This document shows, piece after piece, positions 1 to 63,836 of a DNA stretch of 63,836 nt. Position 1 is the stretch's first letter. The number at the start of each line of letters is the position of its first letter. The stretch is taken from positions 1-63,836 of the forward strand of contig CAYOMO010000001.1 in the NCBI GenBank assembly GCA_964405065.1, read 5' to 3'. The notes beneath the pieces were generated by a model, which was not told where the DNA came from, searched no databases, and saw nothing but the letters and a program-made list of their open reading frames with translations. Source of the DNA: an uncultured Gammaproteobacteria bacterium (GTDB lineage Bacteria > Patescibacteriota > Microgenomatia > Daviesbacterales > UBA10151). Both the position numbers and the translations under genes were made by a program.

Positions 1-1
1 T

Positions 2-310
2 CAATTTGATTGGCAAGATGTCATAAAAAAGCCAATTGGTGAATTTATGAGTAGATATTTTGCTCATCGAGGATTTGAAGATGGTTTACATGGATTAGCG
101 TTATCTTTATTACAAGCTTTTTCTCATTTAGTGATGATTCTTAAAGTCTGGGAAGCAACCCAGTTTGAGAAGAAACAGCTTGGTTATGAAGAGGTGGTTG
201 GTTTGATGAAAACTCAAGGAGAAGAGCTACATTATTGGTTTAAGTATTCCAATCTGTCAAAAAACCCTTTAAAACGAACCTTACAAAAAGTAAAAAACAA
301 GTTGTTTTAA
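2..310 (+). CDS. C-terminal fragment of a family-2 glycosyltransferase (5' end lies upstream of the window)
   Basis: Frame 2 is open from nt 2; QFDWQDVIKKPIGEF precedes the tracked Met at 47. The tail GLHGLALSLLQAFSHLVMILKVWE aligns by eye with the C-terminal tails of the GT2 proteins at 2760-3563 (GSVGVIDSLMQTFFLLTSYVRLWE) and 18611-19468. Confidence 0.55.
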   Translation, partial: QFDWQDVIKKPIGEFMSRYFAHRGFEDGLHGLALSLLQAFSHLVMILKVWEATQFEKKQLGYEEVVGLMKTQGEELHYWFKYSNLSKNPLKRTLQKVKNKLF

Positions 311-333
311 CCTGTCTAAAATTGGATTGATGC

Positions 334-2760
334 ATGCAAATATATTTTCGATCTAAGTATTTCCCCTATATCGTTGGGATTTTTCTGCTTACTTTAGTAA
401 CGGTGGGTCTGTTTTGGCCTTTTTTTGGAAAAGGGGAGATACCAATTCCGGGGGATATATTAATAGGGACTTATTATCCTTGGATAAATGAAACATGGGG
501 ATTTGCTGTTTCACCTCCGGTCAAAAATCCGCCTATGTCAGATGTGGTGTCTTTGATGTACCCGTGGAGAAAACTGGCTTATGATTACATTAGATCTGGT
601 CAGTTTCCTTTATGGGATGCCAATTCTTTTTTGGGACAGAGTCTGATTGGCAATTTTCAGGCTGGACTATTCAATCCGTTTAATATTTTATTTTTTCTGC
701 CGATTTCTTTTCAGATAGCTTGGGGTTGGCAGGTGGTTTTTCAACCATTTTTAGCCATGTGTTTTAGTTTCATTTTATTTAAACGATGGAAACTACAGTT
801 ACCAGCAGCAATTGCTGGCGCATTGGGGTATGGAATTTCAGGACCGATGCTTGTCTGGATGGAATACAATGTGCTGGGATTTTTGATAGCTTTGTTACCG
901 CTGTCACTATTAGTCGTAGATGTTTTTATTCAACAATCGAAAGCTCGTTTTCTACTGGGAATCAGTTTGGTGACCACTTTGGGAATATTTTTTGGCTATA
1001 TTCAGATGCTGTATTATGTGCTTTTTTTCTCATTTCTTTATGGGTTGGTTCTATCATATTCAAAAAAACAACCTTATTTGATTGTTCTTAAATGGGGTGT
1101 AATTTTTTGTTGTAGTGTTTTGCTAGGACTTTGTTTGGCGAGTATTCAGCTATTACCTGGCTTTGAGACGCTAGGTTTGTCGATACGTAATCTGGATGTG
1201 GTTGCGACTGGAAATGCCGTTACTTTTTTACCCTATTCTCAGTTAATAACTGGGTTGGTCGCAGATTTTTTTGGTAATCCTGCCACCTACAACTATTTTG
1301 GATCGGGATCTTATGAATCCTTTGCTTTTTATACCAGTATTGCTCTATTGCCATTTATCTTTTGGTCTTATGCTGATTCTTCACGAAGAAGATTGTCTAT
1401 TGTGATGACATTATTTGTTGCTGGAAGTTTACTTTTAGCTTTGTCAGGACCAGTATCCTGGCTAGTACAGTCATTGTCATTTTTAGGATTAAAAGGTTCT
1501 GTCAGTAGTCGGGTCTTATTTATTTTTAGTTTTGGGTTTAGTGCTTTAGGGGCTTTAGGTCTTCAAGCTGTTTTAGATCAAAAAAATAAAATTTTTCAAT
1601 TTAAAAGCTGTATTGGTTTGGCAACAATAAGTGGGATATTACTGGGTGTAATAATTGTTTGGCTTTGGTTTTACCAGTTGGCTGCATCCGTAGAATACAA
1701 AGAGTTTTTACTAGTTCATCTGAGCACAATTAAAATTGCTTTTAGGAATACTTTATTGCCAATTGGGATATGTTTTATTGCTACGGTCACTTTATTTTTA
1801 ATTCGAAGATTTAGACTGGCTGCATGGGTGATTGCTTTGCTAATTGTGGTGGATATGTTTCGTTTTTCAAGTAAATATGTCCCTTTTACTGCAGAAAATT
1901 TGGTTTTTCCCGAGACGAAAACTACTCAATATCTAAAAAGTATTTCATTGCCTTATAGGATAGGTATTGAAAAAGCAGAGTTGCTTACGGCTAATACCTG
2001 GAGTGTTTATAACTTACAAAGTATAACTGGATATAATATTTTGCTACCCCGTTCGACGGCTGATTTTGTAAGTGTTTTAAACAATGGAAAAACTGGTGAA
2101 GAAAATGCTAGATTTTTGGATATCAAAAATTTTGACTCAACGTTGCTTGATCAAGCCAATGTCGAATATATATTGACTTTGAAAAGAGAGTTGGGGTCTC
2201 CAAATGCCAGTGGTAAATTGAGTCATTTGATAGATACAGATAAATATCAAATTGTTTTTCAAGAGGGCCCAGTTGTGGTATTGAAAAATAAATTGAGTCT
2301 CGATCGGTTTTTTATTCCTAAAAAAGTGGAGTATGCAGATAAGCTACAGATTTATCAGTCTTTGGCAGAGTCAGGATATGATCCTAATACCGTTTTTGTT
2401 GATCGGCTAACTCAATCTATTAATACTGTTCTGGCCCAATGTGAGATAAAGCTACAGAGCTATCGTCAACAAAGCTATGATTTTCAGTCAGATTGCTCAG
2501 GATCTTCTTTGCTTGCAGTGAGTGAGACTTTTCAACCTGGTTGGAAAGTGAAAGTAAATGGTGAGAAGGAGAAGTTATTTAAAATTAACAACCAATTTCT
2601 GGGGATCCCTTTGTCAGCCGGAAAATCCCAGATTACATTGTATTATTTACCGGATACTTTTTTGATAGGAGCTGTGATGAGTGGAATAGGTTTAGTTATA
2701 ATATGTGTATTGTGGTTCTATTTGCCTAAGCTAAAGATGGTATTATTAACTAAACCATAA
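334..2760 (+). CDS. Large polytopic membrane protein, YfhO-like GT-C glycosyltransferase candidate
   Basis: 808-aa ORF. Many hydrophobic segments over the first ~520 aa, then a soluble domain and a final TM (IGAVMSGIGLVIICVLWFYL). The C-terminal block FQPGWKVKVNGEKEKLFKINNQFLGIPLSAGKSQITLYYLP is the pattern I associate with YfhO-family proteins. Family call by eye only. Confidence 0.65.
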   Translation: MQIYFRSKYFPYIVGIFLLTLVTVGLFWPFFGKGEIPIPGDILIGTYYPWINETWGFAVSPPVKNPPMSDVVSLMYPWRKLAYDYIRSGQFPLWDANSFLGQSLIGNFQAGLFNPFNILFFLPISFQIAWGWQVVFQPFLAMCFSFILFKRWKLQLPAAIAGALGYGISGPMLVWMEYNVLGFLIALLPLSLLVVDVFIQQSKARFLLGISLVTTLGIFFGYIQMLYYVLFFSFLYGLVLSYSKKQPYLIVLKWGVIFCCSVLLGLCLASIQLLPGFETLGLSIRNLDVVATGNAVTFLPYSQLITGLVADFFGNPATYNYFGSGSYESFAFYTSIALLPFIFWSYADSSRRRLSIVMTLFVAGSLLLALSGPVSWLVQSLSFLGLKGSVSSRVLFIFSFGFSALGALGLQAVLDQKNKIFQFKSCIGLATISGILLGVIIVWLWFYQLAASVEYKEFLLVHLSTIKIAFRNTLLPIGICFIATVTLFLIRRFRLAAWVIALLIVVDMFRFSSKYVPFTAENLVFPETKTTQYLKSISLPYRIGIEKAELLTANTWSVYNLQSITGYNILLPRSTADFVSVLNNGKTGEENARFLDIKNFDSTLLDQANVEYILTLKRELGSPNASGKLSHLIDTDKYQIVFQEGPVVVLKNKLSLDRFFIPKKVEYADKLQIYQSLAESGYDPNTVFVDRLTQSINTVLAQCEIKLQSYRQQSYDFQSDCSGSSLLAVSETFQPGWKVKVNGEKEKLFKINNQFLGIPLSAGKSQITLYYLPDTFLIGAVMSGIGLVIICVLWFYLPKLKMVLLTKP

Positions 2761-3563
2761 TGTTAAGTGTCATTATTATTACTAAAAATGAAGAGAGTCG
2801 GATCAAAGCCTGTTTAGAGTCGGTGAAATGGGCCAATGAAATTATTGTTGTAGATCAAGGTTCAACAGATAAAACACTCGAAATAGCTAAGCAATATGAT
2901 GCCAAAATTTTTCATAGTGACAGCACTGATTTTTCCGAGAGGCGCAATTTAGGGGCTGAAAAAGCTTCAGGTGACTGGTTGTTGTATATCGATGCTGATG
3001 AGAGAGTTTCCTCAGATCTAAAAGATGAATTATTTAGTATTTTTGAAGATTCTAGATTTACCGCTTACGCTATTTCTCGTAGAAATTTTATTTGGGGCGA
3101 GGAAAAAAAATATGGGCCATTTTATCCAGACTGGGTAATTCGGCTTCTGCATAAAGCCCATTTTAAAAAATGGGTAGGGAAAGTTCATGAATATCCACAA
3201 TTTGATGGAGAGATTGGATATACCAAAAACTCATTTATTCATCTGACTCATCGAAATGTTGATCAAGTGATTATGAAAAATCTGCAGTGGAGCAAAATTG
3301 ATGCCAAACTGCGTTTTGATGCTCATCATCCGCAAATGAGCGGTTGGAGGTTTTTACGAATTTTTATTACCGAAACCTGGAATCAAGGGATAGTCAGAAA
3401 AGGATTTTTTAATGGTTCAGTTGGAGTAATAGACTCTCTCATGCAGACATTTTTCTTGCTCACTAGTTATGTGAGACTTTGGGAGATGCAACAGAAAAAA
3501 CCGTTGGATCAGATATATGATGATTTAGATAGAAAACTAATTGATAATCACTTTAAGCTGTGA
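2760..3563 (+). CDS. Glycosyltransferase family 2 (GT-A fold)
   Basis: 267 aa. Carries LSVIIITKNEESRIKACLESV and VVDQGSTDKT nucleotide-binding signatures and a DADE (DxD) motif. The start overlaps the upstream stop (TAATG). Paralogous to 18611-19468. Confidence 0.85.
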   Translation: MLSVIIITKNEESRIKACLESVKWANEIIVVDQGSTDKTLEIAKQYDAKIFHSDSTDFSERRNLGAEKASGDWLLYIDADERVSSDLKDELFSIFEDSRFTAYAISRRNFIWGEEKKYGPFYPDWVIRLLHKAHFKKWVGKVHEYPQFDGEIGYTKNSFIHLTHRNVDQVIMKNLQWSKIDAKLRFDAHHPQMSGWRFLRIFITETWNQGIVRKGFFNGSVGVIDSLMQTFFLLTSYVRLWEMQQKKPLDQIYDDLDRKLIDNHFKL

Positions 3564-3670
3564 AGTGAGAAGTTAGATGTGTGAATCTGGAAGAAGAAGT
3601 GAGAGATGCGATAATCCTACATCACATTTCAAGAATCTATTTTCACATTTCCCACTTCTTACTTCTTTTT
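3562..3670 (+). repeat. Long imperfect inverted repeat followed by T5 (possible terminator/attenuator or structured RNA)
   Basis: The left arm GAAGTGAGAAGTTAGATGTGTGAA (3562-3585) pairs with the right arm TTCACATTTCCCACTTCTTACTTC (3642-3665). That gives 19 Watson-Crick pairs plus 2 G-U out of 24 positions. TTTTT follows at 3666-3670. Confidence 0.4.
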
Positions 3671-3680
3671 GGAATTAACA

Positions 3681-4757
3681 ATGAAAATCGCAGTATTTAG
3701 TCCTTATTTAGATACCAAAGGTGGTGGAGAGCGGTATATTTTAACCGTGGCTGCTATTTATTCTGAACATCATGAGGTCGATTTGCTTTTACCGACACAT
3801 TTACATAATTTACATCCCGAACAGTATAAAAAAGATGTTTCGGAAAGACTGGCAATTGATTTAAGCAAAGTGACTTTTGTACATGCTCCAATTGGTGTTG
3901 GTAGTAAAACAATGGATAGATACTTTTTTTTGCGCAGATACGATCTGCTATTTGCTGTGACGGATGGGAGTTTGTTTTTAGCTTCAAGCAAAAGAAATAT
4001 TTTGCATATTCAAACACCTCTTGATGTTCATCCCTCGGTAAGTAAATGGGGGAGAGTTAAGTTAAAAAGTTGGCATCAGATCATCTATAACTCAGAATTT
4101 ACCAAAAAGCATTCTCAAAAAAATTGGCCTTTGCCTTCGAAAGTAATTTATCCGCCAGTTGAGATTGAGCAAAGACATAAACTGGAGAAGAAGAATATTA
4201 TTTTGTCGGTTGGTCGGTTTTTTGGGTTTTTGAGGGAGAAAAAACATCAGATGATGATAGAGACGTTTGCCAAAATGGTTGAGCAGGGAAAAATTAAAGG
4301 CTGGGATTTGTATTTGGTAGGCTCCATGGAAGAAGGAGATCAGGAATATATCAATGAGTTGAAGTCTCTTGCTACTGGTTTACCAGTGATGATTTTGCCC
4401 AATATTTCTCACGAAGATTTAAAACATCTGTATGGGCTTTCGAAAATATATTGGCATGCCATGGGATATGGTGAAACTGATCCAACTAAAATGGAACACT
4501 TTGGAATTACGACAGTTGAGGCGATGTCAGCTGGGGTTGTACCTGTTGTGATCAGAAAAGGTGGTCAGATAGAGATTGTTGAAGAAGACAAGAGTGGATT
4601 ATTTTGGGAAACTGAGGGAGAATTAATAGAAGAGACTAAGAAATTGGTAGCTGATTCAAAGAAATTAGAACAACTTTCGACTGGAGCTGTCGAAAGAGCG
4701 CAAATGTTTAGTCAGGAACGCTTCATGAAGGAAATATTAGCTTTAATACATGATTAG
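3681..4757 (+). CDS. Glycosyltransferase family 4 (GT-B, Glycos_transf_1 type)
   Basis: ATG at 3681 (MKIAVFSPYLDTKGGGE) is preferred over the tracked TTG at 3669. EHFGITTVEAMSAGVVPVV is the E-x7-E motif of retaining GT-B enzymes. Confidence 0.85.
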   Translation: MKIAVFSPYLDTKGGGERYILTVAAIYSEHHEVDLLLPTHLHNLHPEQYKKDVSERLAIDLSKVTFVHAPIGVGSKTMDRYFFLRRYDLLFAVTDGSLFLASSKRNILHIQTPLDVHPSVSKWGRVKLKSWHQIIYNSEFTKKHSQKNWPLPSKVIYPPVEIEQRHKLEKKNIILSVGRFFGFLREKKHQMMIETFAKMVEQGKIKGWDLYLVGSMEEGDQEYINELKSLATGLPVMILPNISHEDLKHLYGLSKIYWHAMGYGETDPTKMEHFGITTVEAMSAGVVPVVIRKGGQIEIVEEDKSGLFWETEGELIEETKKLVADSKKLEQLSTGAVERAQMFSQERFMKEILALIHD

Positions 4758-6009
4758 ATTGTCGAATTTTAAAATTTGGTGGTTGCTTATCCCCGCTGTT
4801 ATGGTGAGGGTGTTTTTAGCGATGTCCACTTTTCATCCGGATGTTCGGGCTTTTAATCTGGCTGGTGATCTTATTGGTGGAGGTAATATTACAAATTTGT
4901 ATGATTATTTAGCTTCATGTACTGTGGATAATCCTTTAGTTAAAACATTTGGGGCTGATTTGTTTATTTATCCGCCACTGATTTATTTATTGCATGGAAT
5001 TTTTAATGTGTTTTTTTCATTTATTTTTGGAAAAGAAATAATGAATGGTTTTATGATCGAACAGGCATCATATTTTGGTAATTGGTTGTTTAATTTACAT
5101 TTGTTACTTCTTAAAATGCCATATTTTTTCTTTGATCTACCAGTTGTTTTTGCAATTACAAGTTTTTTTGAAAAAAAGCAGGAAAAAGTATGGGCAGCAC
5201 TTTTGTGGTTGTTTAACCCGGTTATTTTGTATTCAGGTTATATGATGGGGCAATTTGATCTGATTCCGGCTGTTTTAACTATTTATTCGCTTTGGTGTAT
5301 TAGAAAGAAAAAGCTTTATTTTGCGGCACTTTTGTTGGGATTGGCTGCTGCATTTAAACTCTACCCACTTTTTCTTGTTGTTCCTTTTATTATAATTGGT
5401 AAAAACTGGAAAGAAAAAATTTATTTAGGTAGTTTGGCTCTTTTGCCTTATATCCTGTCAATTATTCCTTTTCTTTCATCACATGGATTTAGAACATATG
5501 CTTTGATGGCAGGTCTGACTCAAAAAACATTGTATGCTCAAATACCAGTCTCCGGTGGTGAAAGTTTAATTTTATTTCCCTTATTACTTTTGGTGATGTA
5601 TTTTTATTTTTGGTTTTATGACAGATCAGTCGAAAGAATATGGCAAAGATGGTTTGTAGTTTTACTTAGTTTTTTCATTTTTACTCACTTTCATCCCCAA
5701 TGGCTAAGTTGGTTGGCACCATTTTTAGTTATCGAAGTAGTGAGTTTCCGATTTAAAACAGTATTACCTCATGTTTTTTTGGCGTTAAGTTTTATTGGTA
5801 TGATCTTTATGTTTGATCCTTCATTGACAGTGAAAATTTTTGCGCCACTTTTTCCGGCTTTGTATGCACTTCCAGGAACTTGGCAAGAATTGGGAATTAG
5901 AGTTGATGAGGTCTATATCAGAAGTATTTTACAGACTGTCTTTGCTTCAGCTTGTGTTTTTTATATTTATTTGTATTTTGCAAAGAAGTTACCTGAAAAA
6001 GCAGAATAA
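4750..6009 (+). CDS. Polytopic membrane protein, DUF2029/GT87-like GT-C candidate
   Basis: 419 aa with ~10 hydrophobic segments. LFNPVILYSGYMMGQFDLIPAV followed by LLGLAAAFKLYPLF mirrors LINPAVIYVASVWGQTDLIQNL and FAGIALMTKHTILL in the next gene (shared NPxxIxxxxxxGQxDLI motif). Overlaps the upstream gene by 8 nt. Confidence 0.55.
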   Translation: MIRLSNFKIWWLLIPAVMVRVFLAMSTFHPDVRAFNLAGDLIGGGNITNLYDYLASCTVDNPLVKTFGADLFIYPPLIYLLHGIFNVFFSFIFGKEIMNGFMIEQASYFGNWLFNLHLLLLKMPYFFFDLPVVFAITSFFEKKQEKVWAALLWLFNPVILYSGYMMGQFDLIPAVLTIYSLWCIRKKKLYFAALLLGLAAAFKLYPLFLVVPFIIIGKNWKEKIYLGSLALLPYILSIIPFLSSHGFRTYALMAGLTQKTLYAQIPVSGGESLILFPLLLLVMYFYFWFYDRSVERIWQRWFVVLLSFFIFTHFHPQWLSWLAPFLVIEVVSFRFKTVLPHVFLALSFIGMIFMFDPSLTVKIFAPLFPALYALPGTWQELGIRVDEVYIRSILQTVFASACVFYIYLYFAKKLPEKAE

Positions 6010-6028
6010 TTGTTGAATTATTTTATTG

Positions 6029-6071
6029 TTAAATTGTTGTTCACACAGTTCATGCGCAGCTAACAATTTAA
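6029..6071 (+). repeat. Inverted repeat TTAAATTGTT / AACAATTTAA in the intergenic region
   Basis: TTAAATTGTT (6029-6038) and its exact reverse complement AACAATTTAA (6062-6071) flank a 23-nt GC-richer loop. A further AATTTAACAAT copy lies at 6091-6101. Confidence 0.4.
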
Positions 6072-6116
6072 TAAGTGAGCTTACGCTCTTAATTTAACAA
6101 TCTAACAATAATTACA

Positions 6117-7424
6117 ATGAAAACAATTCCATTTATCGGATTTCTCCTTATATCTTTTGTTTTGTATTTTTTAATTAGCTTGCCTATTTATTCTGGAGAT
6201 GTTAAGAATCATGTTGCTTGGGGGGAAAGTTTATTGATTCAGGGTTCGTATGGTTTTTTTGATCGAACTTTTCCAGGGTTTTCATTTCCCACATATCCGC
6301 CTTTGATCATGTTTTCTTTTGCCGCTAGCTGGGGATTGTATCAACTAGCTTTAAGCAGTACTTATTTTCTGAATTCTTTTTTATCAATTTTCCCATCTGG
6401 ATTGGTACCATGGATGGAATGGGAAAATGTCTGGATCTCTTTTTTGAAATTGCCGGGACTTTTGGGAGCTATTGCTTTTGCTGGAGTTTTACCGTGGGTT
6501 TTAAAAAAAACTGGTGAAACTCAATCAATCAAAAATAAATACCTTATTGCTTTTTTATTGCTGATAAATCCGGCGGTGATTTATGTGGCTTCAGTTTGGG
6601 GACAAACCGATCTGATTCAAAATTTATTTTTAGTCCTAGCTTTAGGATTTACTTTCTCTAAAAAGTTTTGGTGGGCATTTATTTTTGCTGGAATTGCCTT
6701 GATGACAAAACATACCATTTTATTGCTTTGGGGAGTGTATATGTTTTATCTGCTGAAAGAGTTTGGTGTTAAAAAAATGTTGCAGGGGATAGGAGTGTCG
6801 TTGATTATTTTTTATCTGTCCTATCTGCCTTTTCATTCTCCATCGCTAATCTGGCCGCTGCAATTTTATTACTCCAATTTTACTCTGGTCGATTTTGGAG
6901 TAGCTGAGAATGCACTTAATATGTGGGGAGCTATTATTGATTTTGGTATGGCTCCTTCAAGTTCTTTTGCAGGAATAAGTTATGACCTTTGGGGATATTT
7001 GTTATTTACTGTCTTTGTACTACCAATAACTTTATTATTTTACTTTAAGAAAACAACCAAATATCAGCTTTTTCAATATTTATTTTTAATTTCAGGTTTT
7101 TACTTTTTCTTTTTTACCAGAATGCATGAACGATATATGATCCCGGTCGTTTTATTTGCCACCATTCTGGTTTGCTTTAAACAGAAGAAAATTTTGATGA
7201 TTAATAACTGGATTAATTTTCTTTTCTTTACTTTTTTGCACTTTATAAATGTCTACCGAGGACTTTTTCAACCAACAATTCCAATTATTTATGATCTCAC
7301 CAAATCACATCAATTTTTGCTATTTTTGGTTATTGGATATGGTGTTTTGATGATGTACAACTACACTACCTTTTTGCAAGAATTACAGAGGTCACCAAAA
7401 AGAGAGAAATTGATAAAATGGTAA
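6117..7424 (+). CDS. Polytopic membrane protein, DUF2029/ALG-like GT-C candidate (paralog of 4750-6009)
   Basis: 435 aa and multi-TM. Carries the GQTDLI motif, FPTYPPLIM, and a late HERYMIPV motif reminiscent of eukaryote-type lumenal mannosyl/glucosyltransferases. Call by eye only. Confidence 0.55.
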   Translation: MKTIPFIGFLLISFVLYFLISLPIYSGDVKNHVAWGESLLIQGSYGFFDRTFPGFSFPTYPPLIMFSFAASWGLYQLALSSTYFLNSFLSIFPSGLVPWMEWENVWISFLKLPGLLGAIAFAGVLPWVLKKTGETQSIKNKYLIAFLLLINPAVIYVASVWGQTDLIQNLFLVLALGFTFSKKFWWAFIFAGIALMTKHTILLLWGVYMFYLLKEFGVKKMLQGIGVSLIIFYLSYLPFHSPSLIWPLQFYYSNFTLVDFGVAENALNMWGAIIDFGMAPSSSFAGISYDLWGYLLFTVFVLPITLLFYFKKTTKYQLFQYLFLISGFYFFFFTRMHERYMIPVVLFATILVCFKQKKILMINNWINFLFFTFLHFINVYRGLFQPTIPIIYDLTKSHQFLLFLVIGYGVLMMYNYTTFLQELQRSPKREKLIKW

Positions 7425-7433
7425 ATTATTAAT

Positions 7434-9179
7434 ATGACAGCTTTTTCTAAATTATATTTAGGTATATTCACCTTTGTGATTATTGTATGTTTAGCGACTT
7501 TTTTGCGGGTTTATCAGTTAAATATTAATCCACCTTCTTTGTTTGGTGATGAAGTTGATGTCGGGTATCAGGCTTATTCTCTATTAACAACCGGCAAAGA
7601 TGTCAGTGGGCGAACCCTGCCTTTATATTTAAAGTCATTAACTGAGTATCGGGCCTCTTTTTACATCTATTCAGCTGTGCCTTTTGTGGGGATTTTTGGG
7701 TTGAATGAATGGGGTGTTAGGTTGCCTGCAGCTTTTTGGGGAGTTGTATCACTGGTCGGTTTGTTTCTGCTGACTCGCAAACTTTTTAATACCTATGTGG
7801 GACTCGCGGCAATGTTTTTGATGGCGATATCCCCCTGGCATTTGCAGTATTCCAGAGGCTCTTTTGAAGTGACGATGCTGTTGTCATTTTTACTGTTTGC
7901 CAGTTGGTTAACATTGTTGGGTTTAAAGAAAGGGTATTATTTAATTCCGGCGGCTCTTTTATTTGGTGCTTCTTTCTATATTTATTCAACAGCAGCAGTG
8001 TTTGTCCCACTTTTAATACTTTTGATTGGCGGGATTTATCTCAACAATAAGTCAGCTTTAAAACAAGTCGGTTGGAAATGGTTGGGTACTGGGATTTTAG
8101 TGGGTGCGATTGTTTTGTCTGGGGTCGTGTTATCAATTTTTAGTGGACAAGCTACCAATCGTTTTTCCGGTATTAGTATTTTTACCGATTCGGTTTTATT
8201 GGACAAGATTAATTTGGCCAGAACAAACTTGGGTTACTATACACCTGAAGGTCAATTTGTTACAGGTAATCAGACCGTAGAATCATTTTTCCACAATAAA
8301 CCAACTGTGTATCTTCAGGTGTTTGCCACCAATTATTCCAAAGCTTTGTCGTTTAATTTCCTCTTTTCAGAGGGTGATATTAATTTCAGACAATCAATTC
8401 ATGAGATGGGGGAGCTGTATTATTTTGAGATTATTTTATTGATAGCTGGTATCTGGTATCTCGTATATAGGGAAGATAGAAGGAAAGCTTGGTTTGTATT
8501 TGGATGGCTGCTTTTGGCGCCGATTCCGGCATCTCTCACAGCTGATGGTGGCTATCATGCGACTCGTCTGTTTATTATGCTACCACCTTTGGTGATGTTA
8601 AATGCTTTAGGTCTGGTGTTTTTAGTGGAGTGGGTTTTGAAGATGGAAAAGAGGAAATTAGGAGGATTAGTGGGATTAGGTATCTTAAGCGTAATAATGG
8701 TTTTGAATATGACTTTTTATTTTCATCGATACTATGAGCATTATCCGGTGGAGTCATGGCGATGGTGGCATGTTGGATTTAAAGAGGCGATGCAGTATAT
8801 AGCCGAGCATGAAGATGAGTACGAGAAAGTTTTCTTTAATAATACCTATGAACCATCTTTGGGACGATATCTGATGTGGACCCAGGCTGATCCACGCAGG
8901 ATTCAGTCGCAATTTAATGATTTGCAAGCTAAAGATAATATTGTCGAAGGATTTCATGGATTTGTCTTTGACAAGAAATATTACTTTGGCACCACAGCCA
9001 AACAGTACGAAGTGGATAAGCTTTTGAAGCCAGGATATCTCTATCTGGTGGCGGCCAGAGACGAAGTTCAGGGAGACTGGGATTGGAGCAAAACCCCACC
9101 TCCAGCTGGTGTGAAAGTGCTTAAAACTGTAGTTAACCCTCAAGGGGCTCCGATATTCTACGTCGTAACTAAGCAATAA
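7434..9179 (+). CDS. PMT/ArnT-like GT-C glycosyltransferase (GT39/GT83-type), paralog 1 of 6
   Basis: 581 aa. Loop-1 GDEVDVGYQAYSLLTTGKD carries the Asp-Glu pair. NEWGVRLPAAFWG, SPWHLQYSRG and LLAPIPASLT blocks are shared with the five other copies. Has a C-terminal ~170-aa soluble domain. Confidence 0.85.
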   Translation: MTAFSKLYLGIFTFVIIVCLATFLRVYQLNINPPSLFGDEVDVGYQAYSLLTTGKDVSGRTLPLYLKSLTEYRASFYIYSAVPFVGIFGLNEWGVRLPAAFWGVVSLVGLFLLTRKLFNTYVGLAAMFLMAISPWHLQYSRGSFEVTMLLSFLLFASWLTLLGLKKGYYLIPAALLFGASFYIYSTAAVFVPLLILLIGGIYLNNKSALKQVGWKWLGTGILVGAIVLSGVVLSIFSGQATNRFSGISIFTDSVLLDKINLARTNLGYYTPEGQFVTGNQTVESFFHNKPTVYLQVFATNYSKALSFNFLFSEGDINFRQSIHEMGELYYFEIILLIAGIWYLVYREDRRKAWFVFGWLLLAPIPASLTADGGYHATRLFIMLPPLVMLNALGLVFLVEWVLKMEKRKLGGLVGLGILSVIMVLNMTFYFHRYYEHYPVESWRWWHVGFKEAMQYIAEHEDEYEKVFFNNTYEPSLGRYLMWTQADPRRIQSQFNDLQAKDNIVEGFHGFVFDKKYYFGTTAKQYEVDKLLKPGYLYLVAARDEVQGDWDWSKTPPPAGVKVLKTVVNPQGAPIFYVVTKQ

Positions 9180-9215
9180 TTACGTTACTTCATAATCAGC
9201 TAGCATGACTGTTTA

Positions 9216-9301
9216 TTGGAAGTTGGAAGTTAGAGGCTAGATAAAGAGATTGGAAGCTAGAAGTTTGATCTAATATCCAATTTCTAACATCCAACTTCCA
9301 A
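9216..9301 (+). repeat. 86-nt imperfect hairpin built from TTGGAAG-type repeats
   Basis: TTGGAAGTTGGAAGTTAGA (9216-9234) versus TCTAACATCCAACTTCCAA (9283-9301) gives 18 of 19 complementary positions. Inner ATTGGA/TCCAAT and TAGA/TCTA pairs extend the structure. No T-run follows. Confidence 0.5.
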
Positions 9302-9413
9302 ACTACAAATATATTGTGCAAGTTGCCGAACTTACACAGTTAATTTAATGCAACCCAGTTGCTTTTGTCAACCTATCATTTACTTTTTTTATATTAAACT
9401 ATATACTCGCTTC

Positions 9414-9977
9414 ATGAATTCACGTTTTCCTGATCGAGAATCAGTTCCACTGATTAGAACATTTGATGAGATTCCAGTTATGCCGAGACTGATTGAACCA
9501 CATAACCGAATTATTGCTGCTGCTCGAGCCTTTGGTCTTATGGACATGCCCGATACTGTTGAGGCTTATATACGGCTTTCTCAGAGATCTAGAAGTGAAA
9601 CTGGCCAGCAAATTGGAATTACATCTGATAATCCAGTTACTTTGCCTGTTGCTGAAATAGAGATTGATGCTAGAAATGTTCGAAGTGTTGGTCAAGAAGT
9701 TGCTGCTGGTTCATTGATTAGTTGGACTTTATTTAATAATCGGGTCGTAAGAGTTCCTTGGACTAAAGTTAATTTGAACAATCCTGAAGAGGTTTTTAGT
9801 GGAGTGAAAGAGGAAGATGCTGTTAGATTTCAAAGAGTATTGCCACAAGAATCATATTTAATGTTAACTCATACCTATGTTACTCAGTTGAAGGGAATCC
9901 AAGATTGGATGACTAGTGATTTAGGAAATATGTTCCGATTCTTATCGGATTCAGGCTTTAATCCAAATCCTCACTAA
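9414..9977 (+). CDS. Hypothetical soluble protein, arginine-rich orphan
   Basis: Open frame 9348-9977. I prefer the ATG at 9414 (MNSRFPDRES) because the 22 preceding codons (QPSCFCQPIIYFFYIKLYTRF) look like AT-rich promoter DNA and contain a TATACT box at 9402-9407. No TM segment or recognisable motif. 16 Arg versus 3 Lys. Confidence 0.55.
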   Translation: MNSRFPDRESVPLIRTFDEIPVMPRLIEPHNRIIAAARAFGLMDMPDTVEAYIRLSQRSRSETGQQIGITSDNPVTLPVAEIEIDARNVRSVGQEVAAGSLISWTLFNNRVVRVPWTKVNLNNPEEVFSGVKEEDAVRFQRVLPQESYLMLTHTYVTQLKGIQDWMTSDLGNMFRFLSDSGFNPNPH

Positions 9978-9986
9978 TAATTAACA

Positions 9987-11741
9987 CTATTTGTTTGCTG
10001 CCGACGGTGTTGCTTCTACTGGGAAAACTTCTTTTTCTACTCGGTGCCAGAAGATGTATGGGTAGGCTTTGTCGCCTCTTTGGACTCTGCCCAGGACTTG
10101 AATGGCTGGGGAGTATTTGGCTTCGCCTTCGCAGCCTTCGGCATCAACAGCTAGGACATTGTCATTGTTTTTGGTGAATGCATCACGGGAAGGGCAGCGG
10201 ACGCTGGAGAAATAGATGTTTTTATATTGCCAGGCTTTTTCACCGCGATTCATGGCTATTTCATTGAAAGCTTTAGGATCGACTCCAGAAAAATATGCAT
10301 ACCAGGGGTACAAACTATCGGGAATATTTGTTACGATAATTTTGTCGTACTGGTTTTGAAGAAGCAAAATATTTAATGCTGCTTCTTTGGCCCCGACATT
10401 GCGATCTCCAGGGATCGGTGGACGCTGGGGATTGTGAATGAAATACATATGTTCGAAGAAGAGGAAATTGAGGAGTAGTACTGCCATAATACTACCAAGT
10501 ACCAAACGGCGTTTTGGTAAGACGCTGGCCAGATATTCCAGGCCGACTGCTCCGATCATCACTATAAATGGGATCATATACAAAGCCCGCATCTGATTGG
10601 GTGCATCTTCTGTCGTAAGTGAAGCTGGTATAGGTGTTGCCAAGAGAAGTAAAGCTGGAAGTAGGGAATACTTACCTCGAATAATAGCTACAACTCCTGC
10701 AAGTAAGAGGAAAAATTCAATATAACTTAAGACTCCCATTCCGACTGTGTCATATCTGGCTGGTTTAGCTTCAAAAGGAACTAAGAAAAATTTAGCTGAA
10801 AAATACTGAGAAAATTCATTAATTCCTTCTTGTGTCCACAAAACCAGTTTATTATGGAAAATTCTGGCCATTAAAACATCGTTGTGGCCTTCTTCAAAAG
10901 GAAACAGATCCAAATTGTGACGGATATTTAGATCATTAAAGATTGAAACTTGAGAAAAACGGCCTCGGGCTTCTTTATTGAGGCCAAAAAGGACTGTGGT
11001 GAGGGAAATAATTACTATTACTGCCAATATTAATTTATAGTTGAAAACTTTTTTATATTGCCAGGGTTTGGTGTAATAAGCCCAGGTGACTATCAGCAGG
11101 ATTGGAGTTAGTAAGCGAGGCGTGTGGTAGTAGAAGTAAGGCAAAATGAGTGATAAGCAACACGCAACAAGCAAAACGAAAGATGAAAGTGATGTGAGTG
11201 TTTTGTGTTTGATTAAGCGAATAAAAAACAAGAGTCCTAGCAGGCTGAAGAACATCCCGACTATTCCTTCTGAAGAGGCTCGCGAGAGTGAGACATCCCA
11301 GACTGAAAAAGCCAGTAAAAAGGCTGCGAATAAACCAATTTTTTCGCCATTTTTCCCTTCGAAGATCTGTTTGGATAGAAAATAGATCACAAAGACTGTT
11401 AAAGCACCAAACAGAGCCGAAGGAAACCTAACCGCGAATTCATTTTGGCCAAATAAAATAAGGGATGGAATGATGGTGTAGAAATAGCCAGTTGGTCTGA
11501 AATCACCAAATGAGTTGTAATACAGTGGAAAAGCTTTGCCCCAGTCGTCTTCGCCAGTTTTGAGGATTGAGAGAGCGTTCCAGCCCATTTTGACTTCATC
11601 AATATGAAAGCCGGCAGGGTATGAACCTAATAGATACAGCCTCAAGAGTAAGGCAACCAGGAAAATTAAAAAAAGCGGGTGTAAAAGCCGCTTGAAGAGT
11701 GAAACTTTGAATATTTCTTGCATGTTGGTAGTTGAGTTCAT
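9987..11741 (-). CDS. PMT/ArnT-like GT-C glycosyltransferase, paralog 2 of 6 (inverted copy)
   Basis: 584 aa. Carries IDEVKMGWNALSILKTGEDDWG, FGDFRPTGYFY, NEFAVRFPSALFG and ATPIPASLT. It is the only copy on the minus strand. Confidence 0.85.
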   Translation of the reverse strand: MNSTTNMQEIFKVSLFKRLLHPLFLIFLVALLLRLYLLGSYPAGFHIDEVKMGWNALSILKTGEDDWGKAFPLYYNSFGDFRPTGYFYTIIPSLILFGQNEFAVRFPSALFGALTVFVIYFLSKQIFEGKNGEKIGLFAAFLLAFSVWDVSLSRASSEGIVGMFFSLLGLLFFIRLIKHKTLTSLSSFVLLVACCLSLILPYFYYHTPRLLTPILLIVTWAYYTKPWQYKKVFNYKLILAVIVIISLTTVLFGLNKEARGRFSQVSIFNDLNIRHNLDLFPFEEGHNDVLMARIFHNKLVLWTQEGINEFSQYFSAKFFLVPFEAKPARYDTVGMGVLSYIEFFLLLAGVVAIIRGKYSLLPALLLLATPIPASLTTEDAPNQMRALYMIPFIVMIGAVGLEYLASVLPKRRLVLGSIMAVLLLNFLFFEHMYFIHNPQRPPIPGDRNVGAKEAALNILLLQNQYDKIIVTNIPDSLYPWYAYFSGVDPKAFNEIAMNRGEKAWQYKNIYFSSVRCPSRDAFTKNNDNVLAVDAEGCEGEAKYSPAIQVLGRVQRGDKAYPYIFWHRVEKEVFPVEATPSAANK

Positions 11742-11784
11742 TATATACTAAACTGGAGTGTAAATTGGTATAGTTAATCTTGTC

Positions 11785-11805
11785 ATCCTGAATTTATTTC
11801 AGGAT
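11785..11805. promoter_or_regulatory. Perfect 8-bp palindrome ATCCTGAA-N5-TTCAGGAT in a divergent intergenic region (candidate operator)
   Basis: Read directly from the sequence. It sits between the divergent starts of paralog 2 (11741, minus strand) and paralog 3 (11875-11911, plus strand). Confidence 0.35.
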
Positions 11806-11874
11806 CTTCCAACTATATTTAATGTATAGACTTAATGGTTATCATAAAATTTATTTTGTTTGCGATCTTGGAAG

Positions 11875-13584
11875 ATGCCGAAACGAGTTCGGCATGACAG
11901 AATGAGAATAATGAGAACATCGTGGATTTATTTTGGATTATTGGGAGTTGTTATACTTGCATGTGTGCTGCGTTTTGCCTGGCTGGGTCAGATTCCGGCT
12001 GGGGTGACTCCTGATGAGATTCAACAAGGCTACAGCGCTTACTCGATTTTAAAAACCGGCAAAGATGAATGGGGTGATTTTTTACCTATCTTCCCTCGCA
12101 GTTTTGGAGATTATCGCCCACCTTTGTATGTCTATCTGACAATTCCTTCTGTGGCGCTTTTTGATCTGAATATATTTGCAGTCAGACTGCCTTCGGCTGT
12201 GTTTGGTGTTTTGGGCGTGTTAATGATTTATTTGTTAACGCTGGAACTTTTTAAACAACGATTTGTGGCTTTGTTGGCCTCTTTGATCTTGGCTATTTCT
12301 TCCTGGCACTTCTTTTATTCCCGGGCTGCCTGGGAATCCAATGCTACTATTGTCTTTTTCATGCTTGGTTTATGGATGTTTTTGAAAGCGGATAGCGGTA
12401 AGCGGGTAGTCGTTAGGAGTTGGTGGATGGTTGGTTCGGCGGTTTCATTAGGGCTGACGATGTTTGGATACTATTCTTTTCAGATGTTTACACCCCTTTT
12501 TGTAGCTGGTTTGATTGGTTTGAGATCTTTGGAAGGTGGGTTCAAAAGTCATTTGAAAGACAGAACTAAATGGCTGTTTGTGGGAGTATTTGGTTTGTTT
12601 GTACTGATTTTGATGTATGGCCAGCTTTTTACTGGAGCGGGGAGAAGAGCCGGGGATGCGGCTTTATACAACCCGGAAAATGTTACTGCACTGCGAGATG
12701 TACAGGTGAATGATCCATTACCACAGCCATGGGGGCGGGTAATAAATAACAAATTGGGGTATTTAGGCAGCCAATTTGCCCAAAATTATTTAGGGTATTT
12801 CTCGACTACTTTTTTGGCTTCACCTGATCGTTCAGATAGTAGTTTGTACAACTTGCCCGGGCAATGGCTACTGTCGGTGTGGGAGATTGGATTGATCCTG
12901 ACAGGAGCCGTCATGCTTTTTAAAAACCGACAGTTATCGGGAAAAATCCTTGGTTTGTGGATATTAGTAGCGCCGATTCCAGCGGCTTTGACTAGAAATT
13001 ATATGCATACTCAGCGGGTAGAAGTGTTGTTACTAGTATTTCCTATTTTAGCGGCTTACGGATTGTATTCCTTGGTTAGCTTGGTCAAAAGTAGGTATTT
13101 TAAACTGGGATTTTTAGGAATTGTAGCTTTCTTTATGGTAGCATCTGTCGCTAAAAGGCTCGATTTTTACGTTTTTCATCAGTTTGATCGACCGCTTGGT
13201 GGAGTGCATTACAACTATCAGGAGGTTTTTGATTACACCGAGAAAAATAAAGGTCAGTATGATCAGATTATTTTTACCAAATCTCAAGGTCAGCCGCAGA
13301 TATATTTAGCCTTTTATTCAAAGATGGATCCCGAGTATTTTCAGTCACAATCCAAAAACTGGGTCGAATTTGAAAAAGAGTTTAAATTTTTGGATCAGTC
13401 AAATTATGTTTTAGGTAAATATCGTTTTGAAAATGTCGAATGGAATAAATCCAAAGTTGAGCCAAGGACGCTGATTGTTGGAAGTGAACAGGAAACACCG
13501 GATGGTGTGAAATCCTCCAAAGAGATTAAAGATCCTTTTGATAAAATAATGTTTCGTGTTTTTGATACTAACAATGAACTTTAA
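11875..13584 (+). CDS. PMT/ArnT-like GT-C glycosyltransferase, paralog 3 of 6
   Basis: Carries PDEIQQGYSAYSILKTGKDEWG, FGDYRPPLYVY, FAVRLPSAVFG, SSWHFFYSRAAWE and VAPIPAALT. The start is uncertain: tracked TTG 11860, or ATGs at 11875, 11902 and 11911. The short N-termini of the paralogs favour 11902 or 11911. Confidence 0.85.
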   Translation: MPKRVRHDRMRIMRTSWIYFGLLGVVILACVLRFAWLGQIPAGVTPDEIQQGYSAYSILKTGKDEWGDFLPIFPRSFGDYRPPLYVYLTIPSVALFDLNIFAVRLPSAVFGVLGVLMIYLLTLELFKQRFVALLASLILAISSWHFFYSRAAWESNATIVFFMLGLWMFLKADSGKRVVVRSWWMVGSAVSLGLTMFGYYSFQMFTPLFVAGLIGLRSLEGGFKSHLKDRTKWLFVGVFGLFVLILMYGQLFTGAGRRAGDAALYNPENVTALRDVQVNDPLPQPWGRVINNKLGYLGSQFAQNYLGYFSTTFLASPDRSDSSLYNLPGQWLLSVWEIGLILTGAVMLFKNRQLSGKILGLWILVAPIPAALTRNYMHTQRVEVLLLVFPILAAYGLYSLVSLVKSRYFKLGFLGIVAFFMVASVAKRLDFYVFHQFDRPLGGVHYNYQEVFDYTEKNKGQYDQIIFTKSQGQPQIYLAFYSKMDPEYFQSQSKNWVEFEKEFKFLDQSNYVLGKYRFENVEWNKSKVEPRTLIVGSEQETPDGVKSSKEIKDPFDKIMFRVFDTNNEL

Positions 13585-15247
13585 ACATTTGCATTTTCAT
13601 CTTTCGACCATTAATTTCCCATTACTTGGTTTGATACTTTTGATCGCAACTTTACTCAGATTCAGTTTTTTTGGGGTGGTTCCGCCTTCACTCAACTGGG
13701 ATGAAGCCTCACTTGGTTATAATGCCTATTCGATTTTAAAGACCGGTAAAGATGAATGGGGTAGAGTATTCCCGATCTCTTTTGAAGCTTTTGGCGATTA
13801 CAAATTACCGGTGTATGTATATGCAGCGGTGCCTTTTATTGGTGTTTTAGGACTTACAGAGTGGGCGGTCAGGCTGCCATCTATGGTGGCTGGAGTATTG
13901 TCAGTGCTGCTTTTATATTGGATCGTTTTAGTTGAATCTCGCAATCAAAAATGGGCAGTTGCTGCATCACTTTTGTTGGCAGTATCTCCCTGGGCAACAT
14001 TTTTATCACGAGTAGCTCTGGAGGCCAATTTGGCTCTTTGTCTTTTTTTGGTAGGTATGTTTTTTCTGATTTTAGGCTATAAAGTGCATCTGCTGAGTAA
14101 ATCCGAATCCGTTATTTATTTCATGGTGTCAGCTCTGTTTTTTGGTTTAACTCTTTTTACTTACAATAGTGCCCGAGTTTTTGTGCCTCTTTTTTTAATA
14201 ACTGTGGCCTTGGTCCGATTTAAAGCGGTTGGTGAAGTTGGGAAGAAACTGTGGTTACCGGCCCTCGTTTTTTTGCTGTTTGTTGGGGTGGCTGGATATT
14301 TGGCTTTAACTCAGGATTCAGCGTCGCGGTATTATTGGGTGGCGATTGTCGATGATGGAGCGATCAATTTTCTCAATCAGTCACGAGGTGAAAGTCAGCT
14401 GCCAGGGATTGTCACAAAGCTTGTTTATAACCGTTATAGCTATTTTGGGTATGAGTTTTTAAAAAACTACTTGAGTCATTTCTCTCCCTCTTTTTTGTTT
14501 GTTAGAGGTGGAGATAATTATCAGTTTTCAGTTCAAAATATGGGTTTGATGTATGCTTTGGAAGCACCATTTTTGATTTATGGGATCTGGCGAATTCGTA
14601 AATATCCTTCGGCAGCGAAACTGGTTATCCCTTGGATGTTACTAGCGCCGATTCCAGCAGCAATTACCAGAGAATCGCCACATGTGCTACGCAGTATTTT
14701 TATACTAGGAAGTCTGCAGATTTTAGTTGGGTTGGGGATTGTTGATTGTGTTGAATGGTTGAGGAGAAAATGGCATTTGTATCAGCGCTTCTCTTTTGCC
14801 TTAATTGGATTATTAATTGGTCTTAATATTTGGATTTATTTTTCCGCTTATTTGACTCAGTATCCAAATGAATATTCTCAGTCCTGGCAGTATGGTTACA
14901 AACAGGTGATTGAGTTTGTTAAATCAAAACCAAATGTCAATGATAGACCTTTGTATTTCACTAAAAAGTATGGTGAACCGCATATTTTCTATCTCTTTTA
15001 CACCAAATACGATCCGGCCAAATATCAGTCAAATTCATCACTTGTCAGATATCAGCAAAGCAATTGGCGGTGGGTAGATCAGTTGGATAATGTTCATTTT
15101 ATTAATGATTGGGAGATGAAGGAAAAACTGAAAGATCAACATGGCTATGTCATCTCTACTCCGGGAAATTATCCTGGTATTCCGCCAGTACTAAAAAAAG
15201 TTGATTTTCTGGATGGCAAAGGAGCTTTTGAAGTAGTTGAGATATGA
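13574..15247 (+). CDS. PMT/ArnT-like GT-C glycosyltransferase, paralog 4 of 6
   Basis: ATG 13574 (MNFKHLHF) is preferred over the tracked GTG 13556 and overlaps the upstream stop by 11 nt. Carries WDEASLGYNAYSILKTGKDEWG, FGDYKLPVYVY, TEWAVRLPSMVAG, LLAPIPAAIT and C-terminal YGEPHIFYLFYTKYDPAKYQ. Confidence 0.88.
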   Translation: MNFKHLHFHLSTINFPLLGLILLIATLLRFSFFGVVPPSLNWDEASLGYNAYSILKTGKDEWGRVFPISFEAFGDYKLPVYVYAAVPFIGVLGLTEWAVRLPSMVAGVLSVLLLYWIVLVESRNQKWAVAASLLLAVSPWATFLSRVALEANLALCLFLVGMFFLILGYKVHLLSKSESVIYFMVSALFFGLTLFTYNSARVFVPLFLITVALVRFKAVGEVGKKLWLPALVFLLFVGVAGYLALTQDSASRYYWVAIVDDGAINFLNQSRGESQLPGIVTKLVYNRYSYFGYEFLKNYLSHFSPSFLFVRGGDNYQFSVQNMGLMYALEAPFLIYGIWRIRKYPSAAKLVIPWMLLAPIPAAITRESPHVLRSIFILGSLQILVGLGIVDCVEWLRRKWHLYQRFSFALIGLLIGLNIWIYFSAYLTQYPNEYSQSWQYGYKQVIEFVKSKPNVNDRPLYFTKKYGEPHIFYLFYTKYDPAKYQSNSSLVRYQQSNWRWVDQLDNVHFINDWEMKEKLKDQHGYVISTPGNYPGIPPVLKKVDFLDGKGAFEVVEI

Positions 15248-16899
15248 GAAAAATTTCTAATTTAGTTTTAATAACTATTTTGTTATTTGGATTTTCGTTG
15301 AGGTTTTATAGTGTACAGAATATTCCGCCTGGATTGACGTGGGATGAAGCAGCTTTGGGATACAATGCTTATTCTTTGTTAAAAACAGGGAGAGATGAAT
15401 ATGGGGCTGTTTTACCGCTTAACTTAAAGTCTTTTGGTGATTATAAACCGGCTTTGTATGCCTATTTGGATATCCCTTTTGTGGCTTTATTTGGACTCAA
15501 TGAGTTAGCGGTCAGATTACCTTCTGTGTTGGCTGGGGTAATCTTTATTTGGCTCATGTATGCCCTGATGCAGGAACTATTTGCGAAAAAATGGCTCTCA
15601 ATCAGTACTGCCTTGTTTGCCGCTATCTCTCCACTATCACTCCATTTTTCCAGAGGCGCGTGGGAGTCAAATGTGGCAACAGTTTTAAATCTAGGTGGAG
15701 TTTATTTATTTTTAAAAGCTCAGAGAAATAACTGGTGGTATCTGGGAAGCGGAGTATTATTTGGTTTGTCTTTATTAACTTACCAGGGTTCGCGATTGTT
15801 TGTATTACTTTTACTTTTAGGATTATTTCTTATTTATAGAAAATCAATTAAATATTCATCGAAAGGATTTTTAAGCGGGGTCGTTTTTTTGGGATTGATC
15901 GGAGTCGTTTTGGGAATTACATTATTTGTTTTCGGTCAGGGTGACAGGCTTTCAACTACCAATTTTTTTGCTTATACCAGGTCTGATGACCAGATCAATC
16001 AGATTATCAAAGAAGATGGCTTGGAAAAAGGTTCCGTCCCGTATGAATTTCTGCATGGTGAATGGTTTGCTTATGTTCGTGGTTTAGTTGAAAGATATGT
16101 TGTTTACTATTCGCCAAATATCTTGTTTGTGACAGGTGATTATAGCCCTCGTCATAAAGTGGCTGATATGGGTGTTTATCCTTATTATTCCTTGATCTTA
16201 ATGGCTTTGGGAGTGTATTTTTTTGTCACATTTAAATCCAAAGGAGTGGCTGTTTTAGTGTTGTATTTATTGATAGCTCCTCTGCCGGCTGTTTTATCAC
16301 GTGATCTGATTAATATGGTCAGAGCGCTAAATCTAGTTGTTCCTTTTACCATGCTTGAAGCAGCTGGCTTTTATCTATTATTTATAAAACTATACAAATC
16401 ACTGATTGGTAAAATGGTTTTGGTCGGGGTAATTGGATTTATTATGGCAAATTATTCAATGTATTTAGATAGTTATTTTGTTCATACTCCAGTTCAGTAT
16501 TCACAAGGCTATTTGTATGGGTATAAGCAAAGCTTGGGGCTCGCTAACGCTCGTAATAAAGATTTGTGGGATTCATACGATAAAGTAGTTATGACAGATA
16601 CCTATGGACAGCCATATATTTATTACTTATTTTATAGTCAATATGACCCGGCTAAATATCAGCAGCAGGCCGAGCTTGATCGAAATAGTGTGGATGTTGG
16701 GAGTGTGAAACAGATTGATAATATTGAGTTCCGGCATATTTTTTGGCCGGGAGACAGAGGGATTAAAAATAGTTTATTTATCGGTACACTGGAAGAGTTG
16801 CCAGATCAGGATGTGAAGCCTTTTGCTGAGTTTAATCTCAAAGGGGATATTCACTTTTTGGATAATCAGCATGCATTTAGGGTGGTGGAAACAAAATGA
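15244..16899 (+). CDS. PMT/ArnT-like GT-C glycosyltransferase, paralog 5 of 6
   Basis: ATGA overlap with the upstream gene. Carries WDEAALGYNAYSLLKTGRDEYG, FGDYKPALYAY, NELAVRLPSVLAG, IAPLPAVLS and YGQPYIYYLFYSQYDPAKYQ. Confidence 0.88.
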   Translation: MRKISNLVLITILLFGFSLRFYSVQNIPPGLTWDEAALGYNAYSLLKTGRDEYGAVLPLNLKSFGDYKPALYAYLDIPFVALFGLNELAVRLPSVLAGVIFIWLMYALMQELFAKKWLSISTALFAAISPLSLHFSRGAWESNVATVLNLGGVYLFLKAQRNNWWYLGSGVLFGLSLLTYQGSRLFVLLLLLGLFLIYRKSIKYSSKGFLSGVVFLGLIGVVLGITLFVFGQGDRLSTTNFFAYTRSDDQINQIIKEDGLEKGSVPYEFLHGEWFAYVRGLVERYVVYYSPNILFVTGDYSPRHKVADMGVYPYYSLILMALGVYFFVTFKSKGVAVLVLYLLIAPLPAVLSRDLINMVRALNLVVPFTMLEAAGFYLLFIKLYKSLIGKMVLVGVIGFIMANYSMYLDSYFVHTPVQYSQGYLYGYKQSLGLANARNKDLWDSYDKVVMTDTYGQPYIYYLFYSQYDPAKYQQQAELDRNSVDVGSVKQIDNIEFRHIFWPGDRGIKNSLFIGTLEELPDQDVKPFAEFNLKGDIHFLDNQHAFRVVETK

Positions 16900-18572
16900 A
16901 AATTCACAATTTACAATTTTCAATTTTCAGTATAGTGCTGGTTACCATTGTTGTTTTAGCAGCGATTTTAAGACTCTGGGGGATTGGGCAGTATCCGGCT
17001 GGACTAAATGCCGATGAAGCGGCAATTGGGTATAACGCCTATTCATTGATACAAACAGGTAAAGATGAGTATGGCAATTGGTTTCCTTTAGCATTTACTT
17101 CATTTGGGGACTTTAAGCCAGGGCTTTATTTTTATATTGTGTTGCCTTTTGTTGCCACATTTGGTTTGAATGAATTGGCAGTTAGATTACCATCTGCTTT
17201 ATTGGGAATTGGTACTGTCGTACTAATATATTTTCTGGCCAAACAGCTATTTAGAAATCAGTGGGTCGGTTTATCTGCAGCGTTTTTACTGGCAATTACT
17301 CCTTGGCATGTGGCTTTTTCTAGGGGAAGCTGGGAAACCAATGCCGCCACTTTTTTTATTACTTTAGGAATTTATTTATTCATTAAAAAAATTGGAGATC
17401 CAAAATATCTTTTCTTTAGTCTTTTGAGCTTTTTGGTTTCCATGTATATCTATCAGAGTCCTCGATTGGTTGTTCCTGTTTTAGTGTTGGGATTAACCGG
17501 TTTGTACTGGAAAGAGTTGTTTAAAACAGTCAAATCCAATTGGAAATCATTTAGTGTAATGGTAGTTATTTTAGGAATTTTGACTGTTCCTTTAGCGCTG
17601 CAGTTTGTAGGTGGATCTGGTTCTGCCCGGTTTAGTGGATTGTCGTTTTTATCAGATATTGGCCCTGAAAACAGGGTTAATGAACTTCGAGGAGAGCATC
17701 CGAATGCTGGTGGTATTTTTGCTAAGATTTTTCATAATAAAATTACTGCCTACGCTCCACAATTTTTTAGTCACTATGTTGATCATTTCAGGGGAGATTT
17801 TTTGTTTATCAATGGTGATCCGATTATTCGCAATAAAGCTCCAGAAGCTGGTCAATTTTATTTACTTACCGCAGTTTTCTTAGTCATTGGTTTAGTTGGA
17901 CTATTGCGAATGGATTCCAAGTATAAATGGGTAGTTTTAGTCTGGTTGCTGGTTTCACCAATTGCCTCATCGATGACTTATCAGACTCCCAATGCGGTCA
18001 GAGCTTTAACAATGGTGATCCCGTTTGTTTTGATAATGGCTTTAGGTATGGTCAACATTGTTCGATTTTTCAGTAAAAAATCGTTTAAAGTAGTGATAAT
18101 TGGATTAATCTTAATGGTTCTTAGCTATGAAACTTTTCATTTTATTGAAAGTTATTTTATCCATTCACCCCAAAGATATCCATTAGCCTGGGAATCTGGC
18201 TTCCGCGAGATGGTAGGTAAAATGCAACAGTATGAAAATGATTATCAAAAAGTTGTTATCACCGATCGCTATGATCAACCGTATATTTTAACCCTTTTTT
18301 TCAAAGCAGCTTTAGCCCAGGAAGAGGGAAGAACTTTCAATTCGGCTGATTATCAAAGTAAACTGATTTTATCTGAAAGAGATAAGTTTAATTTTGGTAC
18401 TGTCAGGTCATTTGATAAGTATGAATTTAAAGAAGTAAAACCCGAAGAAATAATGGAAGCAAAAAACACTTTATTTATAGTAACTCCCAAAGAAGTGCCG
18501 CCGAATTCGGATATAATTGATCGAGTGAAATTTCCAAATGGGGAAGATGCGTTTGTGTTTATAAAAAAATAA
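16896..18572 (+). CDS. PMT/ArnT-like GT-C glycosyltransferase, paralog 6 of 6
   Basis: ATGA overlap with the upstream gene. Carries ADEAAIGYNAYSLIQTGKDEYG, FGDFKPGLYFY, NELAVRLPSALLG, TPWHVAFSRGSWE and VSPIASSMT. Confidence 0.88.
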   Translation: MKIHNLQFSIFSIVLVTIVVLAAILRLWGIGQYPAGLNADEAAIGYNAYSLIQTGKDEYGNWFPLAFTSFGDFKPGLYFYIVLPFVATFGLNELAVRLPSALLGIGTVVLIYFLAKQLFRNQWVGLSAAFLLAITPWHVAFSRGSWETNAATFFITLGIYLFIKKIGDPKYLFFSLLSFLVSMYIYQSPRLVVPVLVLGLTGLYWKELFKTVKSNWKSFSVMVVILGILTVPLALQFVGGSGSARFSGLSFLSDIGPENRVNELRGEHPNAGGIFAKIFHNKITAYAPQFFSHYVDHFRGDFLFINGDPIIRNKAPEAGQFYLLTAVFLVIGLVGLLRMDSKYKWVVLVWLLVSPIASSMTYQTPNAVRALTMVIPFVLIMALGMVNIVRFFSKKSFKVVIIGLILMVLSYETFHFIESYFIHSPQRYPLAWESGFREMVGKMQQYENDYQKVVITDRYDQPYILTLFFKAALAQEEGRTFNSADYQSKLILSERDKFNFGTVRSFDKYEFKEVKPEEIMEAKNTLFIVTPKEVPPNSDIIDRVKFPNGEDAFVFIKK

Positions 18573-18610
18573 TTATTAAATTGTTAGTATTGTTAAATTG
18601 TTGAAAAATT

Positions 18611-19468
18611 ATGAAACTTTCAGTTGCGATTGCTACTTATAATGAAGAGGCCAATATTGGTGATTGTTTGCAATCTGTAAAAGCTATTGCTGATGAGATT
18701 GTGATTGTCGATGGTACTTCTTCTGATCGAACAGTTGAAATTGCCAAAGAGTATGGATCTAAAGTTACCGTTACTGAAAATCATGCTAATTTTCATATCA
18801 ACAAACAAAAATCTTTTGATTTATCCAAAGGCGAATGGATTCTTTATTTGGATGCTGATGAGAGAGTATCTCCTGCTTTGGCAAAAGAAATTAGTCGGGT
18901 GATTGAGATGTCGCAAGAGGAACTGGAAAAGTATCAACAATCTTTGCCACATAAAAGCCTGTTTGATAGACACCAACAGTTGCTAGAACAGCGAGACGGT
19001 GGTATTGGGAAAAAAGATGGTGAATATGTGGCATTTTTCTTTCCCCGGCTTAATTATTTTCTTGGTAAATATCTGCGTTATGGTGGGGTTTATCCAGATG
19101 GGGTCATCCGGCTTTTTAAACGGAATAAAGCGTACTTGCCAGCCAAAGATGTCCATGAGCAGATGGTAGTGATGGGTCGAGTGGGGTGGTTACAACACGA
19201 TCTGTTGCATATTGATTCTCCTACTTTTGAGCGGTATATCAAAAGAAACAACCGATATATTGATTTGCTTGTGACACAGCTTAAAGAAGCAAAAATTAAA
19301 AAAAACTTTATAAATTTTGTAAACTATGAAATTATTAAACCACTAAATTGGTTTTTTATGACACTAATCCGACATAAAGGAATACTGGATGGTTATCAGG
19401 GAATTATTTTTTCATTTTTTTCTGCCTTGAGATTTCCCAGAGCTTTTTGGAGGTATATAAATTCCTAA
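18611..19468 (+). CDS. Glycosyltransferase family 2 (paralog of 2760-3563)
   Basis: 285 aa. Carries LSVAIATYNEEANIGDCLQSV, IVIVDGTSSDRT, YLDADERV and the same hydrophobic C-terminal tail type (GYQGIIFSFFSALRFPRAFW). Confidence 0.85.
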   Translation: MKLSVAIATYNEEANIGDCLQSVKAIADEIVIVDGTSSDRTVEIAKEYGSKVTVTENHANFHINKQKSFDLSKGEWILYLDADERVSPALAKEISRVIEMSQEELEKYQQSLPHKSLFDRHQQLLEQRDGGIGKKDGEYVAFFFPRLNYFLGKYLRYGGVYPDGVIRLFKRNKAYLPAKDVHEQMVVMGRVGWLQHDLLHIDSPTFERYIKRNNRYIDLLVTQLKEAKIKKNFINFVNYEIIKPLNWFFMTLIRHKGILDGYQGIIFSFFSALRFPRAFWRYINS

Positions 19469-19469
19469 T

Positions 19470-20522
19470 ATGAAAGTTGGTATAGATATTTCCGCTCTTA
19501 ATTCGATGAGTAAAGGGCGCGGTATTGGTTTTTATAGTGATTATTTAATTAAATCTTTGAAACAGTATACAAATGTTGAAGTGATAGTGATTGACGGCCG
19601 AGAGCTGATTGCCGACAGCCGACAGCTGGACTTAATTCATTATCCGTTCTTTGATTTTTTTAAGCCGACTTTGAAAGTTGACCCGGACATCCCGACGGTT
19701 GTGACAATTCATGATGTTATTCCGTTGCTTTTCCCCAAACACTATCCGTCTGGAATTAAAGGCCGAATCAATCTATTTAGACAAAAACAAGCTCTAAAAA
19801 AAGTTAAAGCAATTATTACTGATTCTGAGACGTCAACACGGGATGTTAAAAAAGTTTTTTCAATTAACCAGGATCGTATTTTTAGTGTTTATTTAGATTG
19901 TGCGGATGATTTTAAAAATATTAAAGAAAAAAAATCAGTCACAGCTACTTTGGTTAGATATCATTTGCCGACGAGGTATCTTTTATACACAGGAAGTGTC
20001 AATTGGAATAAAAATTTGCTTAATCAGACCAAAGCCGCTTTGGCTCAGGGAATAGATATTGTATACATTGGTAAAGGATTTGAACAAAAAGATCAGCTCG
20101 ATCATCCTGAGATGGCCAGTTTTAAACAATTTTTGGAAAAGTATGCTAATAATTCACGGGTTCATGTTTTAGGATTTGTTCCACATGAGGATTTGATAAA
20201 TTTAATAAGTGGTGCACAGGCTATTTTGTATGTATCTTTTTACGAAGGATTTGGTTTGCCTATTTTAGAAGCTCAGTCTTGTGGCACGCCAGTCATAACT
20301 GCTAACACATCATCTATGGTTGAAGTGGCCGGAAAAGCAGCAATTTTGGTCGATCCGGATGACGAGAAAGCGATAGAACAGGCGATATATAAAATTGTAA
20401 ATCAACCAAAAATAGCAGATGAACTTCGTCAAAAAGGTATTGCCAATTTAGAACGTTTTTCCTGGGAAAAAACCGCTCATGAAACGGTAAAAGTATATAA
20501 ATATGCATTATCTAAATCATAA
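19470..20522 (+). CDS. Glycosyltransferase family 4 (GT-B)
   Basis: 350 aa. YEGFGLPILEAQSCGTPVITANTSSMVEVAG contains the E-x7-E motif. Confidence 0.85.
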   Translation: MKVGIDISALNSMSKGRGIGFYSDYLIKSLKQYTNVEVIVIDGRELIADSRQLDLIHYPFFDFFKPTLKVDPDIPTVVTIHDVIPLLFPKHYPSGIKGRINLFRQKQALKKVKAIITDSETSTRDVKKVFSINQDRIFSVYLDCADDFKNIKEKKSVTATLVRYHLPTRYLLYTGSVNWNKNLLNQTKAALAQGIDIVYIGKGFEQKDQLDHPEMASFKQFLEKYANNSRVHVLGFVPHEDLINLISGAQAILYVSFYEGFGLPILEAQSCGTPVITANTSSMVEVAGKAAILVDPDDEKAIEQAIYKIVNQPKIADELRQKGIANLERFSWEKTAHETVKVYKYALSKS

Positions 20523-21654
20523 AATCACTCCGGATATAAAAAAAATAGGTTTGTTTTTTTTACTCTGGAAAATCTTTTTGTATCTCAGTTTGGTGATAGC
20601 TTTTTGTTTTATACCACTTGGAGGAAAGAATTTTTTTGGTGGTGGTTTAGAACTTTACAACCAGTTTCCGTATCTTTTAGCCTGGGCCAATTTTGATGGT
20701 GAACATTATATGTCAATTGCCATGAATGGCTATCAAAGTCTAGAACAAGCATTTTTTCCTTTGTACCCACTGCTGATTCATGTGGGAATCTGGCTTTTAC
20801 CTGATAATTTCCTTACTACATCTGCGGTTGGATTAATTATCTCAAACATGGCTTTTTTGATCGCTTTATGGTTGGTTTATAAACTGGTTCGGCTCGAGTA
20901 TTCGGCTAAAATCGCATTTTTGACTGTTGGTTTGTTGTTGGTTTTTCCAACCTCTTTTTATTATGGAGCAGTCTATACAGAAAGTTTGTTTTTATTATTT
21001 TCGGTGGCAGCTTTTTATTTTTCTCGTCAGGAAAAATGGTGGTTGGTAGCTTTGATGGGTATCTTAGCGTGTAGTACACGTGTTTTCGGTGTACTGCTTT
21101 TACCGGCCTTACTAATTGATGTTTTTATCGATAGGAAAAGTTTTTCCAAATGGTATCCACTCCTTTTTATTCCACTTGGATTATTGCTTTATATGATATA
21201 TTTATACGCTACAGTTGGTGATCCATTGGCATTTTATACATTACAGTCTTTAATAGGAGAGCATCGACAAAAGGGTATTATTTTATTTCCCCAAGTGGTA
21301 TATCGCTATCTCAATATTTTAGTTCACTATCAAAAAATTGATATTTTTTTGGCTACCTTTTTGCTTGAATTTTTTTCAACCTTACTTTTTTTCATTATTC
21401 CGATCTGGGCATTTTTTAAAAAAGTAAGATGGTCGTATATTTTTTATTCACTAGCAAGTTTACTACTTCCTACTATTCAGGGAAGTTTTTCATCCGGTGC
21501 TCGTTATGTTTTAGTCATATTTCCGGTTTTTATGATGATGGCGATGATTATTGAAAAATGGCCGAAGCTGTTTCAGCGAATGCTTTTTCTTTTATCAGCT
21601 GTTTTATTGTTTCTTTTTACCATATTATTTGTTAGAGGATACTGGGTAGCATGA
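20503..21654 (+). CDS. Polytopic membrane protein, PIG-V/Gpi18-like mannosyltransferase-type GT-C candidate
   Basis: 383 aa and multi-TM. The loop WANFDGEHYMSIAMNGY matches the W-D-x-x-x-Y-x-x-IA-x-x-GY signature I associate with the Mannosyl_trans2 (PIG-V) family. Overlaps the upstream gene by 20 nt. Confidence 0.6.
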   Translation: MHYLNHKITPDIKKIGLFFLLWKIFLYLSLVIAFCFIPLGGKNFFGGGLELYNQFPYLLAWANFDGEHYMSIAMNGYQSLEQAFFPLYPLLIHVGIWLLPDNFLTTSAVGLIISNMAFLIALWLVYKLVRLEYSAKIAFLTVGLLLVFPTSFYYGAVYTESLFLLFSVAAFYFSRQEKWWLVALMGILACSTRVFGVLLLPALLIDVFIDRKSFSKWYPLLFIPLGLLLYMIYLYATVGDPLAFYTLQSLIGEHRQKGIILFPQVVYRYLNILVHYQKIDIFLATFLLEFFSTLLFFIIPIWAFFKKVRWSYIFYSLASLLLPTIQGSFSSGARYVLVIFPVFMMMAMIIEKWPKLFQRMLFLLSAVLLFLFTILFVRGYWVA

Positions 21655-22916
21655 AAAAAATAATTCACTCTGCAATCAAACATCCTTTTTTCTCTTCTAG
21701 TGTAGTAATGATTGTAGGAACAAATTCCATCAATGGAATAAACTATTTGTATCATTTATTGATGGGTCGTTTATTAGGCCCATCTGATTATGGCGAGTTG
21801 TCAGCTTTTTTCTCACTGATTGGGCTTCTTTCGGTGGTGCCTTTATCTTTTGGTACGGTGATTATTAAATTTATAGCTGCTTCTAAAACAGACTCCGAAG
21901 TCGCTGGTTATTTACGATGGTTTATAAAGCCGGTATTTATATTGTCCATACTTTTGGCTTTGGGCACAGCAATAAGTGCGCCTTTTTTGGCCAAATATTT
22001 AAATACGCCGCATACCTGGGGGATATTAATCATTGCTGTGTCATTTTTATTTGGTTTGCCATCTTATTTATTTAGATCTGTATTACAAGGATTAATTAAA
22101 TTTCATTTGGTAGTGACTAGTTTGATATCTGAGACAGCACTTAAGCTATTGGCGGCTTTGATATTTATTTGGATTGGTTGGGGAGTGATGGGCGCAATGA
22201 CTGGATTATTGGTGGCTATAATAGCTGGTTGTCTAATTAGTTATTTTTTCTTGAAAAATTATTTTTCGGTTGCGCCAGCGACTCATTTGGATAAGAAAGG
22301 TGTAATTTCTTTCACTATGCCGGTTTTGATCCAAACGATTGCGATGACTTCATTGATGTCAGTAGATTTGATCTTAGTTAAACATTTTTTTTCTAGTTTT
22401 GATGCTGGAGTTTATGCCGCGGTAGCCACAATGGGAAAAATTATTTTATTTGCTAGTGCCCCAGTGGCGACAGTAATGTTCCCACTGATTACTAAAAAAT
22501 ATTCATTAAATGAAAATTTTACACCAATATTTTTCTTAAGTTTATTTGCTACTGTGTTGGTAGTTACCAGTGTAATAATGATTTATTATTTCTTTCCTTA
22601 TTTTGCCATGGGTATGTTGTATGGTGATAAATATTTTTCCGGTATTTCTCTTTTAGTTCCTTATGCACTTTATACGGGGCTTTTGTCTTTGGTTGGTCTT
22701 TATACCAATTTATATATGTCAATAAATCACAATAAAGTTATGATATTGCCGCTATTAGCTGCCGTAGCTCAGTTTGGAGTGATAAATCTGCTTCATAATT
22801 CAATTGCGGAGGTCGTGTGGATTTCAGTTGTTGTTGCGGCTTTATTATTTGGTTTATTGTCAGTATACTTTTTGACAGTTGTTTATTCTAAAAAAAATGA
22901 AAAAAATAAAAGCTGA
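21651..22916 (+). CDS. Wzx/MOP-superfamily oligosaccharide flippase
   Basis: 421 aa with ~12 hydrophobic segments. The N-terminal GRLLGPSDYGELSAFFSL motif is typical of Polysacc_synt flippases. ATGA overlap with the upstream gene. Confidence 0.75.
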   Translation: MKKIIHSAIKHPFFSSSVVMIVGTNSINGINYLYHLLMGRLLGPSDYGELSAFFSLIGLLSVVPLSFGTVIIKFIAASKTDSEVAGYLRWFIKPVFILSILLALGTAISAPFLAKYLNTPHTWGILIIAVSFLFGLPSYLFRSVLQGLIKFHLVVTSLISETALKLLAALIFIWIGWGVMGAMTGLLVAIIAGCLISYFFLKNYFSVAPATHLDKKGVISFTMPVLIQTIAMTSLMSVDLILVKHFFSSFDAGVYAAVATMGKIILFASAPVATVMFPLITKKYSLNENFTPIFFLSLFATVLVVTSVIMIYYFFPYFAMGMLYGDKYFSGISLLVPYALYTGLLSLVGLYTNLYMSINHNKVMILPLLAAVAQFGVINLLHNSIAEVVWISVVVAALLFGLLSVYFLTVVYSKKNEKNKS

Positions 22917-24444
22917 ATATTTTGGTCTGTTTATTCTGATACTTATGGCATTTAGTTTGAGGATCTTGCCGTTGTTTCAAGGGCATTTGTCTTTTCATTT
23001 TGATATGGCAAGGGATGCATTTGTTTCTGAACAGATTTGGAGGAATTTTGATGTTAAAATTCAAGGACCAGCAACATCGACTCCTGGTTTGTTTCACGGA
23101 GTTTTATATTACTATCTGATCGCCCCTTTTTATGCATTGGGTCAAGGAAACCCTTTTTTTGTGGCTGTAGCTTTAGCATTATTGAATGCTTCAACAATAA
23201 TTCCGCTTTATTTATTGGCAAAGGCTTTTTTTAAATCAAAAAATTGGGCGTTTTTACTTGTGAGTATCTGGACTATTTCTTTTGAAGCGATCCAGTATGG
23301 TCCTTGGCTTTCAAACCCTCAGCCAGCAGTATTAACATCAGCCTGGTTTTTTTATTTTTTGTATCAATGGATTCAAAAGAAAAAATGGGGTTTCATAGGT
23401 GCTTGTATATGCGCGGCATTGTCGATGCAGTTTCAATTTTTCTTGTTGTATTTATTCTTTGTCATAATAGCGGCTAATTTTTTATTTAAGATTCAGCCCC
23501 CAATTAAATCAATTTTACTGGGAATTAGTCTGATACTACTAATTTTATCTACTATGGTTGCAGCTGTTTTATTTTTTGGCGGACCCATACAACTAATTAC
23601 GAGTTTGACTGCCTTTTCCGATACTAAGGGTAGTCTGGATGCCAATTTCACTGATCTTTTTTTGACTTATATCAACAATTTATCAAAAGTTTTCACTAAT
23701 AATTTATTTCCGTTAAATGTTTTTTTGGGGGGAATTATTTTTGTTGTGACATTGATTTGGATCATCCTAAAAAAACAGCTATTTATTGTTTTGGGGATTT
23801 TTTCGAGTGTGGTGATGTTCTTTTTTGGTGGACACAGTAATGTTTATGCCAATATAGCCTTGGTCCCCCCAATGCTTTTAGGATTTGTATTTGTGCTTAA
23901 ATCTCTCTGGCCAAAATATAAAAGTGGAGTTTTTTTTATATTACTGATGGTGATAATAGCCAATCTGTATATGACTATAAAAGCTGTACCAAAAGGACAA
24001 TATCTGTTAGTAATTCAGCCAGATATGACATTAAACAACCAACTGGCATTGATTGATCAAACTTATCTCTTGTCAGATGGCAAACCATTTGCTATTAATT
24101 CGCTGACAGTTCCTTTGTGGACTAATACTACCTGGGCTTACTTGTATCATTTTTATGGTTATCAAAAGTATGGGTATGTACCGGTGTTTTATGGAAATGA
24201 TCCGATCGGTACTTTAGGTCAGGATATCGTTCATAAAGGAAAGGCTGAAAAAAAGTTTTATATTATCGAGCCTTTGAAAGGTATACCTGGTAATATTGCT
24301 GATTCAGAGTTTAGTAAAGAAGATGGAAATACCAGTTTAGTCAAAGAATACAATTATGGCCAAGTCCGCTTACAAGAAAGAATTAGCAAAAACCAAAACC
24401 AGCTCTCTTCTGAAGCCAGCCAAAGTGCGGAAAAAATTAATTAG
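22897..24444 (+). CDS. Polytopic membrane protein with C-terminal soluble domain, GT-C-like candidate
   Basis: ATG 22897 (MKKIKAEYFG) is preferred over the tracked TTG 22879. Multi-TM. First loop is HLSFHFDMARDAFVSEQIW. A ~150-aa hydrophilic C-terminus follows. The function is inferred only from architecture and context. Confidence 0.45.
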   Translation: MKKIKAEYFGLFILILMAFSLRILPLFQGHLSFHFDMARDAFVSEQIWRNFDVKIQGPATSTPGLFHGVLYYYLIAPFYALGQGNPFFVAVALALLNASTIIPLYLLAKAFFKSKNWAFLLVSIWTISFEAIQYGPWLSNPQPAVLTSAWFFYFLYQWIQKKKWGFIGACICAALSMQFQFFLLYLFFVIIAANFLFKIQPPIKSILLGISLILLILSTMVAAVLFFGGPIQLITSLTAFSDTKGSLDANFTDLFLTYINNLSKVFTNNLFPLNVFLGGIIFVVTLIWIILKKQLFIVLGIFSSVVMFFFGGHSNVYANIALVPPMLLGFVFVLKSLWPKYKSGVFFILLMVIIANLYMTIKAVPKGQYLLVIQPDMTLNNQLALIDQTYLLSDGKPFAINSLTVPLWTNTTWAYLYHFYGYQKYGYVPVFYGNDPIGTLGQDIVHKGKAEKKFYIIEPLKGIPGNIADSEFSKEDGNTSLVKEYNYGQVRLQERISKNQNQLSSEASQSAEKIN

Positions 24445-25240
24445 GTTGGTTTCTGTAATTGTTCCGGCATATCGTCAGGAAAAAACAATCCAAAAAGATC
24501 TTCGTCGAATCAAACTTGTTTTAGATAAATTGCGTTATAAAACAGAACTTATTTGCGTGGTTGATGGGACGCTTGATAAAACTTTTGAAAAAGCTAAAAA
24601 AATCACTAAAAAATACCGAGGTGTTAAAGTTGTTGGATATGAGGTAAACAGAGGTAAAGGTTACGCTGTTCGTTTTGGGATGGCTAAAAGTCGGGGAGAT
24701 ATTATTGCTTTTATTGATTCAGGAATGGATCTGGATCCCAATGGGCTGTCAATGCTCTTGGAACATTTTGAATGGTATAAAGCCGATATTATAGTGGGGT
24801 CAAAAAGACATCCAGTTTCAAAAGTCGACTACCCCTGGCAAAGAAGGATTTTGTCGATCGGTTATCAGATACTCGTTCGTTTGTTATTTGACTTAAAAGT
24901 GAAAGATACCCAGGTTGGATTAAAAGTATTTCGTCGTGAGGTGCTTGAAAAAGTTTTGCCGAGGCTTTTGGTCAAAGCTTATGCTTTTGATATCGAAATG
25001 TTGTCGGTGGCAAATTACTTGGGTTTTAAACGAATTTATGAGGCTCCGGTTGAGTTGAGGTTGGATTTTGGTGGAGGTTCTGTATTAACAAGTCAAAAGT
25101 TTTTACGAACATTGATGTATATGATGCTTGATACGATGGCTGTTTTTTATCGTTTAAAAATCCGAAAATATTATGATGATAAAAGCTCAAGAAGGTGGAA
25201 ATACGACCCAGAACTCAATTTTCGTATTAATATTGGTTGA
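24356..25240 (+). CDS. Glycosyltransferase family 2, DPM1/polyprenyl-phosphate glycosyltransferase-like
   Basis: Carries VSVIVPAYRQEKTI, VDGTLDKT, GKGYAVRFGMAKSRGD, IDSGMDLDP, VGSKRHP and KDTQVGLKVFRREVL. The start is uncertain: ATG 24356 overlaps the upstream gene by 89 nt. An in-frame TTG at 24446, 2 nt after the upstream TAG, would give a typical GT2 N-terminus. Confidence 0.75.
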   Translation: MAKSAYKKELAKTKTSSLLKPAKVRKKLIRLVSVIVPAYRQEKTIQKDLRRIKLVLDKLRYKTELICVVDGTLDKTFEKAKKITKKYRGVKVVGYEVNRGKGYAVRFGMAKSRGDIIAFIDSGMDLDPNGLSMLLEHFEWYKADIIVGSKRHPVSKVDYPWQRRILSIGYQILVRLLFDLKVKDTQVGLKVFRREVLEKVLPRLLVKAYAFDIEMLSVANYLGFKRIYEAPVELRLDFGGGSVLTSQKFLRTLMYMMLDTMAVFYRLKIRKYYDDKSSRRWKYDPELNFRINIG

Positions 25241-25243
25241 TCA

Positions 25244-26371
25244 ATGAAAAAAAAGACTTCACTTTCTATTTTAATTTTTTCATGGCGAGGCCCTCAGCAT
25301 CCTCATGCTGGTGGGGCGGAGATTGTGACTCATGAACATGCCAAAGCTTGGGTAAAAAAAGGTCACCAAGTGACTTTATTTACTTCTACTTTTGACCAGG
25401 CTTTAGCGGAAGAAAATATTGACGGCGTGAGAATAGTCAGAAGAGGGTCACAGATACTGTCAGTTCAGTTACAAGCCTTTTTTTGGTACTTATTTGGGCA
25501 GTCACAGACCTTTGATTTGGTTATTGATCAGTTTCATGGATTACCGTTTTTTACTCCACTTTTTGTTCGTAGTAAAAAGATGGCTTTTATTCATGAAGTT
25601 ACCAAAGATGTCTGGAGATACAATCCTTTAGGGGAACCTTTTCATTCGATTGTTTCCTGGCTTGGTCAAATAGGAGAACCAGCTATTTTTAGGTTCTTTT
25701 ATAAAAAGATACCGTTTATGACCGTTTCAGCTTCGACTAAATCTGAATTGGTCGAATATGGTGTTCCTCCAGCAGCCATTCAAGTGGTTCACAACGGTTT
25801 TCATCAAGTTAAAACTTCTAAAAAAAATAATCGGTCTGTGATAACTTTTATCGGAGCAATTGCTAAAGATAAAGGAATTGAAGATGCAATCAAAGTTTTT
25901 GCTTTATTAAAAAATTTATCATTTTCATTTTGGGTAATTGGTAAACATGATGATGAATATTTCCGTAAAATTAAAAAATTAGTTGAAACATATGATTTAA
26001 AAAAAAGGGTTAAATTTTGGGGTTATGTCACCCAATCAAAAAAATTCGAACTATTAAGTCGTAGTTTTTTGGTAGTCAATCCCTCAGTCAGAGAGGGGTG
26101 GGGATTGACGGTGATTGAATCAGCGGCGGTAAAAACCCCAACTGTAGCTTACCGTGTAAGCGGATTGAAAGATGCTATTGTTCATGGTAAGACCGGTATT
26201 TTAGTCAATCAGAAAACACCTGAATCTTTAGCACAGGCTATAAAAAAGATATATGAAGATCAATCTTTTTATAGAAAGTTACAAATACAAGGTTATCAAT
26301 GGTCAAAAAAATTTAATTGGTTGAAAGCTACAAAGCAAAGTACATCTTTAATTGAAAAGATCGTATCCTGA
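25244..26371 (+). CDS. Glycosyltransferase family 4 (GT-B)
   Basis: 375 aa. REGWGLTVIESAAVKTPTVAYRVSGLKDAIVHGKTG contains the E-x7-E motif. Confidence 0.85.
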   Translation: MKKKTSLSILIFSWRGPQHPHAGGAEIVTHEHAKAWVKKGHQVTLFTSTFDQALAEENIDGVRIVRRGSQILSVQLQAFFWYLFGQSQTFDLVIDQFHGLPFFTPLFVRSKKMAFIHEVTKDVWRYNPLGEPFHSIVSWLGQIGEPAIFRFFYKKIPFMTVSASTKSELVEYGVPPAAIQVVHNGFHQVKTSKKNNRSVITFIGAIAKDKGIEDAIKVFALLKNLSFSFWVIGKHDDEYFRKIKKLVETYDLKKRVKFWGYVTQSKKFELLSRSFLVVNPSVREGWGLTVIESAAVKTPTVAYRVSGLKDAIVHGKTGILVNQKTPESLAQAIKKIYEDQSFYRKLQIQGYQWSKKFNWLKATKQSTSLIEKIVS

Positions 26372-26413
26372 TATTGCATTGATTGATGTTAGTTATTAGA
26401 ATCGAATAAACCC

Positions 26414-27385
26414 ATGAGTGTAATGACATCGATTAAAAAAAATCTGGTTGGAAAAAAAATACTTCTAACCGGAGGTAGCGGTTTTTTGGGAAATCATGTA
26501 TATCTGCAATTAATTAAACTCGGTGTTTCTAGAGATGATATTTTTGTCCCGAGATCAAAAGAGTTTGATCTGCGTAAAAAAAGTATTTGTCGGCAGTTGA
26601 CTAAGCCCGCTGATTTAGTAATTCATTTAGCAGGTAACGTCGGTGGAATTGGAAAAAATAGAGATTTACCAGGCACCCTTTTTTATGACAACCTTTTAAT
26701 GGGGGTAGAGCTGATTGAAGCGGCACGTTTGAATAAAGTTAATAAGTTTGTTTGTATTGGCACTATTTGTGCTTATCCCAAGATTACTCCTATTCCATTT
26801 AAAGAAGAGGCTCTATGGGATGGCTATCCTGAAGAAACAAATGCTCCTTATGGTTTAGCTAAAAAAATGTTGTTAGTTCAACTTCAGTCATACAGGCAGC
26901 AATTTGGATTTAATGGGATTTATCTTCTACCAGTTAATCTATATGGGCCAGGTGATAATTTTGATCCAGACTCTTCGCATGTTATTCCAGCTTTAATAAA
27001 AAAAATATCCGAGGCGGAAAAGGCTAAAAAACCAGCAATAGATGTTTGGGGAGATGGTTCGCCAACCAGGGAGTTTCTGTATGTCGATGATGCAGCTTTA
27101 GGAATATTAAAAGCTACAGCTTTTTATGACAAAGAACATCCGGTCAATTTGGGTTCTGGTTTTGAAATATCTATTAAAAAATTGGCAAATTTGATCGCTT
27201 CATTGCTCGGTTATTCAGGTCAAATTGTTTGGGATGTTACAAAGCCAAATGGTCAGCCTCGTCGAAAGCTTGATGTCAGTCGAGCGGAAAAAGAGTTTGG
27301 TTTTCGGGCTAAAACAGATTTTGAACAAGGAATTAAAAAAACCATTAATTGGTATTTGAAACAAAGGAAGTATGAGCATTTATAA
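26414..27385 (+). CDS. fcl: GDP-L-fucose synthase (GDP-4-keto-6-deoxy-D-mannose 3,5-epimerase/4-reductase)
   Basis: 323 aa. [14 protein letters not shown] Rossmann motif, NAPYGLAKK (YxxxK), and [23 protein letters not shown] ... [18 protein letters not shown]. These align closely with my memory of E. coli Fcl ([23 protein letters not shown] ... VWGSGTPMREFLHVDDMA). Confidence 0.88.
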
Positions 27386-28790
27386 CAATGCGGTAAAAAA
27401 ACACTTTGATAAATTTGCCCCAAAGAGAGAATATTACCAACAACTAAACCATTATTATCATCAAAGTTTAAGAGAGCTATGTGCTTTTTTTATCCCTAAA
27501 TCTTCGGTTGTATTACAGTTGGGATCTGGAACTGGTGATCTACTTGCTTATCTACGACCAAAAAAAGGATTTGGTATAGATATATCCGGAGCAATGATCA
27601 AAATTGCTCAAAAAAAACATCCCGCCCTGCAGTTTAAGCAAAGTGATGTTCAAACAAGTACATTTAATAGCAAGTTTGAATATATTATTTTGACTGATCT
27701 GATTGGTCATTTAGGTGATGTTCAAAAAACATTCGAAAATATTAAAAAAATGTCAAATGCTGACACTCGAATAATTATCACTTACTACAATTTTTTGTGG
27801 GAACCATTAGTGGTATTAGCAGAAAAGCTGGGTTTAAAAATGCCAAATCCAATCCAAAACTGGCTATCGTTAACAGATATTCAAAATTTACTTTTTTTGG
27901 CTGATTTGGAGGTGGTTAAAAAAGGAAATTATTTATTATTGCCTATCTATATACCTATTATTTCGACCCTTGTAAATAAATATGTGTCTCGTTTACCAAT
28001 TATTAAACAGTTGTGCTTGGTTCAGTATGTTGTAGCGAGAGTTCGACCGATTAAATCTGCTCAAAATTTAAAGGTTTCGATTATTATTCCGGCAAGAAAT
28101 GAAGCAGGTAATATTGAAGCTGCTGTAAAAAGAACACCAAGATTGGGTAAATGGGATGAATTGATTTTTGTCGAAGGAAATTCCTCTGATGACACAAAAA
28201 AGGAGATCAAAAGGGTGATTCAAAAGTATCAAAAAGAACGCAATTTAGTTTTGATTGATCAAGGCAGAGGACGAGGAAAAGGTGACGCTGTCAGAAAAGG
28301 TTTTGCTAAAGCCAGGGGTGATATTTTGATGATTTTAGACGCTGATCTGACAATGCCACCGGAAGAACTAACAAAATATTATAAAATAATTTCTTCAGGT
28401 ATTGGTGAGTTTGTGATGGGTTCCCGTCTGGTATACCCGATGGAAAATCAAGCAATGAGATTTTTAAATATTATTGGTAATAAATTTTTTTCATTAGTTT
28501 TTAGTTTTTTGCTTGATCAGAAAATAAAAGATACTTTGTGTGGGACAAAAGTTTTGTTCAAAAAACATTACGAACAAATAGTTAAGAATCGAAGTTATTT
28601 TGGTGATTTTGATCCGTTTGGTGATTTTGATTTGATCTTTGGAGCAGCTAAGTTGAATTTAAAAATAGTCGAAGTACCAATTCGTTATAAAGCTCGTACA
28701 TATGGAGAAACCAATATTAGTCGCTTTAAACATGGATTTTTATTGCTTAAAATGGTGATCTTTGCTTCTCGTAAAATTAAATTTGTTTAA
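27372..28790 (+). CDS. Bifunctional fusion: class I SAM-methyltransferase domain + DPM1-like GT2 domain
   Basis: 472 aa. The N-terminal part has [15 protein letters not shown] and [12 protein letters not shown]. The C-terminal part has [69 protein letters not shown] and [13 protein letters not shown]. Confidence 0.8.
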
Positions 28791-28791
28791 T

Positions 28792-29619
28792 ATGAATTCT
28801 TTAGTATCAGTAATTATTACAACCAAAAATGAACAATTAGTTATTCAAAGATTGTTAGAAAGTATTACTACACAAACATATCACCCAATTGAAATTATTG
28901 TGGTTGACAATAAATCTATTGATAAAACTAGAACTATTGCTAAAAAATTTACTAAACACGTTTATACTGCTGGACCGGAAAGATCGGCTCAGCGTAATTA
29001 TGGGGCCAAAAAAGCTAATGGAGCGTTTTTATTTTTTTTGGATGCCGATATGGAGTTGTCAAAAAATGTAGTAGCCCAAAGTGTAAAAGTTATTACCAAA
29101 TCAGCCAAAATTGGCATGGTAATAGTCCCTGAGATATCTATCGCCCAAAAATATTGGGAGAAAGTTAAAGCTTTTGAAAGATCATTTTACAATGAGGGTG
29201 GAGATGAACAGATCGATGCCGCCCGTTTTTTTAAAAGAGAGATTTTTGCATTAGTCGGGGGATACGATGAAAATATAACTGGACCAGAAGATTGGGATTT
29301 GCCTGAACAAATACGTTTAAAAGGATACAAATCGGCTCGAATTAAAGCTTGGATTTATCATCATGAAAGAATTAATTCAGTTTGGCAGCTAGGGAGAAAA
29401 AAATATTACTATGGTTTGAGAGCGCATACTTATATGAGTAAAAATAAAGTTTCGGTCATGGGGGCTAAAACAATTTATATTTTAAGACCGGTTTTTTATC
29501 AAAAATGGCGAAAATTATTACAACATCCTCTCCTAAGTGTCTCAATGTTTAGTATGTTAATGATCGAGCAGTTTTGTGGTGGATGGGGTTATTTGTCTGG
29601 AAGGCTTAAAAAGTTATGA
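28792..29619 (+). CDS. Glycosyltransferase family 2
   Basis: ATG 28792 (MNSLVSVIITTKNEQ), 1 nt after the upstream TAA, is preferred over the tracked 28762. Carries IIVVDNKSIDKT, FLDADMEL and GPEDWDLPEQ. Confidence 0.85.
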   Translation: MNSLVSVIITTKNEQLVIQRLLESITTQTYHPIEIIVVDNKSIDKTRTIAKKFTKHVYTAGPERSAQRNYGAKKANGAFLFFLDADMELSKNVVAQSVKVITKSAKIGMVIVPEISIAQKYWEKVKAFERSFYNEGGDEQIDAARFFKREIFALVGGYDENITGPEDWDLPEQIRLKGYKSARIKAWIYHHERINSVWQLGRKKYYYGLRAHTYMSKNKVSVMGAKTIYILRPVFYQKWRKLLQHPLLSVSMFSMLMIEQFCGGWGYLSGRLKKL

Positions 29620-30740
29620 ATATCCTTCAACTAACAGCTCATTTTTCTCCAAATATCGGTGGTGTTGAGACACATTTGAATGATCTGGTAAAAGGACTAG
29701 CTGATAAAAAAAACCAAGTAACTGTTTTGACATATCAACCACTTTCTACCAAAATAAAAGCGGCCTTTTTAGAAAAAAAGCCGCGAGTAATAATAATTCG
29801 CTTACCATGGATCACAGGTTGGTTTTATTCGCTTGTTAATAATCCGATCCTGGAATTTTGTTATCTTTTTCCTGGTTTATTTTTGGCTTATCCTTTTGTA
29901 ATCAGTAAATATCGGATCGAAGTGATCCATTCGCATGGTTTGGTTGCATCAACGGTGGCTGTTTTTTGGAATATAATTTTCAATCGGCGTCTGATAATCA
30001 GTACTCATTCTCTATACCATTTCCCCCGGAAAGGTTTTTATAGACAATTCGTCAGATGGATGCTTTCTCAAGCAGATGTCTGCTTGTGTCTATCAAAAAA
30101 ATCAGTGCAAGAATTAATTCAATTAGGTATTGATCCGGCTATAATTCGCCAGTTTGTTTATTGGATTGATACTAGCTTGTTTAAACCAAAAAAAGTTGAA
30201 AAATTAAAAAAACTACTTGGTCTTGATAAAAAAATGGTTGTGCTGTTTGTGGGAAGATTGATTAAAGAAAAAGGTATTGGAGTTTTATTGCAGGTTTTTA
30301 AGACGGTTCACACTAAAACAGTTTTACTTGTGGCAGGAGATGGTCCGGAGCGGGATGAAGTTATTAAAATAGCCCAACAGTATAAAACAGTTCGATTTTG
30401 TGGGAGCTTATCTGGTGAAGAATTGGTTAATTATTACAATTTGAGTGATGCTTTGATAGTTCCATCAACTCATGAAGAAGGATTTGGTCGGGTGATATTG
30501 GAAGCCTTGGCATCAGGTATTCCAGTTATTGGGTCAAAGCGGGGATCAATCCCGGAAGCATTAGATAAAACAGTTGGTAGATTGATTGATGTTTCTGTAG
30601 AAAATATCAAAAAGGAAATTGCCTATTTAAAGAATCATCCAGATGTGTTAAAAAAGTTGAAGCAAAATACTCGTCAGTATGCTTTAAAAAGATATTCTTT
30701 GAGAAATCTTGAGACAATAATCAAATCTTATGACCATTAA
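29616..30740 (+). CDS. Glycosyltransferase family 4 (GT-B)
   Basis: 374 aa. HEEGFGRVILEALASGIPVIGSKRGSIPEAL contains the E-x7-E motif. ATGA overlap with the upstream gene. Confidence 0.85.
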   Translation: MNILQLTAHFSPNIGGVETHLNDLVKGLADKKNQVTVLTYQPLSTKIKAAFLEKKPRVIIIRLPWITGWFYSLVNNPILEFCYLFPGLFLAYPFVISKYRIEVIHSHGLVASTVAVFWNIIFNRRLIISTHSLYHFPRKGFYRQFVRWMLSQADVCLCLSKKSVQELIQLGIDPAIIRQFVYWIDTSLFKPKKVEKLKKLLGLDKKMVVLFVGRLIKEKGIGVLLQVFKTVHTKTVLLVAGDGPERDEVIKIAQQYKTVRFCGSLSGEELVNYYNLSDALIVPSTHEEGFGRVILEALASGIPVIGSKRGSIPEALDKTVGRLIDVSVENIKKEIAYLKNHPDVLKKLKQNTRQYALKRYSLRNLETIIKSYDH

Positions 30741-31569
30741 ACAACAGCAAACACTGGAAAAGTTACTCGATCATGTTGGTGATATAGCATTACGAAGAAG
30801 AGCCCGTCGGATGGTCAGAGATCTGGATCCAAAACCAGGTGATAAGATCCTTGATGTTGGATGTGGTGATGGCTTTTATTTATTTTTGTTGTCTCATCTG
30901 GGGATTAAGTTATCACTTTATGGGACTGATTTTGATCCATTGGCTTTAAAATCAGCCAAAATCAATTTAAAAAACAAAAAAATTTACTTAAAACAAGCAG
31001 ATCTGATGAAAAAGCTGCCTTTTAAAGATAATTTTTTTAATAAGGTGGTGATGTCTGAAGTTGCAGAACATTTACCAAATGATGTCAAAGGAATAAAAGA
31101 GGTGGCTCGAATATTAAAACCTGGTGGGATTTTATGTTTGACAGTACCAAACGCCAATTATCCACTGCTTTGGGATCCAGTTAATAAGATCATGGAAGCG
31201 ATTACCGGAAATCATATTAAAGACGGCTTTTGGGCAGGTTTATGGTTCAATCATATTAGGTTGTATACAGTGGAACAGATGAAAAAAGTGGTCGAAAAAA
31301 CCAAATTGAAAGTGGAAACTGTTGAATCTTTGACTTTCTGGTGTTTGCCCTTTAATCATCATATTGTGAATTTAGGAGCTCGGGTAGTTTATGCCAAAAA
31401 TACTTCTGAAAAGATAGTTCAAGCAGTGAGTAAATATGAAGTGAATAAACCATTGTCTCCTGTCGTAAAGGCTATTTTTAGTATTTTTCGAATGATCGAT
31501 CGACTGAATGATCTGTATCAACCCAAAAATCAGGGAGCTGGAGTCTATCTTAAGGCGATTAAAATCTGA
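30730..31569 (+). CDS. Class I SAM-dependent methyltransferase (Methyltransf_11 type)
   Basis: 279 aa. Carries ILDVGCGDGFYLFLL (motif I), VVMSEVAEHLPND and LKPGGILCLTVPN. Confidence 0.8.
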   Translation: MTIKQQQTLEKLLDHVGDIALRRRARRMVRDLDPKPGDKILDVGCGDGFYLFLLSHLGIKLSLYGTDFDPLALKSAKINLKNKKIYLKQADLMKKLPFKDNFFNKVVMSEVAEHLPNDVKGIKEVARILKPGGILCLTVPNANYPLLWDPVNKIMEAITGNHIKDGFWAGLWFNHIRLYTVEQMKKVVEKTKLKVETVESLTFWCLPFNHHIVNLGARVVYAKNTSEKIVQAVSKYEVNKPLSPVVKAIFSIFRMIDRLNDLYQPKNQGAGVYLKAIKI

Positions 31570-32651
31570 TGAAAAGCTCGAAAAAGTTTTATTTCTTCAT
31601 TGGCACTGTTGCTGAGTTTAATAAATTAGTTCCTGTACTAAAAGAGCTTCAAAAGAGAAAAATAAAATTTCATATTATTGATTCCGGTCAAAATAAGATT
31701 AATTACCAAGATTTTAAATTGTATTTAGGGAACATCAAACCACTGCTAGTTATAAATCCAAAGGTCAACAAATCATCTACTGTAATTTTTTTCTTTTGGG
31801 CTTTATTTACTCTCATAAAAGGAAGTATCAAATTTTATTCTTTGTTTCAAAATCAGTCTAAGAAAGATATTTATTTTATTATTCATGGCGATACTGTCAC
31901 TTCTACTTTAGGAGCTTTTTTGGCTAAATTGAATGGATTAAAACTGGTGCATATTGAAGCAGGTTATTTCTCTCACAATTTTTTGGAACCTTTCCCCGAA
32001 GAAATTTGCAAACATATTAACTCTTTTTTAGCAGATATAATGTTTGCGCCAACTGATTGGGCGCTGGACAATTTAAAAAATTTTAAAGGACTCAAAATAA
32101 GTACTGGTTATAATACTAATATTGAGTCTTTTTGGTGGTCAATGAAACAAAAAATAAAAATCCCTTTTCTACTACCAAAAAAATATTATTTGTTGATTGT
32201 TCATCGACAGGAACATGTACTTTTAAAGAAAGCCTGGACTAAGAGGATAATGGAGCTTATTATTAAAACAGCAGATAAAAATCTACTATGTGTAGTATTA
32301 AACCATCCACTAACAGTTGAAATAATCCATTCGCTTCAGGTGCCAAAGAAAAATCTAAAAATAATTAGTCAACTATCATATGGGGAATTTCTCAAAGTAT
32401 TAAAAAAGGCAGAATTTATTGCCACTGATAGTGCAACAATTCAGCAAGAGGCTTACTATCTTGGTAAACCATATTTAGGATTGGCTAACTATGCAGTTCA
32501 AACAGAGGGTTTGGGTCAAAATGCCCTATTAAGTAAAGGAAATCCTCAGATCATAAATAACTTTCTGAAGAATTACCTTGCTTTTAAAAAAGCTGAGATA
32601 AAGCCAAAAAAAAGTCCAGCTAAAATAATCGTTGATGAGCTAATGAGTTAG
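31569..32651 (+). CDS. UDP-N-acetylglucosamine 2-epimerase-like protein (WecB/Epimerase_2 family, divergent)
   Basis: 360 aa. Carries [26 protein letters not shown] and [15 protein letters not shown]. These correspond to the GDT, H-x-EAG ... PFPEE and DSGG-QEEA-LGKP blocks of WecB-type epimerases. Confidence 0.65.
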
Positions 32652-33158
32652 ATCTACTTTGAAAGCTTTTTTTTGATCTTTTTTTCCAAAACGATCTTTA
32701 ATTTTTTTAGCTGGGATTCCTCCAACTATTGAATAAGGAGTAACATTTTTGGTAACAACTGCATTAGCACCAACAATTGCGCCTTTTCCGATTGTCACTG
32801 AGGGCATAATTACTGCATTGGCCCCTATCCAAACATCATCCTCAATAGTAACTTTTCCACCAAAATAACCTTGGAGTTTGATTGGTTTTAGGGCATTTGA
32901 GAAGGAATGATTTTCTGAAACAAGATTTACATTGTACCCAATCAAAACATAATTGCCGATATCTATGCCATTTTGGCCGCCAAGTTTTGTATCTGTATTT
33001 ATTAATACATGGTTACCAATTGAGATATTTTGAGGGCTCATCAGAGTCACATTACTCATGATATGTACATTTTGTCCCATTTTTCTAACAAAAATGCTCC
33101 AAAAAAAAGCTCTCATTGAAGCAAATAGATAAATTGTAGAGCCATATATAAAATTCAT
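32640..33158 (-). CDS. Hexapeptide-repeat (left-handed beta-helix) acyltransferase, WcaF/WbbJ-like sugar O-acetyltransferase
   Basis: 172 aa. Repeated [LIV]-G-x4 units. [49 protein letters not shown] is the classic C-terminal LbH acetyltransferase block. The 3' end overlaps the convergent upstream gene by 12 nt. Confidence 0.8.
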
Positions 33159-33174
33159 CTTGTGTAGCTGAATT

Positions 33175-33187
33175 TATACTATATACT
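33175..33187. promoter_or_regulatory. Tandem TATACT -10-like boxes in a ~37-nt divergent intergenic region
   Basis: TATACT at 33175-33180 and 33182-33187. The second lies 8 nt upstream of ATG 33196. The reverse complement reads TAGTAT/TATAGT toward the minus-strand acetyltransferase gene. Confidence 0.35.
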
Positions 33188-33195
33188 AGGTGAAA

Positions 33196-34242
33196 ATGAA
33201 ATATCCGCTGGTTAGTGTTGTGATAGCTACTTACAATTCTGAAAAAACATTGGTTGCTACTTTAGATTCGCTGAAAAAACAAATTTATCCTAGTAATAAA
33301 ATAGAGATATTAATAATCGATGGTGGGTCGACAGATGCCACACTACAAATCGCAAGACGATATAAAACTAAAATAATTCCTAATCCAAAAACAGAGCTTA
33401 TTTATGCAAAATATCTTGGATTTTATCAGGCAAAAGGCAAGTATTTAATTTTTCTTGATAGTGATGAAATTTTAGATAATAAAAAAAGTATTCAGATTAA
33501 AGTAAACTCGATAAGTAAAAATCCATATATTCGGGCTGTTTTGCTTGGTGGATATAAAACTCTTAAAACAACCCATCCGATTAATAATTATATAAATGAA
33601 TTTGGTGATCCTTTTTCATTTTTTATTTATCGAGAGTCTAAAGGGAATCGTTTTTTGACATCTGATTTTAGCCAAAGATTTTCCAGGCGAGTGCTTTATC
33701 AGGATCAGGACTGTCTGGTGATAGATTTTCAGTATGTCTATCCATTGCCTTTGATAGAATTGTGGGCTGGTGGAAGTATGATTGATCTGCAGTATGCCAG
33801 AAAAGCTTTTCCTCAGATTAAAAAAAATCCCGGGTTATTAGCGCATTTGTTTTATTTATTAAATGATCATGGTTCACTGTTGGCTATTAGCAAAAATGAT
33901 TTTACTTGTCATAATTCAGTTCCAAATTTGACTGCATATTTTAAGAAAATTGCATCAAGAGTTAAAAATAATGTTTTCAATACCGATATGGGGCAAGGTG
34001 GTTTTGGTGGAAGAAATAATTATCAAAATTCACTTTATCGTTTTAAAAAATATGCATTTATTTTATATGCATTATTATTTATCTGGCCTGTTTATGATGG
34101 TTTGTATTTGTCGATTACGAGACGGAAATTGGTATATCTTTTGCATCTTCTATTAACCTGGTATACCATGTGGTTAATTGGCTACTTTAACTTGATAAAA
34201 ATAGTCCGTTTAAAGATCGATATTGGATACTATGGTAAATAA
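33196..34242 (+). CDS. Glycosyltransferase family 2 with C-terminal membrane segments
   Basis: ATG 33196 (MKYPLVSVVIATYNSEKTL) is preferred over the tracked GTG 33190. Carries ILIIDGGSTDAT and FLDSDEIL. The tail is hydrophobic (FILYALLFIWPVY, LLHLLLTWYTMWLIGYF). Confidence 0.82.
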   Translation: MKYPLVSVVIATYNSEKTLVATLDSLKKQIYPSNKIEILIIDGGSTDATLQIARRYKTKIIPNPKTELIYAKYLGFYQAKGKYLIFLDSDEILDNKKSIQIKVNSISKNPYIRAVLLGGYKTLKTTHPINNYINEFGDPFSFFIYRESKGNRFLTSDFSQRFSRRVLYQDQDCLVIDFQYVYPLPLIELWAGGSMIDLQYARKAFPQIKKNPGLLAHLFYLLNDHGSLLAISKNDFTCHNSVPNLTAYFKKIASRVKNNVFNTDMGQGGFGGRNNYQNSLYRFKKYAFILYALLFIWPVYDGLYLSITRRKLVYLLHLLLTWYTMWLIGYFNLIKIVRLKIDIGYYGK

Positions 34243-34269
34243 AAAATATGCTATTATCAAACCAGTTTT

Positions 34270-35391
34270 ATGAATAAAATGCAGGTGCCTTTGGTAAATC
34301 TTGTGGCAAATTACAATGGTATTAAATCTGAAATAGATAGAGCAATTGCCAAGGTAGTCGCGTCTGGTTCTTTTATACTAAACGATGTTGTTGCTGACTT
34401 TGAAAGTCAATTTGCCACTTACTGTGATTCTAATTATAGTGTTGGAGTTGCATCAGGTACAGATGCGCTTTATTTAAGTTTATTGGCTTTGGATGTGAAA
34501 AAAGGTGACGAAGTAATTGTTCCTGCAAATACCTTTATCGCCAGTGTTTATGCAATCCTGTATGCTGGTGCATTACCAGTAATTGTTGATGTTGATGAAA
34601 ATACCTCATCAATTGATGTTTTACAAGTTGAAAAAAAAATAACTTCAAAAACCAAAGTTATTATGCCTGTTCATTTATATGGTAAGCCGGCTGATATGGC
34701 CTCACTTAAAAAAATTGCTAAACAAAAAGGAATTGCAATATTAGAAGATGCCTGTCAAGCCCATGGAGCCATGTATCATGAAAAAAAAACAGGATCATTG
34801 GGTGATATTGCCGCTTTTAGTTTTTATCCTGGGAAAAATTTGGGTGCTTACGGTGATGCTGGAGCAATAACTACCAATTCAGCTTCTTTGATGAAAAAGA
34901 TAAAATCGCTGAGAGAATACGGAGCCAAAAAGAAATATTATTTTGATCAGATTGGATATAATAGCCGGTTAGATGCTCTGCAAGCCAGTATTTTGCGAGT
35001 CAAATTGAGACATTTGGATGTTTGGAATAAAAAACGTCAACGAGCTGTAGCCTATTATCAAAAAAATCTACTACAAGATTTACCATTTATAAAAACTTTC
35101 ACAGAAGATCCCAATGCTAAATCGGTATATCATTTATTTGTTATTCAGGTACCACAAAGAGATGTTTTACAAAAATATTTACTTGAGTATGGTATTCAGA
35201 CAGGTATTCATTACCCGGTGCCGGTTCATTTACAAAAGTCACTTGATTTCCTCGGATACACTAAAAATTCTTTTCCGATAGCTGAAAAATTAGCTTCAAG
35301 TATTTTATCTTTGCCATTATATCCTGAGATTACTAAAGATCAGCAAGACTGGGTGATCGAAAAGATAAGGGATTTTTATTTGCATGATTAA
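34270..35391 (+). CDS. DegT/DnrJ/EryC1/StrS-family PLP-dependent sugar aminotransferase
   Basis: 373 aa. Carries GTDALYLSLLALDVKKGDEVIVPANTFIAS, and FSFYPGKNLGAYGDAGAITT with the PLP-binding Lys. Confidence 0.88.
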   Translation: MNKMQVPLVNLVANYNGIKSEIDRAIAKVVASGSFILNDVVADFESQFATYCDSNYSVGVASGTDALYLSLLALDVKKGDEVIVPANTFIASVYAILYAGALPVIVDVDENTSSIDVLQVEKKITSKTKVIMPVHLYGKPADMASLKKIAKQKGIAILEDACQAHGAMYHEKKTGSLGDIAAFSFYPGKNLGAYGDAGAITTNSASLMKKIKSLREYGAKKKYYFDQIGYNSRLDALQASILRVKLRHLDVWNKKRQRAVAYYQKNLLQDLPFIKTFTEDPNAKSVYHLFVIQVPQRDVLQKYLLEYGIQTGIHYPVPVHLQKSLDFLGYTKNSFPIAEKLASSILSLPLYPEITKDQQDWVIEKIRDFYLHD

Positions 35392-36391
35392 AGTTGGTGT
35401 TATTGGATTAGGTTACTGGGGGCCAAATTTTGTTCGTAATTTTATTCGTCATCCGGATTTTGAAGTGAGGTGGGTATGTGATCTTTCAGATCAAGCTCTA
35501 AAAAAATCCCAGCAATTATATCCCCATATTCCGCAAACGAGTGAATACGAGGTTGTTTTACAGGATCCTGAAATTGATTTAGTTATGGTGGTAACCCCGC
35601 CAGAAACCCATTTTCATATTGCAAAACAGGCCCTTATGCATAATAAACATGTTCTGATTGCTAAACCAATTACCTTGTCATACAAAGACGCACAAGTTTT
35701 ATTAAAATTAGCCCAAAAAAAAGGTTTACTTTTATATGGTGATTTGACTTATTTATATACAGGCGCTGTTAAATATATACAGCATTTTATTAAAAAAAAG
35801 CAGTTGGGAATTCCGCTGTATTATGATTCTACACGGACCAATTTAGGTCTAATTCAAAAAGAGGTTAATGTCATATGGGATCTGGCTCCGCATGATCTAG
35901 CTATAATTGATCGATGTTTTGGTATTTCACCAGTTAAAGTATTGGCTACGGCCTCTCATCATGTTAAAGGTTCTAAAAATTTTGAAATGGCGCATATCAC
36001 TCTGGAATACGATAATGGTTTTATAGCTCATATTCATCTTTCATGGGTATCACCAATTAAACTCAGAACCGTCCTGATTGGGGGGAGTAATAAAATGATT
36101 TTCTTTGATGATATTGAACCAGATGAAAAAATCCGGATTTATGATAAAGGAATTGATGTTATCGATGATGAGATTACCTATATGAAACCAATCTATCGAA
36201 ATGGTGATGTACTGATTCCTAAATTATCCAATGAGGAGGCAATTTATGTTGAGCTTTGTGAAATAGCAAAACAACTTATAAGCAAAAAAATTTCATATGA
36301 AAATGCTGAGATTAATATCAGGATTGTGAAGCTTCTTGAAGCTTGTGATATTTCTATCAAAACCGGTAAGAAAGTTTTACTTCGAAGATAA
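35384..36391 (+). CDS. Gfo/Idh/MocA-family NAD(P)-dependent sugar oxidoreductase (WbpB/GnnA-like candidate)
   Basis: 335 aa. N-terminal KVGVIGLGYWGPNFVRNF Rossmann motif, and the usual two-domain length. Overlaps the aminotransferase gene by 8 nt. Confidence 0.78.
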   Translation: MIKVGVIGLGYWGPNFVRNFIRHPDFEVRWVCDLSDQALKKSQQLYPHIPQTSEYEVVLQDPEIDLVMVVTPPETHFHIAKQALMHNKHVLIAKPITLSYKDAQVLLKLAQKKGLLLYGDLTYLYTGAVKYIQHFIKKKQLGIPLYYDSTRTNLGLIQKEVNVIWDLAPHDLAIIDRCFGISPVKVLATASHHVKGSKNFEMAHITLEYDNGFIAHIHLSWVSPIKLRTVLIGGSNKMIFFDDIEPDEKIRIYDKGIDVIDDEITYMKPIYRNGDVLIPKLSNEEAIYVELCEIAKQLISKKISYENAEINIRIVKLLEACDISIKTGKKVLLRR

Positions 36392-37015
36392 TTTTTTAGT
36401 AAAAAAGCGTCTTTCGGCTAATAAGCTATTTTTCGATAAATCATAATAGGTGGCTTCCGTTTCATTTTGTGAATAGGGGGTTAGTTTATCAAGTAAAAGT
36501 ATTACCTCTTTAAAAAGAGTCCAGCCAAAAGCCAGACATCTGTGATAAACATCTTTCACTTCATCCGTTTCAGGATAAATGGAAAATTTTACTTGTCCCC
36601 AGATTGGCCCATCGTCAATTCCGGGAGTTATTTCATGAATAGTTACTCCATGGATTGTTTCATTGTTTTTGAGAGCCCAATTGATAGGAGAAACACCGCG
36701 ATATTTTGGTAGAGGACTATTATGAATATTAATAATTCTTTTACAGCGATTAATGAATGATGGTTTGATTATTTTGTCATAGGTGACAGAGACAGCTAAG
36801 TCAATTGCTATAGATTGTGGTAGATCTTGGAAATGGCCGGATTCGACTATATCGACTTGATTTTTTTTAGCCCATTTGATTAAAGAAGAGGTCCAAGTTG
36901 GTTCAGGAACAACCGGAACTATCGCTACTAATGTGTATTTTGGGTGTCTTAAAAACCACTGAGCGACTTTAATAGCCAATCTGCCTTTTCCCAAAACAAC
37001 TACATTCTTTTTCAT
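36377..37015 (-). CDS. Fmt-like formyltransferase, probable sugar N-formyltransferase
   Basis: 212 aa, with an N-terminal catalytic domain only. IINIHNSPLPKYRGVSPINWAL matches the formyl_trans_N H-x-S-L-L-P-x-x-R-G block, and ITPGIDDGPIW supplies the conserved Asp. The 3' end overlaps the convergent gene by 15 nt. Confidence 0.78.
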   Translation of the reverse strand: MKKNVVVLGKGRLAIKVAQWFLRHPKYTLVAIVPVVPEPTWTSSLIKWAKKNQVDIVESGHFQDLPQSIAIDLAVSVTYDKIIKPSFINRCKRIINIHNSPLPKYRGVSPINWALKNNETIHGVTIHEITPGIDDGPIWGQVKFSIYPETDEVKDVYHRCLAFGWTLFKEVILLLDKLTPYSQNETEATYYDLSKNSLLAERRFFTKKLSSK

Positions 37016-37115
37016 TATTTTTATTGTAATGAGATTATTTACGAATACAACCCCTGTCTGGCCTTTTGGGAATGGTCGCTATACAATAACGCCACTTTAA
37101 GTACTTTACTCATTT

Positions 37116-39755
37116 ATGAAATTTAGTCAAACTGATCGCACCTTTTTGTTGATATTACTACTGTTAGTGGTGTGTCTTTTAGCCAGTTGGTTTAGACATG
37201 GAAATTTATTTATCGGAGCTGAAGAAGGAATTATTTTCCAAAGGATTGATTTGGTATATCAGAAAATGGTTTCTAGTGTCTGGCTTGATTTGTATTTGGG
37301 CGTACCTTATTTTAGCGATCTATCAAAAAGGCCACTATATGCATTTTTGACCTTACTATTTAATGTTGGCGCGCCGCCCTTTTTTTTGCAGGTAAGTATA
37401 TTTGGGTTGATTTTGATAGGGGCTGTAACTAGTACCTATCTACTTTTTAGAAAGAACTTTGGTTGGATTCGATTTCCGCGCTTGGTTGCTTTTTCTGGAG
37501 CTTTGTTTTATCTGAGCAATCCTTATGTGATTAGTCAAGTCTGGGCAAGAGGACTCTATCCTCAATTTTTTGCCTATCTGTATTACCCGGTTTTTTTACT
37601 TTTGATAGCATACTATTTTGATGCTAAAAAGCCCATTTATTTAATCATAAATTTAATTATTTCATTTGTATTTTCTGCAGCTATGGGAAACCCGAGCTAT
37701 GCAGTATCACTTTGGATACTTGTCAGCGGGTATTGGTTTTATAAAACATTTGAAAGTAATGGTTCATTTTTAAATAAATCTTTGCAAATAGTGATTCTTG
37801 GCTTTTTCTTGTTTGGTTGGGTAATAATAAATAGTTGGTGGCTGTTGGTAACAGTTTGGTATGCTCCAGCAGCTTTTTTAGGGAGTGGGAATGTTTTTGA
37901 AAATGCTTTATCTTCTTTGAGAGCAGTTAGCAGTCAATATTCGTTTTCATCAGTAATTAGACTATATCATCCGTTGCACTTTGAATCTTCGCTTTATTTT
38001 GGTATCTATAAAGCCAGTATATTTCAGTTTCTAAGTTGGATGGGAGTTGTAGTAATACTTTTTAGTCTGAGATTTATTCGTCAAAAAAGTATTCAGTTTT
38101 ATTTTGTAATGTTTTTGGTTGGTTTAGTTGTTTGTTTGGGATCTAATCAGCCATTTGGAGCTATTTTTGAATGGATATTTGTTCATTTTCCTCCACTACA
38201 AGTTTTTCGCAATCCATATGAAAAATTTGGACTAGTTTTTTTGCTGGCATATAGTGGGTTGTTTGGAGTTGGTATCACTGGGATATATATTTTTTTAAAA
38301 AAAATCAATAGCAGTTTAGCTTTTTTTTCAGTTGCAGTTTTATTAATTCTTATAACTGGAATATTTAATTGGCCATTATGGTCGAGTGAGGTGATTAGTT
38401 GGGGGAATGAAACAATTATTCCTAGTCGATATCGGTTACTTGATGATTGGCAGAAAAAAAACAATCCTACGGGCGGAAGAATTTTTTTTACTCCTTATTT
38501 ATCTAGCTTTGGTGCTTCATATAAGTGGCCAGGTGCTGATTATCATGGTAATGATCCTCTCTATCAACTGATAGATGCTTCTGTTTTAACTCAGACGGGG
38601 ACAAATCCTTATTTGATGGCTTTAAAACAGTATATTGGTCGTAAAAATTTAGTAGATTCGTTCCAAAGAATTGATGTGAAATATATTATTGATCGCTCGG
38701 ATATATATTCTACCAGGCAGGATAAAAAAAGTTTGGATTTTCTTACCGATAGCTTTTTTACCCCAGTACAACCGATGGGATCTATTTGCGAATCTTTGAA
38801 ATATGAGAATCATCATGTTACATGTTTGGTTCAGTCTTCTTTACAAGACATGTCTGAAGTCCAGAATATTCGTCTAGATTTCAAATCAGATGTGCCTGGA
38901 TATATAGAGGTATTTTTGGTCGATAAATATAATAACCAGCCTCGATGGAATGGGGAAAAAGAACAACAACTTCGTTATTCTATAGAAGATATTGGTCAAG
39001 TAAAAACAATTGATCTGTCGCTTTTTAATCCAACCGAAAATCCAGATACTGATTTTACTTCTATCAGACAAGTTGAAATATACTTTAGACCGCGAATCTT
39101 TTCGGATAATATTAATTTTCAAGTTATAAGTCTGGGTGTTGTTAAAGGTGAAAAGCAATTATTAGATTCTTATCATAAAATAGTTTCTTTAGATGGATTA
39201 AAAATTTATGGACCGAATCAGTCTGGTTTGATAAATCCAGTGAGAGCTTTTGCCCAGATTGCTTACACTGACTCATATGATCAGTTGTTTGATTCTTTTA
39301 AACACTCTTCAGAGACAGCTTATTTATTCAAATCTTCAAAGCTTGATGAATCTTTAACTGAAATACCTTTACAAACGGAGATTCAAACAATAAAAATGAA
39401 TCAGAATAAATATTTTGTTACTCTTCCCAAAGCTGGTAATTATTTTTTACGTCTAAATCAAAATTTCAATTCTGAATGGAAAGTAAAATATTTAAACTCT
39501 TCAAGTCATGTCAGTTTGACCTTTTTTGATCAATTAGCTTTGTTTTTATCATCTGATGTTGATTCTAATAAACACTTTTTAACTGATGGATATGCGAATG
39601 GTTGGTTGATAAAAGCTCAAAATCCAATTCAAATAGTTATCGTGTATAAACCACAAATTTTGCTAGATATTTTATGGCCGATTTCATTTGGTTTTTTTGG
39701 GTTTCTGATTTGCTTAGTAATCGGATTTTATGTATCTAAAAATAAGACGTTGTAA
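37116..39755 (+). CDS. Giant polytopic membrane protein, AftD/DUF3367-like GT-C candidate (paralog A)
   Basis: 879 aa. N-terminal ASWFRHGNLFIGAEEGIIF, ~14 hydrophobic segments, VFRNPYEKFGLVFLLAY, a ~400-aa soluble domain, and a C-terminal TM after GYANGWLI. Shares these landmarks with 56546-59812. Confidence 0.6.
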   Translation: MKFSQTDRTFLLILLLLVVCLLASWFRHGNLFIGAEEGIIFQRIDLVYQKMVSSVWLDLYLGVPYFSDLSKRPLYAFLTLLFNVGAPPFFLQVSIFGLILIGAVTSTYLLFRKNFGWIRFPRLVAFSGALFYLSNPYVISQVWARGLYPQFFAYLYYPVFLLLIAYYFDAKKPIYLIINLIISFVFSAAMGNPSYAVSLWILVSGYWFYKTFESNGSFLNKSLQIVILGFFLFGWVIINSWWLLVTVWYAPAAFLGSGNVFENALSSLRAVSSQYSFSSVIRLYHPLHFESSLYFGIYKASIFQFLSWMGVVVILFSLRFIRQKSIQFYFVMFLVGLVVCLGSNQPFGAIFEWIFVHFPPLQVFRNPYEKFGLVFLLAYSGLFGVGITGIYIFLKKINSSLAFFSVAVLLILITGIFNWPLWSSEVISWGNETIIPSRYRLLDDWQKKNNPTGGRIFFTPYLSSFGASYKWPGADYHGNDPLYQLIDASVLTQTGTNPYLMALKQYIGRKNLVDSFQRIDVKYIIDRSDIYSTRQDKKSLDFLTDSFFTPVQPMGSICESLKYENHHVTCLVQSSLQDMSEVQNIRLDFKSDVPGYIEVFLVDKYNNQPRWNGEKEQQLRYSIEDIGQVKTIDLSLFNPTENPDTDFTSIRQVEIYFRPRIFSDNINFQVISLGVVKGEKQLLDSYHKIVSLDGLKIYGPNQSGLINPVRAFAQIAYTDSYDQLFDSFKHSSETAYLFKSSKLDESLTEIPLQTEIQTIKMNQNKYFVTLPKAGNYFLRLNQNFNSEWKVKYLNSSSHVSLTFFDQLALFLSSDVDSNKHFLTDGYANGWLIKAQNPIQIVIVYKPQILLDILWPISFGFFGFLICLVIGFYVSKNKTL

Positions 39756-39784
39756 TCCGAAGCCAGGTTTATTAGTATCAATCA

Positions 39785-40810
39785 ATGAAAAAACATGAGC
39801 GCACATTTTTAATAAACGATACTTTAACTTCAGTAGTGGTAATTATTGATGATATTAATGTTTCCTTAATTGAAACTGTTAAAAAAATAGACCAAGTAAT
39901 TCAAAAAAAAACTCATCTTTATGAAATTGTATGTATTGACAATACTGGATATATTCTCGAGCAAGATCCGGTTTTATCTAGAATCCAGAAACAAAATTCA
40001 AATGTACGCTCCATAATTTTATCCAAAAAATATTCCAGAGACGTTGCAATCACGGTTGGGGTTGATTCGTGTATTGGGGATTACGTTATTTTTTATGATA
40101 CAAAGACTGACAGCCCTCAAGTATTACATTTATTTATTGATAATTTGGAAAAAGGATTTGATGTTGTAATTGGCAATCCTAAAAATCAGCAGGCAAGTTT
40201 GAGTTTGTTCAGTCGATTATTCTTGTCTATGGTAACTGCATTCTCTCGACAGGGGTATTTTTATCGTTCAAATCATTCACTGGCTTTAAATCGACGGGCT
40301 GTTCTCTCAATCACTCGCACTAGAAGAAAAAATCGCAACTTTACCTATTTGAATTCACTGATTGGACTAAAAAGACAGATCATCTCCTATGAAGGATTAT
40401 CCAATCAGTCTGCTAATGATCCTCGAACAGGTCTTTTTACAATTTTAAAAGTTGTTTTAGATGATGTGATATCCAATTCATTTAAGCCAATCAGATGGAT
40501 AAGTTTACTGGGTATGCTGGGAAGTACTTTGTTTTTATTGTATATTTTAGGCGTGGTTATCTTAATAATTGTCTTCCAAATGACTTGGATAGCCCCCCAG
40601 GGATGGATTAGTTTGGCGACAGTCATGGGAGCATTGTTTTTTTTACTTTTTTCTTTGCTGACTATTATGTCAGAATATTTAATTCGAATTATGGATGAGT
40701 CACGCAATGAACCACTTTATTTTATATCTCAGGAAAAGGATGGTTCTCACCGGATTTTTAAAAACCGCCAAAAAAGTCTGCAAAAAAAACTTAATATAAT
40801 AAAAATATGA
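39785..40810 (+). CDS. GtrB/CsbB-like membrane-anchored GT2 (polyprenyl-phosphate sugar synthase type) with atypical DxD region
   Basis: 341 aa. A GT-A domain followed by two C-terminal TMs and SEYLIRIMDESRNEPLYFI. This matches the GEYIGR..E...RP.YII ending of GtrB as I recall it. IVCIDNTG replaces the usual DDGS.D motif, and FYDTKTDSP sits where D-x-D-LQDP is expected. Confidence 0.6.
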   Translation: MKKHERTFLINDTLTSVVVIIDDINVSLIETVKKIDQVIQKKTHLYEIVCIDNTGYILEQDPVLSRIQKQNSNVRSIILSKKYSRDVAITVGVDSCIGDYVIFYDTKTDSPQVLHLFIDNLEKGFDVVIGNPKNQQASLSLFSRLFLSMVTAFSRQGYFYRSNHSLALNRRAVLSITRTRRKNRNFTYLNSLIGLKRQIISYEGLSNQSANDPRTGLFTILKVVLDDVISNSFKPIRWISLLGMLGSTLFLLYILGVVILIIVFQMTWIAPQGWISLATVMGALFFLLFSLLTIMSEYLIRIMDESRNEPLYFISQEKDGSHRIFKNRQKSLQKKLNIIKI

Positions 40811-41568
40811 AGACAGCTTTGATAGGATATTCTGGATTTGTTGGAAGTAATATTCTTTCTCAACAGTCTTTTACTGATCTTTATAATTCAAAGAATATTT
40901 CACAAATAACAGGTAAGAAATACGATCTAATTGTAAGTTGTGCTACTAGTTCATTGTTTTGGAAAGCAAATAAAGAACCAAAAGCAGATTGGTTACAAAT
41001 AAAAAGTCTTATCAAGCATCTTTCTTTAGTTAAAGCCTCCCAATTTGTTTTAATATCAACTATTTTTGTCTATCCAAATCCATACAATGTTGACGAAGAT
41101 ACTCTCATTGATACAAACTTATTAACCCCTTATGGACTTCATAGATACAAACTTGAACAATTTATTCAAAAAAAATTTAGACAGTCTGTCATTGTAAGAT
41201 TACCAAATTTGTTTGGTCAAAATCTGAAAAAAAATTTTATTTATGATCTGATTCATCACAACCGTTGGGATTTAACTCATAAAGATAGCTCGATGCAGTG
41301 GTACAATCTCGAAAACATTTGGCAAGATATTACTATCGCAATCAATAACCAATTGCCTTTGGTAAATTTTTCAGTAGCTCCTTTGGCTGTTAAAAGAATT
41401 GCTAAATACAGTCTAGGTGTCACTTTTCCTACTATCACAGAAAAACCTCCTTTAAACCATCGGATGCTGACTAAATATGATTATTTATATAAAAAGAAGA
41501 ATGGTTTTTTATACAATGAATACCCGACTTTGCAATCATTGAAAGATTTTATTTTAAAAAACAGATGA
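40807..41568 (+). CDS. Short NAD(P)-binding Rossmann protein, atypical SDR/epimerase-reductase-like
   Basis: 253 aa. Has an N-terminal ALIGYSGFVGSNI (GxxGxxG). PYGLHRYKLE sits where extended SDRs carry YxxxK. ATGA overlap with the upstream gene. Confidence 0.55.
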   Translation: MKTALIGYSGFVGSNILSQQSFTDLYNSKNISQITGKKYDLIVSCATSSLFWKANKEPKADWLQIKSLIKHLSLVKASQFVLISTIFVYPNPYNVDEDTLIDTNLLTPYGLHRYKLEQFIQKKFRQSVIVRLPNLFGQNLKKNFIYDLIHHNRWDLTHKDSSMQWYNLENIWQDITIAINNQLPLVNFSVAPLAVKRIAKYSLGVTFPTITEKPPLNHRMLTKYDYLYKKKNGFLYNEYPTLQSLKDFILKNR

Positions 41569-42383
41569 AACTAGGTTTTTTTAATATTGCTTGGGATAAA
41601 TCTCAAGATCGACAAATTGCTAAGTTATTAAAGAAATATGACTTTGAAGGGATAGAAGTGGCTCCGGCTAAAGTCTGGGATATACCAACAAAAGCTACAA
41701 AAAACCAGATCAAAGAATATAGAGACTTTTGGCAAGATCATGGTATTTCCATTGTTTCCATGTGTTCACTTTTTTTCCCCAAACAAGAACTTAATTTTTT
41801 CAATGGACATTTGGCTCAAAATAAGATGCTTGATTATTATGAAAAAATTACTGATATTGCAGTAGGACTTGGGGCTAAAAAATTGGTCTTTGGTTCTCCT
41901 AAAAACAGAGAATATTATCAAAAGGATTTATTATTGGTAGATGAGATAGCAAGAGATTTTTTTTCTAAACTGGCACAGATTGCTGAGCAAAAGCAATTAA
42001 TACTTTGCATCGAGCCGATCCCCATGCAGTATGGAACTCGTTTTATAAATTCGATATCTGAAGCACTCACACTTGTAGAAGCGGTAAATCACCCAGCATT
42101 CAGATTTCATTTGGATACCGGAGCTGCCACTATTAATCAAGAAAATATTGAGCTCATTTTCCATAAGATGATTAAATATCTTGAGCATGTTCATCTAAGT
42201 GAAGATTACTTGGGAGAATTAGGTCGTGGAAAAGTAGATCATCCACTTTTTGCGAAATTACTTAATAAATATGGTTATACGGAATGGAAAATAGTTGAGA
42301 TGCGTTCGGATGGTAAATCTGATACTATTGGACAAATTGAAAGGGTTTTAGCATATGTCAAAAAAACTTACAACTTTATTTAA
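41565..42383 (+). CDS. Xylose-isomerase-like TIM-barrel protein (sugar isomerase/epimerase, AP_endonuc_2 family)
   Basis: 272 aa. Alternating beta/alpha pattern with metal-ligand-type residues (CIEPIP, FHLDTGA, HVHLSED), as in the family. ATGA overlap with the upstream gene. Confidence 0.6.
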   Translation: MKLGFFNIAWDKSQDRQIAKLLKKYDFEGIEVAPAKVWDIPTKATKNQIKEYRDFWQDHGISIVSMCSLFFPKQELNFFNGHLAQNKMLDYYEKITDIAVGLGAKKLVFGSPKNREYYQKDLLLVDEIARDFFSKLAQIAEQKQLILCIEPIPMQYGTRFINSISEALTLVEAVNHPAFRFHLDTGAATINQENIELIFHKMIKYLEHVHLSEDYLGELGRGKVDHPLFAKLLNKYGYTEWKIVEMRSDGKSDTIGQIERVLAYVKKTYNFI

Positions 42384-43161
42384 ATTAGCCAAAAAATGGC
42401 AATTACCGCTTTATTCAAGTCATATTTTTTCTACCAAAAAAAGTATTTACTGTTTAGGAATCCCTGTTATCAATGAAGGAAGCAGACTAAAAAATGAGTT
42501 AAAAAAACTAAGAAAGTATGCTGATAGAGTCGATATTATTATTTTTGATGGAGGTAGTACAGATGGTTCAACTGATCCCGAATTTTTAAAGAAGCAAGGG
42601 GTAAGGGCTTTGTTAATTAAACAATCTCCGGGTAAACAAGGGACTCAACTAAGAATGGGATTTGCATTTGCTCTTCAGGAGGGTTATCAAGGAGTGATTA
42701 CAGTGGATGGTAACAATAAAGACGGAATTGAAGCGATCCCAAAATTTATTGAAATGCTTGAAAAAGGCTATGATTTTATACAAGGTTCGCGGTATGTCAA
42801 AGGAGGTAAAGCGATAAATACACCACATATGAGACATATTGGCAATCACTGGATTTTAGCGAATATGTTTTCATTAACTGCTGGATTTCATTTTACTGAT
42901 GTTACTAATGGTTTTCGAGCATATTCTAAAAAGCTTCTACTTGATTCACAAGTAAATCCTTTTCGAGAAATATTTGTAGGTTATGAGCTGATTTTTTATT
43001 TAGGAGTTAGAGCAGCACAACTAAATTACAAAGTAAGTGAAATACCTGTCTTGAGAAAATATCCTTTACATACTGTACCAACGAAAATACGAGGAATATC
43101 TAGTTTGTTTAGAGTTTTAAAAGTTGGGATACAAACAGCAATTGGTTATTATAATCCCTGA
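42355..43161 (+). CDS. Glycosyltransferase family 2, DPM1-like polyprenyl-phosphate glycosyltransferase candidate
   Basis: 268 aa. Carries GIPVINEGSRL, IIIFDGGSTDGS, VITVDGNNKDGIEAIPKFIEM, IQGSRYVKGG and DVTNGFRAYSKKLL. Confidence 0.72.
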   Translation: MSKKLTTLFKLAKKWQLPLYSSHIFSTKKSIYCLGIPVINEGSRLKNELKKLRKYADRVDIIIFDGGSTDGSTDPEFLKKQGVRALLIKQSPGKQGTQLRMGFAFALQEGYQGVITVDGNNKDGIEAIPKFIEMLEKGYDFIQGSRYVKGGKAINTPHMRHIGNHWILANMFSLTAGFHFTDVTNGFRAYSKKLLLDSQVNPFREIFVGYELIFYLGVRAAQLNYKVSEIPVLRKYPLHTVPTKIRGISSLFRVLKVGIQTAIGYYNP

Positions 43162-44231
43162 ATTTCTATCTCTTCAATAATGTCATAGATATTATCAATT
43201 TTTCCTCCTAAAAGCAGATGGAAATTGGGAATACCATAGTTTTTGTGATAATAGATTGGTCTGCCATCATTATTTTCGGTTATTTTTAAAACGGCTTTAG
43301 ACTGAAATAAAGACTCTGAAGAGTGGATTTTATTCAAACCTGGTAAATATCTAGAAACATCTTTTGACATAAAAGAGAAAGCTGAATCAGAGATGGTTTT
43401 TTTATCAAGATCTTCATCCGTACCATACCAACTAATTCTTGGGGTATATCTGACATGATGAAGCGAATGCATTTTTTTATCAGGAAAAGGAAGCAAGGAA
43501 AAAAAAGGCCCATCCATGATAGTAATACCATATTTTTTATAAGGTAAAGGAAGTTTTACTAGGGGCATTTCGGTGTATTCAAATTTAACTGATATTAGTG
43601 GTAAATCTGATTGCTGTAGGATGGTATTGATTCCTGCATAAGTACAGTTTAGAACTTTTGTTCCTACAATATTTTTTCCATTCTGAAGAGAGACAGTGAT
43701 ATTTTTATCTGCTGTGGATTTTACTTTCATAACTTGAGAGTTAAACCAAATTTCAATTTGTTTTTTCATAATTTTATGATGTAGGTCATGTCTTAAGATA
43801 GCCGCATCAAATTCAAACTCTTCTACTTGAAAAACTTCTTCAATAAGTGCTTGGTTAAACATTTCTTTGATAAATTCAGGTGCTTTTTTTATCGGAGTAT
43901 TGATCAAATGACAAAATCTCTCAAACTGAATTGCATTTACTTTAGAATTATGTTTTGCAATGGCATAAAAAGACGGAAATTTTTTAACAATCGATGATTT
44001 AAACTCTTTACAAAATTTAACGAAATTTTGATGGGAACGAATAGCTGTTATAAATGATCGAGGGTAATGGTATCCGTTGTGAACACGGGCTTGATTGTAA
44101 TAAGAAGCTTTGGTGAGTAGCTGAGCTTCTTTTTCAATGAGTAACACTTGCGAATACCTTTTTTTCAAATGAAGGGCTAATAAGGAACCATATAATCCAC
44201 CTCCGATAATAATTACATCATACTTTTTCAT
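43149..44231 (-). CDS. FAD-dependent oxidoreductase (DAO-type dinucleotide-binding fold)
   Basis: 360 aa. N-terminal KKYDVIIIGGGLYGSLLALHLKKRYSQVLLIEKE is a GxGxxG + acidic-residue FAD motif. The 3' end overlaps the convergent GT2 gene by 13 nt. Confidence 0.75.
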   Translation of the reverse strand: MKKYDVIIIGGGLYGSLLALHLKKRYSQVLLIEKEAQLLTKASYYNQARVHNGYHYPRSFITAIRSHQNFVKFCKEFKSSIVKKFPSFYAIAKHNSKVNAIQFERFCHLINTPIKKAPEFIKEMFNQALIEEVFQVEEFEFDAAILRHDLHHKIMKKQIEIWFNSQVMKVKSTADKNITVSLQNGKNIVGTKVLNCTYAGINTILQQSDLPLISVKFEYTEMPLVKLPLPYKKYGITIMDGPFFSLLPFPDKKMHSLHHVRYTPRISWYGTDEDLDKKTISDSAFSFMSKDVSRYLPGLNKIHSSESLFQSKAVLKITENNDGRPIYYHKNYGIPNFHLLLGGKIDNIYDIIEEIEIQGL

Positions 44232-44274
44232 GACTTGTGCTCTTAGGGGTTTAGTTTACAATATCCCTACCAAT

Positions 44275-45933
44275 ATGGTGAAGTTGTGGTTTTTACATTC
44301 AAAAAAGCATATATTTTCATTGATTTTTCTATCTTTGATCGGAATAGTTGTGTTTAGGCCATCATTTTCAATGGGTTTGTATGGGGATGAGTGGCAGATG
44401 TTGTGGTTTAGTAAAGCAATTCAACAAGGATCCTATCAAATAGCTTCTGGTGATATTTGGAATTCTTATTTAAATGAGATGGTTGTTTTTAAATGGATAG
44501 AATATTTTTTTGGGTATGATGGTAGATTTTACTACCTTTTTTCATTTTTGTGTCGCTTTTTATCTGTCGGAGTCAGTTACTGGTTTTTTTATAAACATAC
44601 CAAGTCAATATTAGCTGCGGTAACTATTAGTTCATTATTTATGGTATCGCCAATTGGTATTGAGGCAACTGATTGGGCTCGCAATTTTGATTCATATTTA
44701 GGTATAGCATTACTATTATTTTTAATTGATCAGTTGATCAAAATATCTTCTTTGACAAAAGTTTTATTTATAACCTTTATTTCTATCATACTTTTTTTAA
44801 TTAATCCTCTTAGATCACATGGTACCGTTTTAATTATCTTAGGAATTATCTGTACAAGATTTATAACAGAAAGATTTAATAAATACCGTCTAATGACGCT
44901 TTGTTTAATTCTTAGTATTTATTTGTTTTTTACTAAAATTGAAGTTTTTGGTGGACTTACAACTTTTGAACCATTTCCATTCACACTTTATTTGAGCTCA
45001 ATTAAAAATTTGGTTGGTAATATGGGTCGGGTTCTTGTTCCAAGCTTTGGCAATCAACCGCTGTTATTTGGAGGAGTAGCAATTTTATTTCTACTATGGA
45101 AATGGGAGCTATTTAATTTGCATTCTACAATCGGAAAAGTCTTGTTTGCGATCTTTGTTTTGAGCTTTTTATACGTTGAGTATCAAATTTTTAATGCAGC
45201 TATTTTTGCTAAAAGTGTCTATATTGGGATTTTTTTTCTTGGCTGGATTATCACCAGTATTGTATTTCATATCATTCAACGACAAAATGCAAAATTGGTT
45301 GAAATAAACACCTTATTTCTTCTGACAATCGCTTTTTTGATATTTCCTTTTATCAGGCAGCCCCATTTTCAAGCCGCCTCGGATCATCGGTATCTTGTAT
45401 ATTCAGCCTTAGCGGTGGTTTGGATAGTTTTGGGAGTTTTTATGAAAAAAAACTCTTTTATTAGTCAATTTTTTATCTATTTACTACTGTTTACTCTTAT
45501 ATATTATTATTCTTGGCTAACTCATCAATTTCTTTCTGAAAAAAGTGTTTCACACAATTATTTGTACTCGACTTTTTTATGGAATCAGATATATCAGTTA
45601 GCTCCAGATGTAGATTCCGATAAAAGATCAAATGTTTTTTTTCTGAAAAATAACTTTACAGATTCAAGTGTTTTTGGAGATAGTGTCAACTTCGGTTTTA
45701 TGTTCCATTTCGGCCTTTTATTTAATATTTCAAAAGAAAAAAATCTGCCATATTTATTTGTAGAGGATCCTCAGACAATATATTCTTTGCTTAATGATGG
45801 TAAACAATCACTGCGCTATTTCCCAACTGAAAGAGTATTCAGGGTTGATGATAGTCTTTTTTTTAAAATTGATAATGGCAAAGTAAAAAAGCTGTCATAT
45901 CCGGAGGTGATCTATGAAAAATCGGCAGATTAA
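44275..45933 (+). CDS. Polytopic membrane protein, GT-C-like candidate
   Basis: ATG 44275 (MVKLWFLHSKKH) is preferred. The tracked ATG 44230 would share a CATG with the divergent gene's start and leave no promoter space. Multi-TM. First loop is FSMGLYGDEWQMLWF with an Asp-Glu pair. Soluble C-terminal ~130 aa. Confidence 0.5.
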   Translation: MVKLWFLHSKKHIFSLIFLSLIGIVVFRPSFSMGLYGDEWQMLWFSKAIQQGSYQIASGDIWNSYLNEMVVFKWIEYFFGYDGRFYYLFSFLCRFLSVGVSYWFFYKHTKSILAAVTISSLFMVSPIGIEATDWARNFDSYLGIALLLFLIDQLIKISSLTKVLFITFISIILFLINPLRSHGTVLIILGIICTRFITERFNKYRLMTLCLILSIYLFFTKIEVFGGLTTFEPFPFTLYLSSIKNLVGNMGRVLVPSFGNQPLLFGGVAILFLLWKWELFNLHSTIGKVLFAIFVLSFLYVEYQIFNAAIFAKSVYIGIFFLGWIITSIVFHIIQRQNAKLVEINTLFLLTIAFLIFPFIRQPHFQAASDHRYLVYSALAVVWIVLGVFMKKNSFISQFFIYLLLFTLIYYYSWLTHQFLSEKSVSHNYLYSTFLWNQIYQLAPDVDSDKRSNVFFLKNNFTDSSVFGDSVNFGFMFHFGLLFNISKEKNLPYLFVEDPQTIYSLLNDGKQSLRYFPTERVFRVDDSLFFKIDNGKVKKLSYPEVIYEKSAD

Positions 45934-47089
45934 GAAGATTGATATTATTGCTTTTTCTTCTCATGGGGAGGGATTATCGGGCGGAGATCGGATATGGATT
46001 GAATTTGCTAAACAATGGATAAGGAAACATCGAGTGCATATTTTTACTTGGTCAGAAGGTAAAGCGATGTTTGATAGGCAAAAAAATACAAAAAAACACG
46101 CCATCTTTTTTCATGTCTTAAGTAATTTTTGGTTTAAAAAAAGAAGCTTTTTTTTCGGTTATGTTGCTCGAATTATTGGTTCAATACTTTGGTCGTTATC
46201 TGCCTCAAATACCGATGTAATCTATTCTGCCTCTGAATTTTGGATGGATGTTTTTCCAGCAACGATCTTAAAACTACGAAATCCTTCAACTATGTGGGTT
46301 GCTACATGGTTTCAAACGGCTCCTAATCCAATCAGAGGTTATCATGAACGATTTTCTTTTAGGGCACTTTTATATTGGTTATCACAACAACCATCAAAAT
46401 TATTAATTAGTTTATTAGCAGATCGAGTGTTAGTAAATAATGAAATTGAAAAAAAGCAATTTTTAAAACTTGATCAAAAAGGATTTGTCTTAGTAGTTTT
46501 AGGTGCAGTTAATTTAGAGCACATTCAGAAATGGATAAAAAATAATTCTAAATATAATAAAAAATATGATGCTGTTTTTCAGGGTCGTTTTCATCCCCAA
46601 AAAGGAGTTGAAGAGTTGGTTAAAATCTGGAAAATGGTTGTTGAAAAAAAGCCTCAAGCCGTTTTAGTAATGATCGGAGATGGTCCATTGATGTTTTCAG
46701 TTAAGCAGCTCATTAAAAAGTATCATCTGGGAAAAAATATCAAACTCATGGGGTATGTATTTGACGGAGATGAAAAATATAAGTTATTTAGTCAATCAAA
46801 AATGGTGTTGCATCCAGCTCTTTATGATAGTGGTGGGATGGCTTCGTATGAAGCGATGGCTTTTGGACTTCCTGTAATAGGATTTGATTTACCTTCTTAC
46901 ACCAGTTATTATCCGAAAGGAATGATAAAAGTCCCCGTTTCTCATTTTGAATTATATGCTAACAAGATTTTGGAGCTTCTCACAACTTCGTTGTCTCAGA
47001 AAATCGGTGCTGAAGCGAAAAAATATGTATTTACCCAGGCTTCATGGAATATGAGAGCAGATATGGTGCTTAAAAAGATATTAGTATGA
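45914..47089 (+). CDS. Glycosyltransferase family 4 (GT-B), divergent
   Basis: 391 aa. Preceded by a strong SD (GGAGGTGA). FQGRFHPQKGVEELV and YDSGGMASYEAMAFGLPVIGFDLPSY form a variant E-x7-E region. Confidence 0.75.
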   Translation: MKNRQIKKIDIIAFSSHGEGLSGGDRIWIEFAKQWIRKHRVHIFTWSEGKAMFDRQKNTKKHAIFFHVLSNFWFKKRSFFFGYVARIIGSILWSLSASNTDVIYSASEFWMDVFPATILKLRNPSTMWVATWFQTAPNPIRGYHERFSFRALLYWLSQQPSKLLISLLADRVLVNNEIEKKQFLKLDQKGFVLVVLGAVNLEHIQKWIKNNSKYNKKYDAVFQGRFHPQKGVEELVKIWKMVVEKKPQAVLVMIGDGPLMFSVKQLIKKYHLGKNIKLMGYVFDGDEKYKLFSQSKMVLHPALYDSGGMASYEAMAFGLPVIGFDLPSYTSYYPKGMIKVPVSHFELYANKILELLTTSLSQKIGAEAKKYVFTQASWNMRADMVLKKILV

Positions 47090-49398
47090 ACACTCTTCTA
47101 GTTTTTCTTCATGCTCTCAAACCCAATCTGCCATATCTTTTTTTAGTTTTTACCTATTTTTTCCTGACTTTTTTGGTTGGTTTTATCCAGATTAGATTTT
47201 TTATAAAAACAGCCAAACTCTATTTTTTAATTCCAGCGGCAGTTATTGTTGGAATCTTAACAAATATTCTCTTTCTCGCTTTATTTAGTTATTGGCTCAA
47301 AGGACCTATTGGTATATTATTGATTAACGGCATCTACGTGATAAGCAGTTTATTCTTAATCGTGAAAAGACCTGCTTTATTGCATATTGATTATCCAAAG
47401 CTTTCATTATCAACCTTTATCATTGCAGGTCTCTGGAGTTGTTTTTTGTTATTTCTTTTTTTTACGGCTGGTAATAACACTTATGGAGGTGATGTGATTG
47501 CTTATTGGGGATTTGCTACATCTTTTGCCAATGGCAACTATCCACTTCGATCACCTTGGCAACCGGATTTATTAGCGACACATCATCAGGGAGGGTATTT
47601 GTATGAGGGGGCTATTTTTGCTTTAACCAACGTCAACATTGGCTTTATTCATTCTTTATTTTCAGTTCTAGTTATCGCGGGGGGATTTTTTTTATTATGG
47701 GGGATTATTCGACTTAAAACTCAGTTTAAAATCTGGTCTATTATTCCGGCAATTATTTTTTATATCTCATTTGGAGCTATTTTTGTTCCAATCCCTGAGA
47801 GATTAGCTACTTTTATTTCTAATGACACAGTTATTCAAAAAAATGAGGGTTGGCCAATATTTACTGATGTAAAAAATAGACTTGGGGGATCTTCAAATTT
47901 AAATGAAATTTTTTACATTAATCATCGAGCTGCAGCTTTCGCCGGTATGTTTTTAATATTTTGTTTACTGACCATGGAATGGAGAATATCAGATAGGTGG
48001 AAGTTGGTAGTAATTACTTGTTTGTTAGTTGTTGTTATTTCAATTGATGAAGTTGTGTTACCCTCACTTCTGCTTGGAGGAGGATGGTGGTGGTTGTGGC
48101 AATTAAAATTAACATCTAAGAAAAAAAGTTTTTTTATTTCTTCTGTTATTGCAGCTTTGGTGAGTGTTTGTTTGTTTTTTGGAATAGGTAGTGCTTTAAG
48201 AGATTCATTACTTACACCCTCGATTGAAGCTCCTCGTTTCCAAGTTGTTTTTGATATTGAATCATTTCTCTTGAGGTTTAAAGAGATGAGTGGTGTATGG
48301 CTTTTATGGAAAGAATATTATTTTTACCAACCCAATCTAATAGCTTATTTTGTTGTGGCGTTAGTATTAGTTTTATATCTAAGACAACTAGAATTAAGTA
48401 TGTATTTTATGGCTAGTTTTGGCTCACTTCTTGGACTTTTATTGATTGAACATACTTACTATCCTGGTAATCAGGGAAGATTTTTACATTTAATATATTT
48501 GATTTTAAGTTTAATTATTATTGAAGCTGCACTTTTTTTATTTAAGTTAAATATAAAAGCCAAGTTACTGGGATGTTTGTTAATTTTCTGTTTCAGTATA
48601 TCTGTGATTACAACCGGGATTTATTTACTATATCAGGCTAAATCAGATAACTATCCAAATCTGAAAGGCACTATGCCAACAATTGCTGCTTTACATTGGT
48701 TTCGTCAGTATCACCCAAATGACAGAGTGATTTTTATTGATGGATTTTTAAATAACTCACAAGATAGTTATCTCAATATTAATGCAATTCAATATTTTGG
48801 GTTAAAAGTCCCATTGAGTCCGGCTAAAGTAAAAGTTCATACTCCAGATATAGGAGTTGAAGCAACTGATTTGATTACTACTTTAAATCCACAGGATTTC
48901 ACAGACCTAAATACCTATTATTTATTTATCAAACATGATCAAATGAGTGCTTTACCTCATAAGCGACAAATCGATTTATTAAATACGCAATTCTTTATGC
49001 CGATTTATGAAGATTCAGACGGTATTTACTATCATGTTTTGCCTGACTTTATCCGTTATGGTCAATCAATTTCAGCTGGATCTATTCGTAAAATTAGTGA
49101 TGTAATTCCTCCAAATACTGATGTTTTTTTGGATGATCCCTACAATATAAATTCAGCTTTAAGAGCTGTATTGTGGTTACGACTAAAAGATTCAAACAGT
49201 GTTTATACTGAGTGGAGGTCGGGAATATTTAACTATATTGAAACAAAGATGGTTTTTTATGATCCACTGAAAAGAACAGCACCTTATCAATATCTGATAG
49301 TTGGACCTAAGATTGATCCTTTGACTAAATGTAATTGTTCAAAAGTTGAAATGGTCTGGCAAATGAATGCAGCGAAAGGATATCGAGTAATAAGATGA
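47086..49398 (+). CDS. Large polytopic membrane protein with C-terminal soluble domain, GT-C-like candidate
   Basis: 770 aa with ~14 hydrophobic segments. The loop is GGDVIAYWGFATSFANGNYPLRSPWQPD. The last ~230 aa are hydrophilic. ATGA overlap with the upstream gene. Function is inferred from architecture only. Confidence 0.45.
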   Translation: MNTLLVFLHALKPNLPYLFLVFTYFFLTFLVGFIQIRFFIKTAKLYFLIPAAVIVGILTNILFLALFSYWLKGPIGILLINGIYVISSLFLIVKRPALLHIDYPKLSLSTFIIAGLWSCFLLFLFFTAGNNTYGGDVIAYWGFATSFANGNYPLRSPWQPDLLATHHQGGYLYEGAIFALTNVNIGFIHSLFSVLVIAGGFFLLWGIIRLKTQFKIWSIIPAIIFYISFGAIFVPIPERLATFISNDTVIQKNEGWPIFTDVKNRLGGSSNLNEIFYINHRAAAFAGMFLIFCLLTMEWRISDRWKLVVITCLLVVVISIDEVVLPSLLLGGGWWWLWQLKLTSKKKSFFISSVIAALVSVCLFFGIGSALRDSLLTPSIEAPRFQVVFDIESFLLRFKEMSGVWLLWKEYYFYQPNLIAYFVVALVLVLYLRQLELSMYFMASFGSLLGLLLIEHTYYPGNQGRFLHLIYLILSLIIIEAALFLFKLNIKAKLLGCLLIFCFSISVITTGIYLLYQAKSDNYPNLKGTMPTIAALHWFRQYHPNDRVIFIDGFLNNSQDSYLNINAIQYFGLKVPLSPAKVKVHTPDIGVEATDLITTLNPQDFTDLNTYYLFIKHDQMSALPHKRQIDLLNTQFFMPIYEDSDGIYYHVLPDFIRYGQSISAGSIRKISDVIPPNTDVFLDDPYNINSALRAVLWLRLKDSNSVYTEWRSGIFNYIETKMVFYDPLKRTAPYQYLIVGPKIDPLTKCNCSKVEMVWQMNAAKGYRVIR

Positions 49399-50270
49399 AA
49401 TCTTTTAAAATAAGTGCGGTCATTCCGACATATAATTCAATAAAAACAGTAGAAAGAACCATTAGATCATTGTTAGATCAATCTTTAAAGTTATCTGAAA
49501 TTATTGTTGTTGATAATGCTTCAACTGATCATTCTTCGACAATTTTAAATAAAAAATTTGGCAGTAAAATTAAATTAATAAAATTGAAAAAAAATACTGG
49601 TGTTACAGGCGGTCGAAATGAAGGTATTAAAAATATTTCTCCAAAATCTAATTTTGTCCTGTTTATGGATCATGACATGATTGCTGATTCTCATATGACG
49701 GAAGAGATGGTAAAAGGTTTTAAACAATCATCTGAAATAGGCATAATCACCCCAAAAATATATTATCTAAAACCAAAAGATGTTATCTGGTCGGCTGGAA
49801 CTGGAATGAATTTATGGACTGGCCAAGTACTTTTTAGAGGAGGAAAAGATACTGGCCAGTATGATCAGCCGACTGAAGTACAGGTGGCTCCAGCTGTTTT
49901 ATTGGTAAAAAAAACTGTTATAGAAAAAATAAAAAGATTTGATCCTATTTATTTTGCCACGTATGAGGACACTGATTTTTGTTTCAAAGCATTATCAGTG
50001 GGCTTTAAAACTTTCTATATGCCAAAAGCTGTGGCATTTCATGATCTGCCGTACGACCAAGAAGATGCTCAGAATCGGCTATTAAACAGGCTATATTATG
50101 TCGGACGCAATAGGATTATATTTCTGAGAAGATATGGTTATTTTACCTCTGTACCTTTATCTTTCGGTTTTGGACTGTATTATTTATATCTGTCAATCAG
50201 ACAGTATCGGATTGGTGAATTTGCTCATTACATCAAAGGAACTATTGACGGGATGACAATCAAAGTTTAA
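49395..50270 (+). CDS. Glycosyltransferase family 2
   Basis: 291 aa. Carries ISAVIPTYNSIKTVERTIRSLLDQS, IIVVDNASTDHS, FMDHDMIAD and YEDTDFCFKA. Confidence 0.85.
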   Translation: MKSFKISAVIPTYNSIKTVERTIRSLLDQSLKLSEIIVVDNASTDHSSTILNKKFGSKIKLIKLKKNTGVTGGRNEGIKNISPKSNFVLFMDHDMIADSHMTEEMVKGFKQSSEIGIITPKIYYLKPKDVIWSAGTGMNLWTGQVLFRGGKDTGQYDQPTEVQVAPAVLLVKKTVIEKIKRFDPIYFATYEDTDFCFKALSVGFKTFYMPKAVAFHDLPYDQEDAQNRLLNRLYYVGRNRIIFLRRYGYFTSVPLSFGFGLYYLYLSIRQYRIGEFAHYIKGTIDGMTIKV

Positions 50271-50296
50271 ATTAAGACAAGTTTAAAGCCTGAAAT

Positions 50297-50932
50297 ATGA
50301 AATTATCAACTATTCCTTTCAGTTATCACTGGATTTTAAAAAAAGCCATTGGACACCCTTCAACTATTCTTGATTTAGGATGTGGCGATGGTAATTTTTC
50401 CTACGATTTATTTAAAGACAGTAATTTTAAATTAACCGGTGTTGAATTGTATCCTGATTCAATAAAACGGGCGAAATTAAAAAAAATATATTCAAAAATA
50501 GTCAAAGGCGATATTCTGAATTTGCCAAAAACGCTTAAATCTTCTTATGATGTGGTTTTGGTCTCACAAGCTATTGAACATTTACCTAAAAAAAAGGGAC
50601 TTAAAGCAGTTCGGGAATGGGAAAAGAAAGGTAAAAAAATTATCATCTCGACACCGGTTGGATTTGTTCCTTTTCATCAGTTAGAACTGTCTGAGCAAGA
50701 CCAGAATCCTTATCAAAAACATCTTTCAGGATGGGAAGTTAGTGATTTTAAAAAAATGGGATATTCTGTATATGGACAGGGGTGGGGAGCTTTATATAGA
50801 AATCCATTTGTAAAAAAATTACCAGGCAGCTTTTTTCCTGTCATTAGTTTGATTTCGTTTCTGGTGTCACCGGTGATCTATTTTTATCCCCAATTTGCTA
50901 TGTATCAGATAGCTGTTAAGGAGAACCGATGA
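50297..50932 (+). CDS. Class I SAM-dependent methyltransferase with C-terminal hydrophobic tail
   Basis: 211 aa. Carries ILDLGCGDGNFSYDL and VVLVSQAIEHLPKKKG. The tail is FFPVISLISFLVSPVIYFY. Confidence 0.78.
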   Translation: MKLSTIPFSYHWILKKAIGHPSTILDLGCGDGNFSYDLFKDSNFKLTGVELYPDSIKRAKLKKIYSKIVKGDILNLPKTLKSSYDVVLVSQAIEHLPKKKGLKAVREWEKKGKKIIISTPVGFVPFHQLELSEQDQNPYQKHLSGWEVSDFKKMGYSVYGQGWGALYRNPFVKKLPGSFFPVISLISFLVSPVIYFYPQFAMYQIAVKENR

Positions 50933-51990
50933 GACAAATATATCCATTTGTTTCTGTAGTGATTCCAACCTATAATGCAGAGGCTTTTATTAACCAAGCT
51001 TTAAAAAGTGTTTTAAAAACAAATTATCCACACTTTGAAATTGTCATTGCTGATGATAGGTCAACAGACAATACGATAAAAGTAATACAACAACATTTTT
51101 CAAAAAATCCCAAAATTCATATTTACCGGAATAGGATCAAAAAGTTAGCCGCCGGGACTAGAAATGTTGGGATAACAAAATCACAAGGACCTTTGATTGC
51201 CTTACTAGATCATGATATTGAAGTAGATCCTGGGTGGTTGAAAGAGATGGTAATTGTAATGAATAAATATTCTGAATGTGGAGTAGTACAGGGCAAGGTA
51301 ATGGATATTAAAAACAGACAGATTATTCAGCATGCAGGGGTGAAAATTCATGCATCACTCGGATGGGTGATTCCTGTTGGTTTTGGTCTTAGCGGTAAAA
51401 AATTTTTTACTAAAGAAAAACAAGCTTTTGCAAATGCCACGGGGTTACTTTTTAAAAAATCAGTTTGGAAAAAAGTTGGTGGTTTTGACGAGATGTTAGA
51501 AATAAATACCGATGATTGGGATTTTAATTGGCGAACCAATTTATATGGTTTTAAGCATTATTTTGCGCCTCGTTCGATCACATATCATTGGTCTAAAACT
51601 CAACAAACTCGCGATGCCTGGATTAAAAGAACCAATTGGGAGTTTCACTTTGCCAAAGTACCCTGGATTTTTATCAAAAACTATGATTTTTTGAATATAC
51701 TGCGTTTTTTGCCAATATATTTACTGGTAAATTCTTTCAGAGGGGTATTTAATCTGATTTTTAGACTCAATCCAGCGCCCTTAGCAGGTTTTTTGTTATC
51801 ACTTGGATGGACGCTAAAGAATTTTCCGGATTTAATGAAAAAAAGACGTCAAGTCCAATCACATAGGATGATATCTGATAGACAGATGTTAACTTTATTT
51901 GAACAAACAAGTGTTTTTGATTACTTTCGAAAACATTGGCTGCAGGCTTTTAGATTTGGTAATAAAATATCAATTGAAAATCCATACTAG
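50929..51990 (+). CDS. Glycosyltransferase family 2 with C-terminal membrane region
   Basis: 353 aa. Preceded by an AAGGAG SD. Carries VSVVIPTYNAEAFINQALKSV, IVIADDRSTDNT, LLDHDIEVD and NTDDWDFNWR. Confidence 0.85.
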   Translation: MRQIYPFVSVVIPTYNAEAFINQALKSVLKTNYPHFEIVIADDRSTDNTIKVIQQHFSKNPKIHIYRNRIKKLAAGTRNVGITKSQGPLIALLDHDIEVDPGWLKEMVIVMNKYSECGVVQGKVMDIKNRQIIQHAGVKIHASLGWVIPVGFGLSGKKFFTKEKQAFANATGLLFKKSVWKKVGGFDEMLEINTDDWDFNWRTNLYGFKHYFAPRSITYHWSKTQQTRDAWIKRTNWEFHFAKVPWIFIKNYDFLNILRFLPIYLLVNSFRGVFNLIFRLNPAPLAGFLLSLGWTLKNFPDLMKKRRQVQSHRMISDRQMLTLFEQTSVFDYFRKHWLQAFRFGNKISIENPY

Positions 51991-51993
51991 ATT

Positions 51994-52875
51994 ATGCAAA
52001 GATGTGTCATTTGTGAAAATAGCTTTAGCTCTCAAAAAAAAATTGCAGCACGTGATGGGTATTATTATTTGATTTGTCCTGTTTGTTCAGGCGGTAATTT
52101 AATGCCACGAAAAAAAGCTTTGAAGGCTTTAAAGAACGCTTATCTGAGTCAGTATTTTGATTGGAAAGAAGCTGTTGGATTGCGGAAATATCTCAATCAG
52201 TTACAACTTTTTAAAAGCTATCCTGAATGGATTGAACAAACTGTTGGTAGAAATAAAGGTAAAGTACTTGATATTGGAGCTGGAGTCCCGAATTTTGTTT
52301 ATACCATGAAAAAAAATGGTTGGGATAGTTATGCTCTTGAGATATCAAAAGAACAGGTAAAACTGATCAAAAAGTATATTGATCCTAAAAAGGTGTGGCA
52401 GGGTGATTTTGAAATAAAACGGATTCCTAGGGATACTTTTGATGTTTTAACTTTTTGGCATATGTTGGAACATCTGACATATCCAGCAAAAGCAATCAGA
52501 AAATCTTCTCGGGTATTAAAAAATAATGGAATGCTTTTTGCTGAATTTCCAAATTTAAATTCGTCCAATTTGGCTCTTTTTAAGACCGATTATTGTCATT
52601 TTGATTTGCCGGGTCATTTAGTCTATTATAATAAAAAATCACTGGAGAATTTATTTACTAAAAATGGTTTTAAAAACATTAAAATATCCTACCCGCTTAA
52701 ATTAAACGGTTCTTTTAGTCTGAATCTGATGAGATGGGTAAACACTTATATTCGTTTTCCTTTTGTCGGTGTGATAGTTTTTTACATGACTCTTCCTGTA
52801 TCTATATTATTAACAGTGATTAATTCGTTTTTGGGAAAAACAGATTTGATGAGAATTAGTGCTGTTAAAGCTTAA
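51994..52875 (+). CDS. SAM-dependent methyltransferase with N-terminal Cys4 zinc-ribbon
   Basis: 293 aa. CVICEN...CPVCSG, followed by VLDIGAGVPNFVYTM, LTFWHMLEHLTYP and LKNNGMLFAEFPN. Confidence 0.78.
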   Translation: MQRCVICENSFSSQKKIAARDGYYYLICPVCSGGNLMPRKKALKALKNAYLSQYFDWKEAVGLRKYLNQLQLFKSYPEWIEQTVGRNKGKVLDIGAGVPNFVYTMKKNGWDSYALEISKEQVKLIKKYIDPKKVWQGDFEIKRIPRDTFDVLTFWHMLEHLTYPAKAIRKSSRVLKNNGMLFAEFPNLNSSNLALFKTDYCHFDLPGHLVYYNKKSLENLFTKNGFKNIKISYPLKLNGSFSLNLMRWVNTYIRFPFVGVIVFYMTLPVSILLTVINSFLGKTDLMRISAVKA

Positions 52876-53609
52876 TTTTTCGTTAGAACTATTGTTATAA
52901 ACATTCCAAAATGATTGTTTAAGGGTGAAAGAATTTTTTCCAGCCATTTAAATCCTTGATAAGTGAAAGTCGGGACTAACTGTCTTTTTTTTAATCCACC
53001 AGACAACAGGTACATTATAGGTGTGTGAGAAGATAATACTGTTACTGGTAGGTGGGGATATTTAACTTGATAAATGGCTTGGTCTCTTTTAAAGATTACC
53101 CCAGGAAGGGCATTATTGGCATCAGATAGTGGTCCTTTGCCAGTAACTTTCCATTTAGTGATTTTTTCATCAAAATCTTCATAGTGAAAATTTTTGTAAA
53201 CAAATCTCCCCCAAAAAGAGTTATTTGGTTCAATCATAATGACTTTGCCCCCTTTTTTTAGCACTCTATTAAATTCATTTAGAGCTTTGGTCGGGTTTTT
53301 GATGTGATGAAAAGTATTTAATAAGTATATAGCAGAAAGAGTATTTTTTTTAAAAGGCAATTTTTCAGCATTAATTACTCGGTCACACATTGGCAATTTA
53401 ATAACATCTGACGTAATCACATCGGGGATAAAATCTTTAATAAATCCCGCACCTGACCCTAATTCGAGTCTTTTTCCATGGGGTAGATTTTGCGAATGAG
53501 ACTGGAAAATAGTATAGAAATCTGAATAGACATTTTTAAATATCTTTTTTTGTTGAATTATTTTTACACTATCAATAGTTGTTTGAGGGAGATCTAAAAG
53601 GTTAGCCAT
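52872..53609 (-). CDS. Class I SAM-dependent methyltransferase (Methyltransf_11 type)
   Basis: 245 aa. Carries RLELGSGAGFIKDFIP, IYLLNTFHHIKNP and LKKGGKVIMIEPN. Its stop shares the TTAA at 52872-52875 with the convergent gene. Confidence 0.78.
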   Translation of the reverse strand: MANLLDLPQTTIDSVKIIQQKKIFKNVYSDFYTIFQSHSQNLPHGKRLELGSGAGFIKDFIPDVITSDVIKLPMCDRVINAEKLPFKKNTLSAIYLLNTFHHIKNPTKALNEFNRVLKKGGKVIMIEPNNSFWGRFVYKNFHYEDFDEKITKWKVTGKGPLSDANNALPGVIFKRDQAIYQVKYPHLPVTVLSSHTPIMYLLSGGLKKRQLVPTFTYQGFKWLEKILSPLNNHFGMFITIVLTKN

Positions 53610-54693
53610 TTATTTTCTTTCTAAGCTTTAAGAAAGGTGTTTCTATGAAGCTATAGGAAATATATCCAACAACTCCGGTTAATACAAGTGAAAGTATAGC
53701 TTGTGGAAAATCTGTTTTGTAAACCATATGAGTTATAAAATAGATAATTTTATTTACTTCATAGTGCCAAATATAAATAGAATAGGAAAATAAACTTATT
53801 AGAGTAAAAGTGACATATATCTTTTTTTCCTGTGTGAGCTTTTTTATCAAGTAGACATTTTGAAAGAAAAAGCTGATGAGAAGAGACATCCATAATCCGA
53901 TCCAGGTAAATCCAAATGTCTTTAAAACAACTGAATTGTTTAATTCCCCAGTTATGTCTAGAAAATTGAAATATATACTTGAAAAAGTAAGAATGGCGAT
54001 CGCGATTAAAACCAGTTTCAAACTATTTAGTTTGATAAAAATTTTAGGCTTTTTTATTTTTATGAGAGCGAGTATGACACCGATTAATAAAGGATCGAAA
54101 TGAAATAATACTGATTTTCTTAGATCTGGATCAAAACTTGGATTTAAAAACCAAACATAGATAAAGCGGATCAAGATGAGAAATCCAACAACTAAAATAA
54201 GTGAACTAAGTAAGCGTTTTTTTGTCCATTTAAATTGACACAATCCGTAAATCAACCAAGGTAAGAAGAGGTAAAACCATTCTTCGATGGCCAAACTCCA
54301 GGAAACCGCAAAAAAACCATGGGGGTCGGGGAAAAGATTTTGCAAAAAAAATAAATATGACCAGTGAATTTGTAGTTTTTGATAATGAATGGCATCAATA
54401 AACTGAAAGACAATAAAGGCACAGTAATACAAAGGAAGTGTCCTAAACCACCGATTAAAATAAAATTTCTTAAAAGATGGTTTGCTTGTTTCTAGATCAA
54501 GTTTGAAAACTATTCCGCCAATTAGAAATCCACTTAAAACAAAAAATAATTCGACACCCAAAATTCCAAATATAGAATTGGGTTTGTAAATATTTAAAAT
54601 TCCCCAATCAAGATGCTCAATAAAGACCATAAGTATGGCTATAGCTCTTAGGATATCTAGACCAAAATTTCTGGTTTTGGAAAGCCCAAACAT
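53602..54693 (-). CDS. Acyltransferase family 3 membrane O-acyltransferase
   Basis: 363 aa with ~10 TMs. N-terminal NFGLDILRAIAILMVFIEH with the conserved His. Overlaps the downstream methyltransferase gene by 8 nt. Confidence 0.8.
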   Translation of the reverse strand: MFGLSKTRNFGLDILRAIAILMVFIEHLDWGILNIYKPNSIFGILGVELFFVLSGFLIGGIVFKLDLETSKPSFKKFYFNRWFRTLPLYYCAFIVFQFIDAIHYQKLQIHWSYLFFLQNLFPDPHGFFAVSWSLAIEEWFYLFLPWLIYGLCQFKWTKKRLLSSLILVVGFLILIRFIYVWFLNPSFDPDLRKSVLFHFDPLLIGVILALIKIKKPKIFIKLNSLKLVLIAIAILTFSSIYFNFLDITGELNNSVVLKTFGFTWIGLWMSLLISFFFQNVYLIKKLTQEKKIYVTFTLISLFSYSIYIWHYEVNKIIYFITHMVYKTDFPQAILSLVLTGVVGYISYSFIETPFLKLRKKING

Positions 54694-54789
54694 AAGTTAA
54701 AAGTATAATCGATGAATCTACTAAAACAAACAACAAAAGAGTTGTTTTGCGTGTTTTCATATATGTAACTATAGTGTAAAATCCAGGCA

Positions 54790-56544
54790 ATGATCATCCT
54801 TGGAATTAATAACTCACATCTTTCAACAGCAGCTCTTTTAGTAAACGGAAAACTTGTGGCTTGTATTTCCGAAGAACGATTGTCTAGGATCAAAAATCAG
54901 TCGGGACTTCCTGTAAAAGCGGTTAAAGAGGTCTTAAGAATCGCTAAAATAAAACCTAAGCAAGTAGATTACATTGTTTTTGGTTTTAAAGATCCCCAAA
55001 TTAATACTGGATATTCAGTTTATCCTACAACTTTACCAACAACTGGTTTTTCATTGACACAATTTATTTGGCAACTCAAGGAAGCTCTTTTAGCGGCTGT
55101 CCCTGTAAGTAGATATATATACCAAAGTTTAATTGGCCCCTATTATCAGCTATTTATGAATCGACAATTGGATTTGCAGCTTAGTTTGGATGTTCAAAAA
55201 AAGTTGGGAATTGGTTCAGACAAAATTATTAAATGTGATCATCATACAGCTCATGCCGCGGCAGCTTTTTATTCATCGGCTGATCACAGTAATGGCAAAA
55301 AATTAATTTTTACTTTGGATGCAATGGGGGATGGTCTCTGTGCTTCGGTTTCACAATCTGAAAATGGGGTTATGACTAGAATAGCTGCGACCAAAGCAGG
55401 TAATTCTTTAGGGGACTTATATGCGTATGTCACTTCCTATTTGGGTCTTAAAAGGGGAGAACATGAATTTAAAGTAATGGGTTTAGCTCCGTATGCCTCA
55501 GAAAAACATTTTATACCTTTGTATAAAAAGCTGAGAAAAATGATTTGGGTTAATGATGATTTAACATTTTCAACTAGTGTTTATTCGCACGTTTTTTATA
55601 AGAAATTAGACAAATTATTTTTACATCAACGATTTGATAATGTCGCTGGGGCGGTTCAAAAAGTGACAGAGGATTTATTGAAAGAATGGATTTCAAAATC
55701 GATCAAACAAACAGGTATTAAAGATATTATTTGTGGGGGTGGGGTATTTATGAATGTTAAAGCTAATCAGTTGATTTTGGAAATGCCTATGGTTCAAAGT
55801 ATGTTTATTGTTCCTAGTTGTGGTGATGAATCAACTGCATTTGGTGCGGCATTTTGGGCTTATCAAAAATATGCTAATTCCGCCAAATACCCGATTCAAC
55901 CATTACGGGAGTTGTATCTGGGGTCGGTTTTTACCGATAGAGAGATTCAATCAGAGTTGAAAAAAAATAAATATCGAGCTTTGAAAATAAATAGGTATAC
56001 TGATATCGAAAAAGAAGTGGCAAAGATCTTGTCAGAGGGTGGAATAGTGGCTAGGTTTAAAGGTCGAGCCGAATGGGGAGCCAGATCACTTGGGAACAGA
56101 TCTATTTTGGCCAATCCATCCCATTTTGGAGTAATAAAAGAGATAAATGATCAGATTAAATCACGAGATTTTTGGATGCCCTTTGCCCCTTCGATTAAAT
56201 CTGAAAATTTAGAAATATATGTCACAAATCCAAAAAAGATGAAAGTTCCCTATATGATTATTACTTTAAATTCGACATCCAAAGGACAGCAAGAATTAAT
56301 TGCTGCTATGCACCCTTATGATGGGACCTTAAGACCCCAAGAGGTATACCAAGACTGGAATCCGGATTATTGGCATTTAATAAATGAGTTTGAGAAATTG
56401 ACAGGTATAGGAGGGGTATTAAATACTTCTTTTAATTTGCATGGTTTTCCAATAGTTCAAACACCAGAAGATGCACTTGATGTCTTACTTAGATCAGGTT
56501 TGAAGCATTTAGCTATTGGATCATTTTTAGTATCCAAAAAATGA
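54790..56544 (+). CDS. NodU/CmcH-family carbamoyltransferase
   Basis: 584 aa. Carries IILGINNSHLSTAALLVNGKLVACISEERLSRIKN, CDHHTAHAAAAFYSS and WGARSLGNRSILANP. Confidence 0.88.
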   Translation: MIILGINNSHLSTAALLVNGKLVACISEERLSRIKNQSGLPVKAVKEVLRIAKIKPKQVDYIVFGFKDPQINTGYSVYPTTLPTTGFSLTQFIWQLKEALLAAVPVSRYIYQSLIGPYYQLFMNRQLDLQLSLDVQKKLGIGSDKIIKCDHHTAHAAAAFYSSADHSNGKKLIFTLDAMGDGLCASVSQSENGVMTRIAATKAGNSLGDLYAYVTSYLGLKRGEHEFKVMGLAPYASEKHFIPLYKKLRKMIWVNDDLTFSTSVYSHVFYKKLDKLFLHQRFDNVAGAVQKVTEDLLKEWISKSIKQTGIKDIICGGGVFMNVKANQLILEMPMVQSMFIVPSCGDESTAFGAAFWAYQKYANSAKYPIQPLRELYLGSVFTDREIQSELKKNKYRALKINRYTDIEKEVAKILSEGGIVARFKGRAEWGARSLGNRSILANPSHFGVIKEINDQIKSRDFWMPFAPSIKSENLEIYVTNPKKMKVPYMIITLNSTSKGQQELIAAMHPYDGTLRPQEVYQDWNPDYWHLINEFEKLTGIGGVLNTSFNLHGFPIVQTPEDALDVLLRSGLKHLAIGSFLVSKK

Positions 56545-56545
56545 G

Positions 56546-59500
56546 ATGAAAGCTTTTTCTGACTTCAGATATTTTCTGGTAATTGCTTTAATTAGTTTTT
56601 TGACGGTATCTATTTGGTTTAGGCATGGATATCAGCTGGGTACTGCTGAAGGTGGACTCCCATTTAATAATTTACAGCGTCATGCTGAAATTTTTCGTTG
56701 GGCTTGGGGGGATGGAGCGATGGGAAATTCAACCAGTTTTTTGGTCGCCTCATATCCGACATATTTTTTCCTATCTCAGTTTGAAAAGATCGGTGTGTCT
56801 GGTTTTATTATTGAGGCAACTGTTTTTTGGTTCATTCTAACTACTTCTGGAATTGGTATATTTCTGATTGCCCGAAGAATAGCAATTATTACGGGAGGTT
56901 TTTCTTTATTTGCAGTGTTTTTTTATTGGTTATCACCATTCGTATTGGTAAATGTTTGGAACCGGTTTTTATACAATCACATTTTTTTTCTTGCTCTTTT
57001 ACCACTTTGTTTTTATACCTATTGGAGAGGAATTCAGCAAAAAAAATATTCTTATCTTTTTTTGACCGTTTTGATTACGTTTTTTTATAGTTATGCGCTT
57101 ACCGCATTGGCTCTAACTACGCTACTTTTTATTGTATTTGGCTTTGTGAGTATTTATTGGATAGTTATTTTCAAAGCCCGTAATTTAAAGTTTATTTTTT
57201 TGTATAATTTACTGTTTGGATTCACTTTTGGTTTGGTTCACGCTTGGTGGCTGTCTCAGCTATTATTTATCGGTTCGTCGGCAAATTTTGCGGAGTCGGT
57301 TAGTTCATTTTTCTCTACGGAGGGCAATATCAGTGGTTTAACTGAAATAAGTCGGAAGCTGGGATCATTTATTGATCTGACGCGATATATCCATTTCAAT
57401 TTTTTCTATGATCATTCGGCTCCCTGGTCAGAGGCTTTAAGTTCACAATTGGCTTTTATTTTAAATTCAATCATTTTATTTGTTACCTTCATTGGTATTG
57501 TATTGGGTCGGAAAAATAAAGTGATATTGTTTTTTGCTTTATTCTTTTTGTTGTCTTTTTTCTTATCCAAAGGAAATAGTCCACCTTTTGGGGAATTGTA
57601 TACCTACTTTTTTGTTAAGATTTCTTTCTTGCAAATCTTTCGAAATCCCATCGAAAAAATTGGTTTAATTTCAGTTTTTTGCGGGTCACTAATAACTGCC
57701 TATGCTCTTGATGGTTTGCATCAGCGATATATCGCAAATTATACACAGAGATTTGAAGGTCGAAATTATTTACTGATCTTTCCATTACTATTGATTGGCA
57801 TTTTTTGGGGCTGGCCATTTTTTTCTGGAATTATGTTTTCTGTCTATAAAAATACGGCTGGAGAGGTAGCTTTATATCAAAGTTTAGTCCCTAGCTATTA
57901 CAAAGAGGCTGATATTATGATGTCTCAGGATGCTAGTATTTCCAGATTTCTGGCGTTGCCTTTGATGGGGGAAGGTATTACCTATGAATGGCCTATTCAT
58001 TATAGCGGAATTGATATTTATAGTACCCTTTTTCATAAACAAAATATTGCTCTTAATACAACGATTCCTTTTTATAATCAGGTAATTTATCAATTGGTTA
58101 GTTATCAATTAAAGCCAGATCTGGTCTACTTTTTGCCATATCTTGCAGTGGATCACATTCTGTTACGACGTGACGTAGCTTTTCAAGAACGTGCTTATCC
58201 CGATCCTTCACAAACTGAAGAGAATTTAAAACAACTTGAGAGTAAACAGTTAGTTAAAAAAGAGGTCGATTTTGGAGAGTTGTCGCTTTATCAGGTAGAG
58301 AAGTCTCTAAATTGGGGGAAATTTTATACTACCAACCAAATTGTTTTTACGAATGGAGTAGATTTTGCCAAAATGACAGATGGTGTTTCTGAACACAAAA
58401 GGGTATATATCAATCCTTTAATGTTTAAATCATTGCCAATTGACCCGATGGAAATACAGCTTTTTCCGGATAAGATAACATCGTACAATTGGTTGAAACC
58501 ATATCAATCTTATAACGATCAAAATTTATACGATAAATTAGTATATGTGAAGCATTCGCCCGATGATGTGATTTACCCATTTGTTAGATCCAAAGAATTA
58601 TTAACATCACTATTATATGCTGACTATCCAAAATGGGTTTTATTTAATATTAATTTATTAGGTAAACGAGCAGTTGAAATTTGTCGATATGATACAAATG
58701 CAGTTCAACCATCTAAAGAAAATAAGTTGGTCGAAAATTATCAAGCGGAGTTTCAGAATTTACAGGACCATATTCAACGGATTTCAAATGAGAATCGAGC
58801 ATTAAAGAGTGAAATATTTCAGTCTGTTATTACTCAGGCATTACTTTTGGATCGTTGTCAAAAAATAAATATAAATTTTTTCTTAGATTTTTTTGCTGAA
58901 GTCGGTATTATTTCGCCTTTTTCCAAACAGATCAGTTATGAAAATTTAACTGATGTCTCGTATCAGGTGCCTCAGTCAGGAAGTTATCTGGTAAAGAATG
59001 ATTTTGGCCAAGATTCAGATCAAATTCCAATTATTTTGACCCAGGGGAATTATAAAAAGCAGTTTTTAGAGGATGATACTTACACTAAACAAGTTGTGGC
59101 AGAATTTTCTGATTTTACGATTGATTCTAAATGGGTAGATTCTGAGCCGATAGAAATTGAGGATTATAATGCGCTGTATTCAGTAAAAGTTGATTATCAG
59201 ATTCAGTCAGGTGATTTTATGGCAATTTATGCCAAGCAAGATAACGATCCAAAATCTCAACCACGTTATTTAAATGAGTTACCAGCTCAGAATACTCAGT
59301 TTTCCATTGAGTTTTCTCCTTCATTGGGGGCAAAATATTTTCAGATTGGGATAACTGGTGATAAAAATGAATATTGTAAAGATAAATGCTCTGCACATCA
59401 AAATTCGCTTAAACTTTATGTGAAAAAGTTGGAGATTATAAAAAAAACATTTCAGTTGCCACATTTTGTTTTAAAGCAGAAAAAACCGATTCAGGAATCG

Positions 59501-59812
59501 TTGATAAGTTGGAGTAAGAAATCGCCAGTTGAATATGAGATAACAGTTAACAAAACTGATTCTCAGCCTGAGATTTTGGTATTTTCTGAATTGTTTGGTC
59601 AAGGATGGGAAATTCAAGGACAATCTTTCCAGCATATTTTAGTAAATGGATTTGCAAATGGTTGGATTTTAGATAAAGCAGGAACTTTTAAAACAACAGT
59701 CTATTATTTACCTCAAAGAAATCTTGATTTGGGTTATCAAATATCATTTGGAGCTTTATTCGCAACGATAAGTATTCTTTGGGGAGTAAAAAAATATGAA
59801 AAACATCGTTAA
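56546..59812 (+). CDS. Giant polytopic membrane protein, AftD/DUF3367-like GT-C candidate (paralog B)
   Basis: 1088 aa. Carries SIWFRHGYQLGTAEGGLPF and IFRNPIEKIGLISVF. A ~650-aa soluble region follows, then a C-terminal NGFANGWIL plus a TM. Confidence 0.6.
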   Translation: MKAFSDFRYFLVIALISFLTVSIWFRHGYQLGTAEGGLPFNNLQRHAEIFRWAWGDGAMGNSTSFLVASYPTYFFLSQFEKIGVSGFIIEATVFWFILTTSGIGIFLIARRIAIITGGFSLFAVFFYWLSPFVLVNVWNRFLYNHIFFLALLPLCFYTYWRGIQQKKYSYLFLTVLITFFYSYALTALALTTLLFIVFGFVSIYWIVIFKARNLKFIFLYNLLFGFTFGLVHAWWLSQLLFIGSSANFAESVSSFFSTEGNISGLTEISRKLGSFIDLTRYIHFNFFYDHSAPWSEALSSQLAFILNSIILFVTFIGIVLGRKNKVILFFALFFLLSFFLSKGNSPPFGELYTYFFVKISFLQIFRNPIEKIGLISVFCGSLITAYALDGLHQRYIANYTQRFEGRNYLLIFPLLLIGIFWGWPFFSGIMFSVYKNTAGEVALYQSLVPSYYKEADIMMSQDASISRFLALPLMGEGITYEWPIHYSGIDIYSTLFHKQNIALNTTIPFYNQVIYQLVSYQLKPDLVYFLPYLAVDHILLRRDVAFQERAYPDPSQTEENLKQLESKQLVKKEVDFGELSLYQVEKSLNWGKFYTTNQIVFTNGVDFAKMTDGVSEHKRVYINPLMFKSLPIDPMEIQLFPDKITSYNWLKPYQSYNDQNLYDKLVYVKHSPDDVIYPFVRSKELLTSLLYADYPKWVLFNINLLGKRAVEICRYDTNAVQPSKENKLVENYQAEFQNLQDHIQRISNENRALKSEIFQSVITQALLLDRCQKININFFLDFFAEVGIISPFSKQISYENLTDVSYQVPQSGSYLVKNDFGQDSDQIPIILTQGNYKKQFLEDDTYTKQVVAEFSDFTIDSKWVDSEPIEIEDYNALYSVKVDYQIQSGDFMAIYAKQDNDPKSQPRYLNELPAQNTQFSIEFSPSLGAKYFQIGITGDKNEYCKDKCSAHQNSLKLYVKKLEIIKKTFQLPHFVLKQKKPIQESLISWSKKSPVEYEITVNKTDSQPEILVFSELFGQGWEIQGQSFQHILVNGFANGWILDKAGTFKTTVYYLPQRNLDLGYQISFGALFATISILWGVKKYEKHR

Positions 59813-60155
59813 ATATTTCAGACAAAATAAAATAAAAAAAATAATGGTCATTTTGTTTTTATTGATTCTTGGTATTAATTATATTTATGGTTACAGATAT
59901 TCAATCCCTTTAATTGACAATTTGGTTTATAAAAACAGTTACTATCCTTTGGTTTTTTTATGGATCGGATTGGTCTGGTGTTGGAAATTATCAGAAAAAT
60001 TTTTGTTTAAAATCGGTTTTATATTATTTTTTTTCTCCAGTTTTTATCAATTGATTGATAAACGAATTGTTGCTGAAATATTAATGAGTTACTGTCTATT
60101 AGTTTTTTTAACTGCTACGATATTATCAATTAAAAAGAGTATTTCAAATGAATAG
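59796..60155 (+). CDS. Small four-TM membrane protein, unknown function
   Basis: 119 aa. Four hydrophobic segments (IMVILFLLILGINYIYG, YYPLVFLWIGLVWCW, FKIGFILFFFSSFYQL, ILMSYCLLVFLTATILSI). Overlaps the upstream gene by 17 nt. Confidence 0.6.
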   Translation: MKNIVKYFRQNKIKKIMVILFLLILGINYIYGYRYSIPLIDNLVYKNSYYPLVFLWIGLVWCWKLSEKFLFKIGFILFFFSSFYQLIDKRIVAEILMSYCLLVFLTATILSIKKSISNE

Positions 60156-60327
60156 AATAGTCCTGTTGTTTGCTTTAATATTTGTTTTGCATTTATTTGC
60201 AGCTATTTTTTTGGTCTTAACCAACCATCATGGTTGGCTTTATCCGATTTTTAGAAATATTTTTTACGGAACTATTTTAATCACTTTAATCGATATTTTT
60301 TATTTATTTACAACTTCTAAAAAATGA
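60148..60327 (+). CDS. 59-aa two-TM mini-protein (not in the supplied ORF track)
   Basis: Hand translation gives MNRIVLLFALIFVLHLFAAIFLVLTNHHGWLYPIFRNIFYGTILITLIDIFYLFTTSKK*. The ATG overlaps the upstream TAG by 8 nt, and its TGA forms an ATGA junction with the next gene. It exactly fills the gap between the two neighbours. Confidence 0.5.
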   Translation: MNRIVLLFALIFVLHLFAAIFLVLTNHHGWLYPIFRNIFYGTILITLIDIFYLFTTSKK

Positions 60328-62951
60328 AAATCTTTGTGATTGTTTTATTACTATTTTGGATAGGACTTCTACCATTTTGGAAAGCCGCTCATGACTTGCC
60401 CTACTCTTCGCAATCTTTTGTTGCAAGTCAATTACAGCTACCAACTGCTTGGAATGCAGTTGGTGGTGTTTTTGGTCAAAACCAGTTGGCAACTTTATGG
60501 TCCTGGCCAAATAATACTGTCTATTCACTAGGAGCTTCGATAGGTATTAGTTTTAATTGGTTAATCCCTTTACTGGGCATATTACCGGTTTTAATAATTG
60601 GTTTTTGGGGGATGTATTTTTTTTCCGGCATTTTTATGGCTAGTCGAGATGCTCGGTTGATAGCGGCGCTTTTTTTTCTGACAAATTCCTATATTTTGCT
60701 AGTTATCGACGGTGGGCAACTTTTATGGGGTTTGGCTTATGGAATTATTCCCTGGTGTTTAGTTACATTCTATCGTTACATCAACCAAAAGCGGCATGTT
60801 GGCTGGTTTTTATTCTGCTTTATTCTGCTTAGTTTTGCTGATCTCAGAGCGATTTATCTTTTAGGAATTATTTTAGTGATCTATTTATTAATAGAGATTT
60901 TAAGAAAACCACAAATTGGTTATTTGGTGTTTTTTATTAGGGTATTACTGGCTGGTTTATTAGCTGTTTTATGTTTAGTCCTATTGCATGCTTACTGGTT
61001 ATTACCACTTTTGATGTCGCAATCTTCAGTATTGCCTTCAAATTTATCAATTTCTTCGGAGGCAGATTTTTTATCTTTTATTAGTTTGAGTCATGCTTTT
61101 GTTTTACAACAGCCACACTGGTATTTAAATATCTTTGGTCAACTGCAACCTATTAGATTGGAGTTTATCTGGATACCTCTGCTGATTATTCCAATTTTTA
61201 TAAATAAAAGATGGTTGAATGTTCAGTTGCTGGTAATTCTGTTGGTTGGAGTATTTTTGGCGAAGGGAAATCAACCGCCTTTGGGGAGTTTATATGCACA
61301 TTTACTAAATTACATTCCGGGATTTTTTTTATTTCGAGATTCAAGTAAATTTTTTATTCTTATTGCTTTGGTTTATGCTGTTTCAGTTGGATTGTTGGTT
61401 CAGCAATTGGAAGATGCGAGGGGGCGTTTTAAAAAGTATTCCCGTTTGTTAGTCGGAGTTGTAGTAGCGCTTGTCGTTTTGATGGTTTGGCCTACTTTTA
61501 CTGGTCAAATGACAGGTTTGCTTGGTTTTTCTAAGCAAGTAGCTGAATATCAGCAGCTCGAGCAAATTTTAAAAACTGACTCATCAGAAGGTCGGGTATT
61601 GTGGATTTCTTCTAAACCACCGCTAGGGTATATGGATCAGTCAAATGTAGCCATAAATGCCGTTGATTTGATAGGTCTTCGACCTTTTAGTACTGGAATC
61701 AGGGGGACTTATGAAACACTCAACTTTTTGCGAGAAGCTTCTTATTCTGGACAGTTGTTACAAATTTCTGGAATAAAAAAGCTGGTTTATGCTTTTCCGG
61801 ATCCCAATAAAAAATACAAAGTAGATGAACAAGATTATTATGATCTGTTCTTGCAGCAATTGCAGGGTAGAGACTGGGTTTCTCCTACTGAGAACAGTCA
61901 GGTTTTAAATCTTCAAAAACCACAGCCTTTATTTCATATTCCACAAAATTATTATTTGGTAGTTGGTTCTGATGCTCTATATGGTGAGTCCACTCTATCT
62001 GCCCAGCAGAATCTTGTCAACAATGGATTAATTTTTGTAGAAGAAGAAATCTCTCCTGATCTCAATACAAATCTATTGAAACATCCAGTACTTTTATATA
62101 AAAAAGAACTTCTTGATGTAGCTATGCAGCTAGTTGATCCAAAGTACTTTTATTTTCCAAGCCAAATACTGAATTCATCTCCAAACCAAACTGGCTGGTG
62201 GAAAAGAGATACCGGTGACTTTTTATCATTTCATGATTTTTTAAAACAGAAATATCAGATCGAGAATACTGATTTTGACTTGAGAGGAGGATGGGCAGTA
62301 TCTGAAGGTCAAAACTCTCTAACAATTTCGAAAAAAGGAACACCAAATGATATTGTTCTAATCAGGCTGTTAGAAAGTAGTAGAAGTGGTGAATTGAGTG
62401 TTGAAGCAGACAATCAGAGTATTAAAAAGCTAAATACTAGTCAGGGGAAAGATCAAGTTCAGTGGCGAATTGTCGGATCAGCCGAAAAAGATTTTTCCCA
62501 GCTGACTTTAAAAACTACTGGTGATATACATTTGGTGAATGCTATTGCGATAGTCCCTAAGGCCATATTTAATCAAAGGTTACACCAGGTTGAAAGCATA
62601 CCAAAATTCTATACTAAGCTTGGAGAAAATGATGCTAATGACTCTCAAGCAAAAGTTGTTTTTGAAAAATTAAATGATGATCAGTATCAGCTTGAAGTCA
62701 CGAATCTAAGCAAACCTTCTCTGATCGTTTTTAATCAAAGATATGATCCGAAATGGACAATAAATGGTCAGCCAGCAATTCCAGTTTATTCAATTTTTAA
62801 TGGATTTTTTATTGATAAAAATGGTACATATTTAGTCGAATATAGCCCACATCGATACCTCTTTTTAGGCGGAATGATTAGTACTGGGAGTTTACTGCTT
62901 TTAATAGGCAGTGTAGTGTATAGATATTATGCAGATACGAGAAAAAATTAA
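60324..62951 (+). CDS. Giant polytopic membrane protein, AftD/DUF3367-like GT-C candidate (paralog C, more divergent)
   Basis: 875 aa and multi-TM. Carries LFRDSSKFFILIALVY. A ~430-aa soluble region follows, then YDPKWTINGQPAIPVYSIFNGFFI plus a C-terminal TM. Confidence 0.55.
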   Translation: MKIFVIVLLLFWIGLLPFWKAAHDLPYSSQSFVASQLQLPTAWNAVGGVFGQNQLATLWSWPNNTVYSLGASIGISFNWLIPLLGILPVLIIGFWGMYFFSGIFMASRDARLIAALFFLTNSYILLVIDGGQLLWGLAYGIIPWCLVTFYRYINQKRHVGWFLFCFILLSFADLRAIYLLGIILVIYLLIEILRKPQIGYLVFFIRVLLAGLLAVLCLVLLHAYWLLPLLMSQSSVLPSNLSISSEADFLSFISLSHAFVLQQPHWYLNIFGQLQPIRLEFIWIPLLIIPIFINKRWLNVQLLVILLVGVFLAKGNQPPLGSLYAHLLNYIPGFFLFRDSSKFFILIALVYAVSVGLLVQQLEDARGRFKKYSRLLVGVVVALVVLMVWPTFTGQMTGLLGFSKQVAEYQQLEQILKTDSSEGRVLWISSKPPLGYMDQSNVAINAVDLIGLRPFSTGIRGTYETLNFLREASYSGQLLQISGIKKLVYAFPDPNKKYKVDEQDYYDLFLQQLQGRDWVSPTENSQVLNLQKPQPLFHIPQNYYLVVGSDALYGESTLSAQQNLVNNGLIFVEEEISPDLNTNLLKHPVLLYKKELLDVAMQLVDPKYFYFPSQILNSSPNQTGWWKRDTGDFLSFHDFLKQKYQIENTDFDLRGGWAVSEGQNSLTISKKGTPNDIVLIRLLESSRSGELSVEADNQSIKKLNTSQGKDQVQWRIVGSAEKDFSQLTLKTTGDIHLVNAIAIVPKAIFNQRLHQVESIPKFYTKLGENDANDSQAKVVFEKLNDDQYQLEVTNLSKPSLIVFNQRYDPKWTINGQPAIPVYSIFNGFFIDKNGTYLVEYSPHRYLFLGGMISTGSLLLLIGSVVYRYYADTRKN

Positions 62952-63836
62952 CCAGCTTGTTTTACTCATTCAAACTAAAACTTTTAGACAAAGTCTTTTG
63001 ACGGTATCAACTGTTGGAATAAATGGTATTTTGGGAGCTATCTTTTTTATCTGTATTGCGCGAATGTTAGGGCCCTCTGAGTATGGGGTTTTTGCTTTAG
63101 CAATTGCTTCATTAACACTGATAGCTGACATTGCTGATTTTGGTACCAATACCGGTATTGTTAGATTTGTGCCAGGTTTAATTAAACATCAACCTGCAGA
63201 TGCTTATCGGATGCTGAAGCTGAGTTTGGAGATAAAAGCAGTGGTTTGGTGTTTGGTGTTGCTGGTGGGATTTTTCCTGATTCCATTTATTGTTATCACT
63301 ATTTTTGGGAAAGTTGAGCTAATTTTTCCACTTCAGTTGAGTTTAATTGGAGTGGGCGGAGCAATGTTTTATACTTATACCCAGTCAGTACTCCAGGCTT
63401 TTGAAAAATATCGTTTATGGAGTTTTTTAAATCTTTTTACCAATGGTTTACGGCTTTTCATTACATTGGTTTTGAGTGTTCTAGTTGGTTTGAATGTATT
63501 TAGCGGTTTGCTGCTTTATATCAGTATTCCTTTTATTGGATTTTTAATTGGTTGTAGTTTGTTGCCAATTCGTCAGATTGTATCAGCCCAGAAAGAGACA
63601 AATTTATTCAAAGATTTTCGTTCTTACAACAGTTATATTGCCATCTTTACTTTAATTGCGGCTTTTTCGAACAGAATTGATATGTATCTTGCCGCCAAGT
63701 TACTAAACCCTGATGAGGTTGGTATCTACGGTGCTGCTGTGCAGCTGAATTCATTTATTCCACAAATAATGGGCGGGCTAGGAGTGGTAGTAGCTCCAAA
63801 GTTTGCTTCTTTTACCACGCAACATCAAATGATTGG
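62929..63836 (+). CDS. Wzx/MOP-superfamily flippase, 3'-truncated by the window edge (not in the supplied ORF track)
   Basis: ATG at 62929, frame open to the end of the window. MQIREKINQLVLLIQTKTFRQSLLTVSTVGINGILGAIFFICIARMLGPSEYGVFALAIASL carries the same LGPS(D/E)YG N-terminal motif as the flippase at 21651-22916. Overlaps the upstream gene by 23 nt. Confidence 0.7.
   Translation, partial: MQIREKINQLVLLIQTKTFRQSLLTVSTVGINGILGAIFFICIARMLGPSEYGVFALAIASLTLIADIADFGTNTGIVRFVPGLIKHQPADAYRMLKLSLEIKAVVWCLVLLVGFFLIPFIVITIFGKVELIFPLQLSLIGVGGAMFYTYTQSVLQAFEKYRLWSFLNLFTNGLRLFITLVLSVLVGLNVFSGLLLYISIPFIGFLIGCSLLPIRQIVSAQKETNLFKDFRSYNSYIAIFTLIAAFSNRIDMYLAAKLLNPDEVGIYGAAVQLNSFIPQIMGGLGVVVAPKFASFTTQHQMI

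Follow-up and report, generated by a model that had tools for sequence, protein, structure and literature searches.

Three very large membrane proteins, here termed A, B and C, are likely to be integral-membrane glycosyltransferases of the GT-C fold that belong to the AftD branch of these enzymes. Their genes are in a 64-kb surface-glycan island of a Microgenomates-group bacterium (Patescibacteria); this stretch of 63,836 nucleotides, analysed as a whole, is referred to as the window. Fairly high confidence is attached to the explanation as a whole, including the mechanism that follows.

In the proposed mechanism, a cytoplasmic GT2 enzyme would load a sugar onto polyprenyl phosphate, and the lipid-linked sugar would be flipped outward and bound by the GT-C membrane core. 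For C, the candidate for the loading step is an ArnC/PgfS-like GT2 encoded at 39785. The active site would be at the outer face of the membrane and would comprise an acidic residue of the first loop (E35 in A, D24 in B and E36 in C) and a loop with the pattern F-R-(N/D)...K. From there the sugar would be passed on to a glycan or glycoprotein growing at the cell surface. The acceptor may be held by the extracytoplasmic alpha/beta and beta-sandwich (CBM-like) domains, which would be tethered by the C-terminal transmembrane (TM) helix. A and B would act together with two mini-proteins, m1 and m2, and the gene for a Wzx-type flippase follows. The data show that the proteins are homologous, which fold they have, which residues and gene orders are conserved and that m2 can be fused to B; catalysis, the use of a lipid-phosphate donor, the nature of the acceptor and the formation of a complex are inferred.

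The first-pass annotation described proteins of 1088 and 875 amino acids that flank two mini membrane open reading frames, and a third protein of 879 amino acids at 37116. All five reading frames are present on the plus strand (Table 1). The ATG of m1 is 17 nt within the 3′ end of A, the start of m2 overlaps the stop of m1 by 8 nt, and m2 and B share 4 nt (ATGA). Based on these overlapping stops and starts, A, m1, m2 and B are probably co-translated from one operon and probably work together. The NodU-like carbamoyltransferase gene stops 1 nt before A. Glycan assembly genes are found throughout the window, with 13 GT-C enzymes among them. The window also encodes its own YfhO (334-2760) and polytopic proteins without a family assignment at 6117, 44230 and 47086.

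Table 1. Positions in the window of the genes and residues discussed in the text.
Feature	Position	Strand	Description or basis
Gene A	56546..59812	+	1088 aa ORF; likely AftD-like GT-C glycosyltransferase
m1	59796..60155	+	119 aa ORF; mini-protein with 3-4 TM
m2	60148..60327	+	59 aa ORF; mini-protein, 2-TM hairpin
Gene B	60324..62951	+	875 aa ORF; divergent AftD/MmpA-like protein of the GT-C fold
Gene C	37116..39755	+	879 aa ORF; third paralogue, A type
Codon of Glu35 in A	56648..56650	+	acid of the first extracytoplasmic loop; codon checked
Motif FRNPIEKIG in A (aa 365-373)	57638..57664	+	family alignment
Codon of Asp24 in B	60393..60395	+	invariant first-loop acid; codon checked
Motif FRDSSKFF in B (aa 337-344)	61332..61355	+	family alignment
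GT2 with two C-terminal TMs, directly 3′ of C	39785..40810	+	PgfS/ArnC models, TM prediction
GT2 (350 aa, one C-terminal TM), then DegT-type aminotransferase	33190..35391	+	Pfam, TM
GT2 (353 aa), then methyltransferase (293 aa)	50929..52875	+	Pfam, tblastn synteny
NodU-like carbamoyltransferase	54790..56544	+	Pfam Carbam_trans_N and Carbam_trans_C; NCBIfam NodU below cut-off
Wzx/MOP-family flippase gene, 5′ part	62971..63836	+	Pfam Polysacc_synt (8.5e-19); gene cut by the contig end

The proposal that the three proteins share one architecture, with an N-terminal membrane core, a large soluble domain and a single C-terminal TM helix, holds in AlphaFold2 models of A (pLDDT 91.2, pTM 0.87) and B (pLDDT 88.4) and, by hydropathy, in C. 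In A, the membrane core takes up approximately residues 1-427; after it come a soluble GT-C domain of the alpha/beta type (432-650), a helical bundle (651-785), beta-sandwiches (801-1054) and the terminal TM (1055-1087). The core of B comprises approximately residues 1-392; a soluble alpha/beta region with beta-sandwiches extends over 406-840, the beta-sandwich domains being at 657-840, and the C-terminal TM is formed by residues 841-874. The corresponding TM of C is at approximately residues 847-876.

When the models were compared with the PDB by Foldseek, the best match of both proteins was AftD of Mycobacterium abscessus (6W98_A), with E 3e-15 for A and E 6.3e-12 for B and TM-scores of ~0.5. 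Next in order are other GT-C enzymes, STT3, PglB, AglB, DPY19 and AftA, which are mostly oligosaccharyltransferases. No transporter or protease fold is among the significant PDB matches of the two models. At the level of fold, the AftD-like GT-C transferase reading of the first-pass annotation is thus supported. The GT-C(A) fold is displayed by the models of A and B; for C it is predicted from an hhalign match to the A-family profile (E 1e-56, 100% probability). The beta-sandwiches of A and B give local matches to modules of the CBM4, CBM6 and CBM32 types at a probability of ~1.0 but with E values of 3e-3 to 0.1. The suggestion that the soluble domains bind glycan is consistent with these weak matches but not proved by them.

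The Pfam family GT-C_AftD (PF11847, formerly DUF3367) is matched by A over residues 70-565 at 19.2 bits (E 3.3e-4), below the gathering threshold of 26 bits; B and C have no Pfam match of their own. The family as a whole gives a clearer signal. PF11847 is matched by 32 of the 39 A/C-family members at E<=1e-3 (best 5e-15), and among the close homologues of A and C there are several with a precomputed match. As judged from sequence, membership in PF11847 therefore holds at the level of the family profile only, and no protein of the window reaches the threshold. The predicted assignment to this family stands for the relatives of A and C and not for the individual proteins. Neither AftD nor any other meaningful PDB chain came up in sequence searches with A, B, C, the homologue P0066 and the A-family profile, so the link to the AftD structure rests on the predicted fold and the Pfam model. 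A PF11847 scan and structure prediction had been put forward as checks of the GT-C reading, and neither refuted it, with PF11847 matches in the family and AftD as the top fold. YfhO, put forward with them, did not hold up: PF09586 has no match in A, B or C and matches one of 48 B-family members, and the A-family profile aligned with the YfhO of the window gave a marginal 35% probability in hhalign. YfhO was rejected as the family.

Similarity among A, B and C is far beyond chance, and by sequence comparison the three are homologous. A and C share 25% identity across 559 aa (BLASTP, E 2e-28) in addition to a C-terminal match. A and B match in the core (E 5e-8) and at the C-terminus (E 1e-7), and hhalign aligns their family profiles over 544 columns (E 7.4e-54, 100% probability). 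The direct match of C with B is weak (E 0.004), and the link between these two therefore runs through A. All of the landmark motifs claimed for the proteins are found at the places given for them. Near the N-terminus are WFRHGYQLGTAEGG in A (residues 24-37) and WFRHGNLFIGAEEG in C (residues 25-38). The motif that follows the core reads FRNPYEKFG in C (residues 364-372), and GFANGWIL (A, 1035-1042), GYANGWLI (C, 825-832) and NGFFI (B, 826-830) precede the last TM.

The alignment columns common to the three families include R366/R338/R365, K371/K342/K370 and D543/D493/D529 (A/B/C numbering). R366 and K371 of A are invariant across all three, and R338, D339 and K342 of B are invariant in the B family. 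The conserved first-loop acid of GT-C(A) enzymes is present in all three families by sequence conservation. At the position of E35 the A family has E in 66 of 70 members and D in two; D24 is found in 48/48 members of the B family and E36 in 16/17 of the C family. DSSP analysis of the AlphaFold2 models places this acid directly after TM1 in A and B. In AftD, too, the first loop bears a conserved acid, D41, which is essential, as are K361 and D474 (bioRxiv 10.1101/2019.12.22.885152). By analogy with D41 and with the general GT-C mechanism, Glu35 of A is a candidate catalytic base.

B does not share a family with A and C. The first-pass annotation had placed all three proteins in one DUF3367/AftD family, an assignment that must be revised: by sequence, B is a member of a large family without a Pfam model, separate from the A/C family and nearer to MmpA. 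Pfam coverage of the B family is essentially nil; at E<=1e-30 the family profile recovers at least 2,800 clusters (50% identity). The NCBIfam model of MmpA (NF053599) matches B at 51 bits, only over residues 293-436 (model positions 270-406, ~140 residues), well short of the equivalog cut-off of 210 bits that is set for the whole protein. The same limited region is matched in 47 of 48 B-family members (best E 1.2e-15); A and C do not match NF053599. MmpA, an essential mycobacterial protein, is the only named relative of B. It is a polytopic protein that resembles the N-terminus of AftD, its gene is near aftD, and its discoverers reported no homologues beyond Corynebacterineae (PMC8698533). The pairing of AftD and MmpA genes in mycobacteria is mirrored by A and B. 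B is nearly twice as long as MmpA (Rv0226c/NCgl2761) and differs from it in having a large soluble domain with beta-sandwiches.

A gene order of GT2-methyltransferase-A-m1-m2-B-Wzx recurs in the ultra-small bacteria of the Microgenomates group. The segment A-m1-m2-B(-Wzx) is kept in loci of Daviesbacteria, Woesebacteria and Amesbacteria and in further Patescibacteria MAGs, and tblastn synteny (loci L087-L107) finds the GT2 and methyltransferase pair again upstream of A-type genes. A Wzx homologue is directly 3′ of B in 38 of the 56 loci that contain B. The NodU-like carbamoyltransferase is upstream of A in 6 of these 56, a link limited to a subset of the relatives. Copies of m1 at the same position in two related loci, L001 and L003, are 69% and 46-49% identical to it, and an open reading frame of 105-125 aa with 3-4 TM occupies this position in most of the loci that have a GT-C paralogue ahead of B. 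The A-m1-m2-B module and the B family are undescribed, and literature searches gave no relevant report of PF11847 or AftD-like proteins from Patescibacteria; the type of enzyme is an ordinary one.

No Pfam family is found for m1. A relationship of m1 to GtrA/GtcA or SMR flippases was considered and rejected: at E<=1 the Pfam families of GtrA-like and SMR proteins match none of 25 m1-family members, and hhalign with EmrE gave 0.1% probability. A GtrA/SMR-type flippase role of m1 is possible only as an analogy. m2 displays a conserved H-x-G (LTNHHGW) in its turn. Five B-type proteins have N-terminal extensions that the m2 HMM matches (P0222, at 28.7 bits, P0247, P0236, P0264 and P0267), with controls below 2 bits. 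By these sequence matches, some relatives carry m2 and B as one fused protein. The idea that m1 may be a detached counterpart of TM13-16 of AftD was also considered: four extra C-terminal TMs are found in only one of ~315 relatives, P0265, and the m1 HMM scores 8.8 bits on them and 7.6 bits on an unrelated TM region.

It may be hypothesized that A, m1, m2 and B form a Microgenomates-specific extracytoplasmic glycosylation machine. In such a machine, A and B would be a heterodimer, m2 would add an N-terminal hairpin to B, m1 would replace the four-helix bundle of AftD, and the AftD/MmpA-like pair would be ancient and common to Patescibacteria and Mycobacteriales. This elaborate form of the proposal is speculative and is considered rather unlikely.

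At the C locus, the GT2 at 39785 aligns end to end with the NCBIfam models PgfS (84.7 bits) and ArnC (67.8 bits), both below cut-off, and has TMs at approximately residues 245 and 277. From these sequence features it is a probable polyprenyl-phosphate-sugar synthase that would supply the donor for C. The GT2 and DegT pair encoded at 33190 is found again just upstream of the C homologues in three other loci (L084, L085 and L086), with up to three further sugar-modification genes between the pair and the homologue. The GT2s encoded 3′ of B in L001 gave uninformative BLASTP results against the DPM-like GT2 of the window.

A different type of transfer has to be weighed against the transfer of single sugars. 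The substrates of A, B or both may be oligosaccharides that are linked to undecaprenyl diphosphate and have been flipped by the adjacent Wzx. In that case the enzymes, as polymerases, ligases or oligosaccharyltransferases, would pass entire repeat units to a polymer or protein instead of adding single sugars from polyprenyl-monophosphate. This appears unlikely. In its favour are the flippase gene directly 3′ of B, in the window and in the 38 loci mentioned above, the lack of a recognisable Wzy or WaaL family among the genes of the window, and STT3, PglB and AglB as the second tier of structural matches. The models of A and B, however, match AftD, which transfers single sugars, far better than any other structure. 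The hallmark of oligosaccharyltransferases such as STT3, PglB and AglB is a WWDxG motif in the soluble domain, and none of the three proteins contains WWD. Candidates for the missing polymerase or ligase are the polytopic proteins at 6117, 44230 and 47086, and flippases of the MOP family can also export polyprenyl-monophosphate sugars (PMC11127046).

Single-sugar transfer thus remains the preferred reading, and two other views concern the proteins themselves. B, and possibly also A, may have retained the GT-C fold while serving, without catalysis, as a scaffold or in lipid handling, as discussed for actinobacterial MmpA and for AftD in its partner role with the protein TmaT (bioRxiv 10.64898/2026.07.31.741767). 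The MmpA match shared by nearly all B-family members points in this direction, and in the description of MmpA no catalytic domains were recognised, no transferase activity was demonstrated and a role as membrane anchor was considered possible (PMC8698533). The later preprint itself, however, suggests that MmpA may be a glycosyltransferase (bioRxiv 10.64898/2026.07.31.741767). B moreover keeps the invariant first-loop Asp and R338, D339 and K342, and the MmpA scores of its family are far below the cut-off. Neither mycolates nor trehalose lipids are known from Patescibacteria, and the MmpA phenotype, which concerns trehalose mycolate handling, has no counterpart there. A scaffold role is given a small probability. 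Very improbable indeed is true orthology with AftD, by which A, B and C would be arabinofuranosyltransferases using decaprenyl-phospho-arabinose. It would agree with the PF11847 matches, with AftD as the best structural match and with the name 'alpha-(1->3)-arabinofuranosyltransferase family protein' that NCBI gave automatically to P0066, a Daviesbacteria homologue. Yet identity to AftD is ~10-11% in the structural alignment, the AftD chains of the PDB give no detectable sequence match, and a single C-terminal TM is found where AftD has TM12 and a bundle of four helices that binds acyl carrier protein. Of the decaprenyl-phospho-arabinose pathway, neither a UbiA-type phosphoribosyltransferase (DPPR synthase) nor DprE1/DprE2-like genes appear in the ORF annotation of the 64-kb window. 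The AftD-type arabinofuranosyltransferase activity first envisaged for the three proteins is not retained: without the four-helix bundle, and with no arabinose-donor genes in the window, they are not AftD orthologues.

In comparison with known systems, AftD (Rv0236c; M. abscessus, 6W98) is like A and B in its GT-C core, alpha/beta domain, beta-sandwich modules and return TM helix. It has 16 TM helices, of which 11 form the core and the others are TM12 and the C-terminal bundle (bioRxiv 10.1101/2019.12.22.885152), whereas A, B and C have a single TM after the soluble domain. AftD is also longer (~1400 aa versus 875-1088 aa) and has a different set of soluble modules: for its three CBMs and structural beta-sandwich, A and B have beta-sandwiches with weak CBM matches that differ in number and identity, and A has the helical-bundle insert. 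The host of A, B and C belongs to a different phylum, and no arabinan pathway is seen in the window. The presumed CBM of the GT136 enzyme ORF12 is a C-terminal beta-sandwich, as in A and B (PMC11127046).

In the three-component systems GtrB/GtrA/Gtr*, CsbB/GtcA/YfhO, PgfS/PgfM and ArnC/ArnEF/ArnT, a GT2 gene adjoins the GT-C gene, as the GT2 at 39785 adjoins C, and small membrane proteins are encoded beside the GT-C genes, as are m1 and m2; here a MOP flippase gene adjoins B. The present locus differs in that A and B are two GT-C paralogues in one operon and in that m1 and m2 are unlike GtrA/GtcA (Pfam) or SMR proteins (hhalign with EmrE). Paired GT-C paralogues are known from the Emb and PMT systems. 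EmbA-EmbB and Pmt1-Pmt2 are adjacent homologous GT-C genes, as are A and B, and by analogy suggest a heterodimer, but they have no known counterpart of m1 and m2.

Patescibacteria have tiny genomes and for the most part cannot be cultured, and the building of their envelope is poorly known. The present data show a diversification of the AftD branch of GT-C enzymes in Microgenomates, with a conserved operon module that includes two unannotated mini-proteins. If the pairing of A and B is functional, comparison of the module from these CPR bacteria could shed light on the AftD/MmpA locus, a matter of interest for drug targets in tuberculosis; if the multi-subunit machine exists, it would offer a non-mycobacterial handle on the role of MmpA-type proteins. 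For annotation the gain is more modest: the automatic label 'arabinofuranosyltransferase' on these CPR proteins is best taken as a fold-level name only.

Several neighbouring genes were also compared. By hhalign, the polytopic proteins at 47086 (with the A-family profile) and 44230 (with the B-family profile) are unrelated to A and B. A parallel with the mycobacterial tmaT (AT3)-aftD-mmpA-mtrP locus was rejected: an AT3 gene adjoins A only in the closest relative and is therefore not a conserved feature. Pfam matches to PMT_2, none of which is in A, B or C themselves, are found in genes neighbouring the three. In the window, genes for an AT3 acyltransferase and methyltransferases are found shortly upstream of A.

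Three large membrane proteins, A, B and C, are encoded in the window, together with two mini-proteins, m1 and m2, situated between A and B. All five reading frames of the first-pass annotation were found on the + strand where it had placed them, and the landmark motifs that it quoted were verified codon by codon. In pairwise comparison, A is 25% identical to C over 559 residues (E 2e-28), a C-terminal block matches in addition, and C aligns to the A-family profile with 100% probability (E 1e-56). A resembles B in two regions, the core (E 5e-8) and the C-terminus (E 1e-7), and their family profiles align over 544 columns (100% probability, E 7.4e-54). Direct similarity of C to B is weak (E 0.004), and B is therefore the divergent member. 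On these comparisons the similarity among the three is real.

Features of the window (nucleotide positions) and of proteins A, B and C (residues, marked aa)
Feature	Position	Strand	Description
YfhO	334		GT-C
GT87-like protein	4750		GT-C
Polytopic protein	6117-7424		435 aa, roughly 6 TMs
PMT_2 proteins	7434, 9987, 11860, 13556, 15244, 16896, 22879	- at 9987	GT-C
PIG-V-like protein	20503		GT-C
Cassette upstream of C	31569-37015		UDP-GlcNAc 2-epimerase-like gene
Same cassette		-	hexapeptide acetyltransferase
Same cassette			GFO/IDH/MocA 3-dehydrogenase-like gene
Same cassette			DegT aminotransferase
Same cassette		-	formyltransferase
C	37116-39755	+	879 aa; GT-C
C landmark	aa 25-38		WFRHG...AE(G/E)G
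C landmark	aa 364-372		FRNPYEKFG
C landmark	aa 825-832		GYANGWLI
Gene set after C	40807-44231		RmlD/epimerase-like gene
Same set			xylose-isomerase-like TIM barrel, sugar epimerase-like
Same set			second GT2, resembling dolichyl-phosphate hexose transferase, AglJ, PpgS
Same set		-	FAD oxidoreductase
Polytopic protein	44230-45933		567 aa, roughly 9 TMs
Polytopic protein	47086-49398		770 aa, roughly 13 TMs
Two methyltransferases and AT3	51994-54693		just upstream of A
AT3-family acyltransferase	53602-54693	-
A	56546-59812	+	1088 aa; GT-C
A landmark	aa 24-37		WFRHG...AE(G/E)G
A landmark	aa 365-373		FRNPIEKIG
A landmark	aa 1035-1042		GFANGWIL
A membrane core	aa to about 427		helical (DSSP of model)
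A alpha/beta domain	aa 432-650		soluble GT-C domain (DSSP of model)
A helical bundle	aa 651-785 (58496-58900)		insert (DSSP of model)
A beta-sandwiches	aa 801-1054		DSSP of model
A C-terminal TM	aa 1055-1087		single, long (DSSP of model)
m1	59796-60155	+	119 aa
m2	60148-60327	+	59 aa
B	60324-62951	+	875 aa; GT-C
B landmark	aa 337-344		FRDSSKFF
B landmark	aa 826-830		NGFFI
B core	aa to about 392		model
B soluble region	aa 406-840		model
B C-terminal TM	aa 841-874		model

The proposed assignment to Pfam family PF11847 (GT-C_AftD, formerly DUF3367) was borne out among relatives but only in part in the window. A matches over residues 70-565 at 19.2 bits, below the cut-off of 26, and Pfam returns no match for B or C. 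At the family level the sequence signal is firm: 32 of 39 A/C-type relatives match at E<=1e-3 (best 5e-15), and many database homologues carry a precomputed match. PDB sequence searches, with single sequences and with profiles, never reached AftD, the mycobacterial GT-C arabinofuranosyltransferase. Structures of A and B were predicted from family alignments (mean pLDDT 91.2 and 88.4, pTM 0.87 and 0.83, respectively). In Foldseek searches of the PDB, the top match of both models is M. abscessus AftD, 6W98_A (A: E 3e-15, TM 0.51; B: E 6.3e-12, TM 0.53), followed by the GT-C enzymes STT3, PglB, AglB, DPY19 and AftA. No transporter or protease fold is among the significant matches, and the AftD/GT-C-like reading of the first-pass annotation therefore stands.

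Both models display the claimed architecture of a TM core, a large soluble domain and one C-terminal TM; the plan of B is that of A minus the helical insert. This insert may be DUF5667-related (PF18915 is matched by five of 39 family members), and related islands also encode DUF5667 as a separate protein of about 160 aa (L003 3989-4471; L084 14708-15202). The beta-sandwiches of A and B locally match CBM4-2, CBM6, CBM32 and sugar-binding GH2 domains with probability of about 1.0, but with E values of 3e-3 to 0.1. The modelled ectodomains are compatible with glycan binding, short of proof.

A, m1, m2 and B overlap successively, each stop lying beyond the next start. The m1 ATG lies 17 nt within the end of A, the m2 ATG 8 nt within m1, and the B start overlaps the m2 stop as ATGA. 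A NodU-like carbamoyltransferase gene ends 1 nt before A, and a Wzx/MOP flippase gene, truncated by the contig end, follows B. The order carbamoyltransferase-A-m1-m2-B is identical in close relatives (A identity 43-82%), with Wzx directly after B in all except L003. Among 56 species-representative loci with full-length B, a large GT-C paralogue ends <=1.5 kb upstream of B in 29. Nearly all of these have, in the gap of roughly 500 bp, a single ORF of 105-125 aa (3-4 TMs) and a single ORF of 50-70 aa (2 TMs). In 38 of the 56 loci, Wzx comes after B. From the A side, the genes that recur just upstream of A encode a GT2 (about 350 aa) and a methyltransferase (about 290 aa). Loci from named taxa belong to Daviesbacteria, Woesebacteria, Amesbacteria, Levybacteria and Gottesmanbacteria, all Microgenomates (Patescibacteria). 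Many TPA assemblies with Microgenomates-type loci (among L004-L135) bear the title 'uncultured Gammaproteobacteria bacterium', apparently a systematic mislabelling. The AT3 and methyltransferase genes just upstream of A and B recall the mycobacterial aftD-tmaT(AT3)-mmpA-mtrP locus (bioRxiv 10.64898/2026.07.31.741767), a parallel that is probably coincidental because AT3 adjoins A in the closest relative only.

Among m1 relatives, position, length and topology are preserved but the sequences have largely diverged (27% mean column identity), often with a Glu before the last TM. The m1 family matches no Pfam family and has no similarity to EmrE. Relatives of m2 have in common an H-x-G turn between two TMs. 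An N-terminal extension of 58-85 residues is present in seven of the best 150 B-type representatives, and the m2 HMM matches it in five of these (P0222, 28.7 bits; P0247, P0236, P0264 and P0267, 7-14 bits; controls, <2 bits). In some lineages, therefore, m2 and B form a single fused protein, an argument for joint action of the two. Locus L035 has a single 178-aa ORF, apparently m1 and m2 combined. The homologue P0265 has four extra TMs beyond the C-terminal TM, recalling AftD; its m1 HMM score of 8.8 bits is within noise.

B partially matches the NCBIfam model of the actinobacterial membrane protein MmpA (NF053599; residues 293-436, 51 bits, cut-off 210), as do 47 of 48 B-family members over the same roughly 140 residues. 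Pfam coverage of these 48 is near nil (YfhO, PTPS_related and PF11847, one each). MmpA (Rv0226c/NCgl2761) of mycobacteria and corynebacteria is partly homologous to TMs 1-11 of AftD; its gene lies near aftD, and homologues were reported absent beyond Corynebacterineae (PMC8698533). Of 1.84 billion cluster representatives, the B-family profile matches 12,617 at E<=1e-3, a looser count that will contain A-type proteins, and 2,809 at E<=1e-30; the family is large and unannotated. In some relatives at least three AftD-like paralogues stand in tandem around B (L017 2893-13000, in the order A-like, B, another A-like gene; also L024, L025 and L014), which indicates repeated local duplication.

Directly after C is a GT2 with two C-terminal TMs that aligns end to end, below cut-offs, with the models of PgfS and ArnC. 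PgfS and ArnC are polyprenyl-phosphate-sugar synthases. In L084-L086, the genes just upstream of the C homologue always include a one-TM GT2 (about 350 aa) and a DegT aminotransferase, directly adjacent to C in one locus and otherwise with <=3 other sugar-modification genes between. The cassette upstream of C, conserved in L084 and L086, resembles the WbpB/E/D/I pathway that makes a di-N-acylated sugar. The set after C and its GT2, the same in L086, could be a route for lipid-linked sugar modification. Pairing of a synthase with a GT-C enzyme characterizes three-component extracytoplasmic glycosylation systems (PMC11127046). C and its probable synthase show this pairing, and no other feature of the gene context speaks as strongly for a lipid-phosphate sugar donor, which may carry an amino sugar.

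AftD has 16 TM helices, four of which form a C-terminal bundle for binding acyl carrier protein, and its soluble part has three CBMs (bioRxiv 10.1101/2019.12.22.885152). In contrast, A, B and C end in one TM and fall 300-500 residues short of AftD's length, A and B show about 10% identity to AftD in structural alignment, and UbiA-type phosphoribosyltransferase and DprE1/DprE2-like genes are absent from the window's annotated ORFs. The likeness is therefore one of fold, and the proteins are not AftD orthologues. NCBI names one Daviesbacteria homologue 'alpha-(1->3)-arabinofuranosyltransferase family protein'; for A, B and C this label is unjustified, and that they are true arabinofuranosyltransferases is very improbable.

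When 135 core sequences are aligned together, these columns are conserved in all three families (A/B/C): W54/W43/W56, G60/G51/G62, P153/P143/P158, W235/W225/W242, G343/G315/G342, P347/P319/P346, R366/R338/R365, K371/K342/K370 and D543/D493/D529. The loop directly after TM1 carries an acidic residue (A-family E35, 66/70; B-family D24, 48/48; C-family E36, 16/17). Essential residues of AftD are K39 and D41 in the first loop, E251, K361 and D474 (bioRxiv 10.1101/2019.12.22.885152), to which those of A, B and C may be equivalent. Established features are three paralogues that conserve an acid in the first loop as well as basic loop residues, a GT-C fold and CBM-like ectodomains in the models of A and B, operon coupling, conserved synteny and the m2-B fusion. 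In the proposed mechanism, GT2 enzymes would charge polyprenyl phosphate with sugar, and the adjacent Wzx/MOP protein, or possibly m1/m2, would export the charged lipid. A, B and C would then add the sugar to an acceptor bound by their ectodomains, either a cell-surface polymer or a glycoprotein; m1 and m2 may join A and B in a complex. A role like that of a polymerase or OST, with en-bloc transfer of undecaprenyl-diphosphate oligosaccharides flipped by Wzx, recalls the neighbouring flippase and the STT3 and PglB matches; the OST hallmark WWD motif is absent from A, B and C, and this role is unlikely. Still less probable is that B is a non-catalytic, MmpA-like scaffold: the MmpA match points that way, while MmpA itself may be a glycosyltransferase, according to a 2026 preprint (bioRxiv 10.64898/2026.07.31.741767), and B-family members retain the first-loop acid.

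The enzyme class is already known, and PF11847 already captures the A/C family. To judge from the searchable literature, three things are new: the conserved module GT2-MT-A-m1-m2-B-Wzx, both mini-protein families, and the large B family, linked to MmpA and lacking a Pfam model.

The whole contig (1-63836) is one glycan-assembly island, nearly all on the + strand, and this 64 kb is a very large outlay for a small-genome lineage. It encodes 13 GT-C-type membrane glycosyltransferases, about 10 GT2, 5 GT4, 2 Wzx and at least 7 methyltransferases. Three polytopic proteins (435, 567 and 770 aa) have no Pfam match, and the latter two no NCBIfam match; the 770-aa protein is unrelated to the A-family profile and the 567-aa protein to the B-family profile. 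All three are candidates for the missing Wzy-type polymerase or ligase, and the 770-aa protein is conserved behind a GT4 in related islands.

What the first reader, a model, noticed from the sequence alone, without database searches (positions are those of the whole stretch)
59796..60327. Two tiny membrane proteins (119 aa with 4 TMs; an untracked 59-aa ORF with 2 TMs) wedged between the giant GT-C genes
Seen in sequence:
- The 119-aa ORF has four hydrophobic segments.
- An ORF missing from the track (60148-60327, MNRIVLLFALIFVLHLFAAIFLVLTNHHGWLYPIFRNIFYGTILITLIDIFYLFTTSKK) has two.
- Both are chained to their neighbours by overlaps of 17 nt, 8 nt and an ATGA junction, which argues for co-translation with the GT-C genes.

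Established knowledge: GT-C systems that use polyprenyl-phosphate sugars need a flippase for the donor. Known examples are small 4-TM proteins: GtrA/GtcA, and the ArnE/ArnF pair of SMR-like subunits.

Inference: these mini-proteins could be a small lipid-linked-sugar flippase or accessory subunits of the giant transferases. I see no GtrA signature motif, so this rests only on size, topology and context.
Basis: partly seen in the sequence, partly recalled or inferred. Interest (0 to 1): 0.6.

Follow-up and report, generated by a model that had tools for sequence, protein, structure and literature searches.

The report
Small membrane partners of AftD-like glycosyltransferases
Two tiny membrane-protein genes (one missed by every gene caller) are real, conserved, and each is most likely the dedicated partner of one neighbouring giant sugar-transferase in a group of tiny uncultured bacteria, rather than a lipid-sugar flippase.

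Summary
ORFs 59796-60155 (119 aa, four helices) and 60148-60327 (59 aa, helical hairpin) exist, with the stated 17-nt, 8-nt and ATGA overlaps. Both are kept in frame in every syntenic relative and are under purifying selection (omega 0.08 and 0.19 at dS about 1).

Neither resembles GtrA or SMR/ArnE-F. Pfam and NCBIfam give nothing, hhalign against the genome's own GtrA domain gives 0.2%, and Foldseek finds nothing in PDB or BFVD.

The locus is instead two juxtaposed two-gene modules:
- The 119-aa protein belongs to an undescribed "type A" family (hhalign 97.6%). Its members lie directly after long AftD-like giants; 15 of 18 long giants carry a coupled mini (type A or the unrelated type B), against 1.3% background.
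- The 59-aa protein belongs to an undescribed hairpin family with an NHxG(F/W) turn. All 17 true members examined lie directly before a short giant paralogue.
- In a tree of the giants, partner type follows giant clade.

Best reading (0.6): each mini is a co-translated membrane subunit of its cognate GT-C. A speculative extension (about 0.3): the 119-aa protein supplies in trans the essential C-terminal four-helix bundle (TM13-16) of mycobacterial AftD. The flippase reading stays possible (about 0.15). No physical interaction was tested here.

The parts
56546..59812 (+). GT-C1: a 1088-aa AftD-family GT-C glycosyltransferase ('long giant', clade A). It has an N-terminal multi-TM GT-C core, a large extracytoplasmic domain, and one C-terminal TM with a short basic cytoplasmic tail (KKYEKHR).
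   Evidence: Weak PF11847 hit in the window protein; PF11847 is on record for the orthologues. The family profile hits only AftD structures 6W98/6WBX/6WBY, E 3e-7, positions 26-573 against 33-570. Architecture. C-terminal tail.
59796..60155 (+). mini119: a 119-aa, four-helix, N-in/C-in membrane protein and a member of an undescribed 'type A' mini family. It is the cognate partner of GT-C1. Conserved features are an outward-facing Tyr/Asn-rich loop (N28 Y29 G32 N42 Y45 N47 Y50) and an A-E motif (E94) at the outer start of the last helix.
   Evidence: ORF. omega 0.077. Only 10 close proteins and 4 clusters among 1.84e9 representatives. Alignments. AF2 model. hhalign 97.6% to the post-giant minis of other genera. 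Topology.
59796..59812 (+). 17-nt overlap between the end of GT-C1 and the start of mini119, with a GGGGAG Shine-Dalgarno-like motif about 9 nt upstream of the ATG.
   Evidence: Sequence. The same 17-nt overlap is present in G001.
60148..60327 (+). mini59: a 59-aa helical hairpin that was not annotated, and a member of an undescribed hairpin family with an (N/D/S)-H-x-G-(F/W/V) turn. It is the cognate partner of GT-C2.
   Evidence: ORF. omega 0.19. Conserved but uncalled in L013-L016. AF2 hairpin. hhalign 88.9% to the hairpins of other genera. Every true member examined sits directly upstream of a short giant.
60148..60155 (+). 8-nt overlap (ATGAATAG) between the end of mini119 and the start of mini59.
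   Evidence: The equivalent ATGAATAA overlap is present in L013 and L014.
60324..60327 (+). ATGA stop/start junction between mini59 and GT-C2, with no Shine-Dalgarno motif. This fits termination-reinitiation coupling.
   Evidence: Hairpin-to-giant distances in other genomes run from -28 to +71 nt.
60324..62951 (+). GT-C2: an 875-aa 'short giant', a paralogue of GT-C1 with the same layout (multi-TM core, a soluble domain of about 450 aa, one C-terminal TM).
   Evidence: BLASTP against GT-C1 gives 5e-8 over the TM core plus 37% identity over the C-terminal domain. Weak NF053599 MmpA hit; MmpA is itself homologous to the AftD N-terminus (PMC8698533). It falls in clade H, support 100/100.
62929..63834 (+). 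Context: a Wzx-like MOP-family flippase (Polysacc_synt), truncated by the end of the window.
   Evidence: PF01943, E 1e-18. The position is conserved in all syntenic loci.

Best explanation
The locus is two adjacent two-gene modules. Module 1 is the long AftD-family GT-C (56546-59812) followed by the 4-TM protein mini119. Module 2 is the 2-TM hairpin mini59 followed by the short AftD paralogue (60324-62951).

Each mini is a dedicated integral-membrane subunit of its cognate giant. It is made in step with the giant through overlapping stop and start codons, and it packs against the giant's transmembrane domain.

The conserved polar motifs are predicted to lie at the outer face of the membrane. 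These are the Tyr/Asn-rich loop and the A-E motif of mini119, and the NHxGW turn of mini59. GT-C active sites and the phosphate head-groups of polyprenyl-linked donors sit at that face. The minis therefore most likely stabilise the enzyme's membrane domain, or shape donor or acceptor access to it.

Shown: both genes are real, the families exist, the pairing rule holds, partner type follows giant clade, and there is no kinship with GtrA or SMR.

Inferred: physical association, the outer-face role, and the further idea that mini119 is the trans-encoded counterpart of AftD's C-terminal four-helix bundle.
For: 1. Real genes: omega is 0.077 and 0.186 at dS of about 1. Both are in frame in all syntenic loci.
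2. Family membership by profile: mini119 family against the post-giant minis of six other genera, hhalign 97.6%, E 3.5e-12. Among 788 six-frame small ORFs the mini119 HMM ranks exactly those positional equivalents first. Mini59 family against the NHxGF hairpins, 88.9%, E 2.4e-6.
3. Pairing: 15 of 18 long giants (1019-1249 aa) in 12 genomes have a coupled 76-137-aa 3-4-TM ORF downstream. In this genome only 7 of 554 large ORFs do.
4. Class-wide, type A is found in 36 of 251 genomes, and about 15 small-ORF hits lie within -16 to +75 nt of a giant's conserved C-terminal domain.
5. Hairpins: 6 cases plus 11 of 11 further true hits lie -28 to +71 nt upstream of a short-giant homologue.
6. Partner type follows giant clade in a tree built from the GT-C core alone. 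Clade A is 8/8 type A. Clade B is 5 type B plus 1 with none. Clade H is 6 of 7 with a hairpin. The clade of the third paralogue is 4/4 with none. All these clades have at least 95/96 support, and paralogues from one genome sort by clade.
7. Fusions: the type-A module is fused to extracytoplasmic IPT/TIG or beta-rich domains, mostly still placed after a giant. A 182-aa protein ending in a hairpin lies between a giant and a short giant.
8. Topology is N-in/C-in, with the conserved motifs outside.
9. Precedent: AftD's own TM13-16 bundle is a separate membrane domain and is essential (10.1101/2019.12.22.885152). Small membrane partners are predicted for mycobacterial GT-Cs such as MptB, and a multi-protein Pmt complex was recovered by pulldown (10.64898/2026.07.15.738315).
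Against: - No physical interaction was tested.
- Pairing by gene order and shared phylogeny would also arise for any tightly co-functioning pair, including a donor-specific flippase.
- The pairing is not absolute. Three long giants lack a mini. G002, in the same genus, has a shortened 80-aa type A and no hairpin.
- The hairpin family link rests on a probability of 88.9% from shallow alignments of hydrophobic sequences.
- No sequence similarity to AftD TM13-16 was detected, and Foldseek did not return 6W98.
Confidence: 0.6

Rival explanations
1. Small lipid-linked-sugar flippase. One or both minis, perhaps as a hetero-oligomer, translocate the polyprenyl-phosphate sugar donor used by the adjacent GT-Cs. 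They would be a functional analogue of GtrA/GtcA/Rv3789 or ArnE/ArnF without being their homologue.
For: - Size and 4-TM N-in/C-in topology match GtrA and SMR.
- The neighbours are polyprenyl-phosphate-sugar-dependent GT-Cs.
- The genome has only one GtrA domain, fused to a GT2 on another contig, and no SMR, yet it has several GT2 synthase-like genes. A donor flippase may therefore be 'missing'.
- There is a conserved Glu (E94) near a membrane boundary.
- Clade-specific pairing could reflect donor-specific flippases.
Against: - No Pfam or NCBIfam hit to GtrA, SMR or EamA at E<=1.
- hhalign gives 0.2% against the genome's own GtrA domain.
- No structural match in PDB, which should include the SMR proteins, or in BFVD, which should include phage GtrA.
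- TM1 carries no acidic residue.
- The shared type-A core is only 3 TM, and many members are 76-98 aa.
- The module is fused to extracytoplasmic TIG or beta domains, which is not known for flippases.
- The one giant subfamily that sits beside a GT2 gene has no mini.
- Genomes with several giants carry one mini per giant rather than one per locus.
Confidence: 0.15
2. Pathway-linked but not stably bound membrane factors. Examples would be regulators of chain length or localisation, acceptor-lipid binders, or membrane-insertion or assembly chaperones that act transiently on the giants' C-terminal anchor.
For: - The comparative data that support partnership show only co-inheritance and co-expression, not a stable complex.
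- Fusions to TIG or beta-sandwich domains would also fit a glycan-handling or length-sensing role.
- G002 manages without a hairpin.
Against: - Overlapping-codon coupling is kept across a whole class, which suggests matched stoichiometry.
- Partner type is tied strictly to giant clade.
- Precedents exist for stable or predicted small subunits of GT-Cs.
Confidence: 0.2
3. One or both ORFs are not genes. In particular, the uncalled 59-aa ORF would be a chance open frame in AT-rich intergenic DNA.
For: - No gene caller annotated the 59-aa ORF in any of the contigs examined.
- It has only a weak Shine-Dalgarno motif.
Against: - The frame is kept in all relatives at dS of about 1.4, with omega 0.19.
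- 12 columns are invariant across the close family.
- Recognisable homologues occupy the same position in several families of the class.
- The stop/start overlaps on both sides are conserved.
Confidence: 0.03

Closest known systems
C-terminal four-helix bundle (TM13-16) of mycobacterial AftD (PDB 6W98/6WBX; Tan et al. 2020, 10.1101/2019.12.22.885152)
   Same: AftD is the only solved relative of the gene upstream of mini119. In AftD the order is GT-C core, periplasmic domains, a single TM12, a cytoplasmic loop, then a separate four-helix membrane bundle with a cytoplasmic C-terminus; truncating the bundle abolishes function. Here GT-C1 ends just after its single C-terminal TM with a cytoplasmic tail. 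The overlapping next gene encodes an N-in/C-in four-helix protein.
   Different: - It is encoded as a separate gene in every genome examined; no fused form was found.
- No sequence similarity to AftD was detected, and there was no Foldseek hit.
- Many type-A members have only 3 TM.
- AftD's bundle binds the phosphopantetheine arm of ACP. Whether that applies here is unknown, although the genome does encode an ACP-like protein.
GtrA/GtcA/Rv3789 family (PF04138), the small 4-TM component of three-component GT2 + flippase + GT-C glycosylation systems (reviewed in PMC8035078)
   Same: About 120 aa, four TM, and encoded beside a GT-C that uses a polyprenyl-phosphate sugar.
   Different: No HMM match. 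hhalign gives 0.2% against a true GtrA domain of the same genome. No structural match. The minis pair with particular GT-C clades rather than with the GT2 synthase.
Small membrane partners of GT-C enzymes: Ost4/Ost5 of eukaryotic OST, and the predicted MptB partners ML0614 (95 aa, 1 TM) and ML2271 (2 TM) in mycobacteria (10.64898/2026.07.15.738315)
   Same: The concept is the same: tiny membrane proteins that bind the TM domain of a GT-C and stabilise it, or flank its active-site entrance.
   Different: There is no homology. The phylum is different (Patescibacteria/Microgenomatia). Here the partner is encoded with overlapping codons next to its enzyme and has diversified in step with an expanded paralogue family. 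Association is inferred here, not demonstrated.
ArnE/ArnF and other SMR-type proteins (PF00893)
   Same: Small multi-TM proteins that could act as a pair of unequal subunits next to a GT-C (ArnT).
   Different: No PF00893 hit in these proteins or anywhere in the genome. No membrane-embedded Glu in TM1. No Foldseek match to SMR structures. Mini59 has only two TM.

Membership tests
GtrA/GtcA (PF04138) | Match to the family HMM at or above 26.1 bits | tested here: not met
   Neither mini hits PF04138 at E<=1, whereas the same model finds a true GtrA domain elsewhere in this genome at 87.8 bits.
GtrA/GtcA (PF04138) | Profile-level similarity to a bona fide GtrA domain | tested here: not met
   hhalign of the 13-sequence mini119 family against the GtrA domain of G000:C2 gives probability 0.2%.
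GtrA/GtcA (PF04138) | About 120 aa with four TM helices | tested here: met
   The AF2 model has four long helices, and the positive-inside count favours N-in/C-in. Mini59, with 2 TM, does not meet this.
GtrA/GtcA (PF04138) | Fold similarity to GtrA-type proteins | tested here: not met
   Foldseek against BFVD, which should hold phage GtrA proteins, gives a best E of 0.6 with no named GtrA. The PDB search gives a best E of 5. I do not know of a solved GtrA structure in the PDB (from memory).
GtrA/GtcA (PF04138) | Translocation of a polyprenyl-phosphate sugar | not testable with these tools
   This needs a reconstituted scramblase assay or genetics.
SMR / ArnE-ArnF (PF00893) | HMM match, and a conserved membrane-embedded Glu in TM1 | tested here: not met
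   No PF00893 hit. TM1 of the mini119 family has no D or E. No Foldseek hit to SMR structures.
AftD C-terminal four-helix bundle (TM13-16) | Follows an AftD-type GT-C core, a periplasmic domain and a single TM | tested here: met
   This is met in trans. GT-C1 is AftD-family and ends after one C-terminal TM. Mini119 starts 17 nt before the GT-C1 stop.
AftD C-terminal four-helix bundle (TM13-16) | Four helices with both ends cytoplasmic | tested here: met
AftD C-terminal four-helix bundle (TM13-16) | Detectable sequence or structural similarity to AftD residues of about 1285-1400 | tested here: not met
   The profiles A2 and A4 give no hit against all PDB sequences, AftD included, at E<=10. Foldseek did not list 6W98. 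A direct superposition could not be run.
AftD C-terminal four-helix bundle (TM13-16) | Part of the same polypeptide as the GT-C core | tested here: not met
   It is always a separate gene. There are no fused relatives among 1.84e9 representatives, among 18 long giants, or among 36 genomes with type-A hits.
AftD C-terminal four-helix bundle (TM13-16) | Binds the phosphopantetheine arm of acyl carrier protein | not testable with these tools
   The genome encodes a 76-aa PP-binding protein near rpmF and nusB, so the partner exists. Binding is untested.
Type-A mini family (defined here) | Profile similarity over the last three TMs, including the A-E motif, and a position directly after a long AftD-like giant | tested here: met
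   hhalign 97.6%, E 3.5e-12. HMM ranking. Position.
Hairpin mini family (defined here) | A 49-71-aa two-helix protein with an (N/D/S)HxG(F/W/V) turn, directly upstream of a short AftD paralogue | tested here: met
   hhalign 88.9%. H27 and G29 are invariant. Position holds in all 17 true members examined. AF2 hairpin.

The most novel reading that the evidence does not exclude
Mini119 and the type-A (and perhaps type-B) minis are the trans-encoded equivalent of AftD's essential C-terminal four-helix bundle. In this reading the AftD family exists in a naturally split form in Patescibacteria: the GT-C core, periplasmic domain and TM12 on one polypeptide, and the regulatory bundle on a co-translated mini-protein. 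The hairpin would be a further reduced two-helix derivative serving the short paralogues. This would make the bundle an autonomous, exchangeable module of GT-C enzymes.
Probability: 0.3. Interest if true: 0.7.

Novelty: new variant of a known kind. Interest (0 to 1): 0.55.

Why it matters
GT-C glycosyltransferases build cell envelopes across all domains of life, and evidence is growing that they work with small, easily overlooked partners.

This finding defines two small membrane-protein families with no Pfam or NCBIfam model. One of them was not annotated in any contig examined. Each family is tied to a subfamily of AftD-like enzymes across a class of ultra-small uncultured bacteria whose surface glycans are unknown.

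It gives concrete pairs to co-express and image. It also gives a natural two-piece system for asking what the essential but enigmatic terminal bundle of the tuberculosis-relevant enzyme AftD does. Finally, it shows that gene callers systematically miss a conserved 50-70-aa gene in these genomes.

Tried and rejected
- Pfam and NCBIfam scans of both minis gave only sub-threshold noise (Exosortase_EpsH 0.042, Phage_holin_2 0.011). Pfam scans of ten further family members likewise gave nothing.
- PDB sequence searches with single families and with the broadened profiles gave nothing.
- Foldseek against PDB and BFVD gave only generic helical bundles at E>=0.6.
- GtrA kinship is rejected. SMR kinship is rejected.
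- Fused giant+mini proteins, which would prove the split-AftD idea, were not found.
- A type A / type B relationship is rejected (0.2-2% probability).
- A hairpin / type-A relationship is only suggestive (about 70%) and is not claimed.
- The L086 182-aa protein was considered as a type-A-hairpin fusion. Its C-terminal hairpin is clear, but the N-terminal half matches type A only at iE 0.42, so this is left as possible.
- The search for related loci on genome contigs returned only the same-genus relative. On metagenome contigs it returned nothing, although JGI contigs do hold the family.
- Two candidate 'hairpins' upstream of other short giants (L035:1384, L045:5493) failed the profile test and were discarded as spurious.
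- One class-wide hairpin hit (L085, an unrelated 265-aa protein) was discarded as false.
Full report
**1. Observation**

They are chained exactly as described:
- 17 nt of overlap with the upstream 1088-aa gene (56546-59812).
- 8 nt of overlap between the two minis.
- An ATGA junction with the downstream 875-aa gene (60324-62951).

AlphaFold2 models mini119 as four long helices plus a short N-terminal helix (pLDDT 78, pTM 0.62). It models mini59 as a two-helix hairpin (pLDDT 80). Counting K+R over 13 family members gives 9.2 positive charges on the N-terminus, loop 2 and C-terminus, against 3.6 on loops 1 and 3. This favours an N-in/C-in topology with loops 1 and 3 outside.

**2. Both are real genes**

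A same-genus genome (G001) has the same five-gene order. There the 119-aa protein is 86-87% identical, and a 57-aa GTG-started counterpart of mini59 is 55-61% identical. Nei-Gojobori dN/dS is 0.077 for mini119 and 0.186 for mini59 at dS of about 1-1.4. The flanking genes give 0.055-0.11.

Four further metagenome contigs carry mini119 relatives at 62-70% identity, in the same synteny: carbamoyltransferase, AftD-like giant, mini119, a gap of about 160 nt, an 881-aa protein, then Wzx. No gene was called in that gap. In every case it holds a 56-58-aa ORF homologous to mini59, with the core T-(N/D)-H-x-G-W...F-R-N-I-F and the same overlapping junctions. Twelve columns are invariant.

**3. What they are not**

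- Neither mini hits GtrA, SMR or EamA models at E<=1 in Pfam, nor any NCBIfam model.
- The genome does contain one genuine GtrA domain (87.8 bits). It is the C-terminal part of a 394-aa GT2 on another contig. The genome has no SMR.
- hhalign of the mini119 family against that GtrA domain gives 0.2% probability.
- Foldseek of the mini119 model finds nothing below E=5 in the PDB. It finds nothing below E=0.6 in BFVD, where I expect phage GtrA proteins to be represented, and no named GtrA is listed.
- TM1 has no acidic residue, unlike SMR proteins.
- An exhaustive phmmer scan of 1.84 billion representatives found only four real clusters (37-65% identity, 118-142 aa), none fused to anything.

**4. 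What the neighbours are**

A profile of 13 long giants hits only mycobacterial AftD in the whole PDB (6W98, 6WBX/6WBY; E 3e-7). The match is colinear over the entire GT-C core, positions 26-573 against AftD 33-570. Orthologues carry PF11847.

The 875-aa protein is a paralogue. BLASTP gives 5e-8 over the TM core, and 37% identity over the C-terminal domain and anchor. Its weak NCBIfam hit is to MmpA, a protein reported to be homologous to the N-terminal 668 residues of AftD (PMC8698533).

Both giants end with one TM and a short basic cytoplasmic tail.

**5. The pairing rule**

I surveyed giants in 12 related genomes.
- Long giants (1019-1249 aa) are followed within -46 to +48 nt by a 76-137-aa 3-4-TM ORF in 15 of 18 cases.
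- Short giants of the GT-C2 type (875-894 aa) are preceded within -21 to +3 nt by a 52-65-aa hairpin.
- In this genome, only 7 of 554 large ORFs are followed by a coupled small ORF with at least 3 TM, and only 3 of 554 are preceded by a coupled 2-TM ORF.

The downstream minis fall into two sequence types.
- Type A includes mini119. hhalign of the mini119 family against the six far members gives 97.6%, E 3.5e-12, over TM2-TM4. Among 788 six-frame small ORFs, the mini119 HMM ranked exactly these positional equivalents first.
- Type B is unrelated to type A (0.2-2%).

The hairpins share an (N/D/S)-H-x-G-(F/W/V) turn with mini59 (hhalign 88.9%, E 2.4e-6). Hairpins align to the last two helices of type A at about 70% probability. 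That is suggestive only.

**6. Breadth**

Across 251 genomes of the class, type A is found in 36 genomes from many families. Of the 29 loci fetched, about 15 small-ORF hits lie -16 to +75 nt after a gene ending in the giants' conserved C-terminal domain. Three more hits lie roughly 370-480 nt from the giant; in the two whose gaps showed ORFs, the gap holds a GIY-YIG-like ORF.

The hairpin profile finds 13 of 251 genomes, concentrated in the window's own family. All 11 true extra hits lie -28 to +71 nt upstream of a short-giant homologue. The window's full order recurs in another family: type A, hairpin, short giant in G025. It recurs with type B in G201. In G239 a single 182-aa protein ending in a hairpin lies between a giant and a short giant.

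The two modules are found apart in other genomes, for example G019, G017 and G009. The 'wedged pair' in the window is therefore a juxtaposition of two modules, giant->mini119 and mini59->giant.

**7. Partner type follows giant clade**

I built a maximum-likelihood tree of 30 giants from the N-terminal 620 residues only.
- Clade A has 8 giants, all with type-A minis (support 95/96).
- A clade of 6 (100/100) holds the 5 giants with type-B minis (their own subclade 100/99) plus one giant with no mini.
- A clade of 7 short giants has 6 with hairpins (100/100).
- A clade of 4 short giants, including the window's third paralogue at 37116, has no mini at all (100/100).

Paralogues from one genome are distributed among these clades, so partner type is a property of the enzyme subfamily and not of the genome. 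Overall, 5 label changes are needed against a shuffled mean of 16.2 (0 of 200 shuffles as low). The caveat is that related sequences share labels.

The mini-less clade is the one whose window member sits beside a GT2 gene. That GT2 is divergent: PF00535 at 22.8 bits against a 23.3 cut-off. This is the opposite of what a gtrABC-like flippase arrangement would predict.

**8. Fusions**

In several genera the type-A module is fused to other domains:
- To two more TMs and a C-terminal IPT/TIG domain (four proteins; two pass the Pfam cut-off and two lie just below it).
- To an N-terminal beta-rich extracytoplasmic domain.

Most of these fusion proteins are still encoded right after a giant. The conserved A-E motif (E94 in mini119) persists in them. 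These partners point to a role at the outer face, next to the giants' carbohydrate-binding domains.

**9. Mechanism**

The best-supported reading (0.6) is that each mini is a co-translated, dedicated membrane subunit of its cognate AftD-like enzyme.

Its conserved polar motifs are predicted to lie at the outer membrane interface, where GT-C catalysis and donor head-group binding occur. These are the Tyr/Asn-rich loop 1 of mini119 (N28, Y29, G32, N42, Y45, N47 and Y50 invariant over 13 sequences), the A-E motif, and the NHxGW turn. This placement is inference from topology. No interaction was tested.

A sharper hypothesis (about 0.3) comes from the AftD structure paper (10.1101/2019.12.22.885152). 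In AftD the order is TM1-11, periplasmic domains, a single TM12, a long loop, then TM13-16 as a separate four-helix membrane domain. Both termini are cytoplasmic, and deleting the bundle abolishes function. GT-C1 stops a few residues after its TM12 equivalent, and the overlapping next gene encodes an N-in/C-in four-helix protein.

Against homology with that bundle:
- No sequence similarity to AftD was detected.
- No fused intermediate was found.
- Many type-A members have three helices.

AftD's bundle binds ACP. This genome does encode an ACP-like protein, so that function can be neither assumed nor excluded.

The flippase reading keeps about 0.15. It cannot be excluded by lack of homology alone, and the genome appears short of donor flippases. 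A looser pathway-factor reading keeps about 0.2, and 'not a gene' about 0.03.

**10. Comparison and novelty**

The concept of small membrane proteins serving GT-C enzymes is known. Examples are the OST subunits (from general knowledge) and the partners recently predicted for mycobacterial MptB and Pmt, with a multi-protein Pmt complex recovered by pulldown (10.64898/2026.07.15.738315).

What is new here:
- Two, arguably three, undescribed small-protein families.
- Their clade-by-clade pairing with an expanded AftD-like family in Microgenomatia.
- The systematic failure of gene callers to annotate the hairpin gene.

No paper in the library combines Patescibacteria with GT-C. I rate this a new variant of a known kind, interest 0.55.

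The scan's earlier notes supplied the Microgenomates placement and the pointers to the third paralogue and its neighbouring GT2. I checked the paralogue directly. I confirmed the GT2 only partly.

Noticed in passing
L033:12556-12897, L034:1416-1757 and 5154-5477, L035:12010-12342 and 15585-15923, L079:1647-1988: A third undescribed mini family ('type B', 107-113 aa, 4 TM, motif ..AN(W/F)xGS(L/F)GFG..). It follows a distinct clade of long AftD-like giants and is unrelated in sequence to type A.
   Followed up: partly
L061:1498-2577, L072:724-1824, L057:424-1815, L069:739-2562; L052:1492-2454, L056:730-1830: The type-A membrane module occurs fused to a C-terminal IPT/TIG domain, or to an N-terminal beta-rich extracytoplasmic domain with no Pfam model. 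Most of these are still encoded directly after a giant.
   Followed up: partly
L053:1949-2227 and L068:1965-2225: An 86-92-aa ORF with a GIY-YIG-like N-terminus (..YILxSxKDxxRYIGYT..) is inserted between a giant and its type-A mini in two genomes. It looks like a mobile insertion into the coupled pair. The identification is by eye only.
   Followed up: no
G000:C2:25309-26813 (L017:721-2225): The genome's only GtrA domain is fused to the C-terminus of a 394-aa GT2. It is followed 5 nt later by a 104-aa multi-TM ORF, with a GT-C-like 387-aa membrane protein convergent to it.
   Followed up: no
window 53602-54693 (-): An Acyl_transf_3 membrane acyltransferase lies two genes upstream of the AftD-like giant, and this is conserved in all syntenic loci. 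A 2026 preprint predicts that mycobacterial AftD binds the TmAT-family acyltransferase TmaT. The parallel is untested here.
   Followed up: no
L032:4437-7364 (G019:C1): One clade-A giant is interrupted by a single in-frame TAA, giving a 64-aa N-terminal piece and an 899-aa piece. Its type-A mini is intact. This could be a sequencing error, a pseudogene or recoding.
   Followed up: no
L031 (G002:C5:43000-56000): A same-genus genome has a syntenic locus with a shortened 80-aa, 3-TM type-A mini overlapping both giants, and no hairpin. One mini may serve both enzymes there.
   Followed up: partly
L018 record title (CAZWRN010000010.1): The public record of the same-genus MAG is titled 'uncultured Gammaproteobacteria bacterium'. 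Genome size, gene content and the scan's earlier notes point instead to Microgenomates (CPR), so the record is probably mislabelled.
   Followed up: no
G000:C7:27330-27560 (L087:1492-1722): A 76-aa PP-binding (ACP-like) gene lies next to rpmF- and nusB-like genes (identified by eye) in this reduced genome.
   Followed up: no
window 39785-40810: The 341-aa protein beside the third giant paralogue scores just below the GT2 cut-off (PF00535, 22.8 against 23.3 bits).
   Followed up: partly
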